Below are positions 1 through 64,000 of a DNA stretch of 64,000 bases, piece by piece (positions within the stretch are counted from its first letter, which is position 1; each line of letters opens with the position of its first letter). The position numbers and the translations under genes were made by a program. The notes under the pieces are model-generated. The model searched no databases and was not told the origin of the DNA. It worked only from the letters and a program-made list of their open reading frames with translations. This stretch comes from Mycobacteriales bacterium (GTDB taxonomy: Bacteria > Actinomycetota > Actinomycetes > Mycobacteriales > JBJMIH01), in assembly GCA_045806985.1 (NCBI GenBank), contig JBJMIH010000081.1, positions 7,669 to 71,668 on the forward strand. The letters run 5' to 3'.

Positions 1-1165
1 CCGGCGGCGTGCACTCCACCGCGGCCAGCACCCCGGCCGGGCCACCGGTCCCGCCGGCCGGGGCGCGCCGGCAGCCGGGGTCGCCGACCAGGCCGGCCAG
101 CGAGCGTTCCGCGGCGGTGGGGAAGGCGGGGACACCGGGGTGGCGCGCGTGCCGGTCGCCGCCCGACGCCTCGAGCGTGAGCACCGTGGCCGCCACCAGC
201 ACGGCGACCGCGGCGGCGACGGTGGCGAGCCGGCGCCTCGGCGTGCCGGCCAGCCACCGCAGCGCCGGCCACGGCCCGGTCGTACCCGCGTGCCGGACCA
301 GCCAGGGCAGCCGCGGCAGCGGTGGCCGCGGCCGGCCGTACACCACCGCCTCCAGCTCCGCGACCAGGTCCGAGCAGGTGGGGTGGCGGTGGGCGGGGCG
401 CTTGGCGAGTGCCCGCGCGAACACCTGGTCGACCTGCCGGGGCAGGTCCGGGCGGAGGGTGGAGGCGCGGGGCGGCGGCCGCCGCAGGTGCCCGTCGTAC
501 ACCTCCACGGTGGTGGACGCCTCGAAGGGCGCGCGCCCGGTGAGGCAGTGGAAGATCACCTCGGCCAGGCCGTACACGTCCGCGCGGCGGTCGACGGCGC
601 CGCTGCGCTGCTGCTCGGGGGCGGCGTACAGCGGGGTGTGCGGGCCGACCTGCCGGGTCAGGTCCGGCGCCCGCAGGTCCTTCGCGCTACCGAAGTCGCA
701 CAGGTACGCCTGGCCGGTGCCGGCCTCGATCATGATGTTGGCCGGCTTGACGTCGCGGTGCACCAGGTGACCGCGGTGCGCGGCGTCGAGCGCGTCGGCG
801 ACCTGCCGGGCGATCTCCAGGGTCCGCGCGATGTCCAGCCGCCCCGTCGGCGACTCCGCCAGCAGCCCGCGCAGGTCGGTGCCCTTGACATAACGCATGG
901 CCAGGTAGAGGTGGCCCGCCGACTCGGCCGTCCGGTACGTCTCCACGATGTGCGGGTGTCGCAGCTCGCTGGCGATGCGGACTTCCTGCTGGAAGCGGGC
1001 GACCTGGACGGGGTCCGCGCCGGCGACGTCGAGCACCTTCAGCGCGACCAGGCGTCGCTGCCCGCCCACCTCCTCGGCGTAGTACACGTCTCTCGACAGC
1101 GCCCGGAGCAGCCGGTAACCCGGTATCGCGGGCCCGAGGATCGGCGGTTCCCGGGTGGTGTCCAC
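1..1165 (-). CDS. Membrane Ser/Thr (Hanks-type) protein kinase, 3' end outside the window
   Basis: Not in the ORF track. Manual translation from GTG at 1165: MDTTREPP..VALKVL..RFQQE..HRDVKPANIMI..LCDFG..YAAPEQ..DVYGL, then a hydrophobic helix (LATVAAAVAVLVAATVL) and a domain running off the window. Confidence 0.9.
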   Translation of the reverse strand, partial: MDTTREPPILGPAIPGYRLLRALSRDVYYAEEVGGQRRLVALKVLDVAGADPVQVARFQQEVRIASELRHPHIVETYRTAESAGHLYLAMRYVKGTDLRGLLAESPTGRLDIARTLEIARQVADALDAAHRGHLVHRDVKPANIMIEAGTGQAYLCDFGSAKDLRAPDLTRQVGPHTPLYAAPEQQRSGAVDRRADVYGLAEVIFHCLTGRAPFEASTTVEVYDGHLRRPPPRASTLRPDLPRQVDQVFARALAKRPAHRHPTCSDLVAELEAVVYGRPRPPLPRLPWLVRHAGTTGPWPALRWLAGTPRRRLATVAAAVAVLVAATVLTLEASGGDRHARHPGVPAFPTAAERSLAGLVGDPGCRRAPAGGTGGPAGVLAAVECTPP

Positions 1166-1236
1166 AGCGCATCCCCGTCAATGGCCAAGCGGCGGAGTAG
1201 CCGTCCTTCCTGCTGGAAGGCTACCCCGCCGCCCGG

Positions 1237-2121
1237 TCAGCCGCGGCCGCTGAGCACGTGCACCAGGCCCCGGTGGCCCGCCGACGGCGCGGCCCCGAAT
1301 ATCAGCGTCAGCATCGTGACCAGGACCAGCAGGTACCCGGTGTACGTGACGATCCGCCACAGCCAGCTCAGCAGCCGGCCCCACCACCCGCCGGGCGCCG
1401 GCCGGACGACCAGCCGCACGTGCTGGCGCGCCGTGGCGCCGTTGCCGTCGGTGACCGACACGGTGAAGTCGCTGGTACCGGAGCCGCGCGGGCTGCCGAC
1501 GAGGACTCCGTCCGCGGTCAGGGAGATGCCGGCCGGCAGCGATCCGCGCACCAACCGCCAGCGCAGCGGTGGCGTGCCCGGACTGGCGGAGAACGCGTAC
1601 CGGTAGGCCCGGCCCGCCGTCCCGGACCGCAGCAATGCCGTCGGGCTGAGCATCCGCGGCAGGGTCGGCCGGGCGGCCGCCAGTCCGACCTGCTGGATGC
1701 TCACCAGCAGGTCGCGGCGGTCGGTCCGGTGCTGGCCGTCCTGCACACCGACGGTGACCACCTGCTGCTCGACGTCGGCCGCGGTACCCCGCACCACCCC
1801 GGCCGGATCCAGCGACAGGCCCGCCGGCAGCGTGCCCTGGACCAGCCGCCAGCTCAGCGGGCCCTCGCCGTCGGCGGCCAGGGTGAGCTGGTAGGGCTGC
1901 CCGACCAGCGCCGACGGTGCCGAGACCGTGGTGATCCTGGGCGCGACGTCCGGGCGCCCGGTACTGGTGAACGCGCTGACCACGATCAGCAGCACCGCCA
2001 TGAACATCACCGTGGCGACCACGATCAGCAGCAGGTCCACGAACCTGAGCTCGACCGGCGTCTCCGCGGCGCCACCGGACCGGCGGCCGTACCGCCCGAA
2101 ACCCCCGGCACGCATCGTCAT
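1237..2121 (-). CDS. ExbD/TolR/MotB-like membrane protein with two putative Ig-like (He_PIG-type) domains and a C-terminal TM helix
   Basis: N-terminal TM with Asp (RFVDLLLIVVATVMF); two repeats of Y..L.A..G..PL.W.LV.G.LPAG(L/I)SL...GV..G; ATGA overlap with the upstream gene. Confidence 0.7.
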   Translation of the reverse strand: MTMRAGGFGRYGRRSGGAAETPVELRFVDLLLIVVATVMFMAVLLIVVSAFTSTGRPDVAPRITTVSAPSALVGQPYQLTLAADGEGPLSWRLVQGTLPAGLSLDPAGVVRGTAADVEQQVVTVGVQDGQHRTDRRDLLVSIQQVGLAAARPTLPRMLSPTALLRSGTAGRAYRYAFSASPGTPPLRWRLVRGSLPAGISLTADGVLVGSPRGSGTSDFTVSVTDGNGATARQHVRLVVRPAPGGWWGRLLSWLWRIVTYTGYLLVLVTMLTLIFGAAPSAGHRGLVHVLSGRG

Positions 2122-3104
2122 CGCACCGCCCGCCGGGTGACGACCATGTCGCGGTCCAGGCCGTCACGGATGTCGCCGAGCCGGCGGCTCATCTCGGCCA
2201 GCACGTCGAGCACCTCGCCGGCCCGCCGGTCGGCACCGGTCGCCTGGCCGGTCACCGTACGGCGCCAGGCCGCGACCTCCGTGGCCAGCCGGTCGATGTC
2301 GCCGTGGAGCTGGATCACCTGGCCGCCGGGTTCGGGTGGCATCCGCTCGGCGAGCTGGTCCAGCGCCCAGGCGTCCACCTCGACGGCGAACCGCTCCTCC
2401 CTGGCCCGGGTGATGCTGAGCAGCACGTGGCAGAGCACGCTGCACGCCAGCGCGAACAGGGTGATGCCGAACGCGTCCGCCAGCGGCGGGATCACCTTCT
2501 GCGCCAGGAAGTCGCGCAGGTCCGCGTAGGAGGCGGTGCGCGCGACCGCCGTCCCGACGCCACCGATCGAGTGCGACATCTCGGCGGCGGTACCCATGAA
2601 GCCGAGCGCGGGCAGCGCCCACACCAGCGCCCGCACCGGCCCGTACGGGTTCTCCTCGCGCGCCTCGTCCAGCGCGGACCTGGCCGAGAGCAGGAACTCG
2701 GCGATGCCGCGGTGGCCGGGCACCGTGTGCTGATCGAGGATGGCCAGCCGGGCGCGGTACCGCGAGCCGGCCATCTCCGGGCTGTCGAGGATCTCCGACA
2801 CCGCGACCGGCAGGCCGGCCGCCTCGCCGCCACCCAGCGCGGCGGCCCGTTCCCGCGGTGTCAGCCAGGCGTACCGCGTCAGCCTCCGCTCCCTGGCGAC
2901 CCGGCGATTGAACGAGTACAGGACCAGCAGCACCCAGATCGTGGTACCCAGCACCACCGCCGCGATCGCTCCGGCCGCCCCGCCGCGCCGCACGAACGCG
3001 CCCAGCACCGGCACCCAGCCCAGCCAGCCGAGGTTGGCCGCCAGCTCGGTCGACCCGACGCCGAACAGCCCAGCCCACCAGAACACCCTCGTCGAGGAGA
3101 CCAT
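2118..3104 (-). CDS. MotA/TolQ/ExbB proton-channel family protein
   Basis: LVWALPALGFMGT...LADAFGITLFAL TM pair typical of the family; GGAGGG RBS. Confidence 0.75.
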   Translation of the reverse strand: MVSSTRVFWWAGLFGVGSTELAANLGWLGWVPVLGAFVRRGGAAGAIAAVVLGTTIWVLLVLYSFNRRVARERRLTRYAWLTPRERAAALGGGEAAGLPVAVSEILDSPEMAGSRYRARLAILDQHTVPGHRGIAEFLLSARSALDEAREENPYGPVRALVWALPALGFMGTAAEMSHSIGGVGTAVARTASYADLRDFLAQKVIPPLADAFGITLFALACSVLCHVLLSITRAREERFAVEVDAWALDQLAERMPPEPGGQVIQLHGDIDRLATEVAAWRRTVTGQATGADRRAGEVLDVLAEMSRRLGDIRDGLDRDMVVTRRAVR

Positions 3105-3174
3105 CCACCCTCCAACCCGCGCACCGGACAGCCAGCACGAGGATTTTCGAGCCCCCGCCCCGGGACCCGTCCCC

Positions 3175-4578
3175 TCAGCGCCGGCAGAGCTGGAGGGAGG
3201 CGAGGAGGGTGGCCAGGGCCAGCAGGATCAGCACGAGGGTGGTGGTGCGGAAGGCGGTCGGGTAGTCGGTGGCGTGCAGGGTGGTGGCGAAGAGGGCGCC
3301 GACGGCGGTGACGCCGAGGGCGTTGGCGACCTGGGTCACGGTGAGGAGGACGCCGGAGCCGGCGCCTGCCTGGTCGCCGCCCACCCGCTCGAGGATGATC
3401 GCGATCAGCGGCGCGGCGACCATGCCCTGCCCGGCGCCGGCGAGCAGGAGGGCGGGGCCGAGCAGGGCGGGCTGGGCGTGCCGGCCGGCGTGGACGGCCA
3501 GCACGCCGACGATCAGCGCCAGGCCGGCGGCCATGATCAGGGCGCCGAGCGCCAGTACCCGGGCGCCGAGGCGGGGGACGAGCCGCTTGACGGTGACGGA
3601 GGTGGCGGCGAACCCGATCCCCAGCGGCAGGAAGGTGAGGCCGGAGGCGAGCGGCGACAGGCCGAGGCCGCCCTGGAGGTAGTACGCCAGCGTCAGGAAC
3701 AGGGCGGCATTGCCGCTGTAGAACAGCAGCACGGTGACCAGCCCGAGGGCGAACGGCCGCTGGCCGAACAGGCCGAGCGGTACGAGCGGGGCGCCGCCGC
3801 GGGCGGTCAGCCGGTGCTCGCGGGCGGCGAAGCCGGCCAGCAGGATCGGGCAGCCCAGGAGCAGCCAGTACGACCGCCGCTGCACCAGCGGCAGCATCAG
3901 CGCGATCATGGCGAGCGCCAGCAGCGCCATCCCGGTCCAGTCCAGGCCCTGGTACCCGCCGCGCCTGTCGCCGTGGGACTCCTCGACGGTGGGCAGCGCG
4001 CAGCCCACCGCGAGCAGTCCGACCGGCACGTTGACCAGGAACACGCTGCGCCATCCCAGTCCGGCGACGTCGGCGTCGATGAGCAGGCCGCCGACCACCT
4101 GCCCGGCGATCGAGGCGAGCCCGATGGTGGCCCCGTAGAACCCGAGTGCCCTGGTCCGCTCCGGCTCGGGGAAGGCGACCTGGATGACGGACAGCACCTG
4201 CGGCAGCATCACGGCGGCGGCGAGGCCCTGCGCGACCCGGAAGGCGATGAGCACCGCCGGGTCGGGAGCGAGCGCGCACGCCAGGGAGGCCGCGGTGAAC
4301 GCGCCGGTCCCGGCCAGGAACGCCCGCTTGCGGCCGACGGCGTCGCCGATCCGGCCGCCGGTGACGAGGGCGATGGCGTAGGCGAGCACGTACCCGGCGA
4401 GCACGAACTGCAACTGGCCGAAGCTGGCTCCCAGCCCGTGCTGGATGGACGGTGCGGCGACGTTGACGATGAACACGTCGAGGATGCCCATGAAGGTGGC
4501 CGTCAGCACCACGGCCAGTGCCACCCATTGGCGTGGCCGCACCCGGTCGTCGATCTCGATCTCCTGCGCGGTCCTCAT
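3175..4578 (-). CDS. MFS transporter, DHA2 (14-TM) drug-efflux type
   Basis: LDVFIVNVAAPSI, GGRIGDAVGRKR, WRSVFLVNVPVG motifs. Confidence 0.92.
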   Translation of the reverse strand: MRTAQEIEIDDRVRPRQWVALAVVLTATFMGILDVFIVNVAAPSIQHGLGASFGQLQFVLAGYVLAYAIALVTGGRIGDAVGRKRAFLAGTGAFTAASLACALAPDPAVLIAFRVAQGLAAAVMLPQVLSVIQVAFPEPERTRALGFYGATIGLASIAGQVVGGLLIDADVAGLGWRSVFLVNVPVGLLAVGCALPTVEESHGDRRGGYQGLDWTGMALLALAMIALMLPLVQRRSYWLLLGCPILLAGFAAREHRLTARGGAPLVPLGLFGQRPFALGLVTVLLFYSGNAALFLTLAYYLQGGLGLSPLASGLTFLPLGIGFAATSVTVKRLVPRLGARVLALGALIMAAGLALIVGVLAVHAGRHAQPALLGPALLLAGAGQGMVAAPLIAIILERVGGDQAGAGSGVLLTVTQVANALGVTAVGALFATTLHATDYPTAFRTTTLVLILLALATLLASLQLCRR

Positions 4579-4662
4579 ACCGCCAGCGTGTGCACGGGTC
4601 GGGCGAGCGGTCCAAGACGAACCGGACGGCGCTGTGATAAGCGCTGGTTATCATGGGATGGC

Positions 4663-5565
4663 ATGGACCTGCGCCGGCTGCGGTACTTCCAGGCCGTCGC
4701 CTGCCAGCTCCACTTCGGACGGGCCGCCGAGGCCCTGCACATCGCCCAGCCGGCGCTCAGCCAGCAGATCAGGGCGCTGGAACGCGAGCTCGGCGTGGAA
4801 CTGCTCGACCGTGACCGCCGCCATGTCAGGCTCACCCCGGCCGGGCGCGCGCTGCTGGAAGAGGCCAACGAGCTGCTCGCCCGCGCCGACCGGGCCGTCG
4901 AGAAGACCCGGCTCGCCGCCCGCGGCCTGGCCGGCCAGCTGCGGGTCAGTTACACCCGCTCCTCACCGGGCGGGCCGGCCGCCGACCTGATCGCCGCCTA
5001 CCGGGACCGCTACCCGGACGTGGCCGTCGAGCTGATGGTCGGCTACCACCGCCGGCACGTCGAGCAGCTCCTGGACGGCGAGCTGGACGCCGCCTTCGTC
5101 CGGCCGCCGCTGACCGAGGAGCGGATCGCGATCCGCACGGTGGCACACGAGCCGTTGATGGTCGCCCTGCCCGGCACGCACCCGCTGGCCCGCCGCCGGG
5201 CGATCCGGCCGGAGCAGCTCCACGACGAACCGGTGGTGTCCTGGCCCCGCGGGAACGGACCCGGCCTGTACGACACCATCCAGCTCAAGGTCTGGGGCGC
5301 GCATCCGGTACGGATCGTCGCCGAGGAACCGGACGAGGAGCACATGCTCCATGCCGTCGCGGCCGGGGCCGGCGTCGCCGTCTGCATCGCCGGCAAGCTG
5401 TCCACGCTCCGGATTCCCGGCCTCACGGTCCGCCGCTTCGCCGCGCCGCCACCCACCGTCCCGCTCGCCCTCGCCTGGCGGCCCGACCACCTCTCCGAAC
5501 CCCTGCGGCACCTGCTCGACCTCGCCGCCGAACGCTGCCCACCGGAGGAGGAGAGCACGGCGTGA
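4663..5565 (+). CDS. LysR family regulator, divergent from the MFS gene
   Basis: MDLRRLRYF..LHFGRAAEALHIAQPALSQQIRALERELG HTH; start at ATG 4663, not 2740. Confidence 0.93.
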   Translation: MDLRRLRYFQAVACQLHFGRAAEALHIAQPALSQQIRALERELGVELLDRDRRHVRLTPAGRALLEEANELLARADRAVEKTRLAARGLAGQLRVSYTRSSPGGPAADLIAAYRDRYPDVAVELMVGYHRRHVEQLLDGELDAAFVRPPLTEERIAIRTVAHEPLMVALPGTHPLARRRAIRPEQLHDEPVVSWPRGNGPGLYDTIQLKVWGAHPVRIVAEEPDEEHMLHAVAAGAGVAVCIAGKLSTLRIPGLTVRRFAAPPPTVPLALAWRPDHLSEPLRHLLDLAAERCPPEEESTA

Positions 5566-5589
5566 ACGGCGCGTTCTCCGTGCCGCCGG

Positions 5590-7176
5590 TCAGGTCGCTG
5601 GTTGGGGCCACAGGTCGCAGTTGTGCTCGGCGGCGACCTGGTGGTCGGTGACGAGCGTGGAGCGGCCGCCGGCGCGCAGCGACAGGGTCGGCCGGGCGGT
5701 GTGGTAGGACGGCCACCGGGCGGCGAAGCGGGCGGCGGGGTGGCCGGTACGGACGAACGAACCCCAGTAGTGGACCATGTCGAGGGCGAGCCGCCGCTCG
5801 GCCGCGTCGAAGGTCGGGGCGATGGGGGTGCCGTTGTCGAAGCTGGGCCACAGGTAGGCCAGTTCGGCGGCGTGGCCGGCGCCCCACACGTACCCGGCGG
5901 GCTGCGGCCTGAGGCCGGGACCGGTGCGGTGGTCGAACTCGTAGGAGTAGGTGCGGGTGTACCGGGCGAGCGCCTGGGTGAGTGACCGGTTGCCGCAGCC
6001 GCCGATGCCGCCGACGAACCCGGAGTCGGTGAGGATGGCGCCGATCAGGTACGCGGCGGTGAAGGTGTCGGCTTCGGCCGGCCAGGGGTAGCGCGCCAGC
6101 ACCGCCGGCGCCCTGGCGCCGAACAGTGAGTTCACGGTCGCCGTGTAGTCGGACTGGCTGGCTCCGATGAAGCCCTGGGCGAAGGTGCGGCCCTCGTCGC
6201 GGTTGGCGCCGATGACGACAGGTACCCGGGCGAAGGCGCCGGTACGCACGGCCGTGTCCGGGTCCGCCGGCAGCGTGGGCACCCCGCGGACGAAGCGGGC
6301 GGCCGGGGCCGGCGTGGTGTCGAGCAGCTGGGCGGTGGTCCGGCCGCGCAGGCAGGCGGCGGCCGCCGCGTCGTCGGCGCAGCCGAGCGCGTGGGCGTAG
6401 CCGGTGCCGGCGGCCTGCGCGTCGGCGAGGGTCCCGCTGACGCAGGAACCGCTCTGCATCATGGCGCGGACGAACAGGCCGCGGGACCCGGGCGCCGACA
6501 GGTGCGCGCACACCGACCAACCGCCGGCCGACTCGCCGCCGATGGTCACCTGGCGCGGGTCGCCGCCGAACGCGGCGATGTTGTCGCGCACCCACCGCAG
6601 CGCGGCCTGCTGGTCCATCAGCCCGTAGTTGCCGGACTCGCCGGCCTCGGCGGTCAGCACCGGATGGGCCAGAAACCCGAAGACGCCGAGCCGGTAGTTG
6701 ATGGTGACCACCACGACACGCGTGTTCCGCACGATCAGGCTGCCGTCGTGCTGGGTGGAGCTGCCGTTGACCAGCCCGCCGCCGTGGATCCAGAAGTACA
6801 CCGGCAGCCGCGCGCCGGGCCTGGCGCCGGCCGGGCGCTGCACGTTGAGGTACAGGCAGTCCTCGGTCTCCGAGCGCGGCCCGTTGCTGCTGGCCAGGGC
6901 GGGGCACCGGTTGCCGTACGCGGTCGCCTCCCGCACCCCCGGCCAGGGCTGGGCCGGCTGCGGCGGCCGCCACCGGAGCGGCCCGACCGGCGGCCGCGCG
7001 TACGGGACGCCCAGGAAGCTGTCGACGGAGCCGTCGGTGCCGCCGCGCAGGAGTCCGGTGTGGACGCGAGCGAGCGGCGCGCCGCCGGTCGGGTGCGCCG
7101 AGGCCACGGCGGCGAACGGTACCGGCAACACCAGCACGGTGACGGCGGTGAGCGCGAGCCGAGCGATCCGATTCAC
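5590..7176 (-). CDS. Secreted type-B carboxylesterase
   Basis: EDCLYLNV, WIHGGG, GESAGG nucleophile, HAAEL; GTG start after GGAGGA; signal peptide. Confidence 0.92.
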   Translation of the reverse strand: MNRIARLALTAVTVLVLPVPFAAVASAHPTGGAPLARVHTGLLRGGTDGSVDSFLGVPYARPPVGPLRWRPPQPAQPWPGVREATAYGNRCPALASSNGPRSETEDCLYLNVQRPAGARPGARLPVYFWIHGGGLVNGSSTQHDGSLIVRNTRVVVVTINYRLGVFGFLAHPVLTAEAGESGNYGLMDQQAALRWVRDNIAAFGGDPRQVTIGGESAGGWSVCAHLSAPGSRGLFVRAMMQSGSCVSGTLADAQAAGTGYAHALGCADDAAAAACLRGRTTAQLLDTTPAPAARFVRGVPTLPADPDTAVRTGAFARVPVVIGANRDEGRTFAQGFIGASQSDYTATVNSLFGARAPAVLARYPWPAEADTFTAAYLIGAILTDSGFVGGIGGCGNRSLTQALARYTRTYSYEFDHRTGPGLRPQPAGYVWGAGHAAELAYLWPSFDNGTPIAPTFDAAERRLALDMVHYWGSFVRTGHPAARFAARWPSYHTARPTLSLRAGGRSTLVTDHQVAAEHNCDLWPQPAT

Positions 7177-7190
7177 TCGATCCTCCCAGG

Positions 7191-9623
7191 TCAGCGGATG
7201 GTTACCGTCGTGTGCAGCGGGAGCGTGCCGGACGAGGAGCCGACCCGGACGGTGCGGCTGCCGGTGCCGAGCACCCAGGCGTGCGCGGCGGCGTCCCAGT
7301 GCTGGAGCTGCCGCTCGGCGACGAAGATGTCCACGGTGCGGGACCGGCCCGGGGCGAGGTGGACCTTGCGGTAGCCGGCGAGGGCCAGCACGGGCTGCTG
7401 GGCGCCGCCCGCGTTCGGGCTCGGGCCGAGGTACACCTGCGGCACCTCGTCGCCGGCACGCCGGCCGGTGTTGGTGAGCGTGACGCGGACCGACAGCCCG
7501 TGCCGGGTCCGGGTCACGTGCAGGCCGCGGTACGCGAACGTGGTGTAGGACAGGCCGTAGCCGAAGGGGAACAGCGTCGGCTGGTTCCGCGCGTCGTACC
7601 ACCGGTAGCCGACGTCGACGCCCTCGGAGTAGTCCTCCTCGAGGTTCACGCCCGGGTAGCGGGCCGGGTCGCCGCTGACCATGGTGTGCGCGTCGTCGAG
7701 CGGGAAGGTCTGGCTGAGCCGGCCGCCTGGCGACGCGTCGCCGAACAGCAGGCGCGCGGTGGCCCGGCCGCCCTGCTGGCCGGGGTAGTACATGTCCAGC
7801 ACGGCGCGGACCCGGGACAGCCACGGCATCGTCACCGCGGAACCGGTGTTGAGGACGACCACGACGTTCGGGTTGGCCGCGGCCACCGCCTCGATCAGCT
7901 GGTCCTGGCGGTACGGCAGGGCGAGCGTGGTCCGGTCGGCGCCCTCGGTGCCCTCGTCGTAGGCGAAGACGACGGCGGTACGGGCCGAGCGGGCGGCGGC
8001 GACCGCGGCGTCGAGGTCCGCCCGCGCCGCCTCCGGCGTCACCCAGGTGAGCCTGACCTGCAACGGGCCGGTGAGGAAGGCCGGGATGCCGAGCACGTCG
8101 ACGCCGAGCGAGTGGGTGCCGGCGGTGAGGTGCACGCTGGCCCGGACGTGGGTCAGGTCGTTGGACAGCGCGAAGCCGGTGGCGACCTGCGCGCCGTCCA
8201 GCGTGAGCGTGGCGATGCCCTGGGCCGCCTGGAGGTCGATCAGGTAGTCGCCGGTGGTGGCCACGGTGAGGGTACGGGTGGTGGAGAACGACTGGCCGTT
8301 GGGCAGGGCGCGGTCGCCGGTGAGATCGATCGGCCCGCCGGACAGCGCGGACGCCGGCACGAGCACGCCGATCGTGTCGATGCCCGGCGCGTACGAGACC
8401 GCGGCGCCGGTGCCGGCCCGCCGGGTGATCTCGTCCAGCGGGGTGGTCACGCTGGTCGGCGTGACCTGCGAGCTCCCGCCACCGCCGATGACGGGGTACC
8501 GGGCCGGCGTCCCGATCAGCGCGAGGCTGCGGGCCGCCGCACCGGTCAGCGGGAGCGCGCCGCCGGTGTCGCGGAGCAGGACCGCACCGTTCTCGGCGAC
8601 GTCCCGCGCGACCCGGTCGTCGGCCGCCGCGTCGAACACCGGCCGGGCCGGCAGGTGGCAGCGGGGTACCGGACCGGCGGGCGAGGCGCAGGCCAGCAGG
8701 CCGAACCTGGCCATCTGCACGAGGATGCGGCGCACCGCCGCGTCCAGCGCGGACCGGGGGATCGTGCCCTGCGCGATCGCGGCCTTCAGCGCGTCGCCGA
8801 GGTACGTGCCGGACGGCATCTCCTGGTCGAGGCCGGCGAGGACCGCGTCGGTGCTGTGCGTCGCGCCCCAGTCCGACATCACCCAGCCGCCGAAGCCCCA
8901 GTCGCGCTTGAGCACGCCGTTGAGGAGCGGAGCGTTGCCGCAGCCGGGCTCGCCGTTGATCTTGTTGTACGAGCACATCACCGCGCCGGTCCCGGCCCGC
9001 ACCGCGGCCTCGAACCCGGCCAGCTCGACCTCGCGCTCGGCCTGCTCGCCGACCCGGACGTCGACCGACATGCGGTCCCGCTCCTGGTTGTTCTCGGCGT
9101 AGTGCTTGACCGTCGCGATGAGACCCTGGCTCTGGATGCCGCCGACCTCCCACGCCACGGTGTTGCCGGAGACCAGCGGGTCCTCGCTGAACGTCTCGAA
9201 GTTCCGGCCGCCGTACGGCACCCGGATGGTGTTCACCATCGGCGACAGCAGCACGTCAAGGCCGAGCGCGCGGCCGTCCCGCCCGATCACCTGCCCGTAC
9301 CGGCGGGCCAGCGCCGGGTCGAAGGTGGACGCGAGCGCCACCGGCGCCGGCATCGCGGTACTCGGGTGCGTGACGCGCACGCCCGCCGGCCCGTCGGTGA
9401 GCCGCAGCGGCGGGATGCCCAGCCGGGCCACGCCCGGGATGTACCCCGCCTGGCCCAGCGACGCGGGGTCGGGGGCCCCGTGGACGAACGACACCTCCTC
9501 GTCCAGCGTCATTGCCCCCAGCAGGGCATCGACACCCGGCCGGCCGGGCCGGTCCGCCACGGCCGGAGCCGCGGTCGACAGGCAGGTCGCGACCGCGAGT
9601 ACCACCACGCCGGAACGCCTCAT
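7191..9623 (-). CDS. Secreted GH3 beta-glucosidase with an insert domain and C-terminal Fn3-like domain
   Basis: TDGPAGVR, GGRNFETFSEDP, KHY, VMSDWGA, FPFGYGLSYT, EVPQVY. Confidence 0.93.
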   Translation of the reverse strand: MRRSGVVVLAVATCLSTAAPAVADRPGRPGVDALLGAMTLDEEVSFVHGAPDPASLGQAGYIPGVARLGIPPLRLTDGPAGVRVTHPSTAMPAPVALASTFDPALARRYGQVIGRDGRALGLDVLLSPMVNTIRVPYGGRNFETFSEDPLVSGNTVAWEVGGIQSQGLIATVKHYAENNQERDRMSVDVRVGEQAEREVELAGFEAAVRAGTGAVMCSYNKINGEPGCGNAPLLNGVLKRDWGFGGWVMSDWGATHSTDAVLAGLDQEMPSGTYLGDALKAAIAQGTIPRSALDAAVRRILVQMARFGLLACASPAGPVPRCHLPARPVFDAAADDRVARDVAENGAVLLRDTGGALPLTGAAARSLALIGTPARYPVIGGGGSSQVTPTSVTTPLDEITRRAGTGAAVSYAPGIDTIGVLVPASALSGGPIDLTGDRALPNGQSFSTTRTLTVATTGDYLIDLQAAQGIATLTLDGAQVATGFALSNDLTHVRASVHLTAGTHSLGVDVLGIPAFLTGPLQVRLTWVTPEAARADLDAAVAAARSARTAVVFAYDEGTEGADRTTLALPYRQDQLIEAVAAANPNVVVVLNTGSAVTMPWLSRVRAVLDMYYPGQQGGRATARLLFGDASPGGRLSQTFPLDDAHTMVSGDPARYPGVNLEEDYSEGVDVGYRWYDARNQPTLFPFGYGLSYTTFAYRGLHVTRTRHGLSVRVTLTNTGRRAGDEVPQVYLGPSPNAGGAQQPVLALAGYRKVHLAPGRSRTVDIFVAERQLQHWDAAAHAWVLGTGSRTVRVGSSSGTLPLHTTVTIR

Positions 9624-9802
9624 CGCGCGCCCTCCCTTGCCGCCGCCGGGGCCTTACACGTGAAAGTACTCCAATCCGGGCGAATGGACAGGACCACCAG
9701 TTCGACCGACGGTGCACCCACCCCCCGAGGGGGTTGCCGCATTTGCGCGCGCGCCCGACCCAGCCCGTTCCCGCGCCCCCGGCGCGCGCAAACTGCGGAG
9801 GT

Positions 9803-10456
9803 GGGGAGCGAGGGCGTGGGGGCGAGGGGGGCGAGGGGTGGGGGCGAGGGGGGAGCGGAGGCCGGGAACGCGCAGGCCGGGAACGCGGAGGCGCGGAGGC
9901 GGGAGCGCGGAGGCCGGGAACGCGGAGGCCGGGAACGCGGAGCCGCGGAGGCGGGCAGCGCGGAGGTCCGGGCAGCGCGGAGGTCCGGGCAGCGCGGAGG
10001 TCCGGGCAGCGCGGAGGTCCGGGAACGCGGACGTGGGGAACGCGGACGTGGGGAACGCGGACGTGGGGAACGCGGACGTGGGGAACGCGGACGTGGGGAA
10101 CGCGGACGTGGGGAACGCGGACGTGGGGAACGCGGAGGCGGGCAGCAGCGCGGAGCCGCGGAGGCGGGCGCGCGGAGGCGGAGGTCGAGGCGGGAGCGCG
10201 GAGGTGGGGAGCGCGGAGGCGGGCAGCGCGGAGGCGGGAGCGCGGAGGCGGGAGCGCGGAGGTCGAGGCGGGGCGCGCGGACGTGGGGAACGCGGAGGCC
10301 GGGAACGCGGAGGCGGAGGTCGAGGTGGGGAACGCGGAGGCGGGGCGCGCGGAGGCGGGGGCGAGGGGGCAGGGCGCGCGGAGGCGGGGGCGAGGGGGCA
10401 GGGCGCGCGGAGGCGGGGGCGAGGGGGCAGGGCGCGCGGAGGCGGGGGCGAGGGGC
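9803..10456 (+). repeat. Compound G-rich tandem-repeat tract
   Basis: GGGCAGCGCGGAGGTCC x4 (9953-10020), GGGAACGCGGACGTG x7 (10021-10125), GGGCGCGCGGAGGCGGGGGCGAGGGGGCA x3 plus a partial copy (10343-10455), degenerate copies between. Confidence 0.9.
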
Positions 10457-10479
10457 GTTGGTGGTAGGGGGTGAGGGGG

Positions 10480-11532
10480 TCAGGTGGCTGTGCAGGTGGG
10501 GGTCGGGGTTTCGTTGGCGGTGGTCCAGGTGGCGATGAAGCCGAACTGGGTGCTGGCGGCCGGGGCGAGGGCGCCGTTGTAGCCGACGTTGCGGGCGGTG
10601 ACCGTGGCGCCGGTACTGGTGACCGTCGCGCTCCAGGACTGGGTGACGGTCTGGCCGTTGGCGAACTGCCAGGTGACCGTCCAGCCGGTGATGGCGCTGC
10701 TGCCGGCGGTGACCGTCACCGACCCCTGGAAGCCGCCGGTCCACTGGTTGGCCACGCTGTAGGTGGCGGTGCAGCCGCCGCCGGGCGGGGGCGGGTTGGT
10801 GCCGCCGGGGGTACCGATGCTGCCGGGCACCGTCAGCAGGGCGTTGTACCAGGTCGCGGCCATCTTGTCGTACCCGGTCGCGTTCGGGTGGACGCCGTCG
10901 GCGAGGTCGGCGGCGGTCAGCGCGGAGTGCATGTCCACCAGGTGCACGTGCCTGCCGGCGCTCGCCTTGCTCTGGACGATGCCCGGGATCGCGGCGTTGT
11001 AGGTGCGTACGGCCGCCTCCGCGCTGGCCGAGGCGAGCGGGATGATCGTGGCGACGAACACCTCGGCGTCCGGCGCGGTCGCGGTGATGTGGTCGATCAG
11101 CGCGGACAGCCGGGCCGGCGCGTTCGCCAGGTCGTCGTTCTGGATCACGTCGTTGGTGCCGATGTGCAGCAGCACCGTGTGCGGGGTGAAGGTGTGCAGC
11201 CAGTTGACAATGTTGGCGTCGATCTGGTCGATCCGCCAGCCGGAGTGCCCCTCGTGGTCGTGGTCGCCGAGGCTGGCCGGCCCGTTGGAGAGCGACCCGA
11301 CGAAGTCCACCCGGTACCCGGCGTTGACGAAGCGTTGCCACAGCCCGATCCGGTACCCGCCGGGCACGGTGAGCCCGTCGGTGATCGAGTCACCGAGCGG
11401 CATCACCCGCACCCCGCCGTTGGACTCGGCGCGGGCGGCGCCGGCGCCGGCCGCGACGGTGGCGGCGGCCGCCAGCACCACGGCGACGACCGCGACCACG
11501 GCGCCGGCCCATCGTGGCAGGACTGTGCGCAT
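10480..11532 (-). CDS. Secreted SGNH hydrolase (CE3-like esterase) with C-terminal CBM2
   Basis: PLGDSIT, HEGHSG, HIGTND, DGVHP; Pro linker; CTATYSVANQWTGGFQG CBM2. Confidence 0.92.
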   Translation of the reverse strand: MRTVLPRWAGAVVAVVAVVLAAAATVAAGAGAARAESNGGVRVMPLGDSITDGLTVPGGYRIGLWQRFVNAGYRVDFVGSLSNGPASLGDHDHEGHSGWRIDQIDANIVNWLHTFTPHTVLLHIGTNDVIQNDDLANAPARLSALIDHITATAPDAEVFVATIIPLASASAEAAVRTYNAAIPGIVQSKASAGRHVHLVDMHSALTAADLADGVHPNATGYDKMAATWYNALLTVPGSIGTPGGTNPPPPGGGCTATYSVANQWTGGFQGSVTVTAGSSAITGWTVTWQFANGQTVTQSWSATVTSTGATVTARNVGYNGALAPAASTQFGFIATWTTANETPTPTCTAT

Positions 11533-11547
11533 GGTTCTCTCCTCCTG

Positions 11548-13134
11548 TTACGCGGGGTCGAGGGCCAGGGCGTCGAAGACGAAGCTGGGGCTGAGGAAGC
11601 CCGTGCCGCCGCTGCCGCTGATGACCGAGATCGAGAGGCTGTTCGTGCCGGCGTGCAGGGCGCTGGCCGGGATCGTGAACGTGTAGGTGTGGTTGACGCC
11701 CCGCCAGGTGCCGCGGGTGATGCTGCGGGAGTTCAGGTCGACGGGGGCCGGCGAGTCGCTGGACGGCGAGCTCCAGCCGCCGATGGAGACCGCCGGCCGG
11801 CCGCCCGCGAACGCGATCGTCGTCGCGATCCGCAGCCGGGCGCCCTGCGCCGGGACGCTGCCCAGCGGGAAGGCCACCACCAGCGGCGAGTTGCCGTCCT
11901 TGAACATCGCCATCGGCACGGCCGACGCCCCGGACGAGGTGCTGACCGTGCCCGGGTTCCAGTTCGCCATCCGCACGTCGGAGGGGTGCATGGTCTCGAT
12001 CCGGTTGGCGTTCAGGAAGCCGGCGGGCGTGCCGTCGAAGGTGCCGAGCTGGAACAGCGCGCCGCTGGCCGGCACGTTGCCGGACAGCGCGGTGCTGGCG
12101 GTCTGTCCGGCCGCGACGGTGACGGTCGCCGTCGACCCGACCGCCAGCTCGCCGGCGTACAGGGTGGCGGTGTAGGTGCCGGGCCGGACCTTCGCGACGG
12201 TGAACCGGCCACTCTGGACGGAAGCCCAGTACTGCCCGTTGGGGCCGGCGAGCGCGGCGGTGACCGGCAGGCCATTCCACGACCCGGTCGCCGTGCCGGT
12301 GACCGTGCCGCGCTGCGCGGGTGACGGCAGTCCGGGGAGGTAGGCGGACAGGAAGTCCATGTTCACCGCGGCCGGGGCCCCGCCGTCGGTCACCGCCATC
12401 GCGTACGGCCCGTGCAGGCCGAGGCGCAGCGACTCGGTCTGGGCGTGGCCGCTGAACATGTACTGGGTGATGTTGGTCGCCGCGCCGGCGTTGTTGACCT
12501 CGATGTCCCGGAAGAACGGGCCGCCGGAGGTCATCTCCTGCGTCCCCGGGATCATGAACACGCCGTGCCCGTTCCCGCTGGCGCCGAACGGCTTCTGCGC
12601 GATCAGCCGCTCCGAGCTGTAGAACTTCGACGCCGTGGTGCCGTCGGCGAAGCCGAAGACGTCGGAGCCCTCCACGGTCCGGGTGCTGCCGGCGGTGCGG
12701 GCGGCGACCGGCGAGTTCGGCAGCAGCGCGCTGCTGACCCGGCTGATGAACCGGGCCTCGCCGGGGTTGAGCGCCTGGTTGATCCTGGTCGCCAGGTAGA
12801 TCGTGTTGTCACCCTTGCGGGCGAAGTAGTACTGCGTGACGCCGATCCCGGTGTTGGCGGCGGTGACCAGCAGTGAATTGCCGCCGTCGAACGTCTGGCT
12901 GGTGACGGTCGCCGAGCTCCAGCCCGACTCGAACTGCCCGGCGGCCTGGCCGGACGCGGCCAGCTCGACGCCGCGGTGCTTCAGCGACGTCATGTTGCCG
13001 TTCGTGCCGTCGATGGTGAACACCAGCCCGGAGCCGGTGTCGAAGGTGACGGACGTCGCGGCGGTGGCCCCGGTGCCCGGGTACAGCACGCCGGCGGCGA
13101 GCACGGCTCCGCAGAGCAACCGGGCCATCGTCAT
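11548..13134 (-). CDS. Secreted rhamnogalacturonan lyase, PL4 (RhgB-like)
   Basis: GEARFISR, SKFYS, SGGPFFRDI, YMFSGHAQTE, GLHGPY, PGTYTATLY, MHPSDVRM, SRSITRGTWRG. Confidence 0.85.
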   Translation of the reverse strand: MTMARLLCGAVLAAGVLYPGTGATAATSVTFDTGSGLVFTIDGTNGNMTSLKHRGVELAASGQAAGQFESGWSSATVTSQTFDGGNSLLVTAANTGIGVTQYYFARKGDNTIYLATRINQALNPGEARFISRVSSALLPNSPVAARTAGSTRTVEGSDVFGFADGTTASKFYSSERLIAQKPFGASGNGHGVFMIPGTQEMTSGGPFFRDIEVNNAGAATNITQYMFSGHAQTESLRLGLHGPYAMAVTDGGAPAAVNMDFLSAYLPGLPSPAQRGTVTGTATGSWNGLPVTAALAGPNGQYWASVQSGRFTVAKVRPGTYTATLYAGELAVGSTATVTVAAGQTASTALSGNVPASGALFQLGTFDGTPAGFLNANRIETMHPSDVRMANWNPGTVSTSSGASAVPMAMFKDGNSPLVVAFPLGSVPAQGARLRIATTIAFAGGRPAVSIGGWSSPSSDSPAPVDLNSRSITRGTWRGVNHTYTFTIPASALHAGTNSLSISVISGSGGTGFLSPSFVFDALALDPA

Positions 13135-13147
13135 GGGAGCGCTCCCA
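13134..13147. promoter_or_regulatory. CebR/CelR-type operator overlapping the RBS and start of the PL4 gene
   Basis: Perfect palindrome TGGGAGCGCTCCCA. Confidence 0.85.
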
Positions 13148-13191
13148 CCGGTAGAGAGGTGCTTGGTCCGTTTCGTACGCTTTGCGACCTT

Positions 13192-13203
13192 GATACCGGT
13201 AAC
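13192..13203. promoter_or_regulatory. Possible LacI-family operator
   Basis: Near-palindrome GATACCGGTAAC in the divergent intergenic region. Confidence 0.35.
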
Positions 13204-13241
13204 GCCACCCGCCGTCAAGGACCATGCCCGCCGTACGATGA

Positions 13242-14069
13242 GTGATCGACATCCTCCGCCTCGCCACCGTCGCGGCCGCCGCCACGGCGGTCGCGCTGGC
13301 CGGCGCGGGCTGCGGCGGCTCCCGGCACCACGTGCCGTCCGCCCGCGCCAGCTCCGCCCCGGCGGGCACGCCGGCGGAGCGGGCCAGGGCAGCGGCCGAC
13401 CTGCGGGTCCTGCGCGCCGCCGCCGGGCGGGACGCCTGCGCGGTCACCTGCCAGGGCGGGGCGGCGCTGCCGGAGGACGCCGCCACCCAGGCCTTCGCCC
13501 GCGACACCGCCTGCGCCGCCGGGCTGGCGCAGAACCTGCTGCTTGCCCTGCTGGACAAGGAGCACCAGCAGTACCCGGCGCAGACGCAGAAGGAGATGGT
13601 CGCGGCCGGCATCGACAAGTCGCTTGGTGTCGCCTCGATGAAGTACGGCACCGCCACCGACCTGATCCGCCTGCACCACCGCGCCGTCCCGGAGGCCGCC
13701 GACCGGACCGCGCTGGTCGCCCGGCTCGTCGACGATCCGCGGCTGGACATCCAGCTGGCCGCCGACCGGCTCGCCGACGCCAGGCACGCCGGCCTCGGCG
13801 ACCGGGGCGCCTTCGTCGCCTACGCGTTCTCCCCCGGCAACTGGCCGGCGCTGCGCGCCGCCGGGGACAGCACCGCGGCCTTCAGCGACGACCACACGCC
13901 GGGCCGCGAGTCGGCCCGCCAGCGCGCCGCCGACTACGACTACCTGACCGGCGTGCTGGCCGCCGCCGACGACTGGCTGGCACTCCCCGCCGGAGTCCGT
14001 GCCGCCACACAGGGACACCGGCGCCTCACCCTTCCCTACGCCGCGCCCCGCCGCCCCGACTGCGCCTGA
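13242..14069 (+). CDS. Putative lipoprotein with a possible lysozyme/lytic-transglycosylase-like domain
   Basis: Signal peptide ending LAGAGC; LLLALLDKE, SLGVASMK, DDPRLDIQLAADRL and AFVAY follow SLT motif order. Confidence 0.5.
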   Translation: MIDILRLATVAAAATAVALAGAGCGGSRHHVPSARASSAPAGTPAERARAAADLRVLRAAAGRDACAVTCQGGAALPEDAATQAFARDTACAAGLAQNLLLALLDKEHQQYPAQTQKEMVAAGIDKSLGVASMKYGTATDLIRLHHRAVPEAADRTALVARLVDDPRLDIQLAADRLADARHAGLGDRGAFVAYAFSPGNWPALRAAGDSTAAFSDDHTPGRESARQRAADYDYLTGVLAAADDWLALPAGVRAATQGHRRLTLPYAAPRRPDCA

Positions 14070-14097
14070 GCGTTCCGAGCACGCGGGAGCCGGGCCT

Positions 14098-14162
14098 TTC
14101 AGTGCCGCGTCAGCCGCGCTCCAGGGCGGCTCCAGGACCGCTCCAGGACCACCCGTCAGAGT
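14098..14162 (+). promoter_or_regulatory. 11-bp-phased direct repeats (SARP/OmpR-type site) upstream of lanKC
   Basis: GCTCCAGG at 14118, 14129, 14140; CAG cores also at 14100 and 14111; -10-like CAGAGT at 14157. Confidence 0.6.
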
Positions 14163-14196
14163 CCGTTGCCGTAGCGGACCGACGGAGGGTGGCACG

Positions 14197-16890
14197 TTGA
14201 ACGTCATCGAGTTCACCCTGGCCGATCAGGATTTCTGCGTCCCGATCGACCAGTGGGCGGCGGGAGTGCCGTACGCGCCGAGCCGGCCGGTGCCCGGCTG
14301 GGTACGCCGCGAGGGCGGGCTCTGGGCGCACTGGTCGCCGCCGGCCGGCCCGCCACTGCCGGACCAGGGCTGGAAGGTGCACGTCTCGGCCCGGTTCGAC
14401 CGGACCCAGCAGGTGCTGGACGCGGTCACCGACCTCTGCGGCCGGCACGGCGTCCCGTACAAGCACGTGCGCACCGACCGGCTGTTCCTGTGGCTGCACC
14501 ACAAGCACGGCCCGCGCGTCCAGAGCGGCAAGTTCTGCGCCCTCTACCCCGCCGGCGTGGACGCCGCCCGCGCGCTGATGGAGGCGCTGGCCGCCGCGCT
14601 CGACGGCGAGCGCGGGCCGTACGTGCTCACCGACCGCCGGTTCGGGTCCTCCGGCGTCGTGTCCTACCGGTACGGCGCCTTCACGCCCCGCTTCCAGCTC
14701 ACCGCCGACGGCGGCCGTATCCCGATCGTCGCCGGGCCGGACGGCCGGGACCTCCCGGACGAGCGGCTGCCCCGGTTCAGCCTCCCGGACGGGATCACCG
14801 ACCCGTTCGCGCCGGTGGCGGAGGCCGGCGCGGCGGCGCCCGAGCCCGGGCCGGTGTCGCTGCACGGGTACACCTTCACCAGGGTGCTCCAGTTCAGCAA
14901 CGCCGGTGGCGCGTACCGGGCGACCGCGGCGGACGGGCGGGCGGTGTTCGTCAAGGAGGCCCGCGCCGACAACGGGTACCAGTGGGACGGCTCGGCAGCG
15001 CAGGAGCGGCTGCGCCGCGAGCGCGACACGCTGCGCGCCCTGCACGCGGCCGTGCCGGGGATCTGCCCGGAGCCGCTGGACCACTTCCGGGAGTGGGAGC
15101 ACGAGTTCCTGGTCACCGAACTGGTGCCGGGCATCCCGCTGCTGTCGTGGATGAGCCGGCACAACCCGGTGACCTTCACCGATCCGGACGCGGCGGCGTA
15201 CACCGCGTACCACGACCGCTGCCGCGCCCTGCTCGGCGCGCTGCGCGACCAGCTCGACCGGCTGCACGCGGCCGGCTACGCGTTCGTGGACCTCAACCCG
15301 CGCAACGTCCTGGTCGACTCCGACGACCGGCCCCGGCTGATCGACTTCGAGGAGGCCCGACCGGTCGGCGGCGAGCGGCGGAGGGTGCACGGCGCCGAGG
15401 ACTACCTGCCGGCGGAGGCCCGCGACCCGGCCCGGTTCGACAGCATGGCCATCGAGTACTTCGACTCCTACGCCCTCGCCGCGCTCGCGCAACTGCTGCT
15501 GCACCCGCTGCACCCGGTGCTCAACCGCAACCCGGACGCCGCCGCCCACCTGGCCGCCGACCTGCCGGCGGTGCCTGCCGACCTGTGGCGGGCGGCGGGC
15601 CGGTACCGGCAGCAGGCCGGGCCCGGCCTGCTGCCGGCGCCGGAGGACGTGGCCGCCGCGCCGCGGCAGTGGCTGGGCTGGCTCCACGACCGGATCGTCG
15701 CCGGCCTGGAGTCGATGGCCGATCCGGCGGCCGACCGGCCGTACCCGCTCGGCCCGCACGGGTTCGCGTCGCACCGGCACAACCTGGCCTACGGCACCGC
15801 GGGTGTGGTCCGAGCCCTGCACCGCGCCGGCGTGCCGGTCCACCCGCGGGTCGTCGGCCAGCTGCTGGACGCGGCGATCACGGACCGGGACGCGCTGCCG
15901 CCGGGCCTGTTCACCGGTACCGCCGGGCTGGCCTGGACCCTCGCCGACCTGGGCCAGCTGGACGCCGCCCGCGACCTGCTGGCGGACGCCGACCGGCACC
16001 CGCTGGCCACCGGCGGGGACGTCACGCTGGCGCACGGGACGGCCGGGATCGCGCTCACCCACCTGGCCCTGTACCGCCACGACGGCGACACCGGCCATCT
16101 CGACAGGGCGGCCGACCTGCTCGCCGGCCTGCCCAGCGGTCCCGAACTGGTGGCCGGCCTCGGGCCCGACGACAGCACCGGCTGGCGGGTGGGCCGGCCC
16201 GGGATCGCGCTCGCCCTGTACTACCTGGCCAGGCTCACCGGCGACAGGGACGCCCTGCGCCGCGGCCGGGCGCTGCTGCTGGACGACCTCGACCAGGCGG
16301 TCGAGGACCCGGCCGGCCTCCAGTTCCGGGTGTCGCGGAAGGACCAGCGGGCCGAGCCGTACCTGGCGACCGGCTCGGCCGGGTTCGCGCTGGTCGCCGG
16401 CAGGTACCTCGGCAACCCGGGCGGCGCCCCCGGCGGTGACGGCGACGGCACGGATCCGCTCGCGGCCGCCTACCGGCGCTGCCTCACCACGGTCCGCACG
16501 ATCCTGCTGCCGGTGCTGCCGGCCCTGTTCGATGGCCTGTCCGGGCTGGGTCTGGTGCTGGCCGACCTCGCCGCGACGACCGGCGACGAGTCGCTGCACG
16601 CGGCGGCGGTCCGGTCCGGGCGGGCGCTGTTCAAGTACGCGGTGCCGCGCTCGGGCGGCATCTGCTTCCTCGGCCTGGGCAACCGGTTCAGCGCCGACCT
16701 GGCCTACGGGTCCGCCGGCGTGCTGCTGTTCCTGGACGAGCTGCTGCACGGCCGCCGCGACGCCCTCTTCACGCTCGATGCCGATCCGGTGCGCGAACGC
16801 ACCCCGCAGAGGTCCCCGGGACATCCGGGTCACCACCCCACCGGCGGAGGGCTTCCGGCCCGCCGCCCCACCGAAGGAGTCACCGCATGA
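14197..16890 (+). CDS. lanKC: Class III lanthipeptide synthetase (lyase-kinase-cyclase)
   Basis: QGWKVHVS, SGKFCALYP, GPYVLTDRR, YRYGAF lyase; VKEAR, DLNPRN, LIDFE kinase; LanC-like repeats (LAYGTAG, YLATGSAG, DLAYGSAG) without Cys zinc ligands; TTG start after GGAGGG. Confidence 0.92.
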   Translation: MNVIEFTLADQDFCVPIDQWAAGVPYAPSRPVPGWVRREGGLWAHWSPPAGPPLPDQGWKVHVSARFDRTQQVLDAVTDLCGRHGVPYKHVRTDRLFLWLHHKHGPRVQSGKFCALYPAGVDAARALMEALAAALDGERGPYVLTDRRFGSSGVVSYRYGAFTPRFQLTADGGRIPIVAGPDGRDLPDERLPRFSLPDGITDPFAPVAEAGAAAPEPGPVSLHGYTFTRVLQFSNAGGAYRATAADGRAVFVKEARADNGYQWDGSAAQERLRRERDTLRALHAAVPGICPEPLDHFREWEHEFLVTELVPGIPLLSWMSRHNPVTFTDPDAAAYTAYHDRCRALLGALRDQLDRLHAAGYAFVDLNPRNVLVDSDDRPRLIDFEEARPVGGERRRVHGAEDYLPAEARDPARFDSMAIEYFDSYALAALAQLLLHPLHPVLNRNPDAAAHLAADLPAVPADLWRAAGRYRQQAGPGLLPAPEDVAAAPRQWLGWLHDRIVAGLESMADPAADRPYPLGPHGFASHRHNLAYGTAGVVRALHRAGVPVHPRVVGQLLDAAITDRDALPPGLFTGTAGLAWTLADLGQLDAARDLLADADRHPLATGGDVTLAHGTAGIALTHLALYRHDGDTGHLDRAADLLAGLPSGPELVAGLGPDDSTGWRVGRPGIALALYYLARLTGDRDALRRGRALLLDDLDQAVEDPAGLQFRVSRKDQRAEPYLATGSAGFALVAGRYLGNPGGAPGGDGDGTDPLAAAYRRCLTTVRTILLPVLPALFDGLSGLGLVLADLAATTGDESLHAAAVRSGRALFKYAVPRSGGICFLGLGNRFSADLAYGSAGVLLFLDELLHGRRDALFTLDADPVRERTPQRSPGHPGHHPTGGGLPARRPTEGVTA

Positions 16891-17006
16891 ACCAGGTTCT
16901 CGCGCTGCAGACCGCGCTGGAGTCCGACGTGGACGAGCCCGGCATGGGCGTCGCCGAGGGCAACCACAGCAGCGTCAGCATCATCTGCAGCATCACCAAC
17001 AGCTGA
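16887..17006 (+). CDS. lanA: Class III lanthipeptide precursor, 39 aa: MNQVLALQTALESDVDEPGMGVAEGNHSSVSIICSITNS
   Basis: Manual translation; AAGGAG RBS; ATGA overlap with the lanKC stop; VLALQ leader motif; S-x2-S-x2-C core. Confidence 0.88.
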   Translation: MNQVLALQTALESDVDEPGMGVAEGNHSSVSIICSITNS

Positions 17007-17019
17007 TCACCTGGTAGCC

Positions 17020-17058
17020 GGGGTACCGGGCGGCGCCCGCGCAGCCGCCCGGTACCCC
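17020..17058 (+). terminator. Stem-loop after the precursor gene (partial terminator or mRNA stabiliser)
   Basis: Perfect 15-bp inverted repeat GGGGTACCGGGCGGC / GCCGCCCGGTACCCC. Confidence 0.75.
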
Positions 17059-17082
17059 CACCCACTGGGCAAGGAGCCTCCC

Positions 17083-18336
17083 ATGGCGACCGCCACCACG
17101 GCCTCCGCCGGACCGCCTGCGGAGACGGACCGGCCCGGCAGCAGGTGGGACTTCCACCGGTACCTGGCGGGGAGCGCGACGTCGACGTTCGGGACCATCT
17201 TCACCGGGGTGGCGGCGTCGGCGCTGGCCGTCCAGACCTTCCACGTCACCGGATTCCAGGCGGGGCTGCTGACGGCGGCGTCGACGATGCCCGCGCTGCT
17301 GGTGATGCCGGTGGCCGGGGCGTTCGCCGACCGGGTGGCGCGGCCGCGGCGGGTGCTGATCGGCACCGAGCTGGCCGCCGGCCTGGCCGTCGGCGCCTTC
17401 ATGGTCGGGGTGGCGACCCACCTCGCCGGATACGGCTGGCTGCTGGCGCTCACGCTCGTCCTCGGGGTGCTCACCGCGATCGCCGGCACCCTCTTCTTCA
17501 TCCACCTGAACAGCCTGCGGTCGGGTGCGCTGGCCGAGTCGCGGGCGCGTCTCCAGGCCACCTCGTACGTGGTCGGCCTGGGCGCGAGCGCCTCCGCCGC
17601 ACCGGCGATCAGCGCCTTCGGGCCGGTCACCGCGCTGGCCACCGACGCGGTGAGCTACCTGGTCAGCGCGGTGTCGCTGCGCTCGATCCGGACGCCGGAC
17701 CGCAACCCGGCGCTGGACCCGTCCCGCGCGCCGGCCCCGGTCCACCGCGAGGCCGTGGAGGGCATCCGCATCCTGATCCGGAGCCGGCTGCGGCCGGTGG
17801 TGATGTACGTCGTGATCGGCCAGTCCGCCTTCGCCGGCGTCGTCGCGCTCAAGGCGCTGTTCTTCCTCCGCACGCTGCGGATGCCGCTGTACCTGTACGG
17901 CATCCCGGGCCTGTGCGGCACGGCCTTCGGCGTGCTCGGCTCGATCGTGGCCAGCCGCTCGGTCAGGGCCGGGCGCGACGCGGGCCGGCTCACCGCCGGC
18001 TACTGGGCCGGCGCGGCGACCTCGCTGCTGCTGCTGCCCGCGTCGGCGGGTCCGCTGCCGGTGGCGGTGGCCTCGGTGTCGGCCAGCCTCACCGCATTCA
18101 CCCTGTGCGGGGCCGCCGCCAACGTGGCGCTCGTCGCGCTGATCTCGGAGTCCACTCCGGAACACGCCATGGGCCGCGTCACCTCGTCGGTGATGGTCGT
18201 CGGCACGCTGGCCACCACGGTGGGCGCGCTCGCCGCCGGCGGCCTCGCCGAGCTGCTCGGCATCCGCGACGCCCTGTGGTGCTGCTGCCTCACCGGGGTC
18301 GCCGCGCTTCCCCTCCTCCGGTCGTTGCTCCGCTAA
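17083..18336 (+). CDS. MFS exporter of the lanthipeptide cluster
   Basis: About 12 TM helices, AGAFADR motif, TPEHAMGRV; AAGGAG RBS. Confidence 0.85.
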   Translation: MATATTASAGPPAETDRPGSRWDFHRYLAGSATSTFGTIFTGVAASALAVQTFHVTGFQAGLLTAASTMPALLVMPVAGAFADRVARPRRVLIGTELAAGLAVGAFMVGVATHLAGYGWLLALTLVLGVLTAIAGTLFFIHLNSLRSGALAESRARLQATSYVVGLGASASAAPAISAFGPVTALATDAVSYLVSAVSLRSIRTPDRNPALDPSRAPAPVHREAVEGIRILIRSRLRPVVMYVVIGQSAFAGVVALKALFFLRTLRMPLYLYGIPGLCGTAFGVLGSIVASRSVRAGRDAGRLTAGYWAGAATSLLLLPASAGPLPVAVASVSASLTAFTLCGAAANVALVALISESTPEHAMGRVTSSVMVVGTLATTVGALAAGGLAELLGIRDALWCCCLTGVAALPLLRSLLR

Positions 18337-18345
18337 CGTGAACGA

Positions 18346-19413
18346 GTGCGTACCTTGCGGGCGGCTGTCGCGGCCGTCGTGGTGGGGGCCGGGCTGGCCG
18401 GGTGCGGATCCGGTGGCGGAGGTTCCGGCCGGGTCGCGGCCAGCAGCAGGGAGGTGTCGTTCGTCGTCGACGGCACCCGGGCGTACGGGACGCTGGACGT
18501 GCCGGCCCATCGCCGCGGCCGGCGCCTGGCCGCGGCGTTGCTGCTGGCGGGCAGCGGGAACACCGACCGGGACGGGAACCAGAAGCCGAGGCTGACCCCG
18601 GACACGCTGAAGCAGGTCGCCGGCGCGCTGGACCGGATGGGCATCGCCAGCCTGCGCTTCGACAAGTACTTCGCCGGCCGGACCGGCCCGGGCCGCTACG
18701 CCGCCGATCCCGGCTCGATCGACCTGGACGCCTTCCTCCGGCAGGCCGGCGGGGCGTACCGGTTGCTCGCCGGCGAACCGGTGACGGACCGGCGCCGGCT
18801 GCTGGTGGTCGGGCACAGCGAGGGCGGCATGTACGCGCTCCTGCTGGCCGGGTCCGTGACGCCGCGCCCGGCCGGGCTGGCCCTGGTCGAGCCACAGGAC
18901 GAGCGCATCCTCGACCTCGTCGCGCTCCAGCTGGAGGAGGGTCTCGACCGGCAGGTGTCCGCCGGCGCCATCGGCGCGGACGTCGCCCGGCGGAACGTCG
19001 AGGGCGTGCGGCAGGCCGTCGCCGACTTCCGCGCCGGCCGGCCACCGAACACGGCCGGCCTGCTGCCCTCGGTGACCAGCGTGCTGGCGACGTTCGTCCT
19101 GTCGCCGGCCAACGTGCGGTACACCCGCACCGACGACGCCGTCTACGTGCCGGACCACGCCGCCAAGCTGCCGCGCGGCACCCGGGTGCTGGTGACCGAC
19201 GGCACCGCGGACTCCAACGTCCCGCCCAGCACGATCAGGCCGCTGGTCGACGCCCTGGCCAGCGCCGGCGCCAGCGGACCCGGGCTGGTCACCCTCGACG
19301 GCCTGAACCACGACCTCAACCCGGCGGGGACGAGGCCGAACGGCGCGCCGCTGGCCCCGGCGTTCCTGGCCGCCCTGCGGGGCTGGGCACGGCCGTACGC
19401 GACGGCCTCCTGA
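18346..19413 (+). CDS. Alpha/beta-hydrolase lipoprotein
   Basis: LAGC lipobox; AGSGNTDRDGN, LRFDK, GHSEGG nucleophile, GTADSNV, LNH. Confidence 0.85.
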   Translation: MRTLRAAVAAVVVGAGLAGCGSGGGGSGRVAASSREVSFVVDGTRAYGTLDVPAHRRGRRLAAALLLAGSGNTDRDGNQKPRLTPDTLKQVAGALDRMGIASLRFDKYFAGRTGPGRYAADPGSIDLDAFLRQAGGAYRLLAGEPVTDRRRLLVVGHSEGGMYALLLAGSVTPRPAGLALVEPQDERILDLVALQLEEGLDRQVSAGAIGADVARRNVEGVRQAVADFRAGRPPNTAGLLPSVTSVLATFVLSPANVRYTRTDDAVYVPDHAAKLPRGTRVLVTDGTADSNVPPSTIRPLVDALASAGASGPGLVTLDGLNHDLNPAGTRPNGAPLAPAFLAALRGWARPYATAS

Positions 19414-19426
19414 CGCACACGTCTTG

Positions 19427-19442
19427 ACTGAACCGGTTCAGT
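19427..19442. promoter_or_regulatory. Palindromic operator overlapping a TTGACT -35 element
   Basis: Perfect palindrome ACTGAACCGGTTCAGT. Confidence 0.55.
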
Positions 19443-19452
19443 ACGGGACTGT

Positions 19453-19466
19453 TGAGAGCGCTCTCA
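19453..19466. promoter_or_regulatory. CebR-type operator variant upstream of the GH5 gene
   Basis: Palindrome TGAGAGCGCTCTCA, two symmetric changes from TGGGAGCGCTCCCA. Confidence 0.7.
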
Positions 19467-19522
19467 TCGGTATCTAACCCCACAGACCGGTACCTATCCC
19501 CGCCTCGGAAGGAGAGCGAACC

Positions 19523-21016
19523 ATGAGGAGATATCGCGTTGCCCTGGTGGCAGCGGCGGCGACCAGCCTGGTGTCGGCCGGCGCCGTGGCGGCCGTGATG
19601 CACGCGTCGGCGGCCAACAGCGGCTGCTCGGTGACGTACAAGGTGACCAACCAGTGGCAGGGCGGCTTCCAGGCCGACGTCTCGTTCACCAACCTGGGCG
19701 ACCCGCTGACCTCGTGGAAGCTGGAGTTCGACTTCCCCGCCGGCCAGGCCGTCACCCAGGGCTGGAACGCCACCTGGTCGCAGTCCGCCGCGCACGTCAC
19801 CGCCGCCAACATGAGCTGGAACGGCAGCGTCGGCACCAACGGGACGGTGTCCTCGCTCGGCTTCACCGGCTCCTGGACCGGCAGCAACCCGGTACCCGCC
19901 GCGTTCAGCATCAACGGCACCGCCTGTACCGGCAGCGTGACGAGTTCGCCGACCCCCACGCCGACCGGCAGCTCACCGCCGCCCCCGCCGCCCGGCGGCC
20001 CCGCCCCCGCGCTGCACGTGTCCGGCAACAAGCTGGTGACATCGGCCGGCAAGACCTACCGGCTGCTCGGCGTCAACCGGGCCAGCGCCGAGTTCGCCTG
20101 CGTGCAGGGCAAGGGCATGTGGGACAGCAGCCCGGTGGACCAGGCCTCGGTCAACGCCATGCTGGCCTGGAACATCCACGCGGTGCGGATCCCGCTGAAC
20201 GAGGACTGCTGGCTCGGCACCTTCGGCACCCCCAGCGGGGCGACGTACCAGCAGGCCGTCAAGGACTACGTGAACCTGCTGGTGTCCAACGGCATCAACC
20301 CGATCATCGACCTGCACTGGACGCACGGCGCGTACACCGGTCCCAACTCCGCCTGCGCGGACGCGAACGCGACCTGCCAGAAGCCGATGCCGGACGCCGA
20401 GTTCACGCCGACCTTCTGGACCCAGGTCGCCACCATGTTCAAGGGGAACAACGCGGTCCTGTTCGACCTGTTCAACGAGCCGTACCCGGACGCGGCCAAC
20501 AACTTCTCCAACGCCACCGCGGCATGGACCTGCCTCCGTGACGGCGGCACCTGCGCCAACATCGGCTACCAGGTCGCCGGGATGCAGAGCCTGGTCAACG
20601 CGGTCCGCGGCGCCGGCGCCACGAACGTACTCCTGGTGCCCGGCCTGACCTGGACCAACGACCTGACCCAGTGGCTGGCCTTCAAGCCGACCGACACGGC
20701 GGGCAACATCGTCGCGTCGTGGCACTCGTACAACTTCAACGCGTGCGTCACCACGTCCTGCTGGGACAGCCAGATCGGCTCGGTGGCCGCCCAGGTGCCG
20801 GTGCAGGCCGGTGAGATCGGCCAGAACACCTGCGCGCACGACTACATCGACCAGGTGATGGCCTGGGCGGACGCGCACGGCGTCGGGTACACCGCCTGGA
20901 CCTGGAACCCGTGGGGTTGCAGCCAGGGCAACGTCCTCATCACCGACTACAACGGCACGCCGACCGACTCGTACGGCGCCGGCTACAAGGCACACCTGCT
21001 CACCGTGAACCCGTAA
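19523..21016 (+). CDS. Secreted CBM2-GH5 endoglucanase
   Basis: N-terminal CBM2; AVRIPLNEDCW, DLHW, FNEP, HSY, GEIG. Confidence 0.92.
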   Translation: MRRYRVALVAAAATSLVSAGAVAAVMHASAANSGCSVTYKVTNQWQGGFQADVSFTNLGDPLTSWKLEFDFPAGQAVTQGWNATWSQSAAHVTAANMSWNGSVGTNGTVSSLGFTGSWTGSNPVPAAFSINGTACTGSVTSSPTPTPTGSSPPPPPPGGPAPALHVSGNKLVTSAGKTYRLLGVNRASAEFACVQGKGMWDSSPVDQASVNAMLAWNIHAVRIPLNEDCWLGTFGTPSGATYQQAVKDYVNLLVSNGINPIIDLHWTHGAYTGPNSACADANATCQKPMPDAEFTPTFWTQVATMFKGNNAVLFDLFNEPYPDAANNFSNATAAWTCLRDGGTCANIGYQVAGMQSLVNAVRGAGATNVLLVPGLTWTNDLTQWLAFKPTDTAGNIVASWHSYNFNACVTTSCWDSQIGSVAAQVPVQAGEIGQNTCAHDYIDQVMAWADAHGVGYTAWTWNPWGCSQGNVLITDYNGTPTDSYGAGYKAHLLTVNP

Positions 21017-21026
21017 CCCACGCGGA

Positions 21027-21062
21027 CGGGCCCCGGCCGGTCACCTGCCCGGTCGGGGCCCG
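21027..21062 (+). terminator. GC-rich stem-loop after the GH5 gene
   Basis: CGGGCCCCGGCCGG / CCGGTCGGGGCCCG. Confidence 0.55.
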
Positions 21063-21087
21063 ACCCACCGCACGGACGGAGGAGACC

Positions 21088-22152
21088 ATGCCACGCAAGC
21101 CCGTCCTGTTCGCCGTCCTCGCCGCGCTCGCCGCCGCGCTGACCCTCACGGTGACCGAGCACGCCTTCCCGGCCGCCGCCCCGGTCCGGATCATGCCGCT
21201 CGGGGACTCCATCACCGCCGGGCCCGGGTGCTGGCGCGCCATCCTCTGGCACCACCTGCAGACCACCGGGTACACCAACATCGACTTCGTCGGCAGCGTC
21301 GCCGACGGGGGCTGCAACTACGGGTACGACTACGACGGCGACAACGAGGGCCACGGCGGCTTCTCCGCCACCGGCATCGCCGACCAGAACCAGCTGCCGG
21401 CCTGGCTGGACGCGGCGAGGCCGGACATCGTCCTCATGCACCTCGGCACCAACGACATGTGGGGCGGCTCGATCCCCGTCGACACCGTGCTCGCCGCCTA
21501 CACGAAGCTGATCGGCCAGATGCGCGCCGAGAACCCGGACATGAAGATCGTCGTCGCGCAGATCATCCCGATGAACCCGCCCGGCTGCGCCACCTGCGCC
21601 GCCGAGGTGGTAGCGCTCGACAACGCGATCCCGGGCTGGGCCGCCGGCCTCACCACGGCCCGGTCGCCGATCGCCGTCGCCGACCTGTGGACCGGCTTCG
21701 ACACGGTCGCCGACACCAACGGCGACGGGGTGCACCCCAACGACTCCGGCTTCCAGAAGATGGCCGACGCCTGGTACCCGGCGCTGACCCCGCTGCTGAC
21801 GCCCACCCCGCCCAGCTCGCCGCCGCCCAGCTCGCCGCCGCCCGCCGGCGGTTGCACGGCAAGCTACCGGGTGGTCAGCCAGTGGTCCGGCGGCTTCCAG
21901 GGCGAGGTGACCGTGCGCAACACCACCGCCGCCACCACCGCCCGCTGGACCGCCGCCCTGGCCTTCACCGCCGGCCAGCAGATCACCCAGTCCTGGAACG
22001 CCACCGTCACCCAGACCGGCACGGCGGTCACCGCCCAGAACCTGAGCTGGAACGGCACCCTCGCCCCCGACGCCTCCACCACCTTCGGCTTCCTGGCCTC
22101 CTCCACCGGCACCACCAATCCACCTCCGCCCGTCACCTGCACGACCAGCTGA
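21088..22152 (+). CDS. Secreted SGNH hydrolase with C-terminal CBM2
   Basis: PLGDSIT, NEGHGG, HLGTND, DGVHP; CBM2; ATG after GGAGGAG. Confidence 0.9.
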   Translation: MPRKPVLFAVLAALAAALTLTVTEHAFPAAAPVRIMPLGDSITAGPGCWRAILWHHLQTTGYTNIDFVGSVADGGCNYGYDYDGDNEGHGGFSATGIADQNQLPAWLDAARPDIVLMHLGTNDMWGGSIPVDTVLAAYTKLIGQMRAENPDMKIVVAQIIPMNPPGCATCAAEVVALDNAIPGWAAGLTTARSPIAVADLWTGFDTVADTNGDGVHPNDSGFQKMADAWYPALTPLLTPTPPSSPPPSSPPPAGGCTASYRVVSQWSGGFQGEVTVRNTTAATTARWTAALAFTAGQQITQSWNATVTQTGTAVTAQNLSWNGTLAPDASTTFGFLASSTGTTNPPPPVTCTTS

Positions 22153-22224
22153 CCGCGGGTCGCGGCCGGCGGCGGGCTGGCCATCGCCCGGGTAGGTGTT
22201 CGAGCGGTCTCGTACGGTGGGGAG

Positions 22225-22890
22225 GTGCTGTGTGTGTTGGATGTGAATGAGACGTTGCTCGACGTGGGCGCGCTGGACGACTTCTTCGTCGACCTGGCCG
22301 GCGCCATCGACGCCCGGCGGGAGTGGTTCGACCTGTTGATCCACCATGCGCTGGCGGTGACCGCGGCGGGCGGGTACCGGCCGTTCGGGGAGATCGCGGG
22401 GGCGTGCCTGGTTCCGGTGGTGGCCGCGCACGGGGGTAGGGCGACACCCGAGCACCAGCGCGAGCTGGGCGAGCGGTTGCGGCGGCTGCCGGCGCATCCG
22501 GAGGTCGCCGGGGCGATCGGCCGGCTGCGGGAGGCGGGTTTCGACGTGGTGACGCTGACCAACTCCGTCGCCGCCGTCGCCGAGGACCAGCTGGCCAACT
22601 CGGGCCTGCGGCCGCTGGTCGACGCCGTCTACTCGGCCGACCAGGTACGGCGGCTGAAGCCGGCGCCCGAGCCGTACCGGCTCGTCCTGGCGGACCGGGG
22701 CGTCGCGCCGGAGCAGGCGGTGCTGGTCGCCGCGCACGGGTGGGACATCGTCGGCGCGTCGGCGGTCGGCATGGCCACCGCGTTCATCTCCCGGGACGGG
22801 CGCGTCCCGCTGCCCGCGGCCGAGGCGCTGACGCTGGTGGCCGGCGATCTGGAGGACGCCGCCGGCCAGCTCATCGCGCGGTACTCCTGA
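22225..22890 (+). CDS. Haloacid dehalogenase type II
   Basis: DVNETLLD, LTNS, KPAP, AAHGWD. Confidence 0.88.
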   Translation: MLCVLDVNETLLDVGALDDFFVDLAGAIDARREWFDLLIHHALAVTAAGGYRPFGEIAGACLVPVVAAHGGRATPEHQRELGERLRRLPAHPEVAGAIGRLREAGFDVVTLTNSVAAVAEDQLANSGLRPLVDAVYSADQVRRLKPAPEPYRLVLADRGVAPEQAVLVAAHGWDIVGASAVGMATAFISRDGRVPLPAAEALTLVAGDLEDAAGQLIARYS

Positions 22891-22919
22891 GCCGGCCAGA
22901 GCTCGAGGTGAGGGAAACC

Positions 22920-24272
22920 ATGGGTGCGCGGCGATACGCGATCGTGGGGACGGGCGCGCGGGCGGAGATGTTCGTGCGGGCGATGGTGGGCGAGCACGCC
23001 GACCGGTGCGCGGTGGTCGCGCTCGCCGACACCAACCCGGTGCGGGCGACCGTGCACCGGGACCTGGTCACCAGCCTCGGCGCGCCGCCGCCGGCGGTGT
23101 ACGACGCCGCCGACTTCGCCCGGATGCTGCACGAGGAGCGGGTGGACGCGGTGCTGGTGTCCACGGTGGACCGGTACCACGACCGGTACATCGTCGCCGC
23201 CCTCGACGCGGGCCGGGACGTGCTCACCGAGAAGCCGATGACGATCGACGCGCCGCGCTGCCGGTCCATTCTGGACGCCGCCGCCCGCACCGGCCGCCGG
23301 GTCACGGTTACCTTCAACTACCGGTACAACCCGCTGCACGAGGCGGTGCGGCGGGTGCTGGCCGGCGGCGAGATCGGCGAGGTCGGCTCCGTCCACTTCG
23401 AGTGGCTGCTCGACCTGCGGCACGGCGCCGACTACTTCCGCCGCTGGCACCGGGACAAGGCCAACTCCGGCGGGCTGCTCGTGCACAAGGCCACCCACCA
23501 CTTCGACCTGGTGAACTGGTGGCTGGGCGCGGTGCCGCGGCGGGTGCACGCGGAGGGCCGGCTGTTCTTCTACGGCGCCGAGGCCGGCGCGCGGCACGGG
23601 TACGCCCGCGACTACGAGCGGGCACACGGCGCGCCGGCAGCCGCCGGCGACCCGTTCGCGCTGCGGATGGCCGGCAGCGAGGGGCTGCGCCGGCTGTACC
23701 TGGAGGCCGAGGAGCACGACGGGTACCACCGCGACCGGAACGTGTTCGCGCCCGGCGTCACGATCGAGGACGACATGGCCGTGCTGGTGCGGTACTCGAC
23801 CGGCGCGACGATGAGCTACCACCTGACCGCGTACTCGCCGTGGGAGGGCTACCGGGTGATGGTCAACGGCAGCCGCGGCCGGCTGGAGCTGGAGGTGGTG
23901 GAGAACGACCACGTCGCCCCGGCCGCCACCGGCGGCCTGAAGGGCGCGGTCCAGCACGGCGCGGAGGCGGCCGCCGAGGACGGCTGGGCGCGGCTCCGGG
24001 TCTGCCCGTTCTGGCGGCCGCCGTACGACGTCGAGGTGCCCGGCTACGCGCGCGAGGGCCACGGCGGCGCCGACGCGAGGATGACCGCCGCCCTGTTCGG
24101 CCCCGACGCCGGCCGGCCCGACCCGCTCGGCCGCGGCGCCACCGAACTCGACGGCGCCCGCTCCCTCCTCACCGGCCTGGCCGCCAACGAATCCCTCGCC
24201 ACCGGCCACCCCGTCGACATCCCCACCCTCCTCGACCTGGACAGGTACACCACCGGCCATCCCCTGGGCTGA
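22920..24272 (+). CDS. Gfo/Idh/MocA family oxidoreductase
   Basis: VGTGAR, TEKPM, FNYRY, HGADYFRRWHR, HHFD, GHGG. Confidence 0.9.
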   Translation: MGARRYAIVGTGARAEMFVRAMVGEHADRCAVVALADTNPVRATVHRDLVTSLGAPPPAVYDAADFARMLHEERVDAVLVSTVDRYHDRYIVAALDAGRDVLTEKPMTIDAPRCRSILDAAARTGRRVTVTFNYRYNPLHEAVRRVLAGGEIGEVGSVHFEWLLDLRHGADYFRRWHRDKANSGGLLVHKATHHFDLVNWWLGAVPRRVHAEGRLFFYGAEAGARHGYARDYERAHGAPAAAGDPFALRMAGSEGLRRLYLEAEEHDGYHRDRNVFAPGVTIEDDMAVLVRYSTGATMSYHLTAYSPWEGYRVMVNGSRGRLELEVVENDHVAPAATGGLKGAVQHGAEAAAEDGWARLRVCPFWRPPYDVEVPGYAREGHGGADARMTAALFGPDAGRPDPLGRGATELDGARSLLTGLAANESLATGHPVDIPTLLDLDRYTTGHPLG

Positions 24273-24311
24273 GTCCTCGGGAGCGGGACGCCAACGGGCA
24301 CTGCCCTGCCG

Positions 24312-24375
24312 TTGACAGGGTTATGCCCGAATTGGGATGATTATATGTTTCGAGCTTTTGTTCGAAATTTCGAAC
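24312..24375 (+). promoter_or_regulatory. Promoter and palindromic operator of the arabinofuranosidase genes
   Basis: TTGACA at 24312; perfect palindrome GTTCGAAATTTCGAAC at 24360-24375. Confidence 0.65.
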
Positions 24376-24449
24376 GAAAGCGCTGCTCAGGCCTGCCAGT
24401 TCGCACCGACCGGTCGATGTGCCATGCCCCACGAACGGAAGGAACGACG

Positions 24450-26021
24450 ATGGTGGTCCGGTCACGACCTCGGCGCGCCCGGCGGGCGCTGCTGCTCGGC
24501 GGTGTCGCCGTCGCGCTCGGCGCCGGCGTGCCGGTGGGCCTTCCCGGTGTCGCGCGGGCCGCGGGCCCGCTTCCCTGCGACCTCTACGCGTCCGGCGGGA
24601 CGCCCTGCGTGGCCGCGCACAGCACCACGCGGGCGCTGTTCTCCAGCTACAACGGCAGCCTCTACCAGGTACGCCGGGCCTCGGACAGCGCCACGGCCAA
24701 CATCGGCGTGCTGGCGGCGGGCGGGTACGCCAACGCCGCCGCGCAGGACTCGTTCTGCGCCAACACCTCTTGCGTCATGACGGTCATCTACGACCAGACC
24801 TCCCGGCACAACGACCTGCCCGTCGAGCCGGCCGGGACGGCGGGGCCGGCCAACGCGGGCGTGCCGGCCGACGCGCTGCCGGTGACCGCCGGCGGGCACA
24901 CGGTGTACGGGGCGTCGTTCTCCGGCCGGATGGGCTACCGGCACGCCGCCGCCTCCGGCACCGCCCGCAACGGCCAGCCGGAGGGGATGTACATGGTCAC
25001 CTCCGGTACCCACGTCAACGGCGCGTGCTGCTTCGACTACGGCAACGTCGAGGTGCCGATCGCCGACACCGGCAACGGGCACATGGACGCGATCAACTTC
25101 GGCACCGAGTGCTGGTTCTCGCCCTGTTCGGGCAGCGGCCCGTGGGTACAGGGCGACCTGGAGAACGGCCTGTTCCAGTCCGACGACGGCGTCAGCAAGA
25201 ACCCGTCGAACACCGGCAACGCCGCGCCGTTCGTGACCGCGGTGCTGAAGAACAACGGCCAGAACTTCTTCGCGCTCAAGGACGGCAACGCCCAGTCCGG
25301 CGGCCTGAACACCCGGTACTCCGGCGCGCTGCCGACGTCCCGGCCCGGGTACGAGCCGATGCACCAGGAGGGCTCCATCGTCCTCGGCACCGGCGGCGAC
25401 AACAGCAACGGCTCGCACGGCTCGTTCTTCGAGGGCGTGATGACGGCCGGCCTGCCCAGCGACGCGACCGAGAACGCCGTGCAGGCCAACATCGTGTCGG
25501 TCGGGTACGGCGCGCCGAGCCCGGTCGCCGGCGGCACCCTCAACCCGGGCTCGACGATCTCGCTGCGCGCGACCACCGCGTGCTGCACCACCCGGTACGT
25601 CCGGCACCAGAACGGCAACGCCGTTACCTCGGTGATCAGCTCAAGCAGCTCGGCGCTGGACAGGAACGACGGGTCCTGGATCGTGCGCCGCGGCCTCACG
25701 AACAGCGCTGCCGACAACTCGTGCGTGTCGTTCGAGTCGCGCAACTTCCCCGGCGACTTCCTGCGGCACTTCAACTTCCAGCTGTTCCGGCAGCCGGACG
25801 ACGGCACCGCGATCTTCCGGTCCGATGCCACCTTCTGCCCGGAGCCCGGCAAGAACGGCCAGGGCACGTCGTTCCGGTCGGTCAACTTCCCGACCCGGTA
25901 CCTCCGGCACTTCAACAACACCCTGTACATCGCCAGTGACGGCGGCTCGAACGCGTTCGACTCGGCCACATCCTGGGCCGACGACGTGAGCTGGGTCGTC
26001 AGCGCGCCCTGGGCGCCGTAG
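24450..26021 (+). CDS. GH54 alpha-L-arabinofuranosidase with CBM42 (AbfB) domain
   Basis: PCDLY..GTPCVAAHSTTRAL, CCFDYGN, DLENGL, GTGGDNS, FFEG; SFESRNFPGDFLRH. Confidence 0.92.
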   Translation: MVVRSRPRRARRALLLGGVAVALGAGVPVGLPGVARAAGPLPCDLYASGGTPCVAAHSTTRALFSSYNGSLYQVRRASDSATANIGVLAAGGYANAAAQDSFCANTSCVMTVIYDQTSRHNDLPVEPAGTAGPANAGVPADALPVTAGGHTVYGASFSGRMGYRHAAASGTARNGQPEGMYMVTSGTHVNGACCFDYGNVEVPIADTGNGHMDAINFGTECWFSPCSGSGPWVQGDLENGLFQSDDGVSKNPSNTGNAAPFVTAVLKNNGQNFFALKDGNAQSGGLNTRYSGALPTSRPGYEPMHQEGSIVLGTGGDNSNGSHGSFFEGVMTAGLPSDATENAVQANIVSVGYGAPSPVAGGTLNPGSTISLRATTACCTTRYVRHQNGNAVTSVISSSSSALDRNDGSWIVRRGLTNSAADNSCVSFESRNFPGDFLRHFNFQLFRQPDDGTAIFRSDATFCPEPGKNGQGTSFRSVNFPTRYLRHFNNTLYIASDGGSNAFDSATSWADDVSWVVSAPWAP

Positions 26022-26034
26022 GAGGAGATGCACG

Positions 26035-27078
26035 ATGCGACCGGTCCGATCCCTGGCCGTGGCCGCCGCCGCGATGGCGGCGCTCGCCACCACGGCCGCC
26101 ACCCCCGATCACGCCCGCGGGTTGCCGTCGACGTTCCACTGGTCCTCCAGCGGTCCGCTGATCGGCCCGCAGTCCGACGCCACCCACGACATCGTGGCGA
26201 TCAAGGACCCGTCGGTGGTCTATTACCACCACCGGTGGCACGTCTTCGCCAGCACCGCCAACAACGCCGGCAACTACAGCATGGTGTACCTGAACTTCCG
26301 CGACTGGTCGCACGCCGGCTCGGCCACCCAGCACTACCTGGGCGACACGGCGATCGGCAACGGCTACCGGGCCGCGCCGGAGGTGTTCTGGTTCGCCCCG
26401 CAGCACCGGTGGTACCTGGTCTACCAGACCGGCAACGCCTCGTACTCCACCAACACCGACATCTCGAACCCGGCCGGCTGGACCGCGCCGAAGAACTTCT
26501 ACGACGGCGTGCCACCGATCATCCAGCAGAACATCGGCAATGGTTTCTGGGTCGACATGTGGGTGATCTGCGACCGGGTGAACTGCTACCTGTTCTCCTC
26601 CGACGACAACGGCCACCTGTACCGGTCGCAGACCACCGTCGCGGACTTCCCCAACGGCATGAGCCAGCCGGTCATCGCGATGCAGGACCCGAACCGGTTC
26701 GCCCTGTTCGAGGCCAGCAACGTGTACCGCGTCGCCGGCACCCACCAGTACCTGCTGCTGGTCGAGGCGATCGGCTCGGACGGCCAGCGCTACTTCCGGT
26801 CCTGGACCGCCCCGGCGATCGACGGCAGCTGGACACCGCTGGCCGCCACCGAGGCCAACCCGTTCGCCAGGGCCAGCAACGTGGCGTTCGCCGGCACGCC
26901 GTGGACGGCCGACATCAGCCACGGCGAGATGATCCGGGCCGGGCACGACCAGACCCTCACCATCGATCCCCACCACCTGCATTACCTGTACCAGGGCAAG
27001 GACCCCAGCGCCGGCGGCGACTACAACCACCTGCCGTGGCGGCTGGGGCTGCTCACCCAGATTCGAGGTACCCCCTGA
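26035..27078 (+). CDS. GH62 alpha-L-arabinofuranosidase
   Basis: WSSSGPLI, KDPSVV, AAPEVF, LFEASNVY, DISHGE, LPWRLGLL. Confidence 0.93.
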   Translation: MRPVRSLAVAAAAMAALATTAATPDHARGLPSTFHWSSSGPLIGPQSDATHDIVAIKDPSVVYYHHRWHVFASTANNAGNYSMVYLNFRDWSHAGSATQHYLGDTAIGNGYRAAPEVFWFAPQHRWYLVYQTGNASYSTNTDISNPAGWTAPKNFYDGVPPIIQQNIGNGFWVDMWVICDRVNCYLFSSDDNGHLYRSQTTVADFPNGMSQPVIAMQDPNRFALFEASNVYRVAGTHQYLLLVEAIGSDGQRYFRSWTAPAIDGSWTPLAATEANPFARASNVAFAGTPWTADISHGEMIRAGHDQTLTIDPHHLHYLYQGKDPSAGGDYNHLPWRLGLLTQIRGTP

Positions 27079-27106
27079 GTGTATTCATTGAGTGTATAGT
27101 AACCCA

Positions 27107-29302
27107 ATGATCAAGCTGGCGGTGCGGTTGGCGGTCGGTGGCGGGCGCGAGCCGCTGGTCCGGCTGGCGGTGACGGCGGTCGGGGTGGGCATGGGCGCCG
27201 GGTTGCTGCTGCTCGCCGCGGTGGCATACCCGGCCCTGCACGCCCACGACAGGAGGGCCGCCTGGACCAGCACCGCCACCCGCAACGTGCAGCCGGCGCG
27301 GGCAGGCGACCCGGTGCTGTGGCGGATCCGGTACGACGCCTACGACGGCCGCGACATCACCTGGGTGGACGTGGCCGCGCTCGGCCCGCACCCGCCGGTG
27401 CCGCCCGGGCTGCGCCGGCTGCCCGGGCCCGGCGAGCTGGCCGCCTCCCCGGCGATGCGGCGGCTGCTCGGCGCCACCCCGGCCCGGCAGCTCGCCGCCC
27501 GGTACCCGGGCCGGCTGGTGGCCACCGTCGGCGACGACGCCCTGCTCGGGCCCGGCCAGCTCGTGCTGTACGCCGGCCACGACCCGGCCGAGCTGCGCGG
27601 CCAGCCCGGCGTGCAGGAGATCAGCAGCATCGAGAGCGCGCCGCGCACGGTGGCGCTGACCCGGTTCGGCCGGGTCGTGGTGGCCATCGCGGTCGTCGCG
27701 CTGCTGGTGCCGATCCTGGTGCTGGTCGCGACCGCCGCCCGGCTGGCGGCGGCCCGGCGCGAGCAGCGGCTGGCCGCGCTGCGGCTGGCCGGCGCCACCC
27801 CGCGGCAGACCCGCACCCTGGCCACCGTCGAGGCGGTGCTGGCCGCCACCGCCGGCACCGTGCTGGGCTTCGGGTTCTTCGCCGCCGCCCGCCCGCACGC
27901 CGCCCGGATCGACCTGGACGGCTCCCCGTTCTTCCCGTCCGACCTGCGGTTGACCTGGCCGGCGGCGGTACTGGTGGCGCTCGGCGTGCCGGCGCTGGCG
28001 GTGGCCGCCGCGCTGGTCTCGCTGCGGCGGGTACAGGTCTCGCCGCTGGGGGTGAGCCGGCGGACCGTACGCGGCCTGCCGACCTGGCGGCGGCTGGTTC
28101 CGCTGGCGGTGGGGCTGGTGGCGTTCGCCGCCTCGCTGCCCGTGCTGTCCGCCACCGAGGGCGACGGCGCGGTCGCCGCGACCTTCGCCATCGTCGGCCT
28201 GATCATCGCGGGTATCGCGATCGCCGGGCCGTGGCTGACGCTGTCCGCCGGCCGGCTCGTCGGCGCGCTGGCCCGCCGCCCGCCGGCGCTGCTCGCCGGC
28301 CGCCGCCTCGCGGACAGCCCGGCCGCCGGATTCCGGGCGATCAGCGGGCTGGTCCTCGCGGTGTTCGTGACCACACTGGTCAGCGAGTTCGTCCCGGCGG
28401 CGACCGCGCCCTACGCGGACACCGGCAACACCGTGCTGCCGGCCGGGACCGTCGCCGCGCTCACCATGGACGACCACCAGCCCGCCGCGGCTCCGCCGCT
28501 GGCCGCGGGCCGGGCCGCGCCGCTGCTCGCCTCGCTCGCCCGGATCCGCGGCGTGCGCAGGGTGGTCGACCTGCGCCTGGCGGGTAGCCGGCCGCCGGTG
28601 CTGGTGGCCCGGTGCGCCGGCCTGCGCGCCGCGCACCTGTTCAGCTGCCCGGACCCGGCCGCGACGGTGGCCATCGACCCCCGGCTCGACACCAAGCTGC
28701 TCGAGGTCGGCCCGGCCGCGCCGCCGGCCACCCCGGTACCGGCGGCGGCGCTGGACACGCTGCCGGTCGCGGCGGTACTGGTCACCACTGACAACCGCCG
28801 GTCCACGGTGGAGGCGGTGCGTACCGCGCTCGACCCGGTCGCCGGCGCGACCAGCGGGACCACGCCGCTCACCGCCGCCGACGTGAGTGCCGACGCGCGC
28901 CGCCAGGCCACCGAGCTGACCCGGCTCGGCAACGCCGGCCTGCTGGTGACGCTGCTGATCGCCGGGCTCAGCCTGGCGGTCTCGGTGGCCGGCGGGCTGC
29001 TCGACCGCGGCCGCCCGTTCGCGCTGCTCCGGCTGACCGGGATGCACCGCCGCGACCTGCACCGGGTGCTGCTGATCGAGACGGCGGTCCCGCTGTTCAC
29101 CGTCGCCCTGGCCAGCGTCGGCCTGGCCCTGGCAGTCTCCGGTTACGTGCTGTGGGTGCTGAACCAGGCCTGGCGGCTGCCGCAGCCGGCGTACTGGCCC
29201 ACCCTCGCCGCCGGCCTGCTGCTCGCCCTCGGCGTCGCCACCTCGGCCACCATGCCGATGCTCAACCGGATCACCACCCGGGAGACGGTCCGCTTCGAGT
29301 GA
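27107..29302 (+). CDS. FtsX-like ABC transporter permease with no adjacent ATPase
   Basis: RREQRLAALRLAGAT and LDRGRPFALLRLTGM FtsX repeats; TATAGT 6 nt before the ATG. Confidence 0.85.
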   Translation: MIKLAVRLAVGGGREPLVRLAVTAVGVGMGAGLLLLAAVAYPALHAHDRRAAWTSTATRNVQPARAGDPVLWRIRYDAYDGRDITWVDVAALGPHPPVPPGLRRLPGPGELAASPAMRRLLGATPARQLAARYPGRLVATVGDDALLGPGQLVLYAGHDPAELRGQPGVQEISSIESAPRTVALTRFGRVVVAIAVVALLVPILVLVATAARLAAARREQRLAALRLAGATPRQTRTLATVEAVLAATAGTVLGFGFFAAARPHAARIDLDGSPFFPSDLRLTWPAAVLVALGVPALAVAAALVSLRRVQVSPLGVSRRTVRGLPTWRRLVPLAVGLVAFAASLPVLSATEGDGAVAATFAIVGLIIAGIAIAGPWLTLSAGRLVGALARRPPALLAGRRLADSPAAGFRAISGLVLAVFVTTLVSEFVPAATAPYADTGNTVLPAGTVAALTMDDHQPAAAPPLAAGRAAPLLASLARIRGVRRVVDLRLAGSRPPVLVARCAGLRAAHLFSCPDPAATVAIDPRLDTKLLEVGPAAPPATPVPAAALDTLPVAAVLVTTDNRRSTVEAVRTALDPVAGATSGTTPLTAADVSADARRQATELTRLGNAGLLVTLLIAGLSLAVSVAGGLLDRGRPFALLRLTGMHRRDLHRVLLIETAVPLFTVALASVGLALAVSGYVLWVLNQAWRLPQPAYWPTLAAGLLLALGVATSATMPMLNRITTRETVRFE

Positions 29303-29376
29303 CCGGCAAGTGGCCCACTCCTCCGCGGGCCGATTGGAGCTGATGAGTAGCCCACTCGGCCCCTAGCGTCGTAGCC

Positions 29377-30585
29377 ATGACCAGCGAACAGACTTCCGCC
29401 GCGCGGCCGAGGCTCGTCACCCGCGCGCTGCTGCTGCGCTTCGTGTCCATCGTCGGCTCGGCCACCAGCTTCTACCTGCTGCTGTCCGTCGTCCCGCTGT
29501 ACGCGCAGTCCACCGGCGCCGGCGGCAGCGCGGCGGGCCTGGTCACCGGCGCGCTGATGCTCACCACCGTGGCCGGCGAGCTGGCCACCCCCCGGCTGCT
29601 GGCCCGGTTCGGGTACCGGTGGGTCGCCGGCGCCGGCCTGGTCCTGCTCGGCGCGCCCGCGCTGGCGCTGATCGGCTCGGCCAGCATGGCCATGATCACC
29701 GCCGTCTGCCTGGTCCGCGGGCTGGGCTTCGCGGTCATCACCGTGGCTGGCGGCGCGCTGACCGCCTCGCTCATCCCGTCCGAGCGGCGCGGCGAGGGCC
29801 TGGCGCTGGTCGGCGTGGTCGCCGGGGTGCCGGCGCTGGTCGCCCTGCCGCTCGGCGTGTGGCTGGCCGAGCACGTGGGCTTCACCTCGGTGTTCGTGGC
29901 CGCGGCGGTCGCGGCGCTGGTCGCGGTGGGTGTCGTGCCGTTCCTGCCGGACGTCGAGCGGCCGGCCGGCGGCGAGCGGCGCGAGGACGGCGTGGTGGCC
30001 GGCCTGCGTACCCCCGCGCTGGTCCGCCCGTCGCTGGTGTTCGCCACCACCGCGATGGCGGCCGGCATCGTCGTCACCTTCCTGCCGCTGGCCGGCGCCT
30101 CCGGCGGCGTGGTCGCGCTGGCGCTGTTCGTCCAGGCCACCGCCACCACCGCCGCCCGCTGGCTGGCCGGCCGGTACGGCGACCGGCACGGCTCGGCCGG
30201 CCTGCTCACCCCCGGCCTGGTCGCCTCCGCGGCCGGCATCCTGCTGCTGGCGCTGGGCGGGCTGGCCCCGCTCGCCGGCACCGTCGCCGTGCTCGCCGGG
30301 TCGGCGCTGTTCGGGGCCGGCTTCGGGATCAGCCAGAACGCCTCGCTCGCGGTGATGTACCAGCGGGTGCCCCGGTCCGGGTACGGCACCGTCAGCGCCC
30401 TGTGGAACACCGCCTACGACGCCGGCATGGGCGTGGGCGCGACCGGGTTCGGCGTGCTGGCCGCCGGTACCGGAAGCCCGGCGGCTTTCGGCCTGACCGC
30501 GGTGCTGATGCTGGCCGCGCTGGCGCCGGCCGCCCGCGACCGCGCCGTGCGCCGGTCGGCCACCCCGCTCGCCGCCACCAGCTGA
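29377..30585 (+). CDS. MFS transporter
   Basis: About 12 TM helices, AGRYGDRHG, SALWNTAYDAG. Confidence 0.88.
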   Translation: MTSEQTSAARPRLVTRALLLRFVSIVGSATSFYLLLSVVPLYAQSTGAGGSAAGLVTGALMLTTVAGELATPRLLARFGYRWVAGAGLVLLGAPALALIGSASMAMITAVCLVRGLGFAVITVAGGALTASLIPSERRGEGLALVGVVAGVPALVALPLGVWLAEHVGFTSVFVAAAVAALVAVGVVPFLPDVERPAGGERREDGVVAGLRTPALVRPSLVFATTAMAAGIVVTFLPLAGASGGVVALALFVQATATTAARWLAGRYGDRHGSAGLLTPGLVASAAGILLLALGGLAPLAGTVAVLAGSALFGAGFGISQNASLAVMYQRVPRSGYGTVSALWNTAYDAGMGVGATGFGVLAAGTGSPAAFGLTAVLMLAALAPAARDRAVRRSATPLAATS

Positions 30586-30599
30586 ACCCACGACGCACC

Positions 30600-30639
30600 C
30601 GCACCCGCCGGCCTGGGCACCAGGGAGCCGGCGGGTGCG
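30600..30639. terminator. Stem-loop between convergent genes
   Basis: CGCACCCGCCGGC / GCCGGCGGGTGCG perfect 13-bp stem. Confidence 0.65.
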
Positions 30640-30656
30640 AGCGGTCGGTGACCGGG

Positions 30657-31112
30657 TCAGTGGCCGCAGCGGGGCGGCGCCACCGGCAGGTCCACGGAGG
30701 CGTGCACGACCTCGCCGGTCACCTTGCTGACCGCGTGCGCGGCCAGGTGCGAGGGGCCGCCCTGGTACAGCACCATGTGGACCTCGCGGATCCCGGCCGC
30801 AGTCGCGGTCGAGTCGCCGTCGAAGAAGACGGTGGTGTTGTCGTAGGTGAACACCACCGTCCACACCTGGCCGGCGGGGACGTTGCTGATCTCGAACTCC
30901 TCGCCGACCACGACCTGGCCCGCGGTGTTGTCGTCGTACATGGACTTGAGCGTGAACGGGCTGCCCTGGCTACCGTGACCGCTGGTCATCACGGGATCGC
31001 CGCAGGGCCGCCTGCTGCCCTGGGCGGCCGCCGGCGAGGCGGAGGACAACACGCCGATGAGCGACACGGCCGCGGCGGCCACGACGAGGAGCATGAGGGG
31101 ACGCTTGCGCAT
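30657..31112 (-). CDS. Secreted hypothetical protein (151 aa, beta-rich, two Cys)
   Basis: Signal peptide MRKRPL..ASPAAA; AAAGGGA RBS; normal codon bias. Confidence 0.75.
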   Translation of the reverse strand: MRKRPLMLLVVAAAAVSLIGVLSSASPAAAQGSRRPCGDPVMTSGHGSQGSPFTLKSMYDDNTAGQVVVGEEFEISNVPAGQVWTVVFTYDNTTVFFDGDSTATAAGIREVHMVLYQGGPSHLAAHAVSKVTGEVVHASVDLPVAPPRCGH

Positions 31113-31190
31113 GGAGTTCCCTTTCCGGGAGACAACCTTCCGTCCATCGATACGAGCCCTGGTTACAAACCGGCGGCTATCGTGACCGGC

Positions 31191-32189
31191 GTGAGCAGGA
31201 CCACCCGGCCACCCGGGTACGACGTGACCGCGCTGTTCCCCGGCATCGCGGCGCACGCGGCAACCGCCACCCGGCTGCACCCGCGCCCCGGCGCGCCGGA
31301 CCCGTACCGGAGCCACGTCGGCGGCCCGCTGCGGTGGCCGGCCGGCGAGCCGTGGCCGGCCTGCGCGGCCGACCACCTGGTACCCGTGGAGATCCCGGTG
31401 CCGGCGGCGGTGCGGGACCGGCTGAAGGTCACCAACCTGACCAGGGACTGGCCCCGGTACCAGGCCGCGATCGCGGAGTTGGCCAGCGAGATCCCCGGCT
31501 TCGGCGGCGTGGACCGCCGCCGCGGAACGGCGCTGGGCCACGCCACGCTGCCGGCGCGCGAACCCAGCCCGCTGGTGCCGGTGGCGCAGCTGCACGCCGC
31601 CGACGTGCCCGACCTGGGCGCGCCGGCCGGGGCCGACCTGTTGCAGGTGCTGTGGTGTCCCAACGACCACGACACCGGCGCCGAGGCCTGGACGCCGGCC
31701 GTGACGCTGCGCTGGCGGCGCGCGGCGGACGTGCCCGAGGTGCTGGCCGAACCGCCCGCGCCGGTGGTCGCCAGCGAGGCGCGGTACCTGCCGCGGCCGT
31801 GCGTCCTGCACCCCGAGCGGGTGGTGGAGTACCCGTGGTGGCAGGACCTGCCGGCCGAACTGGGGCAGCGGGTCCGGACGTGGGACGGCCAGCACGACGG
31901 CCTGTACCACCGCCAGCTGGCCACCGCCCCGGGGTGGAAGGTCGGTGGCTGGCCGCCGTGGCCCACCACCGACCCGATCCCCCGTTACTGCGTGCGCTGT
32001 GCCGCGCCCATGCGGCACCTGCTCCAGATCGACAGCGGCGAGTGGGGTGACGCGCGGCGCTGGCGGCCGGCCGGCGACGCCGGCGCGGTCGCCGAGCCGA
32101 CCGGCGTCATCGCCGGGCGGACCGGGCTGTACCGGATCTTCCACTGCCCGGCCTGCCCGGACGCGCCGGTGCTCACCGACCCGCAGTGA
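31191..32189 (+). CDS. Hypothetical protein, YwqG/DUF1963-like
   Basis: RLHPRPG, SHVGGPL.WP, LLQVLWCP, GWKVGGWP, CxxC pairs. Confidence 0.65.
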   Translation: MSRTTRPPGYDVTALFPGIAAHAATATRLHPRPGAPDPYRSHVGGPLRWPAGEPWPACAADHLVPVEIPVPAAVRDRLKVTNLTRDWPRYQAAIAELASEIPGFGGVDRRRGTALGHATLPAREPSPLVPVAQLHAADVPDLGAPAGADLLQVLWCPNDHDTGAEAWTPAVTLRWRRAADVPEVLAEPPAPVVASEARYLPRPCVLHPERVVEYPWWQDLPAELGQRVRTWDGQHDGLYHRQLATAPGWKVGGWPPWPTTDPIPRYCVRCAAPMRHLLQIDSGEWGDARRWRPAGDAGAVAEPTGVIAGRTGLYRIFHCPACPDAPVLTDPQ

Positions 32190-33573
32190 GCAGTGCGCGG
32201 GCCGCGTCGATCGCCGAGTCCTGGTTGGCGGCCAGCTCCGCATCGGTGAAGACCGGCGTCAGGACGTCCGGCGGGATGCCAGGCCCGTCGAAGGTACGGC
32301 CGTCGCGGGTGAGGAACTCCTCGTTGGGCAGCTCGAAGCGGAAGCCGTCCGGCAGCAGCCGCTTGAGCACGTCGGAGAACACGCCCTGGGTGGGCAGCCC
32401 GATCCGGGTCGGCGCCGGCGTGCGGCCCATCAGCGCCTGGGTGAAGGTCTCCCCCGCGCTGGCCGTCAGGTCACTGGTCAGCAGCGCGACCGGACCGGTG
32501 TAGGCGGGCGCGTGCCGGTCCGGCCGGACCGCGATCCGCTGGAGCGCGGTGTGGCGGGTGGGGTCGGCGGGATCGTTGCGGGCCCGCTTGGCGTAGGCCA
32601 GGTACGGCCGGCCGGTCAGCCGGGCGGCGACCGCCAGCCCGAGCGCGTCGTCCCCGCCCGGGTTGTACCGCACGTCGACGATGAGCCCGCGCAGGTCGCC
32701 GGCGCGCTGCGCGGTGAACACCGCGTCCAGCGCGCGGTCCAGCTCGGCCCGGTCCTCGGCGTAGGAGCCGTCGCCGCCCGGCACGTAGTCGCCGAACGAG
32801 CCGATCCGCAGGTACCCGAGCTGGCCGGGCAGGTCAGCGTACGCGATCTCGCCGCCGCCCCAGGTCTGCGGCGTCACCCCGAGATGCGCCACGATCGCCG
32901 CCTCGGTCCTGGCCTCGAACTCCGGCGAGCCGGCCCGGGTGCCCGGACGCTGGCCCCCGAACTGGTGCGCCCGGTCGGTGCCGACGCTGGTGTGCGCGTC
33001 CCCGAGCGGGGCGATCATGTCCACGAAGATCTGGAACAGCTGCTGCTGGGTGGTGTCGGCGGTGACCAGCGGCCGGTACCGGTCGCGGACCGCCTGCCAG
33101 TCGACGTGCTTGGCGGCGAAGAACGGGTAGTTCTCGGCGTACGTGGTCCAGAAGATGTCGAAGGAGGTGAGCGGGTCGGTCGGGGTGGGCCGCGCGCAGC
33201 GGGCGGGCAGCGCGGGCAGGCGTACCAGGCCGATGTCGCCGGCGGCGCCCCAGGAGTGCAGCCGGGCACGGTCGCGGCCGGTCCGCCACGCGGACGCGCC
33301 GACCACGCCGTCCGCGCCGAAGTCGACCACGCCGCCGCGGCGCACCGGGCCGATCTGGTCGGCGGTCTGCGCGAGCAGGCAGCTGATCCCGGTGGTCTGG
33401 TACACCTCGCCGCGGCCGCCCGAGATGGCGATGATCATGCCGTAGCCGTCGGTGCGCCAGACGCCGTCCACCGGTCCGCCGGCCGGGTCCGCGCCGGCCG
33501 GAGCGGCCGGAGCGGCCGCCAGCAGTACCGTCGCGGCCGCGACGAGTGTCGCGGCCGTAGGGAGAAGTCTCAT
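32173..33573 (-). CDS. Secreted S41 family peptidase
   Basis: ENYPFF, GYLRI, DVRYNPGG, TASAGE, GIPPDV. Confidence 0.9.
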   Translation of the reverse strand: MRLLPTAATLVAAATVLLAAAPAAPAGADPAGGPVDGVWRTDGYGMIIAISGGRGEVYQTTGISCLLAQTADQIGPVRRGGVVDFGADGVVGASAWRTGRDRARLHSWGAAGDIGLVRLPALPARCARPTPTDPLTSFDIFWTTYAENYPFFAAKHVDWQAVRDRYRPLVTADTTQQQLFQIFVDMIAPLGDAHTSVGTDRAHQFGGQRPGTRAGSPEFEARTEAAIVAHLGVTPQTWGGGEIAYADLPGQLGYLRIGSFGDYVPGGDGSYAEDRAELDRALDAVFTAQRAGDLRGLIVDVRYNPGGDDALGLAVAARLTGRPYLAYAKRARNDPADPTRHTALQRIAVRPDRHAPAYTGPVALLTSDLTASAGETFTQALMGRTPAPTRIGLPTQGVFSDVLKRLLPDGFRFELPNEEFLTRDGRTFDGPGIPPDVLTPVFTDAELAANQDSAIDAARALLTAGR

Positions 33574-33726
33574 GATCCGACGCTAGGAATCCCCGCCCGC
33601 GGGGGCATCGGTCCCCGGGCCGACCTCGCGTCGTCGATTCGACGACCTCATGCCGGGGATCATCAAGGACAGCCTCGTGCCCGATCCGTGTGGGAAACGT
33701 GTGGATTGCGAGGATAGTCTCCGGCC

Positions 33727-34515
33727 ATGCGGAGACTGATCGTGTTGAGTGTGGCCTGTGTGGCGCTCGTCATGGGTTTCGGGGCGGTGCGGTCCGACGC
33801 CGTCGTCGGCGGGAGCACGGTGGCGGCCAGTGCCTACCCGTGGCTGGCCGCCGTCGGCTCGCCGGGGTACGTGACCAGGGACTCCGGCCAGTTCTGCGGC
33901 GGTGCGCTGGTCGCGCCGGACAAGGTGCTGACCGCCGCGCACTGCGTCACCGACTTCGAGTACTTCCCGTGGGCCCTGCGGGTCGAGTTCGGCGCCTCGG
34001 ACCTGGCCAAGGACAAGGGGCAGACGGTGTGGGCCGACGACATCTGGATCGACCCGCACTTCGGCACCTCGAAGTTCCAGGGCACCGAGGTGGACCACAA
34101 CGACGTCGCGGTGATCACCCTGGACAGCAAGGTGAACCGCCCGCTGGTGCCGCTGGTGACCGCCGACCAGACCGGGCTGTACCAGGCCGGCGCACCCGCC
34201 ACGATCCTCGGCTGGGGCACCACCTCGGAGTCCGACGACGCCAACACGGTGCTGCACCAGGCGCAGCTGCCGCTGGTCGCCGACAGCGGGTGCCAGGCCA
34301 GCTACGGGTCCAGCTTCGTGGCCAGCCAGATGGTGTGCGCGGGGCTGCCGCAGGGCGGGGTGGACACCTGTGAGTACGACAGCGGCGGGCCGCTGCTGGT
34401 CGGCGGCGTGGTGGCCGGGATCACGTCGTGGGGCAAGGGCTGCGCCGAGGCCGGATACCCCGGCACGTACGCGCGGCTGACCAGCTACATCACGGAGATC
34501 CGCGCCCACCTGTGA
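33727..34515 (+). CDS. Secreted trypsin-like (S1) serine protease
   Basis: VVGG mature N-terminus, CGGALV, LTAAHC, NDVAV, DTCEYDSGGP, SWG. Confidence 0.92.
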   Translation: MRRLIVLSVACVALVMGFGAVRSDAVVGGSTVAASAYPWLAAVGSPGYVTRDSGQFCGGALVAPDKVLTAAHCVTDFEYFPWALRVEFGASDLAKDKGQTVWADDIWIDPHFGTSKFQGTEVDHNDVAVITLDSKVNRPLVPLVTADQTGLYQAGAPATILGWGTTSESDDANTVLHQAQLPLVADSGCQASYGSSFVASQMVCAGLPQGGVDTCEYDSGGPLLVGGVVAGITSWGKGCAEAGYPGTYARLTSYITEIRAHL

Positions 34516-34592
34516 GCGCGGAGAAGTGGCGCTCGGTAGCCGCCCGCGCGACCGTGAGGGTGTCGAAGTTCTCCCGTGAGGAGGGAGCGGAG

Positions 34593-34787
34593 ATGGCTCA
34601 GGCAAGTTTCATCGAGGTGCAGAAGTGCCTGTCCGGCGTGGACTACCCGGCGAGCAGGGACGACCTGGTGAAGCACGCGAAGGGGCAGGGAGCCGACGAC
34701 AAGTTGCTCGACATCCTGCGCCGGATCCCCGATCGGCGTTACGACGGCCCGAACGCGGTGAGCAGCGAGGTCGCCGGCAACAGCTGA
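34593..34787 (+). CDS. DUF2795-like small protein
   Basis: VQKCLSGVDYPASRDDLV..GAD. Confidence 0.8.
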   Translation: MAQASFIEVQKCLSGVDYPASRDDLVKHAKGQGADDKLLDILRRIPDRRYDGPNAVSSEVAGNS

Positions 34788-34816
34788 CAGCCTGAATCCG
34801 AGACGCCGCGCGGCGG

Positions 34817-35581
34817 TCACCGCCGCGTGGCGTCGCTCATCTCCACGGCGGGCGCGGCGGCGAGGCGGCGTGCGTGCAGGCTGCCGGCCAGCGCGCCGGC
34901 AAACAGGCCGGCGGCGGAGTCGAGGACGAGCGACGTGATGAGGCCGTGCCTCGCGTACCAGAACATGCCGAACGCCGTGCCGGCCGTCCACAGCCCGAGA
35001 GTCCAGGCGCACAGCGCCGCGGTGGTACCGGCCGTCACCGGGAACCGCGGGGCCGCCGGGTCGTACAGCGCCCGTGTCCTGGCCAGCCGCACCAGCACCG
35101 CCACGCTCACGGCGGCGCCGGCCACGCTGCTGAGGACCTGCGGCGACAGGTACCCGCCGTGCTCGACCCAGGACCGCAGCCAACCCACCCTGGCCACGAA
35201 CCAGCCCCACCGATGGGTGGCGTTGTCCCAGATCACGTGCGACCAGGTGCCGGCCAGCGCGCTGCACACCGACACCCACCAGGGGTGCCGGTGGACGGCG
35301 AGGGAAGCGTAGTCGCGCAGGCCGGCGCCGGGCAGGTGCGCGGCGACCGGCGCCGCGACGACCCGCCGGATCAGCCAGCCGAGCACCAGCGTCACCGGCA
35401 GGCACCACCAGAACTGCGCCAGCGGCTGGTGCGCGTGGATGTACCACGGTGTCCCGGCGAGCGGGAACGTCAGGTCCGGAGCGCTCGCCCCGACCGCGAG
35501 CGCCACCCCGTCCACCCGCAGCCGCCGCTGGAGGCGCAGCGGCAGCACCGCACCCTGATGCGACACGAACGTGAACGGCAC
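34817..35581 (-). CDS. DUF4184-like membrane protein
   Basis: MPFT..SH..AVLP, GASAPD, SHVIWDNATH. Confidence 0.8.
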   Translation of the reverse strand: MPFTFVSHQGAVLPLRLQRRLRVDGVALAVGASAPDLTFPLAGTPWYIHAHQPLAQFWWCLPVTLVLGWLIRRVVAAPVAAHLPGAGLRDYASLAVHRHPWWVSVCSALAGTWSHVIWDNATHRWGWFVARVGWLRSWVEHGGYLSPQVLSSVAGAAVSVAVLVRLARTRALYDPAAPRFPVTAGTTAALCAWTLGLWTAGTAFGMFWYARHGLITSLVLDSAAGLFAGALAGSLHARRLAAAPAVEMSDATRR

Positions 35582-35744
35582 GCCCTGCCACCTCCCCTTT
35601 CCGCACCACGTGACCTGTCAAACGCGGCCCGGTGCCGGCACGTTGCGTGACCGCCGAGGTGTCCGGTCGGTGACTGTTCGGCCCGTGATGGGGTGGGTTG
35701 GGGCTAGCCTGGTTGCTCCGGGGTGGTGGGGCGGTAGTGCGGCG

Positions 35745-38567
35745 ATGCGGGTAAGGCTTCTCGGACCGGTGGACGTGGCGGTGGACGGCCAGTCACGACC
35801 GGTCAGTGGCCTGCGCCGGAAGGCGCTGCTCGCGGTGCTGGCACTGCACCACCGCGAGGTCGTCGGCATCGACCGCCTGATCGACGTCGTCTGGGCCGAC
35901 GACGCGCCGTCGACCGTGCTGAACACCCTGCAGAGCCACGTGTCCCACCTCCGGACGGAGCTGGCGGACAAGGCCGCCATCCAGGCCCGCGCACCGGGTT
36001 ACGTGCTGGACCTCGGCGAGGAGGCCATCGACGTCGAGGTCGCCGAGCGGCTGCTCCGGCAGGCCAGGGAGACCACCGACCGGACCCGGCAGGCCAGCCA
36101 CCTGCGAGCGGCGCTGGCGCTGTGGCGTGGCCGGCCGCTGGCCGACATCACCGGCCTGCCGGCGCTGGAGGAACAGGCCGAGCGCCTGGACCGGATCCGC
36201 TGGCAGGCCCGGCAGGAGCTGGTCGAAGCGCGGCTGGCGCTGGGCGAGCACGTGGCTCTCGTCCAGGAACTGCGACGGCTGGTCGATGACCACCCGTTCG
36301 ACGAGCAGCTGAACCGGCTGCTGATGCTCGCGCTGTACCGGGCCGGCCGGCAGACCGAGGCACTGGCGACCTACCACCGGCTGCGGCGGGCACTGGACGA
36401 GGACCTGGGCATCGACCCGGGGCCGGCGCTGCGCGAGCTGGAGGCGGCGATCCTGCGCCAGGACCCGGCGCTGGCGGTGCCGGACGCGCCGGCGCCGACC
36501 CGGGCGGCGGTCGCGGCACCCGCACCCGCGCCGGTCGCGCCGACCCGGGTGCCGGCCCAGCTGCCGCCCGCGACGCAGGGCTTCACCGGCCGCGACGACG
36601 CGCTCGCCGCCCTCGACGCGCTGCTGCCACCGGCCGGACCCGGCGGCGCGGTCGTCATCGCCGTGGTGTCCGGTACCGCCGGGGTCGGCAAGACCGCGCT
36701 GGCCGTGCAGTGGGCGCACCGGGTCGCCCACCACTACCCGGACGGCCAGCTGTACGTGAACCTGCGCGGCTTCGGCCCCGGACCGGCGCTGGACCCGGCC
36801 GTCGCGGTCAGGGGCTTCCTGGACGCGTTCGGCGTGGCCGTGGACGCGGTGGACAAGCTGCCAGCGGACCTGGCCGGGCAGACCGGGCTGTACCGCAGCC
36901 TGCTGGCCGGCAAGCGGGTACTGGTCGTGCTGGACAACGCCCGTGACGTGGCCCAGGTCCGCCCGCTGCTGCCCGGCGGCGCCACCAGCCTGGTCGTGGT
37001 GACCAGCCGCGACCAGCTCACTCCGCTGGTGGCGACCGAGGGCGCGTACCCGCTGCCGCTGGAGCTGCTGTCCACCGCCGAGGCGCGTGACCTGCTGGCC
37101 CGCCGGCTGGGCACCGCCCGCACCGCCGCCGAGCCGGACGCCGTCGAGGAGATCGTCACCCGCTGCGCGCGGCTGCCGCTGGCGTTGGCCATCGCCTCGG
37201 CCCGCGCCGCCACCCGCCCGCGGCTGCCGCTGGCCGCCCTGGCCACCGAGCTCAGCGAGGCGGCCGGCGGGCTGGACCCGTTCCACGCCGGCGACACCGC
37301 CACCGACGTGCGGGCCGTCTTCTCCTGGTCCTACCGCGCGCTGAACCCGGCGGCCGCGCGGCTGTTCCGGCTGCTGGGCCTGCATCCCGGCCCGGACGTC
37401 ACCGCGCCGGCCGCGGCCAGCCTCGGCGGCCGCGGCGACCACGACACCAGGCTGCTGCTGGCCGACCTGACCAGCGCGCACCTGCTCACCGAGCACGTAC
37501 CCGGCCGGTACACCTTCCACGACCTGCTCCGCGCGTACGCCGCCGAACTCGCCGCCGCCATCGACAGCGCCGACATCAGGGCCGCCGCCACGGACCGGAT
37601 GCTTGACCACTACACGCGCACGGCCGCGGCCTGCGCCACCCTGCTCAGCCCGCACTGGGACCCGCTGCCGCTGACCGATCCGCCCCGGGGCGTTGTCCCC
37701 GAGCGGATCGCCGACGGCGACGCGGCGCTGGCCTGGCTGACGGCCGAGCATCCGGTCCTGGTCGCCGCCGTCGCGCAGGCCGCCGGCTCCGGGTACGACA
37801 CGCACGCCTGGCAGCTGGCCAGGACGTTGGTGGACTACTTCGAGCGCCGCGGCCACTGGCACGACTGGACCAGCACGCACCGGGCCGGCCTGGACGCCGC
37901 CCGCCGGCTCGGCGACCCGCTCGCCGCGGCGCAGCTGCACCGCGGGCTGGGCCGCGCCTTCATGTGGCAGGGCCGCTACGACGACGCGTGGAACCACTTC
38001 CAGCAGGGGCTGGCGGAGTTCCAGCGGCTCGGCGACGGGTACGGCCAGGCCCGCACCCACCACAACCTCACCCAGCTGGCGGAGATGCAGGGCCAGCACC
38101 GGACCGCGCTCAGCCACGCCGGGCAGGCCATGGCGCTGTGCCGGGTGCTCGGCGACAAGGCGGGGCTCGCCAAGGAGCTCAACGCGATGGGCTGGTGCCT
38201 GGCCCTGCTCGGCGACCACCGCCAGGCCCTCGTGCACTGCGAGGAGGCGCTCGCCATCCAGCAGGAGCTCGGCGACCTGTCGCAGCAGCACGCGACGCTC
38301 GACAGCATCGGGTACGCCCACCACCACCTCGGCCACCACCGCGAGGCCGTCGAGCGCTACCGGCAGGCCCTGGCCATCAGCCGCGAGCTGGGCGACCGGT
38401 ACACGCAGGCCAAGTCCCTGACCCACCTCGGCGACGCGCACCTCGCCGGCGGCGATCCCGGCGCGGCGCGCGAGGCGTGGCGGCAGGCGCTGGACATCTT
38501 CACCGAGATCGCGAACGTCGAGGCCGCGGACGTCCGCGCGAGGCTCCAGCAGACATCTGAAGTATGA
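35745..38567 (+). CDS. AfsR/SARP family regulator (wHTH-BTAD-NB-ARC-TPR)
   Basis: MRVRLLGPV, LALYRAGRQ, GTAGVGKT, VLDNA, LPLALAI, FHDLLR, TPR tail. Confidence 0.93.
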   Translation: MRVRLLGPVDVAVDGQSRPVSGLRRKALLAVLALHHREVVGIDRLIDVVWADDAPSTVLNTLQSHVSHLRTELADKAAIQARAPGYVLDLGEEAIDVEVAERLLRQARETTDRTRQASHLRAALALWRGRPLADITGLPALEEQAERLDRIRWQARQELVEARLALGEHVALVQELRRLVDDHPFDEQLNRLLMLALYRAGRQTEALATYHRLRRALDEDLGIDPGPALRELEAAILRQDPALAVPDAPAPTRAAVAAPAPAPVAPTRVPAQLPPATQGFTGRDDALAALDALLPPAGPGGAVVIAVVSGTAGVGKTALAVQWAHRVAHHYPDGQLYVNLRGFGPGPALDPAVAVRGFLDAFGVAVDAVDKLPADLAGQTGLYRSLLAGKRVLVVLDNARDVAQVRPLLPGGATSLVVVTSRDQLTPLVATEGAYPLPLELLSTAEARDLLARRLGTARTAAEPDAVEEIVTRCARLPLALAIASARAATRPRLPLAALATELSEAAGGLDPFHAGDTATDVRAVFSWSYRALNPAAARLFRLLGLHPGPDVTAPAAASLGGRGDHDTRLLLADLTSAHLLTEHVPGRYTFHDLLRAYAAELAAAIDSADIRAAATDRMLDHYTRTAAACATLLSPHWDPLPLTDPPRGVVPERIADGDAALAWLTAEHPVLVAAVAQAAGSGYDTHAWQLARTLVDYFERRGHWHDWTSTHRAGLDAARRLGDPLAAAQLHRGLGRAFMWQGRYDDAWNHFQQGLAEFQRLGDGYGQARTHHNLTQLAEMQGQHRTALSHAGQAMALCRVLGDKAGLAKELNAMGWCLALLGDHRQALVHCEEALAIQQELGDLSQQHATLDSIGYAHHHLGHHREAVERYRQALAISRELGDRYTQAKSLTHLGDAHLAGGDPGAAREAWRQALDIFTEIANVEAADVRARLQQTSEV

Positions 38568-38616
38568 GGGTGCTGCCGGTCAAGGCCGGCTGACTTTGTC
38601 CCGCTTTGGAGACCCA

Positions 38617-38646
38617 TTGACACTCTGTACCTGGCGATCGTACGTT
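38617..38646 (+). promoter_or_regulatory. Housekeeping-type promoter of the GH28 gene
   Basis: TTGACA-N18-TACGTT. Confidence 0.6.
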
Positions 38647-38693
38647 CCGCCAGGTCAAGACCTCTGATGAATCGGCCCCGAGAGGACAGTGTT

Positions 38694-40301
38694 GTGGGCA
38701 ATTCGTTGAGTCGCCGTCGTGTCGTCACCCTGGGCGCGGGGGCGGCCGCCGCGCTGCCGCTGGCCGGCGCCGCCGTCACCACCACCGCGGGCCCGGCCGC
38801 CGCGGAGCCGTACGGCTTCGGGAACGCGCCCGGCCGCGTCTTCGATGTCAGGCAGTTCGGCGCCAAGGGTGACGGCGTCACCATCGACACCCGCGCCATC
38901 AACCGCGCGATCGACGCCGCCGCGGCGGCGGGCAAGGGGCACGGCGGCGGGCCTGGCGGCACCGTCTACTTCCCCGCCGGCACGTACGCCAGCTACTCCA
39001 TCCATCTCAGGAGCAACGTCGCGCTGTACCTCGCGGCGAACGCCACCATCCTCGGCGCCACCCCCGCCAACGGCCAGGGCTACGACCCGGCCGAGCCCGG
39101 CGCCGGCAACAACTTCCAGGACTTCGGGCACAGCCACTGGCACAACAGCCTGATCTGGGGCGAGGGCCTGGAGAACATCTGGATCTACGGCCCCGGCAAG
39201 ATCGACGGCAAGGGCCTGATCCGCAGCGGGAGCCAGGAATCCGCGCCGTTGCAGGGCAACAAGGCCATCGCGCTGAAGCTGTGCCGCAACGTCGCCATCC
39301 ACGACATCACCATCGTCAACGGCGGCCACTTCGGCATCCTGCCCACCGGTGTCGACAACTTCCGGATCGACAGCGTGGTGATCGACACCAACCGGGACGG
39401 CATCAACGTCGACTGCTGCAAGAACGTCCGGATCTCCAACACGACCGTCAACTCCCCGAACGACGACGCCATCGTGCTGAAGTCGTCCTACGCGCTCAAC
39501 GAGGCCAGGGCCACCGAGAACGTCACCATCGACAACTGCTTCGTCAGCGGGTACGACCTCGGCACGCTGGTCGACGGCACGTTCAAGACGTCCTCCACGT
39601 ACGGGCGGACCGGCCGGGTCAAGTTCGGCACCGAATCCAACGGCGGGTTCCGCAACATCGCCATCTCCAACGTCATCTTCGAGTACTGCCGCGGGCTCGC
39701 CCTGGAGACCGTGGACGGCGGGCTGCTCGAGGACGTGACGATCAGCAACCTCACCATGCGCAACGTGCAGATGCCGATCTTCATGCGGCTCGGCGCCCGG
39801 ATGCGCGGCCCGGCCGGGGTCCCGGTCGGCGCGCTCCGGCGGGTCAGCATCAGCAACGTCATCGCGCACAACTCCGACCCGCGGTACCCGTCCTGCATCG
39901 CCGGCATCCCCGGCCACGACATCGAGGACGTGCGGATCAGCGACGTGCGCCACCACCTGGTCGGCGGCCTGACGCCCGGCGACGCGGTGGCGGACCCGCC
40001 GGAGGCGATCGACGCCTACCCGGAGCCGACCATGTTCGGGACCCTGCCGGCGTACGGGTTCTTCATCCGGCACGCTCGCGGTGTCACGCTCGACAACGTC
40101 GAGGTCCGGTACGAACAGCAGGACACCAGGCCGGCGTTCACCGTACGGAACGCCACCGACACCGATTTCCACCACACCAGGGCGGACAAGGCGGCGGGCG
40201 CGCCGACGTTCGCGCTCGACAGCGTCGACGAGTTCCTGCTGACCGTCAGCCGGCCGGTCGCCGACGCGCACTTCGACCACGTCGACCACCAGGAACTGTA
40301 A
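38694..40301 (+). CDS. Tat-secreted GH28 pectin-degrading glycoside hydrolase
   Basis: SRRR Tat motif; FGAKGDG, NRDG, DDAIVLK, KFGTES. Confidence 0.88.
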   Translation: MGNSLSRRRVVTLGAGAAAALPLAGAAVTTTAGPAAAEPYGFGNAPGRVFDVRQFGAKGDGVTIDTRAINRAIDAAAAAGKGHGGGPGGTVYFPAGTYASYSIHLRSNVALYLAANATILGATPANGQGYDPAEPGAGNNFQDFGHSHWHNSLIWGEGLENIWIYGPGKIDGKGLIRSGSQESAPLQGNKAIALKLCRNVAIHDITIVNGGHFGILPTGVDNFRIDSVVIDTNRDGINVDCCKNVRISNTTVNSPNDDAIVLKSSYALNEARATENVTIDNCFVSGYDLGTLVDGTFKTSSTYGRTGRVKFGTESNGGFRNIAISNVIFEYCRGLALETVDGGLLEDVTISNLTMRNVQMPIFMRLGARMRGPAGVPVGALRRVSISNVIAHNSDPRYPSCIAGIPGHDIEDVRISDVRHHLVGGLTPGDAVADPPEAIDAYPEPTMFGTLPAYGFFIRHARGVTLDNVEVRYEQQDTRPAFTVRNATDTDFHHTRADKAAGAPTFALDSVDEFLLTVSRPVADAHFDHVDHQEL

Positions 40302-40331
40302 ACCTTTTCAGTGCGGGCGCGCCGCCGCCGG

Positions 40332-41102
40332 TCACTCGGCGGCGGACACCCACGGCGGCGGGCCCTCGGGGCGCAGGACGTGCGTGTCGAACAGGACGGC
40401 CGACTCGACCCCGAGGGCCTTCCCGCCCAGCCCCGCCATCCAGGTGAGGAACTGCTCGATCATCGCCTCCATCTGTACGCCCTTGTTGTACTCCGCGTGC
40501 GCCTGGAGCGAGGCGATGCAGCGGCGCAGCGGCTCGCCGGTGACGTCCACCCCGTGCGTCGGCGTGTCGCCGCCGGCGTAGCAGACGTACCGCACCCCGT
40601 CCCACGGCTCGAGGCCCTCGTCGAGCAGCTCGGGGAAGATCCACCGGTTGCCGGCGTCGCGGGCCGCGTCCAGCGTGGCCAGCCCGACGACCCGGTGGTC
40701 GGCCTGGTTGGCGAAGTTGCCCATGGACCTCATCCGGATCTCGTACGGGCCCGACACCACGATCTCGGGACGGTGCCGGCGGATCGCCCTGGCGATGTCG
40801 CGGCGCAGCGGCAACCCGCCCTCGACAACGCCGTCCCGGTGGTCGAGGAACTCCACCACGTCCACGCCGACCTCGCGGGCCCCGGCCCGCTCCTCGGCCT
40901 CGCGCAGCGGGCCGGCCTGGTCGGGGTGGATGCCGTCGATCCCGGCCTCGCCCCGGGTGGCCAGCAGGTACGTGACCCGCTTGCCCTGCGCGGTCCAGCG
41001 GGCGACCGCGCCCGCGGTCCCGTACTCGATGTCATCAGGGTGCGCGGCCACCACCAGGCAGCGCTCCCAGTTCTCCGGCAACTCCGGCAACAGCTCCGTC
41101 AC
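40332..41102 (-). CDS. PIG-L family deacetylase
   Basis: AHPDDIE, TRGEAG, QADH. Confidence 0.88.
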   Translation of the reverse strand: MTELLPELPENWERCLVVAAHPDDIEYGTAGAVARWTAQGKRVTYLLATRGEAGIDGIHPDQAGPLREAEERAGAREVGVDVVEFLDHRDGVVEGGLPLRRDIARAIRRHRPEIVVSGPYEIRMRSMGNFANQADHRVVGLATLDAARDAGNRWIFPELLDEGLEPWDGVRYVCYAGGDTPTHGVDVTGEPLRRCIASLQAHAEYNKGVQMEAMIEQFLTWMAGLGGKALGVESAVLFDTHVLRPEGPPPWVSAAE

Positions 41103-41112
41103 GGCGCCGACC

Positions 41113-41736
41113 CTACCGGGTTGCCCCCGCCGCGAACCCCGCAATTGTCGCGACCAGCGCCGCCAGGTGCGGCGCGAAGCCCGGCACCGGCGGCTCCGGG
41201 CAACCGTTCAGCTCCACCGCGTCCGGCAGTACGCCGAGCAGCCGGTCGACGGTACGCCGCTGGTGGGAGGGGTTCTCCGGCACCGAAGGCAGCACCCCGA
41301 CCGGCATCGGCAACCCGGCCAGCTCCGCGTCGGTCACCCCGCGCAACGTGTCACCGCCGAGCAACGCCTCGATCACCTCCGGCGGCGCGCCGAGCCCCGC
41401 CAGCCGCTCCCGGCTCCGCGCGTCCACCTCCGGGTCCCCCGCCGTACCCGGCCAGGCCAGCAACAACCGGCTCACCCGGTCCGGGTGCGCCAGCGTCACC
41501 CGCACCGCCGCCGAGCACCCGTACGACCCGCCCACCACCACCGCCGGCTCCGCCGGCAACGCCCGCGCCAACACGCCGACCTCGGCCCCCCAACCGGGCG
41601 GCCGGCGCACCCGATCCGGAGCCACCACGTCAACCCCCGCCTCGACCAACCCCGCCACCACCCCCGTACGCCCCCAGAAGAACTCCCCGTCCACGTCCTG
41701 CCAGAACCCCCCCTGCACCAGCACCACCGTCGCCAT
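41113..41736 (-). CDS. Alpha/beta-hydrolase fold protein
   Basis: GGSYG nucleophile elbow, LLLAWP. Confidence 0.65.
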   Translation of the reverse strand: MATVVLVQGGFWQDVDGEFFWGRTGVVAGLVEAGVDVVAPDRVRRPPGWGAEVGVLARALPAEPAVVVGGSYGCSAAVRVTLAHPDRVSRLLLAWPGTAGDPEVDARSRERLAGLGAPPEVIEALLGGDTLRGVTDAELAGLPMPVGVLPSVPENPSHQRRTVDRLLGVLPDAVELNGCPEPPVPGFAPHLAALVATIAGFAAGATR

Positions 41737-41751
41737 GTCCGCTTATCCCCC

Positions 41752-42303
41752 TCACAACAATCCGTGCTGCCGGACGTACGGCTCGAACTGGGTACCGGTA
41801 CAAGGCAGGCGCAGTTCAGCCCGCCGAAGCTCATCGACGAGGCCGGCCGCCCCAGCGAGACTGAGCTTTCCCGAGCGACACGCACGGGCCATCAACCAGA
41901 TGTTTCCATGCACGGAAGGCAGATATTTGCGAGCCGCCTTTACGGCCTTCTGGTCGTCGCAGATGGCCGTCGCCTTGAGACGTTCGGCAGTCGCGAAGAC
42001 GCTCGCCTCGCCTCGATCGCGGCGACCGGAACCTACCCGTCGCACCCACTGCGCGAAACGCTCGATCTCGTCGTAGGTGGTTCCCTGCGCGACGCGCAAC
42101 CAGTCCAGTTCAAGCGCGTTCTGTATGGCGGGATGCGCTTCCACCCCATCGAGCAGCTCATGCTGCACGACGACGGTTGTCCAGCACTCATCGGAGAGCA
42201 GGAGGTCATGCAGTACATCGAGCCTGTCAGCGCGGGCGAAGTGATTCAGAGACATCGCATCGAGCACGAATGTCCCAGGTGACGAGGGGCATTGAGAGGT
42301 CAC
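41752..42303 (-). CDS. PIN-domain-like protein (DUF3368-like), putative toxin
   Basis: FVLDAMSL, VQHEL, DRGEAS, ICDD acidic motif set; GTGA coupling to the upstream gene; exact start uncertain. Confidence 0.7.
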   Translation of the reverse strand: MTSQCPSSPGTFVLDAMSLNHFARADRLDVLHDLLLSDECWTTVVVQHELLDGVEAHPAIQNALELDWLRVAQGTTYDEIERFAQWVRRVGSGRRDRGEASVFATAERLKATAICDDQKAVKAARKYLPSVHGNIWLMARACRSGKLSLAGAAGLVDELRRAELRLPCTGTQFEPYVRQHGLL

Positions 42304-43403
42304 GGTTCGATGTCTGTGTCGTCACCGGGAGGCAAGTCGTCCTGGCTGATCTGGCCGTGCATCAGCTCTACGGCGCGTGCGCTCGTAATGAAGTCCTGCT
42401 GCCAGGCCTGCATCACCGCGTGGGCGAAGAGGGGAGGTACCCGCACGGATTGCAGGTCCGGCTGAGGCGTCCATCCAACGGCTTCCATGAATTCCGCATA
42501 GGTTGGGTTGGACACAGCCCACCTGCGACGCATTCCTGCCTTCAGGACATTGGCCTCGTCCGCCTGGGCCAGCGTCAGTGACCATGATGTCCGGTACCGA
42601 GCGGCGAGACCGACGAGCGCGGTGCGAGAGATCGTGCCCTTGGTAGCCGCCGATCTCACGGCCTTCCTGGGCAGCAGCAGTTCGGCGGCGAAAGCGTCGA
42701 TCATCATCTCCCGATCGGCGCGGGAGGCGTGTACCCCGATGTCGCTGGAGTACTCATCACCGAGAATGAGATGGCCCAGTTCGTGCGCGGCGGTCGCTCG
42801 CCGACGGCCCGGATCACGATGAAGGCTGACCACGGCGACGGCGAGGTCGCCGTCAATCAGTGATGCGCCTTCCCCGGGAAGCTCTGTGACGAGGATAAAC
42901 TGGCCAGCCTTTTCGCAAACGTCGATGAGGCTCTCGATCGGCTCGTCTCCGAGTTCCAATTGAGCCCGCACCCACAGTGCGGCCTGGCGCGCCGCATCCC
43001 GAGACTCCGCCGTACCCGGATGCCTCAGGAATGCCCGCGGCCCCAGGAATCCCAAGTCAGCCATTTGCCGGACATCCTCCAGCCAGTCCACCAGCGCCAG
43101 CTCGAGAAGTTTGGACTCGCGGCCCGCCTCGCTGGTGGAATCCTCGGCGAGTGCGAGAACGTCGGCGCGGTGGGAGAGGACCTGCGGCTGGGGCCGTAGG
43201 AGCTGGCTCATGGACACCTGGAGGACGTCCGACAACCTTGCCAGCTCAAGGGCGTCGATACGACGGCTTCCGGCTTCGATCTTGGCGATCATGCTGCGGT
43301 CGAGACCAACCCGCTCACCCAGCTTGGTCTGCGACAGGCCATGGGCCAGCCGCGCCTGGCGAACCCGCTCGCCGACGTCTGCCCAACCCTGATCTTCCGT
43401 CAC
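42300..43403 (-). CDS. XRE HTH fused to an ImmA/IrrE zinc metallopeptidase
   Basis: N-terminal HTH (LSQTKLGERVGLDRSMIAKIEAG); RATAAHELGH; DAFAAELLLP. Confidence 0.9.
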   Translation of the reverse strand: MTEDQGWADVGERVRQARLAHGLSQTKLGERVGLDRSMIAKIEAGSRRIDALELARLSDVLQVSMSQLLRPQPQVLSHRADVLALAEDSTSEAGRESKLLELALVDWLEDVRQMADLGFLGPRAFLRHPGTAESRDAARQAALWVRAQLELGDEPIESLIDVCEKAGQFILVTELPGEGASLIDGDLAVAVVSLHRDPGRRRATAAHELGHLILGDEYSSDIGVHASRADREMMIDAFAAELLLPRKAVRSAATKGTISRTALVGLAARYRTSWSLTLAQADEANVLKAGMRRRWAVSNPTYAEFMEAVGWTPQPDLQSVRVPPLFAHAVMQAWQQDFITSARAVELMHGQISQDDLPPGDDTDIEP

Positions 43404-43498
43404 ACGTGCGATTATCGCACATCGACGGGAGGATTCTCAGGTGGTGTCGAGGTTGAGGGGGTAGAAGAGTCTGGGTACCGAGTAGCGACGGAGGTGGG

Positions 43499-44218
43499 AT
43501 GAGGGCGCCACCCGAGGTGCAGCGGCCGACCAGGGTGTTGGTGGTGGATGACGAGCCGAACATCCGGCGGTTGCTGTCGCAGACGTTCCGCATGATCGGG
43601 TTCGAGGTGCGTACCGCCGATGGCGGGGTGGACGCGCTGGTGGGGGCCGAGGAGTTCGACCCCGACCTGGTCGTGCTCGACGTGATGATGGCGGACCTGG
43701 ACGGTTTCGAGGTGACCCGGCGGCTGCGGGCGTCCGGGCGCGAGGTGCCGGTGCTGTTCCTCACCGCCAGGGACACCGTGCAGGACCGGGTGTCCGGGCT
43801 GATCGCCGGGGCGGACGACTACGTGGCCAAGCCGTTCAGCCTGGAGGAGCTGGTACTGCGGGCGCGGGCGATCCTGCGCCGCAGCCGGGGCGAGCCGTCC
43901 GGGGCGGGCGACGCCGTGCTCCGGTACGCCGATCTGGAACTGGACGACGAGGCCCACGAGGTACGCCGGGCCGGCCGGCTGGTCGAGCTGTCGCCCACCG
44001 AGTTCAACCTGCTCCGGTACCTGCTCACCAACGCCGGCCGGGTGCTCAGCAAGACCCAGATTCTCGACCAGGTGTGGAAGTACGACTTCGGCGGCGACGG
44101 GCGCATCGTCGAGTGCTACATCTACTACCTGCGCCGCAAGATCGACACCGAGGGCCCGCCACTGATTCACACGGTCCGTGGTGTGGGGTACACGCTGCGC
44201 GTTCCCCGCGGGTCATGA
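43499..44218 (+). CDS. OmpR family response regulator
   Basis: VVDDE, LDVMM, FLTA, KPF, TVRGVGY. Confidence 0.95.
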   Translation: MRAPPEVQRPTRVLVVDDEPNIRRLLSQTFRMIGFEVRTADGGVDALVGAEEFDPDLVVLDVMMADLDGFEVTRRLRASGREVPVLFLTARDTVQDRVSGLIAGADDYVAKPFSLEELVLRARAILRRSRGEPSGAGDAVLRYADLELDDEAHEVRRAGRLVELSPTEFNLLRYLLTNAGRVLSKTQILDQVWKYDFGGDGRIVECYIYYLRRKIDTEGPPLIHTVRGVGYTLRVPRGS

Positions 44219-45666
44219 GAGCGCCGCGCCGCTGGGGCCACTGGACCCTGCGCGCCCGGCTGGTGGTGGCGATCGCGGTGCTCACCGGTACCGCGCTGGT
44301 CGCGGCCGACGCGGCGGGCTGGCTCCTGCTGCGCGACCAGCTCACCAACCGGCTCGACCGCCAGCTCCGGCTCACCAGCCGGCTGGCGAACGTGGCGGTC
44401 ACGCCGGGCACCGACCAGCAGATCGGGTCGAAACTCCGGTCGGCGGCCGGCAAGCTGGGACAGCGGCCCGCCGCCGACACCCGGGTCTACTTCTACGACG
44501 CCGACGGCAGGCTCGCCGCGTCCCTGCCGGCGCCCAGCGAGTCGCGCCCGCGGCTGGGCGCGTACCGGGACCTGGCGGCCCATGCCGGTGACGGCCCGTA
44601 CACGGTCGCGGACGCGGGCGGAGGCGCGTCCTGGCGGGTCAAGGTCACCGCCCGCGAGCAGGGCGGCCTGGTGGTGGCCGCGCTGTCGCTGGACCAGGTG
44701 GAGGCCACCAGCGAGCGGCTGCTGGCGATCGACGCCGTCGTCACCGCGCTGGTGCTGCTGTTCCTCGGCGCCGCCGCGGCCTGGGTGGTACGCCTCGGTA
44801 TGCGCCCGTTGACCCGGATGGAGCGCACCGCCACCCAGATCGCCGACGGCGACCTGTCGCTGCGGGTGCCGGACGCCGACCCCTACACCGAGGCCGGCCG
44901 CCTCGGCTCGGCCATGAACGTCATGCTCACCAGGGTCCAGTCCGAGATGGCCGCCCGGGTCGCCTCCGAGCAGCGGCTGCGCCAGTTCCTCGCCGACGCC
45001 TCGCACGAGCTGCGCACGCCGCTGACCTCGATCCGTGGCTTCGCCGAGCTGTCCAGGCGGAACGGCGCCGCCGTCGATCCCGCCGTGACCGAGGCCATCC
45101 GCCTCATCGAGGACGAGGCCGCGCGGATGGGCCTGCTGGTCGACGACCTGCTCCTGCTGGCCAGGCTGAACGAGGAGCGGCCGATCGCCCGCCACCCGGT
45201 GGACCTGCTGGCGGTGGCCGCCGACACGGTCCGCGACGCGCACGCCCGCAGCCCGGACCGGCGGGTACGGCTGGCCGCGCTGGACGACCGCCTTGTGTTC
45301 GAGCCGGTCACGGTCCTGGGGGACGAGCCCCGGCTCCGCCAGGTGGCGGCGAACCTGGTGGTCAACGCGCTGGTCCACACCCCGCCGGACGCCGAGGTGG
45401 TGGTACGCGTGGGCGCCGAGGGCGCCGAGGCGGTGCTGGAGGTGGCCGACACCGGCCCCGGCGTACCGCCGGAGCACGCCGAGCGGATCTTCGAGCGGTT
45501 CCACCGCGTCGGCCCGGAACACTCCCGCAAGGACGGCGGTACCGGCCTCGGCCTGCCCATCGTCGCCGCCATCACCGCCGCCCACGGCGGCAGGGTGGAA
45601 CTGGTGAGCGCGCCGGGCCGCGGCGCCACCTTCCGCGTCGTGCTGCCGGTTCCCAGCTCGCTCTGA
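44215..45666 (+). CDS. Sensor histidine kinase with HAMP domain
   Basis: Two TMs, ASHELRTPL, DTGPG, GTGLGL; ATGA overlap. Confidence 0.95.
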   Translation: MRAPRRWGHWTLRARLVVAIAVLTGTALVAADAAGWLLLRDQLTNRLDRQLRLTSRLANVAVTPGTDQQIGSKLRSAAGKLGQRPAADTRVYFYDADGRLAASLPAPSESRPRLGAYRDLAAHAGDGPYTVADAGGGASWRVKVTAREQGGLVVAALSLDQVEATSERLLAIDAVVTALVLLFLGAAAAWVVRLGMRPLTRMERTATQIADGDLSLRVPDADPYTEAGRLGSAMNVMLTRVQSEMAARVASEQRLRQFLADASHELRTPLTSIRGFAELSRRNGAAVDPAVTEAIRLIEDEAARMGLLVDDLLLLARLNEERPIARHPVDLLAVAADTVRDAHARSPDRRVRLAALDDRLVFEPVTVLGDEPRLRQVAANLVVNALVHTPPDAEVVVRVGAEGAEAVLEVADTGPGVPPEHAERIFERFHRVGPEHSRKDGGTGLGLPIVAAITAAHGGRVELVSAPGRGATFRVVLPVPSSL

Positions 45667-45744
45667 GGTGACCTCGGGCTCGCGTCGAGCCCGGCCGCCC
45701 ACCATCGGCCCTGTCAGCAGGTGACAGGAACGAAGGAGTGTGGG

Positions 45745-46254
45745 ATGCCACGACCCAGACTGGCATGGGCGGCAGTGGTCCCGGTGTTGATGCTGTGCCT
45801 CGCGGCCGGCTGCGGCGGGTCCTCGGGCGACAACGGCGTGCCGTCCGCGAACGGCGGCAAGGCCAAGCCGACCCCGTCGGCGAGTTACGACGGGCGCAAG
45901 TTCGCCCAGTGCATGCGCGACCACGGCATCCAGATGCAGGATCCGGACCCGAACGGCGGCGGCGGGCTGCGGAAGCTGGCCCGCAACCAGAACCCGGACA
46001 CGCTGAGCAAGGCGCTGGACGCCTGCCGCAACCTGGCGCCGCAGGCGCTGCAGAACCCGGACGACCCGAAGATCCAGGAGGCGTTCCGGAAGTTCGCCCA
46101 GTGCATGCGGGCGCACGGCGTCAACGTGCCGGACCCGGATCCCGCGCTCGGCGGCCTCGGCTTCCCCAGCGGCACGTTCGACACCGCCGACCCGGCCTTC
46201 GGCAAGGCGTACAGCGCGTGCCGGAGCAACCTGGCGGGGGTGAGGGGCAAGTGA
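45745..46254 (+). CDS. Lipoprotein with duplicated FAQCMRxHG repeats
   Basis: LAAGC lipobox; two KFAQCMR.HG..PDP repeats. Confidence 0.85.
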   Translation: MPRPRLAWAAVVPVLMLCLAAGCGGSSGDNGVPSANGGKAKPTPSASYDGRKFAQCMRDHGIQMQDPDPNGGGGLRKLARNQNPDTLSKALDACRNLAPQALQNPDDPKIQEAFRKFAQCMRAHGVNVPDPDPALGGLGFPSGTFDTADPAFGKAYSACRSNLAGVRGK

Positions 46255-47339
46255 GGAGGTTCCGGTTCCGTACCGTCGCCGCGCTGGCCGGCACGGTCGT
46301 GGTCGTCGGGGTCGCCGCCACGGCCGCGGTCGGTTTCGGCGGCGGCGGCGGTACCTCGAAGGCCTCGAACCTGCCGCCGGCGACCGCGAAGGTGGTTCGC
46401 ACCACCCTGACCGACACCGAGAAGGTGCAGGGCACGCTCGGGTACGGCGACCCGACCACGCTCACCGCCCGCGGCGGCGGGGGCGGCGGGGCCGGCACGG
46501 TCACCTGGCTGCCGTCGCCCGGCTCGGTGATCGGCCAGGGCAAGACCGTGTACAGCGTGGACGCGAGGCCGGTGGTGCTGATCCACGGCTCGCTGCCGCT
46601 GTACCGGCCGCTCGCGCCCGGCGTCAGCGGCCCGGACGTGCTGGAGTTCGAGACGGCGCTGGCCGCGCTCGGGTACGGCGGCTTCACCGCCGACGACGAC
46701 TACACCAGCGGCACCGCCGACGCCGTCAGGTCGTGGCAGTCCGACCTGGGCCTGACCGCGACCGGGACGGTCGCCGTCGACCAGGTCGTGGTCGCGGCCG
46801 CCGACATCAGGGTGGAGGAGCTGAAGACCAGCATCGGCACCCCGGCCAACGGCCCGATCCTCACCTGGACCGGCACCACCCGTACCGTCTCGATCGACCT
46901 CGACGTGGCCAAGCAGCAGCTCGCCAAGGTGGGCGCGCCGGCCACCCTGACGCTGCCGGACGGCCGCTCCGTCGACGGCACGGTGAGCCAGGTCGGCACC
47001 GTCGCCACCGCCAAGTCGCAGGGCCCGAGCGGCGGGCAGACCCCGGACAGCACCGACAGCACCATCAAGGTCACCGTGGACGTCAAGGACCAGCAGGCGC
47101 TGGGCGCGTACGACGAGGCGCCGGTCGACATCACGCTGGTGTCTGACAAGCACGAGAACGTGCTGGCCGTACCGGTCGGGGCGCTGGTGGCGCTGACCGA
47201 GGGCGGGTACGGCGTGCAGGTCGTGGACGGCACCGCCACCCGCTACCTGCCGGTCAGGACCGGCCTGTTCGCCGACGGCAAGGTCGAGGTCTCCGGTGAC
47301 GGCCTGCGCGAGGGCATGACGGTGGGAGTGCCGCGATGA
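46251..47339 (+). CDS. Efflux adaptor-like protein with a peptidoglycan-binding segment
   Basis: [27 protein letters not shown]-binding segment, LAVPVGAL; GTGA overlap. Confidence 0.85.
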
Positions 47340-48031
47340 CGACCGTTCTCGAGTTGGCCGAGGTGAGCAAGGTGTACGCCGGCGGCGTGGCCGCGCTGCG
47401 CGGCGTGTCGCTCACCGTGCGGCAGGGCGAGCTGGTCGCCGTCGTCGGGCCGTCCGGGTCGGGCAAGTCCACGCTGCTCCAGGTGATGGGCACGCTGGAC
47501 CGGCCGACGTCCGGGACGGTACGGGTGGGCGGGCACGACGTCGCCGCGCTGTCCGACCGGGCGCTGTCGGCGCTGCGGGCCAGCACGATCGGGTTCGTGT
47601 TCCAGCAGTTCCACCTGGCCAGGGGCGTACCGGCGGTGGACAACGTCGCCGACGGGCTGCTGTACGCGGGCGTGCCGCTGAGCGAGCGGCGCCGCCGGGC
47701 CAGGGCGGCGCTGGAACGGGTCGGGCTTGGGCACCGCCTCGACCACCGCTCCCACCAGCTGTCCGGTGGCGAGCGGCAGCGCGTCGCCATCGCCAGGGCC
47801 GTCGTCGGCAACCCGCCGCTGCTGCTGGCCGACGAGCCGACCGGCAACCTGGACTCGCGCTCCGGTACGGGCGTGATGGAGCTGCTGCGGGAGCTGCACG
47901 CCGCCGGTACCACCGTCATGGTGATCACCCACGACCGGGACATCGCGGAGTCGCTGGACCGGCGGGTGGAGATGCGCGACGGCGAAGTGATCCACGACTC
48001 CGCCCTGGCCATGGAGGCGAGCCCGCGATGA
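47336..48031 (+). CDS. ABC transporter ATP-binding protein (MacB/LolD-like)
   Basis: [27 protein letters not shown]. Confidence 0.95.
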
Positions 48032-49236
48032 CGACGACACTGCCCACTCCCGTACCGGCGCGGCTGCGGCCGCGGGACGTGATCCGGGTCGGCGGCAGCG
48101 GGTTGCGGGCGCGGCCGCTGCGGGTGTTCCTGTCCGCGCTCGGCATCGCGATCGGCATCGCCGCGATGCTGTCGGTGGTGGGGATCTCCACCTCCAGCCA
48201 CGCCGACCTGGACCGCCAGCTCAGCGCCCTCGGCACCAACCTGCTTCGGGTCAGCCCCGGCAAGACGCTGTTCGGCGACAACTCCGAACTGCCGGACACG
48301 GCGATCCCGATGATCGACCGCATCCCGCCGGTGACGTCGGTGACCGCGACCGGGTCGACCAGCGCGAAGGTGTACCGCAACGACCACATCCCCAGCGCCG
48401 AGTCCGGCGGCATCGCGGTGCTGGCGGCGCGGACCGACCTGCTGCACACGGTGGGCGCGACCGTCGCCTCCGGCGCGTGGCTGAACGCCGCCACCGCCCA
48501 GTACCCGGCCGTCGTCCTCGGCCACGAGGCCGCGGCCCGGCTCGGCGTGAGCGACGCCGGGCCGGACTCGCGGGTGTACCTCGGCGACCAGTGGTTCTCG
48601 GTGGTGGGCATCCTCGCGCCGGCACCGCTCGCGCCGGAGCTCGACACGGCGGCGCTGGTGGGGTGGCCGGTGGCGCAGGCGCGGCTCGGCTTCGACGGGC
48701 ACGCCACCACCGTGTACACCCGGGCCGAGGACAGCGCGGTCGACGACGTGCAGGCCGTGCTGGGCGCGACGGCGAACCCGGAGAACCCGAACGAGGTCAA
48801 CGTGTCCCGGCCGTCCGACGCGCTCGCCGCCAAGCAGGCCACCGACGACACGCTGAACGCGCTGCTGCTCGGCCTGGGCGCGGTCGCGCTGCTGGTCGGC
48901 GGTGTCGGCGTTGCGAACACGATGGTGATCTCGGTGCTGGAACGGCGGGCCGAGATCGGCCTGCGCCGGGCGCTCGGCGCCACCCGCGGCCAGATCCGGG
49001 TGCAGTTCCTGGCCGAGTCGCTGCTGCTGTCGGCGCTGGGCGGCATCGGCGGGGTGCTGCTCGGCATCGGCGTGACGGTGGCGTACGCGGCCAGCCAGGG
49101 CTGGCCGTCGGTGGTACCGGCACTGGCCATGGCCGGCGGCGTCGCCGCGACCCTGGTCATCGGCGGTCTCGCCGGCTTCTACCCGGCCGTCCGCGCCGCC
49201 CGCCTCTCCCCCACCGAAGCCCTCGCGGCACCGTAA
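48028..49236 (+). CDS. ABC transporter permease (MacB/FtsX-like)
   Basis: [37 protein letters not shown]. Confidence 0.93.
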
Positions 49237-49267
49237 AACGGCTTGGGTGCGGTGTTACGGTGCCGGC

Positions 49268-49285
49268 ATGAGTTGGCGACATTGA
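49268..49285 (+). other. Five-codon upstream ORF MSWRH-UGA, probably leaderless, in frame with the MFS gene
   Basis: TGT-TACGGT extended -10 at 49253-49261, 6 nt before ATG AGT TGG CGA CAT TGA. Confidence 0.5.
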
Positions 49286-50422
49286 TCCTCCCCTGAGTCT
49301 GAACCCGGGTCGGCGGTCGCGCGGCGGCTGTACGCGTACGCGTTCCTCTCCGACCTGGTGCTGCTGTACCCGGTGTATGCGGTGCTGTTCGCGCGGGCCG
49401 GGCTGTCGGCGGCGGCGATCTCGTCGCTGTTCGTCATCTGGTCGCTGACCGGGTTCGTGCTGGAGGTGCCGACCGGCGCGCTGGCGGACCGGTGCTCCCG
49501 CCGGCTGCTGCTGACCGCGGCGCCGGTGCTGGCCGGGGCCGGATTCGCGCTGTGGACGTTCCTGCCCGGGTACCCGTCGTTCGCGCTCGGCTTCGTGCTG
49601 TGGGGCGCGGGCGACGCGCTCCGGTCCGGGACGTTGCAGGCGGCGGTGTACACCGAGCTCGACCGGGCCGGCGCGGCGGGCGCGTACGAGCGCCTCACCG
49701 GCCGCGCGGGCGCGCTCAGCACGGTGGCGATCATGGTGGCGAGCGGGCTGGCCGTGCCGGTGCTGGCCGCCGGCGGCTTCCGGGCGGTGGGCGTGGCGAG
49801 CGTGGCCGCGACACTGCTCGCGGCGGTGGCCGGGGCCGCGTTCCCGGACCGGCGGGACGGCAAGCCGCCGCCGGCCGCCGGGTACCTGGGCACGCTCCGG
49901 GCCGGACTCGCCGAGGTGCGGGCCGCCGCCCCGGTACGCCGCTCGCTGGCGCTGGTCGCGCTGCTGCTCGGGCTGGGCGCGCTGGAGGAGTACCTGCCGC
50001 TGCTGGCCCGGTCGACGCGCGTCGGCACGGCCGCCGTACCGCTGCTGGTGCTGCTGGTCACGGCCGGCGAGGCCGTGGGCGGCTGGTGCGCGGGGCGGGG
50101 GCGCCGGTGGGCGGTGCCCGTGCTGGTGCTCGGCGCGGGCTGCCTGGCGGTGGGCGCGGGCAGCGGCCACCCGGCCGGGCTGGTGCTGGTCGCGGCGGCG
50201 GCGGGTGCCTTCCGGTGGGCGTCGGTGGGCGCGGAGGCGCGGCTCCAGGACCGGATCGGCGACGACGCCAGGGCGACCACCACCTCGATGGCCGCCCTGG
50301 CCGCCGAGGTGGTGGCGCTGCTGACGTTCGCCGGCTACGCGCTCGGCGCGACCTGGCTGGGTCCCGGCGCGCTGTTCGCCCTGGCCGCCCTCCCGTACCT
50401 GCTGGCGGCCCGGCTCTGGTGA
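49286..50422 (+). CDS. MFS transporter; the open frame starts after the UGA at 49283-49285 and the first ATG/GTG/TTG is at 49358
   Basis: RRLYAYAFLSDLVLLYPVYAVLF, LEVPTGALADR, ARATTTS; start uncertain. Confidence 0.8.
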   Translation, partial: SSPESEPGSAVARRLYAYAFLSDLVLLYPVYAVLFARAGLSAAAISSLFVIWSLTGFVLEVPTGALADRCSRRLLLTAAPVLAGAGFALWTFLPGYPSFALGFVLWGAGDALRSGTLQAAVYTELDRAGAAGAYERLTGRAGALSTVAIMVASGLAVPVLAAGGFRAVGVASVAATLLAAVAGAAFPDRRDGKPPPAAGYLGTLRAGLAEVRAAAPVRRSLALVALLLGLGALEEYLPLLARSTRVGTAAVPLLVLLVTAGEAVGGWCAGRGRRWAVPVLVLGAGCLAVGAGSGHPAGLVLVAAAAGAFRWASVGAEARLQDRIGDDARATTTSMAALAAEVVALLTFAGYALGATWLGPGALFALAALPYLLAARLW

Positions 50423-50425
50423 CCG

Positions 50426-51463
50426 CTACTTCGCCGGGCCGGGGAGGACGGCGATGGCCTGGACCAGCGCGGAGCGGCCTTCGGGGGCCAGGGTGACGGC
50501 CGGGCCGAACCAGACCTCCAGCCAGGAGCCGTCGCCGAGGTCGACGTCGGCGTAGTGGTCGCGCAGCACGGCCGGGTGACCGTGGTAGCTGAACGACCGG
50601 CCCGCCGACAGATCGCTGGACGGCACGCGCAGCAGCTCGGCAGAGATCTGAAGGGCGGGGTCGGTCCTGCCGCCCGGCGTGATGACGGTCTCGGGCCCGG
50701 CGCTGTGGACGTAGGCGTACCCGTCCGGGCCGAGCGTGAACAGCACCCGGTACTCGGTAGTCACCGGCTGGTCCACCAGGCCGCGGGCGACCTGAAGTGC
50801 CTCATCGCGGGCGGATGGGCGCGGCTTCTTCGACATGGCCCGGACCAGCACCCACTGGTCGGCCTCGCGCTGCCACCGGACGTCGGCGCCGTGGTCGGTC
50901 CGGTAGACGTCGGCGGTCCTGCCGTTCACGTCGGCCCGGGTGTGCCGGGCCCCGGGCTCCGGCTGGTACGTCGGGCTGTCGACGCTGATCGTCACCAGGA
51001 TCTGGGTGCCGGCGACCTGGTGGTCGGCGGTGCCCACGGCGACCAGGCCCAGAGTGCCGCTGTCCGTGACCGACGGCGTGAACGGGGCGTAGCCGGTCGG
51101 GAGGCTGGTGGCCCGGAGCGGTAGGTGGATGTCGGCCGGCAGCTTGAGCGGCTGCAGTGGCGGACGCGTTGCCTCGGCGGTCCTGTCGGGTGGCGGCTGG
51201 TAGGCCGGTGGTGTGGCCGTCGACCCGGGCTTCGGCGTGCTTTCGCCGACCGACGCGCTGCCGCCGCCGCGCGGCCACAGTACGGGCAGGGCGGCGCCGG
51301 TCGCCGCCACCACGATGAATGCCCCGGCGGCCGCGATCCGGCGGCGGCGTGCCCGGCTGGCCCGCCGGGCCACGACGGCGAGGATCTCCCCGCCGCTGTC
51401 GGTCGACCCGGGATCGTGCGCCGCGAACGTGCGGCGCAGTTCTTCCTCCACGAAGTGGGTCAC
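50426..51463 (-). CDS. Membrane protein, putative anti-sigma factor
   Basis: EEELRRTF, RRASRARRRR followed by one TM and an extracellular domain; GTGA coupling to the sigma gene. Confidence 0.7.
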   Translation of the reverse strand: MTHFVEEELRRTFAAHDPGSTDSGGEILAVVARRASRARRRRIAAAGAFIVVAATGAALPVLWPRGGGSASVGESTPKPGSTATPPAYQPPPDRTAEATRPPLQPLKLPADIHLPLRATSLPTGYAPFTPSVTDSGTLGLVAVGTADHQVAGTQILVTISVDSPTYQPEPGARHTRADVNGRTADVYRTDHGADVRWQREADQWVLVRAMSKKPRPSARDEALQVARGLVDQPVTTEYRVLFTLGPDGYAYVHSAGPETVITPGGRTDPALQISAELLRVPSSDLSAGRSFSYHGHPAVLRDHYADVDLGDGSWLEVWFGPAVTLAPEGRSALVQAIAVLPGPAK

Positions 51464-51972
51464 TTCTGCTCCCTCGACTGGATCGTCAGGCCCGGCGCCA
51501 GCCGCTCCCGCAGTGTGGCCAGGGCCCGTGAGGCGTACCCGCGTACGGTGCCGACCGCGCAGCCCAGCACCTCCGCGATGTCGTCGTCGGTGAGCCCCTC
51601 GTAGTAGCGGAGGACGAGTACGGCGCGTTGCTGGCGAGGGAGCCCGGCGAGCAGCAGCCACATCTCGTCCCGTTCGACGGTGCGCGCCGCCGGATCGGGT
51701 GTGGCCGGGCCGCCGCCGGCCGTGGCGGGATCGTCGGTCAGCACGTCGCGCTTCCACCGCGCGTGCCGCCGCCACCCCAGGTACACGTTGGTGAGCATGC
51801 GTCTCACGTACAGCTCGGGCCGGTCGGCACGGCGCACCCGCCACCACTTCAGCTGTACCCGCACCAGGGTGTCCTGGACGAGGTCCTGGGCCTCGTGCGG
51901 GTCGCCGGTGAGCATGTGCGCGTACCGCAACAGTGCCGGCAGCCGGACCGCCGCGAACTCCTCGAACGTCAC
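51460..51972 (-). CDS. ECF sigma factor (SigE-like family)
   Basis: AQDLVQ, LPRQQRAVLVLRYY, IAEVLGCAVGTV. Confidence 0.93.
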   Translation of the reverse strand: MTFEEFAAVRLPALLRYAHMLTGDPHEAQDLVQDTLVRVQLKWWRVRRADRPELYVRRMLTNVYLGWRRHARWKRDVLTDDPATAGGGPATPDPAARTVERDEMWLLLAGLPRQQRAVLVLRYYEGLTDDDIAEVLGCAVGTVRGYASRALATLRERLAPGLTIQSREQK

Positions 51973-52042
51973 CGCGTCCTCCGGGATCGGGTCTCACCTC
52001 TCAGATGCGCCCGACCCCCCGGAACATTGCGCGGACCGGCGG

Positions 52043-55000
52043 TCAGACGCGGCCCAGCTCGGCGCCGCGGGCGCCGGGGACGGTGCCGGCCTCGGCGAGG
52101 CCGAGCGCGGTGAACAGATCGCGGGCGGTGTCCCAGGCCTCGCGGGCGCGGGCGGAGTCGCCGGTGGCCGCGTAGACCTCGCCCAGCCCGCGCAGGGCGC
52201 GCGCCCGGTCCAGGTCGCAGCGCAGCTCGGCGAGCAGCCCGGCCGCCTCGGTGTACTGCCGGGCCGCCGCCGCCCACCGGCCCCTGCCCTGCTCCAGCGC
52301 GCCGAGCGCGCGCAGCGTCCTGGCCCTGATCAGCCGGGTGTGCCGGCACACCTCGAGGCCCTGCCGGAGCAGGTCCTCGGCCTCCCGGAACCGGCCCTGC
52401 GCGGTGCGGATCTCGCCCATCTCCAGCAGGCCGGTCGCCTCGGTGCGGTGGTCGCCGCGGGCCGCGCCGCGCTCCCGGAACCGGCTGATGTAGGACGTCG
52501 CGACGGCCAGCTCGCCGCGCAGCCGGTACGCGGCGGCCAGCCAGCGCAGGCAGGTCATCTCGCCGTAGTGGTTGCCGCGGGCGAGGTACACGCGCAGCGC
52601 GTCGGCGCACGCGGTCACCGCCTCGTCCAGGTGGCCCTGTTCCAGCCGCACGCTGCCGGCGCAGCAGCGCAGGTACGCGAGCACGTCCTCGTCGCCGTCG
52701 CAGACCGCCTCGGCCTCCCGGCAGCGGCGCAGCGCCACGTCCAGTTCGCCGGTGATGCGGTACATCATCGCCGCCACCCCGCGCGCCCGCGCCTCGCCGG
52801 ACCGGTCACCGGCGGCGGCGAACGCGGCCGCGGCCTGCTGGGCACAATCCAGAGCGGACAGGAACTCGCCCAGGTCGGAGTGGCACTCGGCGAGGCCGAG
52901 CAGCACCGCGCCGACACCGCGCTGGTCGCCGGACGCCCGCGCCGCGACGATCGCCGTCTCGTGCCCGGACCGCCAGTCGTCCATGTACCCGCACGCGCTC
53001 AGCGGGTCGGCGAGCGCGCAGGCCAGCTCCCAGCACAGCTCGTTCAGCCCGGCGGCCGCGGCCTGCTCGACGCCGGCGACCAGCGCCGGCCGCTCCGCCA
53101 CGAACCAGGCGAGCGGGTCGTCGACCAGCCGCTCCACGTCGGCGGCCGGCAGCGGCGCGGCCAGCGCGGCGCTCCCGGCCAGCGGCGGGTAGCTGAGGCT
53201 GAGCCGCTGGTTGGCGGCACGCACCACGGTGAGCACCGCGCCGAGCGCGCGGGAGAGCGCGGCCTGCCGCCCGGCCGCCGGTTCGGCCGCCTCGGCCCGC
53301 TCCCTGGCGTACACCCGGAGCAGGTCGTGGAACCGGTACCGGACGCCGCCCCTGCCATCCCGCACCGCGTCCATCACCTGGCGCTCCACCAGCCGGTCCA
53401 GCACCTCCTCCGCGGCCGGAATCGTCAGCTGGAGCATCGCGGCCGCCAGCCACGCCCCGAACGTCGGCGCGTCCAGCAGGCCGAGCAGCCGGAACGCGCG
53501 CCGCTCCGGCTCGTCCAGGCCCTGGTAGCTGAGCCCGGCCGAGGCGCGTACCTCCAGGTCGCCGACGCGCAGCTCGTCCAGCCGGCCACGCTCGTCGGAC
53601 AGCCGCGCCACCAGGTGACCCAGTGTCCAGTGCGGACGGCTGGCCAGCCGGGCGCCGGCGATCCGCACCGCCAGCGGCAGCCCGCCGCACAGCCGGACCA
53701 GCTCCTCGGCGGCGGCCGGCTCGGCGGCGGCCCTGCCGTCGCCGACGGTACGGGCGAGCAGGCCGGTGGCGTCCCGGACCCCGAGCACGTCCAGGTGGAT
53801 CCGGCGTACCCCCTCCAGCCCGGGCAGCATCGCCCGGCTGGTCACCACCACCGCGCAGGTGCGGCCGGGCAGCAGCGGCCGCACCTGGGCCTCGCCGGCG
53901 GCGTCGTCGAGCAGCACCAGCACCTTCCGGTCGGCGAGCCGGCTCCGGTACAGCGCGGCCCGCTCGTCCAGGCTGCCCGGCATCGCCCCGGCGGTGACGC
54001 CGAGCGCCCGCAGCAGTTGGGCGAGCACGTGCCGCGGGTCGGCGGGGCGCGCCTCCGCGCCGCGCAGGTTGACGTAGAGCTGGCCGTCCGGGAAGGCGTC
54101 CTGGACCTGGTGGGCGACGTGCACGGCGAGCGCGGTCTTGCCGACGCCGCCCTGGCCGACGACCAGCGCGACCGGCCGCGCCCCGCCGGCCGCGGTGTCG
54201 GCGAGCAGGCCGCGCAGGGTGGTGACCTCGGCCTCGCGGCTGACGAAGTCCGCGATCGCGGCCGGCAGCTGGTGTGGCGTCGGCATCCGCGTCGGCGCGG
54301 ACGGGGCGGTGGCGGCCACCGGGACGGGTTCCACGGAGGTGTCGGCCTCCAGGATGCGGCGGTGCAGCTCGCGCAGCTCCGGGCCGGGCTCGACGGCCAG
54401 CTCGGTGACGAGCACCCGGCGGACCTCGGCGTACGCCTCCAGCGCGGCCGCCTGCCGGCCGGACCGGTACAGGGCGAGGATGAGCTGTGCCCACGGCCGC
54501 TCCCGCAGCGGGTCGGCGTCCACGGCGGCCCGCAGCTCGGTGATCAGCTGCCCGCTCTCGCCGGCCGCGAGCCGCATGTCGACCAGTTCCTCCGTCACCA
54601 CCTGGCGGGACTCCAGCAGCCGCAGCACGTGCGCCTGGAGGCTCGGCCAGCAGTCGACGTCCTCGAACGGCCGGCCCCGCCAGCGGTTCAGCGCCGCACG
54701 GAACCGCTGCGCCGCCTCCTGGACCCGGTCGGCCTCCGCCGCCGCCCGGCCGGCGGCCACCAGGTCGGCGTACTCCAACGAGTCCAGCTCGCCGTCGGCC
54801 AGTTCGAGCAGGTATCCGCCGCGGCGGTGCAGCAGCCGGCTGGCGAACGGGGCGCCGTCCGGGAACGGGAGCTGGCGGATGGACGCCACGTGGTTGCGGA
54901 GGTTGGCCGCGGCCGAGCGCGGCGGATCGTCGCCCCAGACCGCCTGGACCAGGTGTTCGGTCGGGACGAACTCGTTGACCCGCTCGACCAGGGCGGCGAC

Positions 55001-55108
55001 GAGCGCCCGCTGCCGCGCGGACGGGAAGGTCACCGCGCCGGCCGTGTCTCCCCGGCCGGCGAGGACGGCAACCGGGCCCAGTACCTGAAGCTGCCACCTA
55101 CGCATCAT
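52043..55108 (-). CDS. AfsR/SARP family regulator (wHTH-BTAD-NB-ARC-TPR)
   Basis: VLGPV, LALYRSGRQ, GQGGVGKT, LLDDA, GLPLAVRIAG, FHDLLR, TPRs. Confidence 0.92.
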   Translation of the reverse strand: MMRRWQLQVLGPVAVLAGRGDTAGAVTFPSARQRALVAALVERVNEFVPTEHLVQAVWGDDPPRSAAANLRNHVASIRQLPFPDGAPFASRLLHRRGGYLLELADGELDSLEYADLVAAGRAAAEADRVQEAAQRFRAALNRWRGRPFEDVDCWPSLQAHVLRLLESRQVVTEELVDMRLAAGESGQLITELRAAVDADPLRERPWAQLILALYRSGRQAAALEAYAEVRRVLVTELAVEPGPELRELHRRILEADTSVEPVPVAATAPSAPTRMPTPHQLPAAIADFVSREAEVTTLRGLLADTAAGGARPVALVVGQGGVGKTALAVHVAHQVQDAFPDGQLYVNLRGAEARPADPRHVLAQLLRALGVTAGAMPGSLDERAALYRSRLADRKVLVLLDDAAGEAQVRPLLPGRTCAVVVTSRAMLPGLEGVRRIHLDVLGVRDATGLLARTVGDGRAAAEPAAAEELVRLCGGLPLAVRIAGARLASRPHWTLGHLVARLSDERGRLDELRVGDLEVRASAGLSYQGLDEPERRAFRLLGLLDAPTFGAWLAAAMLQLTIPAAEEVLDRLVERQVMDAVRDGRGGVRYRFHDLLRVYARERAEAAEPAAGRQAALSRALGAVLTVVRAANQRLSLSYPPLAGSAALAAPLPAADVERLVDDPLAWFVAERPALVAGVEQAAAAGLNELCWELACALADPLSACGYMDDWRSGHETAIVAARASGDQRGVGAVLLGLAECHSDLGEFLSALDCAQQAAAAFAAAGDRSGEARARGVAAMMYRITGELDVALRRCREAEAVCDGDEDVLAYLRCCAGSVRLEQGHLDEAVTACADALRVYLARGNHYGEMTCLRWLAAAYRLRGELAVATSYISRFRERGAARGDHRTEATGLLEMGEIRTAQGRFREAEDLLRQGLEVCRHTRLIRARTLRALGALEQGRGRWAAAARQYTEAAGLLAELRCDLDRARALRGLGEVYAATGDSARAREAWDTARDLFTALGLAEAGTVPGARGAELGRV

Positions 55109-55275
55109 GGGTTTCCGGCACACCCTGTCGGAGATGTCCGGAGGACGATACCACCGCCCGTAACCGGATTACGGACAGTAACACATTAGATACCTGCCCG
55201 TTGCGTTATGCAACGGATGTGCACGGACGTCCTAGCGTCCCCGTTCGTCCCGGATCGCCAGAGAAAGGGTCGTTC

Positions 55276-56304
55276 GTGTCCAGGTTCAGACTCAGCCGGC
55301 GCGCGCGCCGGATCACCGTCGTCGGCGTCATCGCCGCCTCCGTCACCGGCGGCGCCGTCGTCGCCACCCTCCACCAGGCGTCGGCCTCGACGGCCGGCGG
55401 CACGATCAGCCGGTCCGAGGTGATCTCGCGGGCGCACGACTGGTGGACCCGCTCGCCGCGGCTGAAGTACAACTCGTCGCGGGCCTCCGGCACCCTGGTC
55501 AAGGACGTGGACGGGCAGCACAGGTACGGGCCCGACTGCTCCGGCATGGTCTCGATGGCGTGGCACCTCAACCCGGGCAAGTACGGCGGGCTCAACACGT
55601 CCACACTGCCCAGCGCCGCGGTCGCGATCAACCGCAACGACCTCCAGGCGGGCGACATGCTCGACGACACCATCGACGGGCACGCGGTGCTGTTCGAGGG
55701 CTGGAAGTCCGACCACGTGCACTTCTCGTACTACAGCTTCGGCTCCACCCCGATGCGCCACTACGACGGCGGCGGCGGCTCCAACGAGGGCCCGCTCGGC
55801 ACCTTCGCCTCCGGCGCGAAGATCGCCTCGCACCCCGCGTCGCACTACTCGGCGTACCGGTACAAGAACATCACCGGCGGCAGCACCCCACCGCCGCCGC
55901 CCTCGGCGAACTGGCCGACCGTGAAGCAGGGCGCCACCGGCGAGCGGGTCAGGAGCGTCCAGTACCTGCTCAACCGGACCGGCGCCGGCCTGTCGGTGGA
56001 CGGCAACTTCGGCCCGGGCACCGCCACGGCGGTGCGGAACTTCCAGAAGTCGCACGGGCTGGGCGTGGACGGGATCGTCGGGTCGCAGACGTGGCCGGCC
56101 CTCGCCGTCACTGTCGCCCAGGGCGACACCGGTGACGCGGTCAGGGCGTTGCAGAGCGAGCTCACCGCGCACGGGTACGCGACCACGGTGGACGGCAACT
56201 TCGGCCCCGGCACCAGCTCCAGCGTGCGGGCCTTCCAGTCACACGCCGGCATCGGCGTCGACGGCGTCGTCGGCCCCATCACGTGGCGGTACCTCGTCTC
56301 CTGA
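55276..56304 (+). CDS. Secreted NlpC/P60-like cell-wall hydrolase with two peptidoglycan-binding domains
   Basis: DCSGMVSMAW, LQAGD, HAVLF; two VDGNFGPGT..VR.FQ..VDG.VG..TW repeats. Confidence 0.82.
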   Translation: MSRFRLSRRARRITVVGVIAASVTGGAVVATLHQASASTAGGTISRSEVISRAHDWWTRSPRLKYNSSRASGTLVKDVDGQHRYGPDCSGMVSMAWHLNPGKYGGLNTSTLPSAAVAINRNDLQAGDMLDDTIDGHAVLFEGWKSDHVHFSYYSFGSTPMRHYDGGGGSNEGPLGTFASGAKIASHPASHYSAYRYKNITGGSTPPPPPSANWPTVKQGATGERVRSVQYLLNRTGAGLSVDGNFGPGTATAVRNFQKSHGLGVDGIVGSQTWPALAVTVAQGDTGDAVRALQSELTAHGYATTVDGNFGPGTSSSVRAFQSHAGIGVDGVVGPITWRYLVS

Positions 56305-56335
56305 CGGACCGCGCAGAGCCACCCATCCCACAGAA

Positions 56336-56378
56336 CCGCGTTCCCGCGCCGCAATCCCCCCGCGGCGCGGGAACGCGG
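56336..56378 (+). terminator. Intrinsic terminator-like hairpin
   Basis: Perfect 17-bp stem CCGCGTTCCCGCGCCGC / GCGGCGCGGGAACGCGG, followed by CTTT. Confidence 0.75.
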
Positions 56379-56395
56379 CTTTCGGTCGTCGATGT

Positions 56396-56425
56396 GTACT
56401 CGCCTGCGAGTACTCGTCAACGAGT
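56396..56425. promoter_or_regulatory. Tandem inverted repeats, probable PadR operator
   Basis: GTACTCG-N4-CGAGTAC overlapping ACTCG-N4-CGAGT just upstream of the padR-like gene. Confidence 0.6.
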
Positions 56426-56437
56426 GAGAGGCGGAGC

Positions 56438-57076
56438 GTGGTGGCCGAGCGGCGGAAGGTGGGCAACCTGATGGCGCTGGCCGTCCTGTCCGCCGTGGCC
56501 ACGCAGCCGATGCACCCGTACGAGATGGCCGCCGTGATCCGCGAGCGCGGCAAGGACCGCGACATGAACATCAAGTGGGGGTCGCTCTACACGGTGGTGC
56601 GGAACCTGGAGAAGCACGGGTTCCTGCGGGCCGTCCAGAGCGAGCGGCGGGGCGGACGTCCGGAGCGGACGGTGTACGCGATCACCGACGAGGGCCGGGC
56701 CGAGATGGTGGACTGGGTGCGCGAGCTGGTCGGCGTCGCGGAGCCGGACGCGCCGCGGTTCACCGCCGGGCTGTCGCTGCTGGTCGTGCTGCCCCCGGAC
56801 GAGGCGGCCGAGCTGCTCAGGCGGCGGCTGCGCGCGCTGGACGAGCGGATCGCCCGGGCCCGGCGGGAGCTGGCGGACGTCGCCGCCGAGATCCCCCGGC
56901 TGTTCCTCGTCGAGGCCGAGTACAGCCTCGCCATACTGACCGCCGAGGCGGACTGGGTACGCGACCTGCTGCGCGAGATCACCGACGGCTCGCTGCCCGA
57001 CCTGCGCTCGCCCGTGATCCGCACTGGGCCACGGTCGGCCGGCTCGGCGGCGGGCTGCTCGCGCTGGCCGCGCTGA
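56438..57076 (+). CDS. PadR family regulator with an aberrant C-terminal tail
   Basis: PMHPYE, GSLYTVV, RPERTVYAITDEG, RLFLVEAEY. Confidence 0.88.
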   Translation: MVAERRKVGNLMALAVLSAVATQPMHPYEMAAVIRERGKDRDMNIKWGSLYTVVRNLEKHGFLRAVQSERRGGRPERTVYAITDEGRAEMVDWVRELVGVAEPDAPRFTAGLSLLVVLPPDEAAELLRRRLRALDERIARARRELADVAAEIPRLFLVEAEYSLAILTAEADWVRDLLREITDGSLPDLRSPVIRTGPRSAGSAAGCSRWPR

Positions 57077-57126
57077 TGGTGTGGCTGTCCACCCGCAGTT
57101 TCCGGAGTTACCAGCGCTCGATCTAG
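57004..57126 (+). pseudogene. 3' remnant of an ABC-2 type permease
   Basis: Alternate frame reads ALARDPHWATVGRLGGGLLALAALMVWLSTRSFRSYQRSI-stop, resembling the last TM and tail of DrrB-like permeases. Confidence 0.6.
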
Positions 57127-57161
57127 AGTGCTGGTAGGGCGGCCGGGGGGAGGGCACGGGG

Positions 57162-58211
57162 ATGGCGGTGCTGCGGGTACGGGGGTATGCCCTGCCGGAC
57201 GGTGAGCCGGTCGATCTCTACGCGGAGGGCGACCGCTGGACCACCGATCCGGTGGCCGGCGCGGAACTGGCCGGCGAGGGCTGGCTGGTACCCGGCCTGG
57301 TCGACGCGCACACCCATCCCGGCGCCAAGGAACCGGGCGACCCGCTGGACGAGACCCTGCTGCGCGAGGACCTGCGCGAGCACGTCGCCACCGGCGTGAC
57401 GCTGATCCGCTCCCCCGGCCTGGCCGGCGACCCGCCGGACTGGTTCGGCGAGGACGACGACGTGCCCAGGGCGGTCCACGCGGGGCTGTGGATCGCCCGG
57501 CACGGGCACTTCTTCGACGGCTGGGGCCGCCGCGCCGACCTCGCCGACCTGCCCGCGGTCGCCGCCGGCCAGGCCGCCAGGACCGGCTGGGCCAAGGTGT
57601 TCGCGGACTGGCAGCCCGGCGACGACCCGCTGCCGGCGGACGTGCTGCGCGCGGTGGTGGAGGCGGTGCACGGGGTCGGCGGCCGGGTCGCCGTGCACTC
57701 CCAGCACGCGGAGGGCGGCGCGGCGGCGGTGGCGGCCGGCGTCGACTCCCTCGAGCACGGGATGGGCCTCGACCCGGACCTGCTGCCCGAGATGGCCGCG
57801 CGGGGTACCGCGCTGACCCCGACGCTGACGGTGATCACCGAGGGCCTGGCGCGGTACCGGAAGCGACCGGACAGCCCGCGCAAGGACTGGTACGTCGGCG
57901 GCGCCTCCCGGCACGGCGCGCTGGTCGCGGCCGCCCGCGAGGCTGACGTGACCGTGCTGGCCGGCACCGATTCGCACCCGGTGGCGCGGATCGCCGACGA
58001 GGTGCGGGCGCTGGCCGCCGCCGGCCTGCCCGCGCACGACGCGCTCGCCGCCGCGTCCTGGACGGCGCGGTCGTACCTGGGCATGGCCGGACTGGTCGAG
58101 GGCGCGCCGGCCGACGCGGTGGTCTACGACGTGGACCCGCGTACCGACCTGCGCCAGCTCGACGCGCCGGCCGCGGTCGTCCTGCGCGGCCGCCTCGCGT
58201 ACCACCGGTAG
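57162..58211 (+). CDS. Amidohydrolase family protein
   Basis: PGLVDAHTH, AVH, LEHG, AGTD, GAPAD. Confidence 0.9.
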   Translation: MAVLRVRGYALPDGEPVDLYAEGDRWTTDPVAGAELAGEGWLVPGLVDAHTHPGAKEPGDPLDETLLREDLREHVATGVTLIRSPGLAGDPPDWFGEDDDVPRAVHAGLWIARHGHFFDGWGRRADLADLPAVAAGQAARTGWAKVFADWQPGDDPLPADVLRAVVEAVHGVGGRVAVHSQHAEGGAAAVAAGVDSLEHGMGLDPDLLPEMAARGTALTPTLTVITEGLARYRKRPDSPRKDWYVGGASRHGALVAAAREADVTVLAGTDSHPVARIADEVRALAAAGLPAHDALAAASWTARSYLGMAGLVEGAPADAVVYDVDPRTDLRQLDAPAAVVLRGRLAYHR

Positions 58212-58369
58212 CCGCCGCGGCCGGCAACGCCGGCTTGCGGGCGCCGTACCTTGCCGGGGCAGGGTTTACTGGCAGTGACGGCCGTACTCGCCGCCAGCCT
58301 TACCAGCAACACCGCGATCTCCGCCGCGCTGGCCGATGCCGGCCGGTGAAACCACCCGAAAGGACCAGC

Positions 58370-58657
58370 ATGCCCTCCTCGTCCGCCACCGTCACGACCG
58401 ACCGCGCCGCGCGCTACATCAAGCAGCTCGTCTCCCATCTCGGCCACCGCGCCAGCACCGAACTCGCCGACGACGGCACCGGTACGGTCACTGTCGGTAA
58501 CGGCCACTGCACGATGACCCCGACCGAGCACAGCCTCAACCTGGCGGCCACCGCCGACGACGAGGAGACCCTGGCGCGGATCCAGGACGTGGTCGGCCGG
58601 CACCTGATCCGCTTCGCCCCCCAGGAAGCGGTGGAAGTCACCTGGAAGCAGGACTGA
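58370..58657 (+). CDS. DUF2218-like protein
   Basis: TDRAARYIKQLVSHLGH, VVGRHLIRF. Confidence 0.85.
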   Translation: MPSSSATVTTDRAARYIKQLVSHLGHRASTELADDGTGTVTVGNGHCTMTPTEHSLNLAATADDEETLARIQDVVGRHLIRFAPQEAVEVTWKQD

Positions 58658-58720
58658 CGCAGCGACGGTGACGCCGTGACCGGCCTCCTAGCACGGCGTG
58701 TACCGACAAACTTTTTTGTC

Positions 58721-58742
58721 TTGACAACCCGAACCTTCGGGT
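58721..58742 (+). promoter_or_regulatory. -35 element with an inverted repeat in the spacer
   Basis: TTGACA followed by ACCCGAA-CC-TTCGGGT. Confidence 0.5.
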
Positions 58743-58791
58743 GGAAGGGTCGTCGGTAGCTGAGAGCTGACATCGAAACCGAGGAGTCATC

Positions 58792-59346
58792 ATGCGCAAG
58801 ATCGTCGCCGGCGTCTTCCTGTCGCTGGACGGGGTCATGGAGTCGCCGGAGAAGTGGCACTTCCCGTACTTCAACGACGAGATGGGGGCCGTCGTCGGCG
58901 GCCAGATGGCGGAGTCCGACGCGATGCTGCTGGGCCGGGTGACCTGGCAGGAGTTCGCCGGCTTCTGGCCGCAGCAGCCGGCCGACGAGGAGCCGGCCCC
59001 GTTCATGAACGGCGTCCGGAAGTACGTCGTCTCCACCACTCTCGACTCGGTGGACGCGTGGCAGAACTCGACGCTGATCCGGGGCGACCTCGCCACCGAG
59101 ATCCGCAAGCTGAAGGATCAGCCTGGCGGGACCATCGGGGTCACCGGCAGCGGCACGCTCATCCAGTCGCTGCTGCGGGAGAACCTGCTGGACGAGCTGA
59201 GCCTGCTGGTCCACCCGCTCACCGTGGGCGAGGGCAAGCGGCTGTTCACCGGCGCCACCGGGCAGCGCCCGCTCGAACTGGTCGACTCGACCACGTTCAG
59301 CACCGGCGTGCTGCACCTCGTGTACCGGCCGGCGGCGTCGGAATGA
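58792..59346 (+). CDS. Dihydrofolate reductase-like (RibD C-terminal family) protein
   Basis: SLDGV, LLGRVTW, KYVVS, GSGTL, LLDEL, GEGKRLF. Confidence 0.9.
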   Translation: MRKIVAGVFLSLDGVMESPEKWHFPYFNDEMGAVVGGQMAESDAMLLGRVTWQEFAGFWPQQPADEEPAPFMNGVRKYVVSTTLDSVDAWQNSTLIRGDLATEIRKLKDQPGGTIGVTGSGTLIQSLLRENLLDELSLLVHPLTVGEGKRLFTGATGQRPLELVDSTTFSTGVLHLVYRPAASE

Positions 59347-59378
59347 GCCGGCGCTTCCGCGCGTGCCGGTCCCCGGGC

Positions 59379-59512
59379 TAGTCTCGAGGCCGGCACGCAG
59401 GAAGCCTCCGGTCCGCGGGAAGGGCGCAGCCCACCTGCCGTCACCTCCAGGGATGGACCCGTCCTCCTTTCGGCCTGACACGCGGACATCAGGCGGACGA
59501 AAGGAGGCCGCC
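59379..59512 (+). promoter_or_regulatory. Promoter and structured 5' leader that sequesters the RBS of the ankyrin gene
   Basis: TAGTCT -10 at 59379; CCTCCTTTCG (59463-59472) pairs with CGAAAGGAGG (59498-59507); inner stem GCCTGA/TCAGGC. Confidence 0.6.
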
Positions 59513-61009
59513 GTGCCGGCCCTGTCTCTTCCCGACCGCCCCGACCTCGACCACCTGCGCCAGCAGGCCCGCGCGTTGCAGCGCGCCGCCCGGAACGGCG
59601 ACGCCGACGCGCTACGGCGGGTGGCCGCCGCCGGTTTCGCCGGACCGCCGGACCCCGCCTTCCCGCTGAGCCGGGCCCAGCTCGTGCTGGCCCGCGAGTA
59701 CGGCTTCGCCAGCTGGCCGCGGCTGAAGCGGTACGTCGAGGTCGTCACCGAGTACCGCTGGGACGCCACCGATCCCGAGGACACCGGCGACGAGCCGGTC
59801 GCCGACCGGTTCTGCCGGCTGGCCTGCCTCACCTACGCCGAGGACGGCCCCGAGCGCTGGCAGCGGGCCCGCCGGCTGCTCGCCGACCACCCCGACCTGA
59901 CGGCCGGCAGCGTCTGGGCCGCCGCGGCCGCCACCGACGTACCCGCGCTGCGCCGCCACCTGTCCGCCGACCCGCCGCTGGCGCGCCGCCGGGGCGGGCC
60001 GCACGGCTGGCAGCCGCTGTTCTACCTGGCCTACTCCCGGCTCGACCCGGCCGTGCCGCGGGACGCGGTGCTGGCGGCGGCGCGACTGCTGCTGGATGCC
60101 GGCGCCGACCCCGACGAGGGGTACCTGTGGCGGGGACTGCCCACTCCGTTCACGCTGCTGACCGGCTGTTTCGGCGAGGGCGAGCAGGGCAGGACCCGCC
60201 AGCCCCGGCACCCGCACTCGCTCGCGCTGGCCCGCCTGCTGCTGGTGGCCGGCGCCGACCCCAACGACGGGCAGGCCCTGTACAACCGCATGTTCGGCCG
60301 GGACGACGACCACCTCGAGCTGCTGTACGAGTTCGGCCTGGGGACCGGGGCCGGCGGGGTGTGGCGGTCGCGGCTCGGCGACGCGCTGGAGCCGCCGGGC
60401 GAGATGCTGCGCGGCCAGCTCGGCTGGGCGATCGACCACGGGTACCTGGACCGGGTGCGGCTGCTGGCCCGGCACGGTGTCGACGTCCGCGCGCCGTTCC
60501 CGGACGGCGCCACCCCGGCCGAGCGGGCGCAGCGCAACGGCCACCCGGACGTGGTCGACGCGCTGCTGGCGGCCGGTGCGGCACCGCCCGCGCCGACCCC
60601 GGTGGACGCGCTGGTCGGGGCCGCGCTGCGGGCCGACAGGGCGGCGGTCGACCGGTTGCGGGCCGCCGACCCGGCCGTGCTGGCGGAGGCGCGCCGGCAG
60701 CGGCCCGGCCTCATCGTGTGGGCGGCGGGGAACGGCCGCACCGACGCGGTGGCGCTGCTCGCCGAGCTCGGCTTCGACGTCAACGCGCGCGGGCGCGGCG
60801 ACACCCCGGTCGAGCAGCCGTGGGAGACCGCCCTGCACCACGCCGCCGCCCACGGCCACCTCGAGCTGGCCAGGACCCTGCTGGACCTGGGCGCCGACCC
60901 GAACGCGACGGAGACCCGCTTCGGCGCCAACCCGATCGGCTGGGCCCGGTACTTCGGCCAGACCGCCATGGTCCGCCTGCTCACCGCCGCCGCCCGCACC
61001 CCCGACTGA
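59513..61009 (+). CDS. Ankyrin-repeat protein with an N-terminal LP.RPDLDHLRQQA..AQLVLAREYGFASW domain
   Basis: LLDAGADP, LLVAGADPN, TALHHAA..G, LGADPN; AAAGGAGG RBS. Confidence 0.88.
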   Translation: MPALSLPDRPDLDHLRQQARALQRAARNGDADALRRVAAAGFAGPPDPAFPLSRAQLVLAREYGFASWPRLKRYVEVVTEYRWDATDPEDTGDEPVADRFCRLACLTYAEDGPERWQRARRLLADHPDLTAGSVWAAAAATDVPALRRHLSADPPLARRRGGPHGWQPLFYLAYSRLDPAVPRDAVLAAARLLLDAGADPDEGYLWRGLPTPFTLLTGCFGEGEQGRTRQPRHPHSLALARLLLVAGADPNDGQALYNRMFGRDDDHLELLYEFGLGTGAGGVWRSRLGDALEPPGEMLRGQLGWAIDHGYLDRVRLLARHGVDVRAPFPDGATPAERAQRNGHPDVVDALLAAGAAPPAPTPVDALVGAALRADRAAVDRLRAADPAVLAEARRQRPGLIVWAAGNGRTDAVALLAELGFDVNARGRGDTPVEQPWETALHHAAAHGHLELARTLLDLGADPNATETRFGANPIGWARYFGQTAMVRLLTAAARTPD

Positions 61010-61031
61010 CCACTACGGGACACTGGGAGCG

Positions 61032-61697
61032 ATGGAGACCGCCGCGCCGTACGACGATCCCGACTCGTATCCGGGGTCGCCGCCGGTCGGGTCGTTCACG
61101 CTGGGCAGCGGGGCGGCGCGGGGTGCGCGGTTCCCGGTGCTGGCGGTCGGCTCCAACGCCTCGCCGTCGCAGCTGATCGCGAAGTTCGGCCCGGACCCGA
61201 GGCCGGCGCTGCCGGTGCTCGCGGCCCGGGTGCGGGGGCTGGCTCGCGGGTTCTCGGCGCACGTGGCGCGGTACGGGTCCGTTCCGGCGACGGCGCGGGC
61301 CGCGCCCGACCCGGACGCGGTGCTGGACGTGCACGTCACGCTGCTCGATGCGGGGCAGCTCGCGGTGATGGGCCGGACCGAGCCGAACCACCGGCTCGCG
61401 CTGCTCCAGCATCCCGACGGCGACTGGCTGCTGGAGCTGGAGACCGGCGAGCGGTCGGCCCGCTGCCTGCTGTACCGCAGCCGGCACGGCGTGCTCGACC
61501 TGCCGCCCTACGCCGACCTGCCGCCGCAGCGCGAGGTGCGCCGCTGGCTCGCCACCCACCTCGGCATTGGGTCCGATGTGGACACCTTCCGGGCGCTGGG
61601 CCGGCGGCTCGGCCGCGACGGCGCGCCGTCGGTCGGCCTCACCTCGCTGGCGCCCGTCCCGGTGGTCCCGGACGGCCTCGAGCGGTACCTGCTCTGA
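61032..61697 (+). CDS. Hypothetical protein, possibly gamma-glutamylcyclotransferase-like
   Basis: VLAVGSNASP motif and QLAVMGRTEP; 22 nt after the ankyrin gene. Confidence 0.55.
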   Translation: METAAPYDDPDSYPGSPPVGSFTLGSGAARGARFPVLAVGSNASPSQLIAKFGPDPRPALPVLAARVRGLARGFSAHVARYGSVPATARAAPDPDAVLDVHVTLLDAGQLAVMGRTEPNHRLALLQHPDGDWLLELETGERSARCLLYRSRHGVLDLPPYADLPPQREVRRWLATHLGIGSDVDTFRALGRRLGRDGAPSVGLTSLAPVPVVPDGLERYLL

Positions 61698-61748
61698 CAC
61701 GCTCCGCAGCCAGCGCACAGATGTCTAGACCTTTTCTGTTCGTCCCTA

Positions 61749-61805
61749 TTGACCGATTTCTGCCGTTACTGCTAGTTTTCCGATTCGTTAGTTGAGCTTC
61801 CTAAC
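61749..61805 (+). promoter_or_regulatory. Promoter with a downstream inverted repeat
   Basis: TTGACC-N18-TAGTTT; GTTAG-N9-CTAAC at 61787-61805. Confidence 0.5.
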
Positions 61806-61821
61806 TTTCTCTGGAGGCACA

Positions 61822-62343
61822 GTGATCAGACGAATCGCCACGGTCTGTGCTGGCGGCGTCGCGGCCGTCGCCGTGGTCGCCGTCACCCAGTTCCACGCCC
61901 AGGCGGCCGCCCCGCACGCGGCGAAGACCTACAACATGTACGTGACGCTGTACGGCGCGCTCGACAACGACCCGCCCGGCAGCGCGGACATCGCCTACCC
62001 GACCCTCCACGACGAGGCGGGCGGCACCGGCACGTACAGCGACCCCATCACGTTCGCCACCGACAAGTCCGAGCTCAAGCCCGGCACCAAGGTCTATTAC
62101 TCGTACCTGAAGAAGTACTTCATCATGGAGGACGACTGCGCCGAGTGCGACTCGGACTGGGGCCACAAGTACCGCCACATCGACCTGTGGGCCGGCAACA
62201 GCAACGACTCGCGCATCCTGGCGTGTGAGGACTCGCTCACCCAGGACGGCCAGGTGCCGGTCATCGTCAACCCGGCCTCCAACCTGACGGTGAGCAAAAC
62301 ACCGATTTTCGACCCCAAGACCAAGAAGTGCTACAAGCCCTGA
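61822..62343 (+). CDS. Secreted protein with a 3D/double-psi-barrel-like domain
   Basis: Signal peptide; TLYG..DNDPPGS, DPITFA, EDDCAEC, HIDLW; GGAGG RBS. Confidence 0.7.
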   Translation: MIRRIATVCAGGVAAVAVVAVTQFHAQAAAPHAAKTYNMYVTLYGALDNDPPGSADIAYPTLHDEAGGTGTYSDPITFATDKSELKPGTKVYYSYLKKYFIMEDDCAECDSDWGHKYRHIDLWAGNSNDSRILACEDSLTQDGQVPVIVNPASNLTVSKTPIFDPKTKKCYKP

Positions 62344-62379
62344 CGTACCCGGATAAATCATCAAGTGGTGAACCACCCG

Positions 62380-62416
62380 CGCCCGCCCAGCGTGTTTCTC
62401 CATCGTTGGGCGGGCG
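62380..62416 (+). terminator. Stem-loop after the secreted-protein gene
   Basis: CGCCCGCCCAGCG / CGTTGGGCGGGCG. Confidence 0.55.
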
Positions 62417-62548
62417 TGTCCACCGCAGGGCACCCTGACACGTGACGCGAGTTCTCGCGGCCACCCCGTCCTCGGGAGATGGTCGTGCCGGCTGCCTCGG
62501 CCGGCCATGGGGATCGGATCTGTTCCCTGAGTCGAGGAGGACTCTGTC

Positions 62549-63955
62549 GTGTCAAGCAAACTGGTGGCGGCCGCCTGCCTGGCCTTCGCCACCACCGCTG
62601 GTCTCGCGGTTGTGACCAGCGGCATCGCATCCGGCTCCACCTTCACCGACCGCGGCGACATCAAACACCTGCCGCAGCCGCTGAAGGACCGCCTGGCCGA
62701 GCTGAACGACCGGCCGCACACGTTCGAACCGATGACCGCGTTCTCGGAGGCGCCCACGCCGAGCCAGCTCGTCCAGTACTCGCTGCTCGACACCAAGCAT
62801 TTCCAGCCGAACGTGTTCACCACCACGATTCCCGGCATCAACGACGGGGTGGCCCCGTCCGCGACCGGCCCGAACGGCGACAAGCCCACGATCGGCGCGC
62901 TCCGGGTCGTCCTGGAGCCCAAGCCCGGGCTGCCGATCGACCCGAACGACCCCGGCTCCTTCATCGACATGTTCACCGACATCTCCGGGCTGTTCGTCAT
63001 CAACAACGAGTCCGGCTGGTACGAGAGCTGGATGATCCACGACGTCACCGTCCCGCAGGTGGCGGCGCCGCGTAAGGACGGGCACGCGACCTTCGGCACG
63101 CTCACCGCGGCCGACGCCAGGGAACTGGCCAAGGCGGGCGACCACCACAACAAGCCCGGCGAGATCTTCACCGTGGACGGCAAGGCCGTGAAGTTCCCGT
63201 CGGCGAACGACCACTTCCCGGACAAGGTGTCCAACACCGTCCCGCTCCAGCTCTCGCTGGGCGCGTACAACGCCACCCAGCAGAGCGACCTGCACTCGTA
63301 CTGGGAGTTCAACGAGTACACCGACTGGGCCCCGCCCACCTACGAACTCCCGTTCACCGGGGGCTTCCCCGGTACCTTCGAGGCCGGCAAGGTCGGCGCC
63401 CGCTCCTCGGTCGTCCCCGGCTCCGGCCCGTCCGGCGTCACCAACGACCCGCGCGCCAAGGGTGACGACCCGAACAACCCCCGCGACCCCGACCGGCTGC
63501 AGAACACCAGCCCGGACGACCCCGACCGGGGCATGGTGAACAACGACGAGCACAAGGAGAAGCGGCTCCGCTTCGTCCCGACCGGCCTGGCCAACGAGGT
63601 GCTGCTGGACGCCTACCTGCGGGTGGCGTCGTTCGAGCCGAACGTGTACTCGCTCAACCAGCGCATCTTCGACGCCTACGCCGCCGAGGTGGCGCGGGTC
63701 GACACCAACCACGACGGCATCACCGACGTGACCGAGGTGGACCTCGAGGACGAGTCCGACGGCGGCCAGTCCAACGACCGGCTGTACCTGCCGGTGACCG
63801 CCTTCAACCGGATCGCCGTGTCCCGCGAGATCAACGACGGCCAGCTCTCACCGCGCTTCGCCCCGAGCCAGCGCGCCTGGGTGCTGAGCGGCAACATCGT
63901 GCGGGTGAACCCGTCCGTCGACGCCTCCGTCCCGCAGGACGCCGACAACCGCTGA
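62549..63955 (+). CDS. Secreted acidic hypothetical protein with an EF-hand-like loop
   Basis: GAGGAGG RBS, signal peptide, strong codon bias, DTNHDGITDVTE. Confidence 0.8.
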   Translation: MSSKLVAAACLAFATTAGLAVVTSGIASGSTFTDRGDIKHLPQPLKDRLAELNDRPHTFEPMTAFSEAPTPSQLVQYSLLDTKHFQPNVFTTTIPGINDGVAPSATGPNGDKPTIGALRVVLEPKPGLPIDPNDPGSFIDMFTDISGLFVINNESGWYESWMIHDVTVPQVAAPRKDGHATFGTLTAADARELAKAGDHHNKPGEIFTVDGKAVKFPSANDHFPDKVSNTVPLQLSLGAYNATQQSDLHSYWEFNEYTDWAPPTYELPFTGGFPGTFEAGKVGARSSVVPGSGPSGVTNDPRAKGDDPNNPRDPDRLQNTSPDDPDRGMVNNDEHKEKRLRFVPTGLANEVLLDAYLRVASFEPNVYSLNQRIFDAYAAEVARVDTNHDGITDVTEVDLEDESDGGQSNDRLYLPVTAFNRIAVSREINDGQLSPRFAPSQRAWVLSGNIVRVNPSVDASVPQDADNR

Positions 63956-63969
63956 GCAACCCCTGAACC

Positions 63970-64000
63970 GTGCCACTCCCCCCCACCCGGGGAGTGGCAC
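63970..64000 (+). terminator. Terminator hairpin
   Basis: GTGCCACTCCCC / GGGGAGTGGCAC perfect 12-bp stem. Confidence 0.7.

What the first reader, a model, noticed from the sequence alone, without database searches (positions are those of the whole stretch)
1..3104. MotA/ExbB-like channel, ExbD-like Ig-domain partner and membrane Ser/Thr kinase: candidate ion-motor signalling or defence system in a monoderm
Seen: three co-oriented genes. The first carries the MotA/TolQ/ExbB TM signature (WALPALGFMGT..AFGITLFAL). The second is coupled to it by ATGA and starts with a TM containing an Asp (FVDLLLIVV). It then has two Ig-like repeats and a second TM instead of an OmpA-like or ExbD domain. A kinase with its own TM follows 71 bp later. 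Known: MotAB, ExbBD, TolQR and ZorAB are 5:2 ion-driven motors whose B subunit has an essential TM Asp, and Zorya uses such a motor against phage. Inference: with no TonB, Tol or flagellar genes nearby, this motor may sense envelope or contact events through the Ig domains and signal through the kinase. I know of no described system with this architecture. Further genes may lie left of the window.
Basis: partly seen in the sequence, partly recalled or inferred. Interest (0 to 1): 0.82.

Follow-up and report, generated by a model that had tools for sequence, protein, structure and literature searches.

The report
ExbB-like motor pair beside receptor kinase
Two overlapping genes encode what looks like a small ion-driven membrane motor of an undescribed family that elsewhere travels with swappable kinase, TIR or protease partners, but here its usual partner is missing and an unrelated receptor kinase sits in that position.

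Summary
On the minus strand lie A (2118-3104), B (1237-2121, ATGA overlap) and a Ser/Thr kinase (2-1165, cut by the window edge; 652 aa in full).

A has an ExbB/TolQ fold (Z 14). Alone it is below the Pfam cut-off, but 31 of 44 relatives hit PF01618.

B has an N-terminal TM with an Asp invariant in 56 of 56 relatives, two He_PIG Ig domains and a second TM.

Across 104 related loci, 64 belong to the strong-A subfamily. B follows A in 52 of 53 judgeable loci. An FGE-sulfatase protein lies within 5 kb in 29 of 32. Its N-terminal head is a kinase (18), TIR or CHAT, or FGE is fused to B. PADLOC has no model for A or B, and my paper searches found no description.

The window is an exception:
- It has no FGE partner.
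- Its kinase is an ordinary PknH-like receptor kinase, not the kinase-FGE lineage.
- The kinase forms an autonomous pair with an FHA-HTH gene, also found without A-B in another genome.
- A strong hairpin separates it from B.

So the motor pair and its family are well supported, while motor-to-kinase coupling in this genome is about even odds. A defence role is inferred, not shown.

The parts
2118..3104 (-). Gene A: 328-aa ExbB/TolQ/MotA-fold membrane protein, the putative pentameric channel/rotor subunit
   Evidence: ORF. PF01618 E 0.019 alone; 31 of 44 relatives hit PF01618. AF2 pLDDT 87.1. ExbB/TolQ Z 13-14 over about 205 residues.
2409..2642 (-). A residues about 155-232: TM2-loop-TM3 core holding the family's invariant residues (W162, P165, G168, F169, G171, T172, A173, F212, T215, A218, L219)
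   Evidence: Invariant columns in alignments A1 and A5. This is the region matched by PF01618.
2121..2342 (-). A residues about 255-328: cytoplasmic helical, coiled-coil-like C-terminal tail with lower model confidence
   Evidence: AF2 helices 266-288 and 295-316, pLDDT 50-75. The family profile hits designed coiled coils.
1237..2121 (-). Gene B: 294-aa bitopic partner, start overlapping A's stop (ATGA)
   Evidence: A B-like gene follows A in 52 of 53 judgeable loci.
1966..2058 (-). B residues 22-52: invariant P-x-E-x-R-F-x-D motif and TM1. The Asp29 codon is 2035-2037.
   Evidence: P, R, F and D are identical in 56 of 56 B-like sequences. Invariant in alignments A2 and A4.
1405..1938 (-). B residues about 62-239: two He_PIG Ig-like domains, predicted extracytoplasmic
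   Evidence: PF05345 E 5e-20 with two stretches, Big_9 E 2.8e-7. They are flanked by two TM segments.
1288..1368 (-). B residues about 252-278: second (C-terminal) TM, followed by a short basic tail
   Evidence: Hydropathy. Conserved in all 24 clade-I B proteins aligned.
1185..1236 (-). Long G+C-rich hairpin in the 71-bp B-kinase gap: terminator-like or processing element
   Evidence: MFE -50.8 kcal/mol for 86 nt, z -4.7, 0 of 200 shuffles as stable. The equivalent stretch in 18 canonical loci folds at -23.5 to -37.7. The consensus terminator scan does not list it because it has no T-run.
2..1165 (-). Receptor Ser/Thr kinase, first 388 of 652 aa. Kinase domain about 326-1123; TM about 173-229. 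The double Cys-rich ectodomain continues left of the window.
   Evidence: Pkinase E 1e-37. Full sequence. TM. Ectodomain AF2 pLDDT 90.1; repeats resemble TiME (Z 9.2), DcrB (Z 8.7) and the PknH sensor (Z 7.7).

Best explanation
Genes A and B encode a two-protein, ion-conducting membrane complex of the ExbB-ExbD / TolQ-TolR / MotAB / ZorAB kind. By analogy, a ring of A subunits surrounds the Asp-bearing N-terminal helix of B. Protonation and deprotonation of that Asp by ion flow would drive conformational or rotary work. B displays two Ig domains outside the cell and returns through a second TM.

The pair belongs to a distinct, apparently undescribed family. Its usual third component is a cytoplasmic protein built as [kinase | TIR | CHAT | unassigned head] followed by an FGE-sulfatase domain. 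In some lineages the FGE domain is instead fused to B. In actinomycetes the set also includes FHA-domain proteins: BTAD-FHA regulators with the domain order I recall for EmbR, or trypsin-FHA with Trypco1.

The swappable heads and swappable B ectodomains (Ig, PAN, FGE) are the pattern expected of an envelope-surveillance or conflict system that turns a surface or membrane event into an enzymatic response, as Zorya does.

In this genome the canonical kinase-FGE gene is absent. Its position is taken by an unrelated PknH-like receptor kinase, which together with the next gene (FHA plus a C-terminal HTH-like region) is a self-standing signalling pair. Either that pair has been recruited as the motor's output, giving a transcriptional response (my estimate about 45%), or A-B now works alone or with unlinked partners.

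Shown: gene structure, fold, invariant Asp, and co-occurrence statistics. Inferred: 5:2 stoichiometry, ion drive, direction of signalling, and a defence role.
For: A:
- AF2 model pLDDT 87.1.
- Foldseek's top hits are all ExbB/TolQ at probability 1.00.
- On VIA-align the top 18 entries are ExbB/TolQ at Z 12.9-14.0, covering about 200-220 residues of targets 215-236 long. ZorA follows at Z 10.5-11.5, then PomA/MotA at Z 7.3-9.0.
- PF01618 is hit by 31 of 44 family members, best E 1.6e-9.

B:
- The motif P-x-[ED]-x-R-F-x-D, with Asp in 56 of 56 sequences, starts the TM.
- A and B overlap by ATGA.

Family, based on 64 loci with a strong A match:
- B-like gene downstream in 52 of 53 loci with at least 400 bp of sequence.
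- FGE-sulfatase within 5 kb in 29 of 32 loci with at least 3.5 kb downstream.
- A kinase in 18 of those 32, every one a kinase-FGE fusion, with FHA in the same 18.
- B-FGE fusion in 6.
- Control: 40 loci with only a weak MotA-like match gave B-like 1, FGE 1, kinase 1.

Partner heads by Pfam: Pkinase; TIR_2 (L023, L038, L054, L062, and L069 with SEFIR); CHAT (L020, L040). None has a TM. L080, from the weak-A set, has a CAP12/PCTIR-type TIR.

B ectodomains: He_PIG, PAN or FGE.

Other points:
- An FGE-sulfatase domain is depicted as a sensor domain of defence-associated STAND proteins (figure legend, PMC12803255).
- The window's A nests inside the actinomycete kinase-FGE clade (SH-aLRT 94, quick tree). 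That implies descent from a kinase-FGE-type locus.
- A kinase still occupies the gene slot after B, although only 15 kinases were found in the 6.9-Mb genome.
- The window's A and B keep every family-invariant residue.
Against: - No sequence profile links A's core or B's TM to solved ExbB/ExbD/TolR chains.
- A alone is below Pfam's cut-off.
- The pentamer-plus-B model could not be run, so stoichiometry and the pore position of the Asp are untested.
- For helical proteins the aligner's own note says Z below about 13 can arise from common arrangements. Z 14 is only just above that.

Against coupling to the window's kinase:
- It groups with the genome's ordinary kinases, away from the kinase-FGE clade (SH-aLRT 100).
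- A 46%-identical kinase plus a 44%-identical FHA-HTH gene occur together without A or B within about 8 kb in another genome of the same order.
- The B-kinase gap holds a hairpin of -50.8 kcal/mol, against -23.5 to -37.7 at 18 canonical junctions. Of those, 14 have gaps of -4 to 39 bp.
- The genome's only strong FGE-sulfatase gene is DinB_2+FGE next to a GCS2 gene on another contig. I read that as EgtB-like by recall.

Against a defence role:
- No PADLOC model matches A or B.
- Only 8 of 75 flanking ORFs in 12 loci hit any PADLOC model at E 1e-5, most of them generic (RT, methyltransferase, HEAT, radical-SAM-like).
- Neighbours in the window and in the Streptomyces loci are housekeeping genes.
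- There is no match in phage records.
Confidence: 0.55

Rival explanations
1. Chance neighbours. A-B is an orphan motor pair that lost its kinase-FGE partner. The receptor kinase and the FHA-HTH gene are an unrelated signalling pair that merely lies next to it. There is no functional link between motor and kinase in this genome.
For: The kinase is not of the kinase-FGE lineage. The same kinase plus FHA-HTH pair occurs without A-B in G169. A terminator-like hairpin unique to this junction sits between B and the kinase. A-B without any FGE partner also occurs in 3 of 32 other loci: L012, L019 and L022.
Against: The kinase occupies the gene position, on the same strand, where 18 of 18 kinase-bearing related loci carry a kinase. 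The genome has only 15 kinases, so the prior for a chance kinase in that slot is well under 1% per gene. An FHA gene follows, as FHA genes accompany all 18 canonical loci. The finding was, however, picked because a kinase was there, which weakens this argument.
Confidence: 0.4
2. The family is a physiological envelope or developmental signalling device, not immunity. The motor reports membrane energisation, cell-wall state or cell contact to a Ser/Thr kinase, and FHA-bearing transcription factors change gene expression. TIR and CHAT versions in other phyla would be derived.
For: In actinomycetes the set consists of kinase, FHA, BTAD-FHA (Trans_reg_C+BTAD+FHA) or Crp-type regulators. Flanks are housekeeping genes and rarely defence genes. 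A precedent exists for an FGE-like protein acting with a membrane kinase and an FHA protein in membrane-damage sensing: TagR and PpkA in PMC13713981 (passages), with Fha1 from recall.
Against: TIR, SEFIR-TIR and CHAT heads match defence-type models: bSEFIR E 9e-71, and weak TIR-model hits for L023. The same applies to the CAP12/PCTIR-type TIR (PDC-S35, PycTIR) in the more distant L080. Trypsin plus Trypco1 pairs and a PycTM gene sit in several loci. Distribution is patchy: 0 of 40 same-order relatives have A. Head-swapping on a constant FGE domain is the pattern described for conflict systems (PMC7159879, passages).
Confidence: 0.3
3. Reverse wiring. The cytoplasmic [head]-FGE protein is the sensor, with FGE as ligand-binding domain. 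A-B is the effector, an ion channel that is opened to depolarise the cell, rather than the sensor.
For: An FGE-sulfatase domain is depicted as a sensor domain in defence-associated STAND proteins (figure legend, PMC12803255). The partners have no TM and are cytoplasmic. A-B has an invariant ion-pathway-type Asp.
Against: The heads (TIR, CHAT, kinase) are themselves effector or signalling enzymes, so a second effector is not needed. B's variable ectodomains (Ig, PAN, FGE) look like sensing surfaces outside the cell. In the window there is no FGE protein at all.
Confidence: 0.15
4. A vestigial, non-functional remnant of a Ton or Tol system in a monoderm.
For: A 2025 survey states that incomplete Ton systems occur in Actinobacteria and are 'likely non-functional' (PMC12204202, passage). 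A's closest folds are ExbB and TolQ.
Against: B has no ExbD/TolR periplasmic domain but has Ig domains and a second TM. Both genes are intact with all family-invariant residues. The pair is conserved with specific non-Ton partners across phyla. No TonB, TolA or Pal genes were seen next to it.
Confidence: 0.03

Closest known systems
ExbB-ExbD and TolQ-TolR (Ton and Tol inner-membrane motors)
   Same: This is the closest fold for A (Z 12.9-14.0 over nearly the whole ExbB/TolQ chain). A is followed by a small partner gene whose N-terminal TM carries an invariant Asp near its cytoplasmic end. The genes are translationally coupled.
   Different: No sequence-profile match to solved chains. B has two Ig domains and a second TM in place of the ExbD/TolR periplasmic domain. 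A has an extra N-terminal helix and a 75-residue helical tail. No TonB/TolA or outer-membrane partners are present. The partners are FGE-sulfatase proteins instead.
Zorya (ZorAB with ZorC/D or ZorE), the anti-phage motor system
   Same: A MotA-superfamily protein and an Asp-TM partner are coupled to cytoplasmic effector proteins. A has a cytoplasmic C-terminal helical tail. ZorA is the second-best fold match (Z 10.5-11.5). A few relatives hit ZorA models weakly (E 1e-4 to 1e-5).
   Different: The window's A and B hit no Zorya model. The tail is about 75 residues, not the hundreds recalled for ZorA. B has no peptidoglycan-binding domain. No ZorC, ZorD or ZorE equivalents are present. The partners are [kinase/TIR/CHAT]-FGE-sulfatase.
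TagQRST-PpkA-Fha1 threonine-phosphorylation pathway of the Pseudomonas H1-T6SS
   Same: It combines an FGE-sulfatase-superfamily protein (TagR) with a membrane Ser/Thr kinase in sensing membrane damage (PMC13713981, passages). The FHA-protein step (Fha1) is recalled.
   Different: It has no MotA/ExbB-like motor. TagR is periplasmic and separate from the kinase. Its output is T6SS assembly. The window itself lacks any FGE protein in the locus.
PknH-EmbR pair of mycobacteria (receptor kinase plus FHA transcription factor)
   Same: The window's kinase has a kinase domain, one TM and an ectodomain whose repeats resemble the PknH sensor (Z 7.7, 118 residues, rmsd 3.4). It is followed by an FHA-domain protein with a C-terminal HTH-like region. 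Canonical relatives carry Trans_reg_C+BTAD+FHA genes upstream of A; I recall that as the EmbR domain order. The PknH-EmbR pairing was seen only in a search listing and abstracts.
   Different: The ectodomain is a tandem of two four-Cys repeats with no Pfam family. The Z-scores are middling. The window's FHA protein lacks the Trans_reg_C and BTAD domains. No motor is known beside PknH (recalled).
FGS-domain effectors and trypsin-Trypco pairs of the NTP-dependent conflict systems (Kaur, Burroughs, Iyer and Aravind 2020)
   Same: The syntax is the same: variable enzymatic heads always N-terminal to a constant FGE-sulfatase ('FGS') domain. Trypsin plus Trypco1 neighbours also occur (PMC7159879, passages; loci).
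   Different: Those systems are built around vWA-MoxR, STAND or GTPase cores. The main text of that paper has no occurrence of MotA, ExbB or TolQ. Its source-data supplements could not be seen.

Membership tests
MotA/TolQ/ExbB proton channel family (PF01618) | Profile match above Pfam's gathering score | tested here: inconclusive
   The window's A scores 15.2 bits against a cut-off of 22.9, E 0.019. Of 44 family members, 31 match at E 0.1 or better, best 1.6e-9.
MotA/TolQ/ExbB proton channel family (PF01618) | ExbB/TolQ/MotA fold (TM1, cytoplasmic helices, TM2-TM3 hairpin) | tested here: met
   AF2 pLDDT 87.1. Foldseek's top hits are ExbB/TolQ at probability 1.00, best E 1.9e-3. VIA-align gives Z 12.9-14.0 for 18 ExbB/TolQ entries, with about 200-220 residues aligned at rmsd 3.5-8.3.
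MotA/TolQ/ExbB proton channel family (PF01618) | Adjacent gene for a partner with a single TM bearing an essential acidic residue | tested here: met
   ATGA overlap. The partner is present in 52 of 53 loci. The Asp is present in 56 of 56 sequences.
MotA/TolQ/ExbB proton channel family (PF01618) | A5:B2 assembly with the Asp helices inside the A ring | not testable with these tools
MotA/TolQ/ExbB proton channel family (PF01618) | Conserved polar residues in TM2 and TM3 lining the ion path | tested here: inconclusive
   T172 and T215 are invariant in the core alignment. Their equivalence to the ExbB/TolQ threonines is recalled, not aligned, because the profile finds no solved ExbB.
ExbD/TolR/MotB-type B subunit | ExbD/TolR or OmpA-like periplasmic domain | tested here: not met
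   Pfam finds He_PIG and Big_9 only at E up to 1.
ExbD/TolR/MotB-type B subunit | Detectable sequence similarity of the TM segment to solved ExbD/TolR/MotB chains | tested here: inconclusive
   The profile of 36 N-terminal segments found no such chain at E up to 10. The segment is short.
Zorya | ZorA and ZorB profile matches | tested here: not met
   PADLOC gives no Zor model for the window's A or B at E up to 1. Three relatives hit ZorA at 1e-4 to 1e-5.
Zorya | ZorC/ZorD or ZorE effector genes next to the motor | tested here: not met
   No PADLOC Zor hits among the window's neighbours or the related loci scanned.
A-B-FGE triad (family delineated here, unnamed) | FGE-sulfatase-domain protein within 5 kb of A-B | tested here: not met
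   None is found in C81:1-10800. The genome's only strong FGE gene is DinB_2+FGE beside GCS2 on contig C146. The genome is 83% complete.
A-B-FGE triad (family delineated here, unnamed) | A and B orthologous to the triad's A and B | tested here: met
   A scores E 2e-102 against the family HMM and B's N-terminus scores 7e-29. A nests within the kinase-FGE clade.
PknH-like receptor Ser/Thr kinase with FHA partner | Active-type kinase domain, one TM and a PknH-like ectodomain | tested here: inconclusive
   Pkinase E 1e-37. HRD and DFG motifs are visible in the sequence. TM at residues 313-331. The ectodomain versus the PknH sensor 4esq gives Z 7.7, TiME Z 9.2 and DcrB Z 8.7, all middling values.
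PknH-like receptor Ser/Thr kinase with FHA partner | Conserved adjacent FHA-domain gene | tested here: met
   FHA scores 22.7 bits against a cut-off of 20.7. The ortholog (44% identity, E 6e-56) lies next to the orthologous kinase in G169. It is absent next to the kinase in G193.

The most novel reading that the evidence does not exclude
A-B plus [kinase | TIR | CHAT]-FGE-sulfatase triads are a second family of ion-motor-coupled immune or surveillance systems, independent of Zorya, spread across Actinomycetota, Pseudomonadota and Chlorobiota. B's swappable ectodomain reads the cell surface. The motor's cytoplasmic face switches on an FGE-tethered enzyme. In this genome the motor has been rewired onto a PknH-like receptor kinase and an FHA-HTH regulator, so that a motor-sensed envelope event is answered by transcription.
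Probability: 0.3. Interest if true: 0.85.

Novelty: new variant of a known kind. Interest (0 to 1): 0.68.

Why it matters
Ion-driven 5:2 motors were long seen as devices for flagella and for outer-membrane work in diderms. Zorya showed that one can serve immunity.

The family found here would be a second, differently wired case. It combines an ExbB-like motor, swappable surface domains on the B subunit, and a cytoplasmic partner that swaps kinase, TIR and caspase-like heads on a constant FGE-sulfatase domain. It occurs in monoderm actinomycetes as well as diderms.

If it is real, it gives a tractable way to ask how a membrane motor passes a signal to a soluble enzyme. It also suggests a role for the many kinase-FGE fusions and FHA regulators of actinomycetes.

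The window's own copy is a natural rewiring experiment: the same motor with a different kinase.

Tried and rejected
- **PDB profile searches.** With A's full alignment the search returned only coiled-coil designs matching the tail. With the TM2-TM3 core it returned nothing relevant. With B's N-terminus it returned nothing relevant.
- **A5B2 or A5B1 modelling.** I dropped it.
- **The one complex job.** I used it on B (full length) against the kinase TM plus ectodomain. It returned no verdict, so it is evidence neither way.
- **RNA runs.** No RNA holder was listed for window 1-3300, so co-transcription could not be examined.
- **PADLOC.** No model matches A, B, the FHA protein or the 169-aa lipoprotein-like gene.
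- **Defence-island test.** Only 8 of 75 flanking ORFs from 12 loci hit a PADLOC model at E 1e-5. Two extra TIR genes in L023 and a methyltransferase in L040 were the only suggestive ones. L012 and L022 were called but left out of that scan.
- **Phages and plasmids.** No match in phage records. Plasmid records gave 3 partial, distant matches.
- **Same-order relatives.** 0 of 40 have A.
- **Consensus promoter/terminator scan.** 0 sites in window 1-4800, although folding shows a strong hairpin.
- **Foldseek on the kinase ectodomain.** Only low-TM matches, 0.2 or below for the top hits. The wider VIA search gave the TiME, DcrB and PknH matches.
- **A hidden FGE partner elsewhere in the genome.** Rejected: the only strong match is DinB_2+FGE beside a GCS2 gene. 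I read it as ergothioneine-type by recall.
- **Window kinase as a kinase-FGE that lost its FGE.** Rejected by the kinase tree (quick tree, SH-aLRT only, the careful search did not finish).
- **Paper searches that found no description.** FGE-sulfatase+MotA+kinase gave one paper, whose 'MotA' hits were an author name. ExbB+formylglycine gave 3 unrelated titles, seen as listing only. MotA+ExbD+'TIR domain'+'conflict systems' gave 0. Zorya+sulfatase gave 0. FGE-sulfatase+Pkinase gave 2, neither mentioning MotA in what I read.
- **Supplements.** They are closed, so the source data of PMC7159879 may list neighbourhoods I could not see.

Full report
**1. What is in the sequence**

The three genes are real and lie on the minus strand.
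- A is 2118-3104 (328 aa).
- B is 1237-2121 (294 aa).
- A Ser/Thr kinase starts at 1165 and runs off the left edge of the window.

The window is G000:C81:7669-71668. With the left flank (L001) the kinase is 652 aa.

The ATGA overlap of A's stop with B's start is confirmed. So is the 71-bp gap to the kinase's GTG. G+C is about 74%.

Upstream of A, on the same strand, is an MFS transporter. Downstream of the kinase, on the same strand, the order is:
- an FHA-domain protein;
- a 169-aa protein with a lipoprotein-like signal;
- an amidohydrolase.

**2. Protein A**

Alone, A matches PF01618 (MotA/TolQ/ExbB) only below threshold: 15.2 bits against 22.9.

A full scan of 1.84 billion representatives found 770 relatives at E 0.001 or better, but only 29 at 1e-30 or better. 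Of 44 aligned relatives, 31 hit PF01618, best E 1.6e-9.

The AF2 model is confident (pLDDT 87.1).
- Foldseek's best matches are all ExbB or TolQ at probability 1.00, though none reaches E 0.001.
- On a second alignment the 18 best entries are ExbB/TolQ at Z 12.9-14.0, covering nearly the whole target.
- ZorA follows at Z 10.5-11.5, and PomA/MotA at Z 7.3-9.0.

Sequence profiles of the family do not find solved ExbB chains. This is therefore a distant branch of the superfamily, closest in shape to ExbB/TolQ.

The invariant residues cluster in TM2 and TM3: W162, P165, G168, F169, G171, T172, A173, F212, T215, A218 and L219. A ends in a helical tail of about 75 residues with lower model confidence.

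**3. Protein B**

B has, in order:
- a basic N-terminus;
- a TM that opens with P-x-E-x-R-F-x-D;
- two He_PIG Ig domains (E 5e-20);
- a second TM;
- a short basic tail.

In 56 B-like sequences from related loci the P, R, F and D of the motif are identical in all 56.

No profile similarity to solved ExbD/TolR/MotB chains could be shown, and there is no ExbD or OmpA-like domain. B is therefore an analogue in position and chemistry. Homology is unproven.

**4. The family and its partners**

Pattern scans gave 24 loci from species genomes and 80 from metagenomes. I built local HMMs for A, B's N-terminus, FGE-sulfatase, the kinase domain and FHA.

With those, 64 loci carry a strong A match (E below 1e-40). 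Among them:
- B follows A in 52 of the 53 loci with at least 400 bp downstream.
- An FGE-sulfatase domain lies within 5 kb in 29 of the 32 loci with at least 3.5 kb downstream.
- A kinase is present in 18 of those 32, always as a kinase-FGE fusion. FHA genes occur in the same 18.
- FGE is fused to B itself in 6.
- The three loci without FGE are L012, L019 and L022.

As a control, the 40 loci with only weak MotA-like matches gave B-like 1, FGE 1 and kinase 1.

Pfam shows the head on the FGE protein to be one of the following:
- Pkinase;
- TIR_2 (L023, L038, L054, L062), or SEFIR/TIR (L069);
- CHAT (L020, L040);
- unassigned.

A more distant locus, L080, has a CAP12/PCTIR-type TIR-FGE.

These partners have no TM, so they are predicted to be cytoplasmic. 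B's ectodomain is He_PIG, PAN or FGE.

Actinomycete loci add further genes:
- Trans_reg_C+BTAD+FHA or other FHA proteins just upstream of A;
- DUF5753-HTH or Crp-type regulators;
- trypsin with Trypco1 in several loci;
- a PycTM gene in one.

PADLOC has no model for A or B. The TIR heads match defence-type TIR models, for example bSEFIR at E 9e-71.

**5. Is it in print?**

- The 2020 paper that defined FGS-domain effectors and Trypco1 has no occurrence of MotA, ExbB or TolQ in its main text (passages). Its supplements could not be seen.
- Searches combining ExbB or MotA or Zorya with FGE, formylglycine, sulfatase or TIR found nothing relevant.
- A kinase atlas preprint lists a kinase-FGE architecture but never mentions MotA.
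- A 2025 survey notes incomplete Ton systems in Actinobacteria as 'likely non-functional'.
- A 2026 preprint depicts FGE-sulfatase as a sensor domain of defence-associated STAND proteins (figure legend).

I therefore found no description of this triad, within the limits of those searches.

**6. Why the window's copy is atypical**

- There is no FGE gene in the locus. The genome's only strong FGE match is DinB_2+FGE beside a GCS2 gene on another contig. The genome is 83% complete.
- In a quick tree the 18 kinase-FGE kinases form one clade (SH-aLRT 100). The window's kinase sits among the genome's 15 ordinary kinases, nearest to one at 41% identity.
- The window's A nests inside the actinomycete kinase-FGE clade (SH-aLRT 94). 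The ancestral locus therefore probably had a kinase-FGE gene.
- The kinase's ectodomain is a tandem of two four-Cys repeats with no Pfam family. It is modelled at pLDDT 90.1. Each repeat resembles TiME (Z 9.2), DcrB (Z 8.7) and the PknH sensor domain (Z 7.7), all middling scores.
- Fifty-one proteins share this ectodomain. In 33 it follows a kinase, in 11 an Hsp70-like ATPase, in 2 a caspase, and 5 have no Pfam domain.
- Among 400 other genomes of the order, 2 have the ectodomain. Neither has A or B within about 8-9 kb. In one (G169) the kinase, 46% identical, is followed by an FHA protein 44% identical to the window's (E 6e-56). The kinase plus FHA-HTH is thus an autonomous pair.
- The 71-bp gap after B folds into a long hairpin: -50.8 kcal/mol, z -4.7, 0 of 200 shuffles as stable. 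The same stretch at the 18 canonical junctions gives -23.5 to -37.7, and 14 of the 18 have gaps of -4 to 39 bp.

**7. Weighing**

For coupling:
- A kinase on the same strand occupies the very slot that holds a kinase in all 18 kinase-bearing relatives, in a genome with only 15 kinases.
- An FHA gene follows it.

Against coupling:
- The kinase has a different lineage.
- The pair is autonomous elsewhere.
- The hairpin separates it from B.
- The finding was chosen because a kinase was there.

I put functional coupling at about 45%.

The A-B motor reading is much firmer, at about 85% for a B-in-A ion-conducting complex. The 5:2 stoichiometry could not be modelled. The one complex job, B against the kinase ectodomain, gave no verdict.

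A defence or conflict role for the family is inferred from head-swapping and TIR/CHAT content. It is weakened by mostly housekeeping flanks: 8 of 75 flanking ORFs hit PADLOC models, mostly generic ones. There is also no presence in phage records. I put it near 50%, with a physiological envelope-signalling role as the main alternative.

**8. Verdict**

- The lasting result is the delineation of an apparently undescribed ExbB-like motor family with FGE-sulfatase partners.
- The window holds a rewired or orphaned member of that family.

Noticed in passing
window 1185-1236 (minus strand): A long G+C-rich hairpin lies between B and the kinase (-50.8 kcal/mol for 86 nt, z -4.7). It has no T-run, so the consensus terminator scan misses it.
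   Followed up: partly
left of the window: G000:C81:6878-7801 (L001), kinase residues 345-652: A tandem four-Cys repeat ectodomain with no Pfam family, confidently modelled. In other actinomycetes the same module follows an Hsp70-like ATPase (11 proteins) or a caspase (2 proteins) instead of a kinase. It looks like a shared sensor with swappable cytoplasmic heads.
   Followed up: partly
left of the window: G000:C81:5563-6648 and 5029-5538 (L001): An FHA protein with a C-terminal HTH-like region lacking a Pfam match, conserved next to the orthologous kinase in another genome. It is followed by a 169-aa protein with a lipoprotein-like signal and no family match.
   Followed up: partly
L018:11459-11908; L011, L017 and L018 upstream genes: A PycTM (Pycsar effector) gene sits directly after the kinase-FGE gene in one Nonomuraea locus. 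Crp-type cyclic-nucleotide-binding regulators lie upstream of the FHA gene in three loci. This hints at a cyclic-nucleotide link.
   Followed up: no
L115 (Anabaena cylindrica plasmid pANACY.03, NC_019773.1 about 12765-14165): A more distant MotA/TolQ/ExbB family gene (466 aa) lies directly after type III-B CRISPR cmr4 and cmr6 genes and two hypothetical genes.
   Followed up: no
L074:5266-9749: A distant MotA-like gene is followed by a He_PIG protein and then an FHA-Pkinase fusion. This is a looser echo of the motor, Ig, kinase and FHA theme outside the strong subfamily.
   Followed up: no
L012 and L022: Two of the three A-B loci without an FGE partner have SpoIIE-type (PP2C) Ser/Thr phosphatase genes within a few kb.
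   Followed up: no
window about 9500-10500: A stretch with G+C 0.79 and GC skew about 0.3. The plus-strand ORF listing there shows runs of RGE/GRGE repeats, so it may be a tandem repeat.
   Followed up: no
G000:C81:120-617 (L001): An IS481-type transposase HTH fragment sits at the very start of the contig, about 6 kb beyond the kinase.
   Followed up: no

Follow-up and report, generated by a model that had tools for sequence, protein, structure and literature searches.

The window analysed here, a 64,000-nucleotide stretch of DNA, very probably carries an intact, minimal class III lanthipeptide cassette comprising a lanKC synthetase gene, a lanA precursor gene, a hairpin and an MFS transporter gene. 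The host is an uncultured soil actinomycete, and the cassette lies within an island of plant-cell-wall enzymes. A first-pass annotation had proposed such a cluster. The places it assigned to lanKC, the precursor gene, the hairpin, the MFS gene and a following hydrolase gene were all confirmed, and its assignment to class III is borne out by the domains of LanKC, the match of the enzyme to the NF038151 model and the small ORF that serves as precursor gene. The features of the locus are as follows.

13242..14069, + strand: lipoprotein-like ORF upstream of lanKC; third-position GC (GC3) 0.96; lipobox-like LAGAGC
14197..16890, + strand: lanKC, class III lanthionine synthetase (lyase, kinase, Zn-free cyclase); 897 aa; Pfam and NCBIfam matches
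16887..17006, + strand: lanA, 39-aa precursor; VLALQ leader; putative core SSVSIICSITNS
17020..17058, + strand: GC-rich hairpin separating lanA from the MFS gene; arms at 17020-17034 and 17044-17058
17083..18336, + strand: MFS transporter, 417 aa; PF07690 (6e-19); putative peptide exporter
18346..19413, + strand: lipoprotein alpha/beta-hydrolase, 355 aa; lipobox, GHSEG, weak S9 and alpha/beta-hydrolase matches

The synthetase and its precursor

The lanKC reading frame is open from 13999 and stops at 16890. Its start is likely the TTG at 14197, which is preceded by GGAGG 7 nt upstream, and homologues align from residue 1-6. The encoded protein combines lyase, Ser/Thr-kinase and LanC-like cyclase domains in one polypeptide, the arrangement that defines the LanKC class, with Pfam placing RamC_N at residues 93-275 (8e-60), Pkinase at 303-475 and LANC_like at 674-756. 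The NCBIfam equivalog model NF038151, ‘class III lanthionine synthetase LanKC’, is matched over model positions 3-832 of 833 with 655 bits (cut-off 575); the score against the class IV model (365 bits) falls below its cut-off of 650. The closest solved structures are themselves LanKC structures (9wj0 and 8sao; E 5e-60).

Residues K60, H62, K253, E275, D365, N370 and D383-F384-E385 are invariant in all 10 members of its clade, LanKC included. With residue roles taken from the available text of a review (PMC8341899) and from our own reading of the alignment, the kinase appears to have kept its Lys, helix-C Glu, catalytic-loop Asp/Asn and DFG-like Asp, and the lyase its Lys and His. No Cys or His is conserved as a zinc triad in the cyclase part of the 10 clade members. 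The only Cys residues of LanKC after residue 500 are C762, found in two of the 10, and C823, found in one, and the G-x-A-G repeats (YGTAG, TGTAG, HGTAG, TGSAG and YGSAG) are free of Cys. The Cys-Cys-His zinc ligands of class IV enzymes (LanL) are absent, which places the cyclase in class III.

The ATG of lanA overlaps the lanKC stop codon (ATGA) and has GAAGGAG upstream as a ribosome-binding site; the third-position GC over its 39 codons is 0.95, compared with 0.96-0.97 in neighbouring genes. Its translation (16887-17006, + strand) is exactly MNQVLALQTALESDVDEPGMGVAEGNHSSVSIICSITNS. Published systems are cited here and below from the available excerpts of their descriptions. The leader contains V4-L5-A6-L7-Q8, an LxLQ-type motif as known from class III precursors (PMC7268733, PMC8169954). 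In the 12-residue core, S28-x2-S31-x2-C34 is followed by a tail with S35, T37 and S39, a spacing covered by the S-x2-S-x2-5-C motif of class III precursors (PMC8341899); the single motif and single Cys reported earlier are directly visible in the translation. Alignment with eight precursors from five related LanKC loci showed M1, L5, L7, Q8, L11, S28, S31 and C34 to be invariant (9/9). In three close metagenome precursors, which are 44-47% identical, L5, L7, Q8, S28, S31 and C34 are likewise invariant (4/4); the LanA family rests on these three unannotated ORFs, identified by reading contigs. The overlap, ribosome-binding site, GC3 and alignment together uphold the earlier reading of the small coupled ORF as the precursor gene.

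The entire window holds 1078 ORFs of 20-80 aa that run from a start to a stop codon, and two of them fit a pattern for leader plus core ([ILVMF][LIVM]x[LIVMF]Q early on, followed by [ST]xx[ST]x2-5C); both lie at the lanA locus, one being the antisense shadow of the other. Against NF038159 (lanthi_III_b, ‘class III lanthipeptide’), LanA scored 19.1 bits (E 0.001), below the cut-off of 30, a miss that is compatible with class III membership, as this is a subfamily model. The 39-aa protein is present in a protein collection as a called gene on three contigs. A homologue search among 1.84 billion representative proteins returned no significant match, and searchable printed or catalogued peptides gave none, in line with the earlier remark that the peptide corresponds to no recognised product.

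A complex prediction for LanKC with LanA scored 0.51 (runs 0.51, 0.63 and 0.51) against 0.02 for the best control, with a partner pLDDT of at least 41 and runs agreeing in at least 56% of contacts. Of 157 solved complexes, 116 passed the mark applied, as did 2 of 215 mismatches; scores of 0.60 or lower comprise 18 of the 157 solved complexes and both mismatches. The prediction hints, weakly, that LanKC may bind LanA, and its pass may come from likeness, because solved LanKC-LanA complexes exist.

Relatives and known class III systems

In a FastTree phylogeny of 41 rows, the LanKC of the window falls into an all-actinomycete clade of 10 rows (support 99), apart from a 24-row SapB/AmfS-like clade that holds the genome's own second LanKC. 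On another contig, the host genome carries a SapB-type cluster whose LanKC is RamC-like, whose precursor has two motifs and whose ABC transporter is fused. Two-motif precursors were found in 27 (L041-L067) of 30 loci surveyed, and most precursors in the clade of the window have a single motif. Single-motif precursors keep turning up in the wider LanKC clade, as do MFS genes and prolyl oligopeptidases. Three soil-metagenome contigs (L106, L107 and L137) encode LanKC proteins 59-62% identical to that of the window, and each carries a homologous, unannotated lanA, a hairpin and an MFS gene. Their precursors and that of the window have the core H-S-x-x-S-x-I-C-S...T-N in common.

The MFS protein, which gives a weak match to the H+ antiporter model TIGR00900, is 50-52% identical to the products of the MFS genes after lanA in L137, L107 and L106 and 33-37% identical to those of L113, L033, L135 and L037. 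No MFS match exceeds 33% identity in five genomes of the order with a hydrolase orthologue or a sister LanKC. MFS genes are the rule beside the nearest LanKC relatives (L106, L107, L137, L113, L135, L033 and L037), and on these comparisons putative MFS export is a trait of the clade rather than a peculiarity of the locus.

The first-pass annotation had also contrasted the locus with SapB-like precursors carrying two motifs and exported by ABC transporters. This contrast holds for SapB-type clusters only, and single-motif class III systems were already known. The morphogens SapB and AmfS (RamC/AmfT) share the enzyme family and the leader logic with the window, whereas their clusters have two motifs, ABC exporters and a LanKC of a different clade; a SapB/AmfS-type cluster was rejected on these three points. 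Lipolanthines depend on a Cys at the C-terminus, together with a decarboxylase and a lipid-building part; the precursor of the window has five residues after the Cys, and no such domains were found in the six ORFs at 13.2-19.4 kb. Lipolanthines such as microvionin resemble it in their ‘monomer labionin motif’ (PMC8341899). Single-motif precursors are also found among the entries of a table by Walker et al.

Andalusicin (AncKC/AncA, Bacillus thuringiensis), whose S(X)2S(X)2C motif was shown by NMR to yield one labionin (PMC8169954), shares this spacing with the window, as do the ‘STxSNxC’ precursors of class III-a/III-c (PMC8169954, PMC13504147). Like the window, andalusicin-type systems have a VLxLQ leader and, in these descriptions, no protease gene in the cluster, and in andalusicin other Ser/Thr residues are dehydrated besides those of the labionin (PMC8169954, PMC13504147). 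The Amycolatopsis relative L037 carries STISNCC, the same as AncA (PMC8169954). Andalusicin is made by Firmicutes and has a long Thr-rich N-terminal core part, a C-terminal ring, an N-methyltransferase and ABC transporters, whereas the window has a 12-residue core, a conserved five-residue tail after the Cys and an MFS gene. An andalusicin-like family was rejected on the missing Thr-rich part, the five residues after the Cys and the absence of a methyltransferase gene or domain from the six ORFs at 13.2-19.4 kb.

Noursin (NorKC/NorA, Streptomyces noursei) is an actinomycete class III peptide that contains one labionin and derives from a one-Cys precursor; its cluster encodes an S9 peptidase and a transporter, and relatives of the window's cassette have a comparable layout, LanKC-LanA-MFS-oligopeptidase (noursin features from PMC10206099). 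In noursin, the labionin joins residues 3, 7 and 15, and a special LanKC subgroup (LanKC-Hbt) forms a histidinobutyrine between His11 and Dhb8, for which a Thr stands three residues before a His (PMC10206099). A noursin-like system was rejected on core features: the window has the spacing S-x2-S-x2-C, and its core offers no such Thr, as the only His, H27, comes ahead of the motif and T37 is ten residues past H27. In flavipeptin (FlaP) and the LanPB type, a cluster-encoded prolyl oligopeptidase cuts the leader after Pro (PMC8341899, PMC7268733). Among the relatives, L137, L033, L113 and L037 have a prolyl oligopeptidase gene after the MFS gene and L034 has one after lanA; in four of these five, by our own reading, a Pro stands two residues before the first motif Ser. 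The window cluster, by contrast with flavipeptin, has no prolyl oligopeptidase, and the only Pro in the LanA leader lies 10 residues before the motif.

Proposed maturation, expression and export

We propose that LanKC would bind the VLALQ leader of LanA, and that its kinase and lyase domains would phosphorylate core Ser/Thr residues and eliminate the phosphate at up to six sites (S28, S29, S31, S35, T37 and S39). The Zn-free cyclase would add Cys34 to Dha31, and the enolate would either attack Dha28, yielding labionin, or be protonated, yielding lanthionine. Both the ring and the conserved S-I-T-N tail would retain Dha or Dhb residues. Both the ring type and the number of dehydrations in this scheme are what we infer from the core.

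By analogy with the equally spaced motif of andalusicin, whose major product contains a labionin (PMC8169954), we lean slightly towards one labionin formed by enolate attack on Dha28. The invariance of S28, S31 and C34 in both sets of aligned precursors (9/9 and 4/4) fits a need for all three residues. A labionin is nevertheless not assured, because labionin-type motifs are turned mainly into lanthionines by CurKC and into mixtures by EryKC and StaKC (PMC8341899); AncKC itself can install labionin as well as lanthionine, which mass alone cannot separate (PMC8169954). A plain lanthionine that joins Cys34 to either residue 31 or residue 28 and leaves the remaining Ser as Dha is therefore a quite plausible product, its chance falling somewhat short of even.

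The strong hairpin that had been noted between the precursor and MFS genes proved to be a perfect stem, with 15-nt arms that are 100% complementary and a 9-nt loop. The segment 17004-17082 folds with -45.5 kcal/mol (z = -3.2), and none of 200 shuffles did as well. No U-run follows the stem, which is absent from the list of a simple terminator scan. L106, L107 and L137 have hairpins at the equivalent place, with 15-17-bp stems of different sequence. The hairpin may act as a partial terminator or attenuator, or as a stabiliser of the mRNA 3' end. Most transcripts would end there, after lanA, leaving more message for the synthetase and precursor than for the transporter, and the MFS protein would export the peptide. 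Two stretches are covered by contigs from a single soil metatranscriptome library, 16826-16976 without any difference and 17855-18087 with one, a weak hint at expression of lanA and the MFS gene; the library stems from a different study than the DNA contigs, and assembled RNA contigs of this kind may carry DNA and cannot rank genes.

Leader removal and the genes around the cassette

No dedicated leader protease was found within the window cluster. In our scheme, the leader would be removed by proteases encoded elsewhere, as discussed for class III in the available parts of PMC8341899 and PMC8169954; according to excerpts of PMC8169954 and PMC7268733, most studied class III clusters are without a protease gene. 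The host genome has seven M1-family peptidase genes (PF01433, seven matches over the cut-off). The oligopeptidase propeller PF02897 has 0 matches in the host assembly, which is only 83% complete, and a missing oligopeptidase may sit in the unassembled part.

The hydrolase gene starts 9 nt past the MFS stop on the same strand, a spacing that would fit co-transcription. The protein has the lipobox LAGC, the nucleophile motif G-H-S-E-G and an apparently intact triad, Ser158-Asp289-His322. Its best Pfam match, Peptidase_S9 (1.3e-6), is weak; the match to PF00326 is weak and partial, with no stretch that passes alone. PF02897, the N-terminal beta-propeller that a prolyl oligopeptidase (S9) combines with its catalytic domain, gave no match in the protein, which does not qualify as such a peptidase, and BLASTP against the prolyl oligopeptidases of L037 and L034 found nothing significant (best E 1.1 and 0.087). 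Orthologues with 47-68% identity (up to 68% in other families of the order) occur in other genomes in varied contexts; an MFS, LanKC or GH5 gene lies within 1.5 kb in 0 of 19 such loci, and the hydrolase occurs in 0 of 49 LanKC loci. The folds closest to its AlphaFold model (pLDDT 88) are those of feruloyl/cinnamoyl esterases, a PETase and lipases, with proline iminopeptidases and tricorn factor F1 lower among the matches.

The hydrolase, previously counted as a cluster gene, is most likely a mere neighbour. It probably lies outside the cluster, adjacent and possibly co-transcribed, and, judged by its predicted fold, would most likely be feruloyl-esterase-like and belong with the carbohydrate-degrading genes around it. 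The rival view, that the hydrolase works for the cluster as a non-orthologous substitute for the prolyl oligopeptidase and would trim the leader outside the cell after MFS export, is suggested by the place of its gene in the exact slot of the oligopeptidase in L137, L033, L113 and L037, as well as by the 9-nt gap, the intact triad, the top-ranking S9 match, the peptidases lower in the fold list and a genome with no detected oligopeptidase propeller. We consider this unlikely in view of the orthologues' contexts, the absence from all 49 LanKC loci, the BLASTP result, the nearest folds and the island itself, with its GH3, PL4, GH5, GH62, arabinofuranosidase and acetylxylan-esterase-like genes.

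It is very improbable that the cassette is a silent or decaying remnant that lost its oligopeptidase and yields no mature product, as might be read from the oligopeptidase gene missing from cluster and assembly, the unrelated carbohydrate genes on its flanks and a simple scan that found no sigma-70-like promoter: all three cassette ORFs are intact with a strong coding signal (GC3), the LanKC catalytic residues are kept, RNA-library contigs cover lanA and the MFS gene, a protease gene is absent from most studied class III clusters, and actinomycete promoter types lie outside the range of the scan.

The ORF at 13242..14069 belongs to no Pfam or NCBIfam family and is absent from five genomes tested and from 40 metagenome LanKC loci. 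A search of a 5.8-billion collection found only three homologues (85, 85 and 49% identical), all of them metagenome proteins. Its likeness to lytic transglycosylases is a weak lead only.

Judged by sequence, the lanKC-lanA-hairpin-MFS cassette is no orphan and is conserved in its relatives. The peptide sequence is new, whereas the machinery and layout are ordinary when set against those relatives.

A class III cassette with an intact synthetase

The region from 10 to 24 kb of the window is of high GC content (0.72–0.78), and the plus strand between 13.2 and 19.4 kb carries five genes and one small ORF, each with a third-position GC of 0.95–0.97. Within it we located the following features:

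14197–16890, plus strand: lanKC, the class III lanthionine synthetase gene; the ORF is open from 13999, with the likeliest start at TTG 14197, where GGAGG lies ahead and homologues align from residues 1–6
16887–17006, plus strand: lanA, a 39-codon precursor ORF reading MNQVLALQTALESDVDEPGMGVAEGNHSSVSIICSITNS, whose ATG overlaps the lanKC stop codon (ATGA)
17020–17058: hairpin with a perfect 15-bp stem
17083–18336, plus strand: MFS transporter gene
18346–19413, plus strand: gene for a 355-aa lipoprotein alpha/beta-hydrolase, starting 9 bases past the MFS stop codon

The first-pass annotation had described a lanKC gene coupled to a precursor gene and followed by a hairpin, an MFS gene and a hydrolase gene, and these elements were confirmed in every detail. 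A class III leader-plus-core pattern fits 2 of the 1078 small ORFs of the window, both at this locus, where one mirrors the other on the antisense strand, so the precursor call is not a product of chance. A simple promoter scan, of a kind unsuited to actinomycetes, returned 0 sites.

LanKC comprises RamC_N, protein kinase and LanC-like domains and scores 655 bits against the NCBIfam equivalog model for class III LanKC (cut-off 575). A class IV (LanL) identity was rejected, with 365 bits on the class IV model against a cut-off of 650. The closest solved structures are themselves LanKC enzymes. Alignment with nine relatives from its clade showed that K60 and H62 of the lyase, as well as K253, E275, D365, N370 and the DFE triplet (D383–E385) of the kinase, are invariant. 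The cyclase part contains no conserved Cys-Cys-His in this alignment, which two articles give as a hallmark of class III (PMC8341899, PMC7268733). We conclude that the class III lanthipeptide cassette at this locus is real and intact and that its core sequence is new; its enzyme is a member of a known family and its layout is usual for the clade.

A FastTree phylogeny of 41 LanKC rows, in which a long-branch group (L042, L043, L045, L060 and L064, probably wrong-frame "longest ORFs") was ignored, places the enzyme within an actinomycete clade (support 99) that is separate from the SapB/AmfS-like clade. The 27 SapB-like loci of the same order (L041–L067) encode classical two-motif precursors. 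The sister of the window's enzyme (support 96) is the LanKC of locus L040 (genome G363; 983–1482, minus strand), 46% identical to it. Behind this LanKC stand three precursors in tandem, which combine a MEEALQLQ leader with an S-x2-S-x4-C motif and have an additional Cys upstream; there is no MFS gene within 1.5 kb. At six other loci of the clade (L126, L127, L128, L132, L144 and L036), as many as six precursors stand in tandem, and their Cys is N-terminal to the Ser residues (C-x-S-x-x-x-S, e.g. ...PCFSVSWST...), the reverse of the usual class III motif order. The genome that contains the window, G000, also holds a second, canonical class III cluster of the SapB/AmfS-like type on contig C308 (L089; 3250–5802, 3115–3234 and 1416–3038, all minus strand). 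Its RamC-like LanKC shares 37% identity with the window's enzyme, and the cluster also encodes a precursor with two motifs, MALLDMQAIELAETAKGGDGGNSVLSVLCHSSHSVTICL, together with a fused ABC transporter.

An unannotated precursor family

Protein searches returned little beyond the precursor itself. A word search of 5.8 billion proteins, with the query extended by two codons, found only the precursor, and HMMER against 1.84 billion representatives gave no homologue other than self; a 633-aa protein with six matched stretches was taken as spurious. Matches in 400 genomes of the order were at chance level and inside long ORFs (best E 0.004), and were rejected as relatives. G000 (6.87 Mb, 323 contigs, 83% complete) is the sole genome of its family among those compared. 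The first-pass view that the core corresponds to no recognised product was borne out in the material covered: it is absent from the searchable portion of the precursor table of Walker et al., and a text search for core fragments gave no match in the papers searched.

The protein searches would make the precursor an orphan, but the DNA beside related LanKC genes shows uncalled relatives. We read eight genome loci (LanKC 29–47% identical) and one of the same order (46%) at the DNA level, and most encode short precursors that share the leader of the window's precursor and have one S-[ST]-x-S-x2-3-C motif. Across nine aligned precursors from six loci, M1, L5, L7, Q8, L11, S28, S31 and C34 are invariant. 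Closer enzymes were found in a protein collection, with 11 metagenome LanKCs at 60–63% identity, and a scan of metagenome contigs gave three informative loci of this group. Each has an uncalled precursor immediately 3′ of lanKC: MTNILALQTLVDVEGDSASEAADHSNWSFICSIFTN in L106, MSDVLALQTLSDVEGDCASEAADHSNWSIICSLITN in L137 and MNNVLALQTMSSVEGDVAEAAAVILSSLSLHCTMATH in L107. These are 44–47% identical to the window's precursor and the ring residues are common to all, while an H-S-x-x-S-x-I-C-S...T-N core is common to the window's precursor and two of the three. These sequences place the core in a small family of precursors that have yet to be annotated. Gene finders miss most precursors of the clade, and protein-database searches therefore make such precursors falsely look orphan.

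MFS export, oligopeptidases and the hydrolase

The three metagenome loci also share what follows the precursor: a strong GC-rich hairpin, differing in sequence among loci, and then an MFS gene whose product is 50–52% identical to the window's. The recurrence of each element defines the conserved unit as lanKC, lanA, hairpin and MFS gene. More broadly, an MFS protein 33–52% identical to the window's is encoded 3′ of lanA in L106, L107, L137, L113, L135, L033 and L037, and the architecture is thus not the unusual one that the first-pass annotation had proposed. A full prolyl oligopeptidase (propeller and S9 domain) follows the MFS gene in L137, L033, L113 and L037, and follows lanA in L034; by our own reading, the precursors at four of the five loci have a Pro two residues ahead of the motif's first Ser. 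Such recurrence indicates that MFS export and S9 peptidases are ordinary in this clade. An open literature search found no paper stating that MFS genes are ordinary in class III clusters; supplements outside that search, such as that on noursin, may show the MFS-plus-S9 layout already in print. Oligopeptidases in class III clusters are already published, as FlaP, LanPB and NorP (PMC8341899, PMC7268733 and PMC10206099). The G000 assembly, 83% complete, contains no oligopeptidase propeller and encodes seven M1 peptidases, three of them large (L090–L092). AplP, an unclustered class III leader protease, reportedly belongs to the M1 family (Chen et al. 2019).

In the window, the slot held by the oligopeptidase in relatives is occupied by the hydrolase, and this position would fit its recruitment as leader peptidase. 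We regard such a role as unlikely: BLASTP shows no significant similarity to the relatives' oligopeptidases (best E 1.1 and 0.087), none of 49 LanKC loci has the hydrolase as a neighbour, and at 19 loci with a hydrolase homologue the neighbours vary and never include an MFS, LanKC or GH5 gene within 1.5 kb. Of 401 genomes of the order, 56 encode a homologue; identity rises to 68% in another family, well beyond the 46% that the best LanKC of the order attains. Ser158, Asp289 and His322 are present, with the Ser replaced by Gly in 5 of 18 homologues. The predicted structure (pLDDT 88, pTM 0.87) is closest to an uncharacterised alpha/beta-hydrolase, followed by ferulic/cinnamic acid esterases, PETase and lipases (E 1e-16 to 1e-13, TM 0.5–0.58 by query). 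The hydrolase, which the first-pass annotation had counted as a cluster gene, is probably a bystander, and most likely an esterase of the plant-cell-wall degradation island (window 1–34000) in which the cassette is embedded. Besides an FtsX permease and two MFS genes other than that of the cassette, the island contains:

7191–9620, minus strand: GH3
10480–11529, minus strand: GDSL esterase with CBM2
11548–13218, minus strand: PL4 rhamnogalacturonan lyase
19523–21016, plus strand: GH5 (cellulase) with CBM2
20911–22149, plus strand: second GDSL esterase with CBM2
24312–26018, plus strand: arabinofuranosidase B
26035–27075, plus strand: GH62

Two 14-bp palindromes (0.28 matches expected) flank the lanthipeptide cassette on both sides: TGGGAGCGCTCCCA at 13134–13147, upstream of the rhamnogalacturonan lyase gene, and TGAGAGCGCTCTCA at 19453–19466, upstream of the GH5 cellulase gene. 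TGGGAGCGCTCCCA equals the operator known for CebR/CelR in the cellulase regulons of actinomycetes. A lipoprotein-like ORF at 13242–14069 has no family, and searching recovered just three homologues, each of them a metagenome protein; its resemblance to lytic transglycosylases in a language-model search was weak (0.94, with 148 features in common) and under what true family members usually reach. We found no support for a role as immunity protein, and no other LanKC locus tested has the ORF as a neighbour.

Proposed maturation and transcription

Following class III logic as set out in PMC8341899, LanKC would bind the hydrophobic VLALQ leader, phosphorylate Ser and Thr of the core and then eliminate the phosphates. 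Cys34 would add onto Dha31, and the resulting enolate would either attack Dha28 to give labionin or be protonated to give lanthionine; the conserved tail residues S35 and T37 would bear Dha/Dhb. The 12-residue core by itself has a calculated monoisotopic mass of 1209.591 when unmodified, 1119.538 after loss of five H2O and 1101.528 after loss of six, the largest number expected. Labionin is shown for andalusicin from a motif of equal spacing (PMC8169954), and CurKC yields lanthionine (PMC8341899). The ring chemistry suggested in the first-pass annotation is reasonable. A lipolanthine was rejected, because the Cys does not stand at the C-terminus and a decarboxylase domain was not detected.

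The predicted LanKC–LanA complex scored 0.51, against 0.02 for the best control, with a partner pLDDT of at least 41 and runs agreeing in at least 56% of contacts, a mark reached by 116 of 157 solved complexes and 2 of 215 mismatches and, at scores of 0.60 or below, by 18 of those 157 and both mismatches. This may reflect memory, because similar LanKC complexes are already solved, and the prediction weakly supports binding. Transcription is weakly hinted at by one soil metatranscriptome library, which belongs to another study than the DNA runs carrying the stretch: its contigs match 16826–16976 exactly and 17855–18087 with one change. Regions that no RNA contig covers are uninformative. A second RNA-library contig (run X5, record 25) matches 16824–16929, at the lanKC–lanA junction, with 10 differences before diverging, and probably represents the cassette of a related strain in the same soil. 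The four DNA runs come from one soil study that may include the source sample, and thus provide no independent support.

The most far-reaching reading is that precursors of the H-S-x-x-S-x-I-C-S-x-(x)-T-N type (those of the window, L106 and L137, plus a cousin in L107) form an undescribed family of 12–14-residue single-labionin peptides with a reactive dehydrated tail and dedicated MFS export, from uncultured soil actinomycetes, and that in G000 a membrane-anchored, feruloyl-esterase-like serine hydrolase has replaced the prolyl oligopeptidase and trims the leader extracellularly. We consider this combination very improbable; if true, such trimming would be a maturation route undescribed for lanthipeptides. 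If expressed, the cassette would yield a new, very short class III lanthipeptide scaffold from an uncultured lineage, and its three genes (about 4.2 kb) are compact enough for direct heterologous expression. Among class III peptides there are compounds with antiviral, antinociceptive, antibacterial, metal-binding and morphogenetic properties, and given this diversity new cores are useful in screening. The wider point is a modest one: in soil actinomycetes there is an entire clade of LanKC enzymes that goes with single-motif precursors, MFS exporters and prolyl oligopeptidases.
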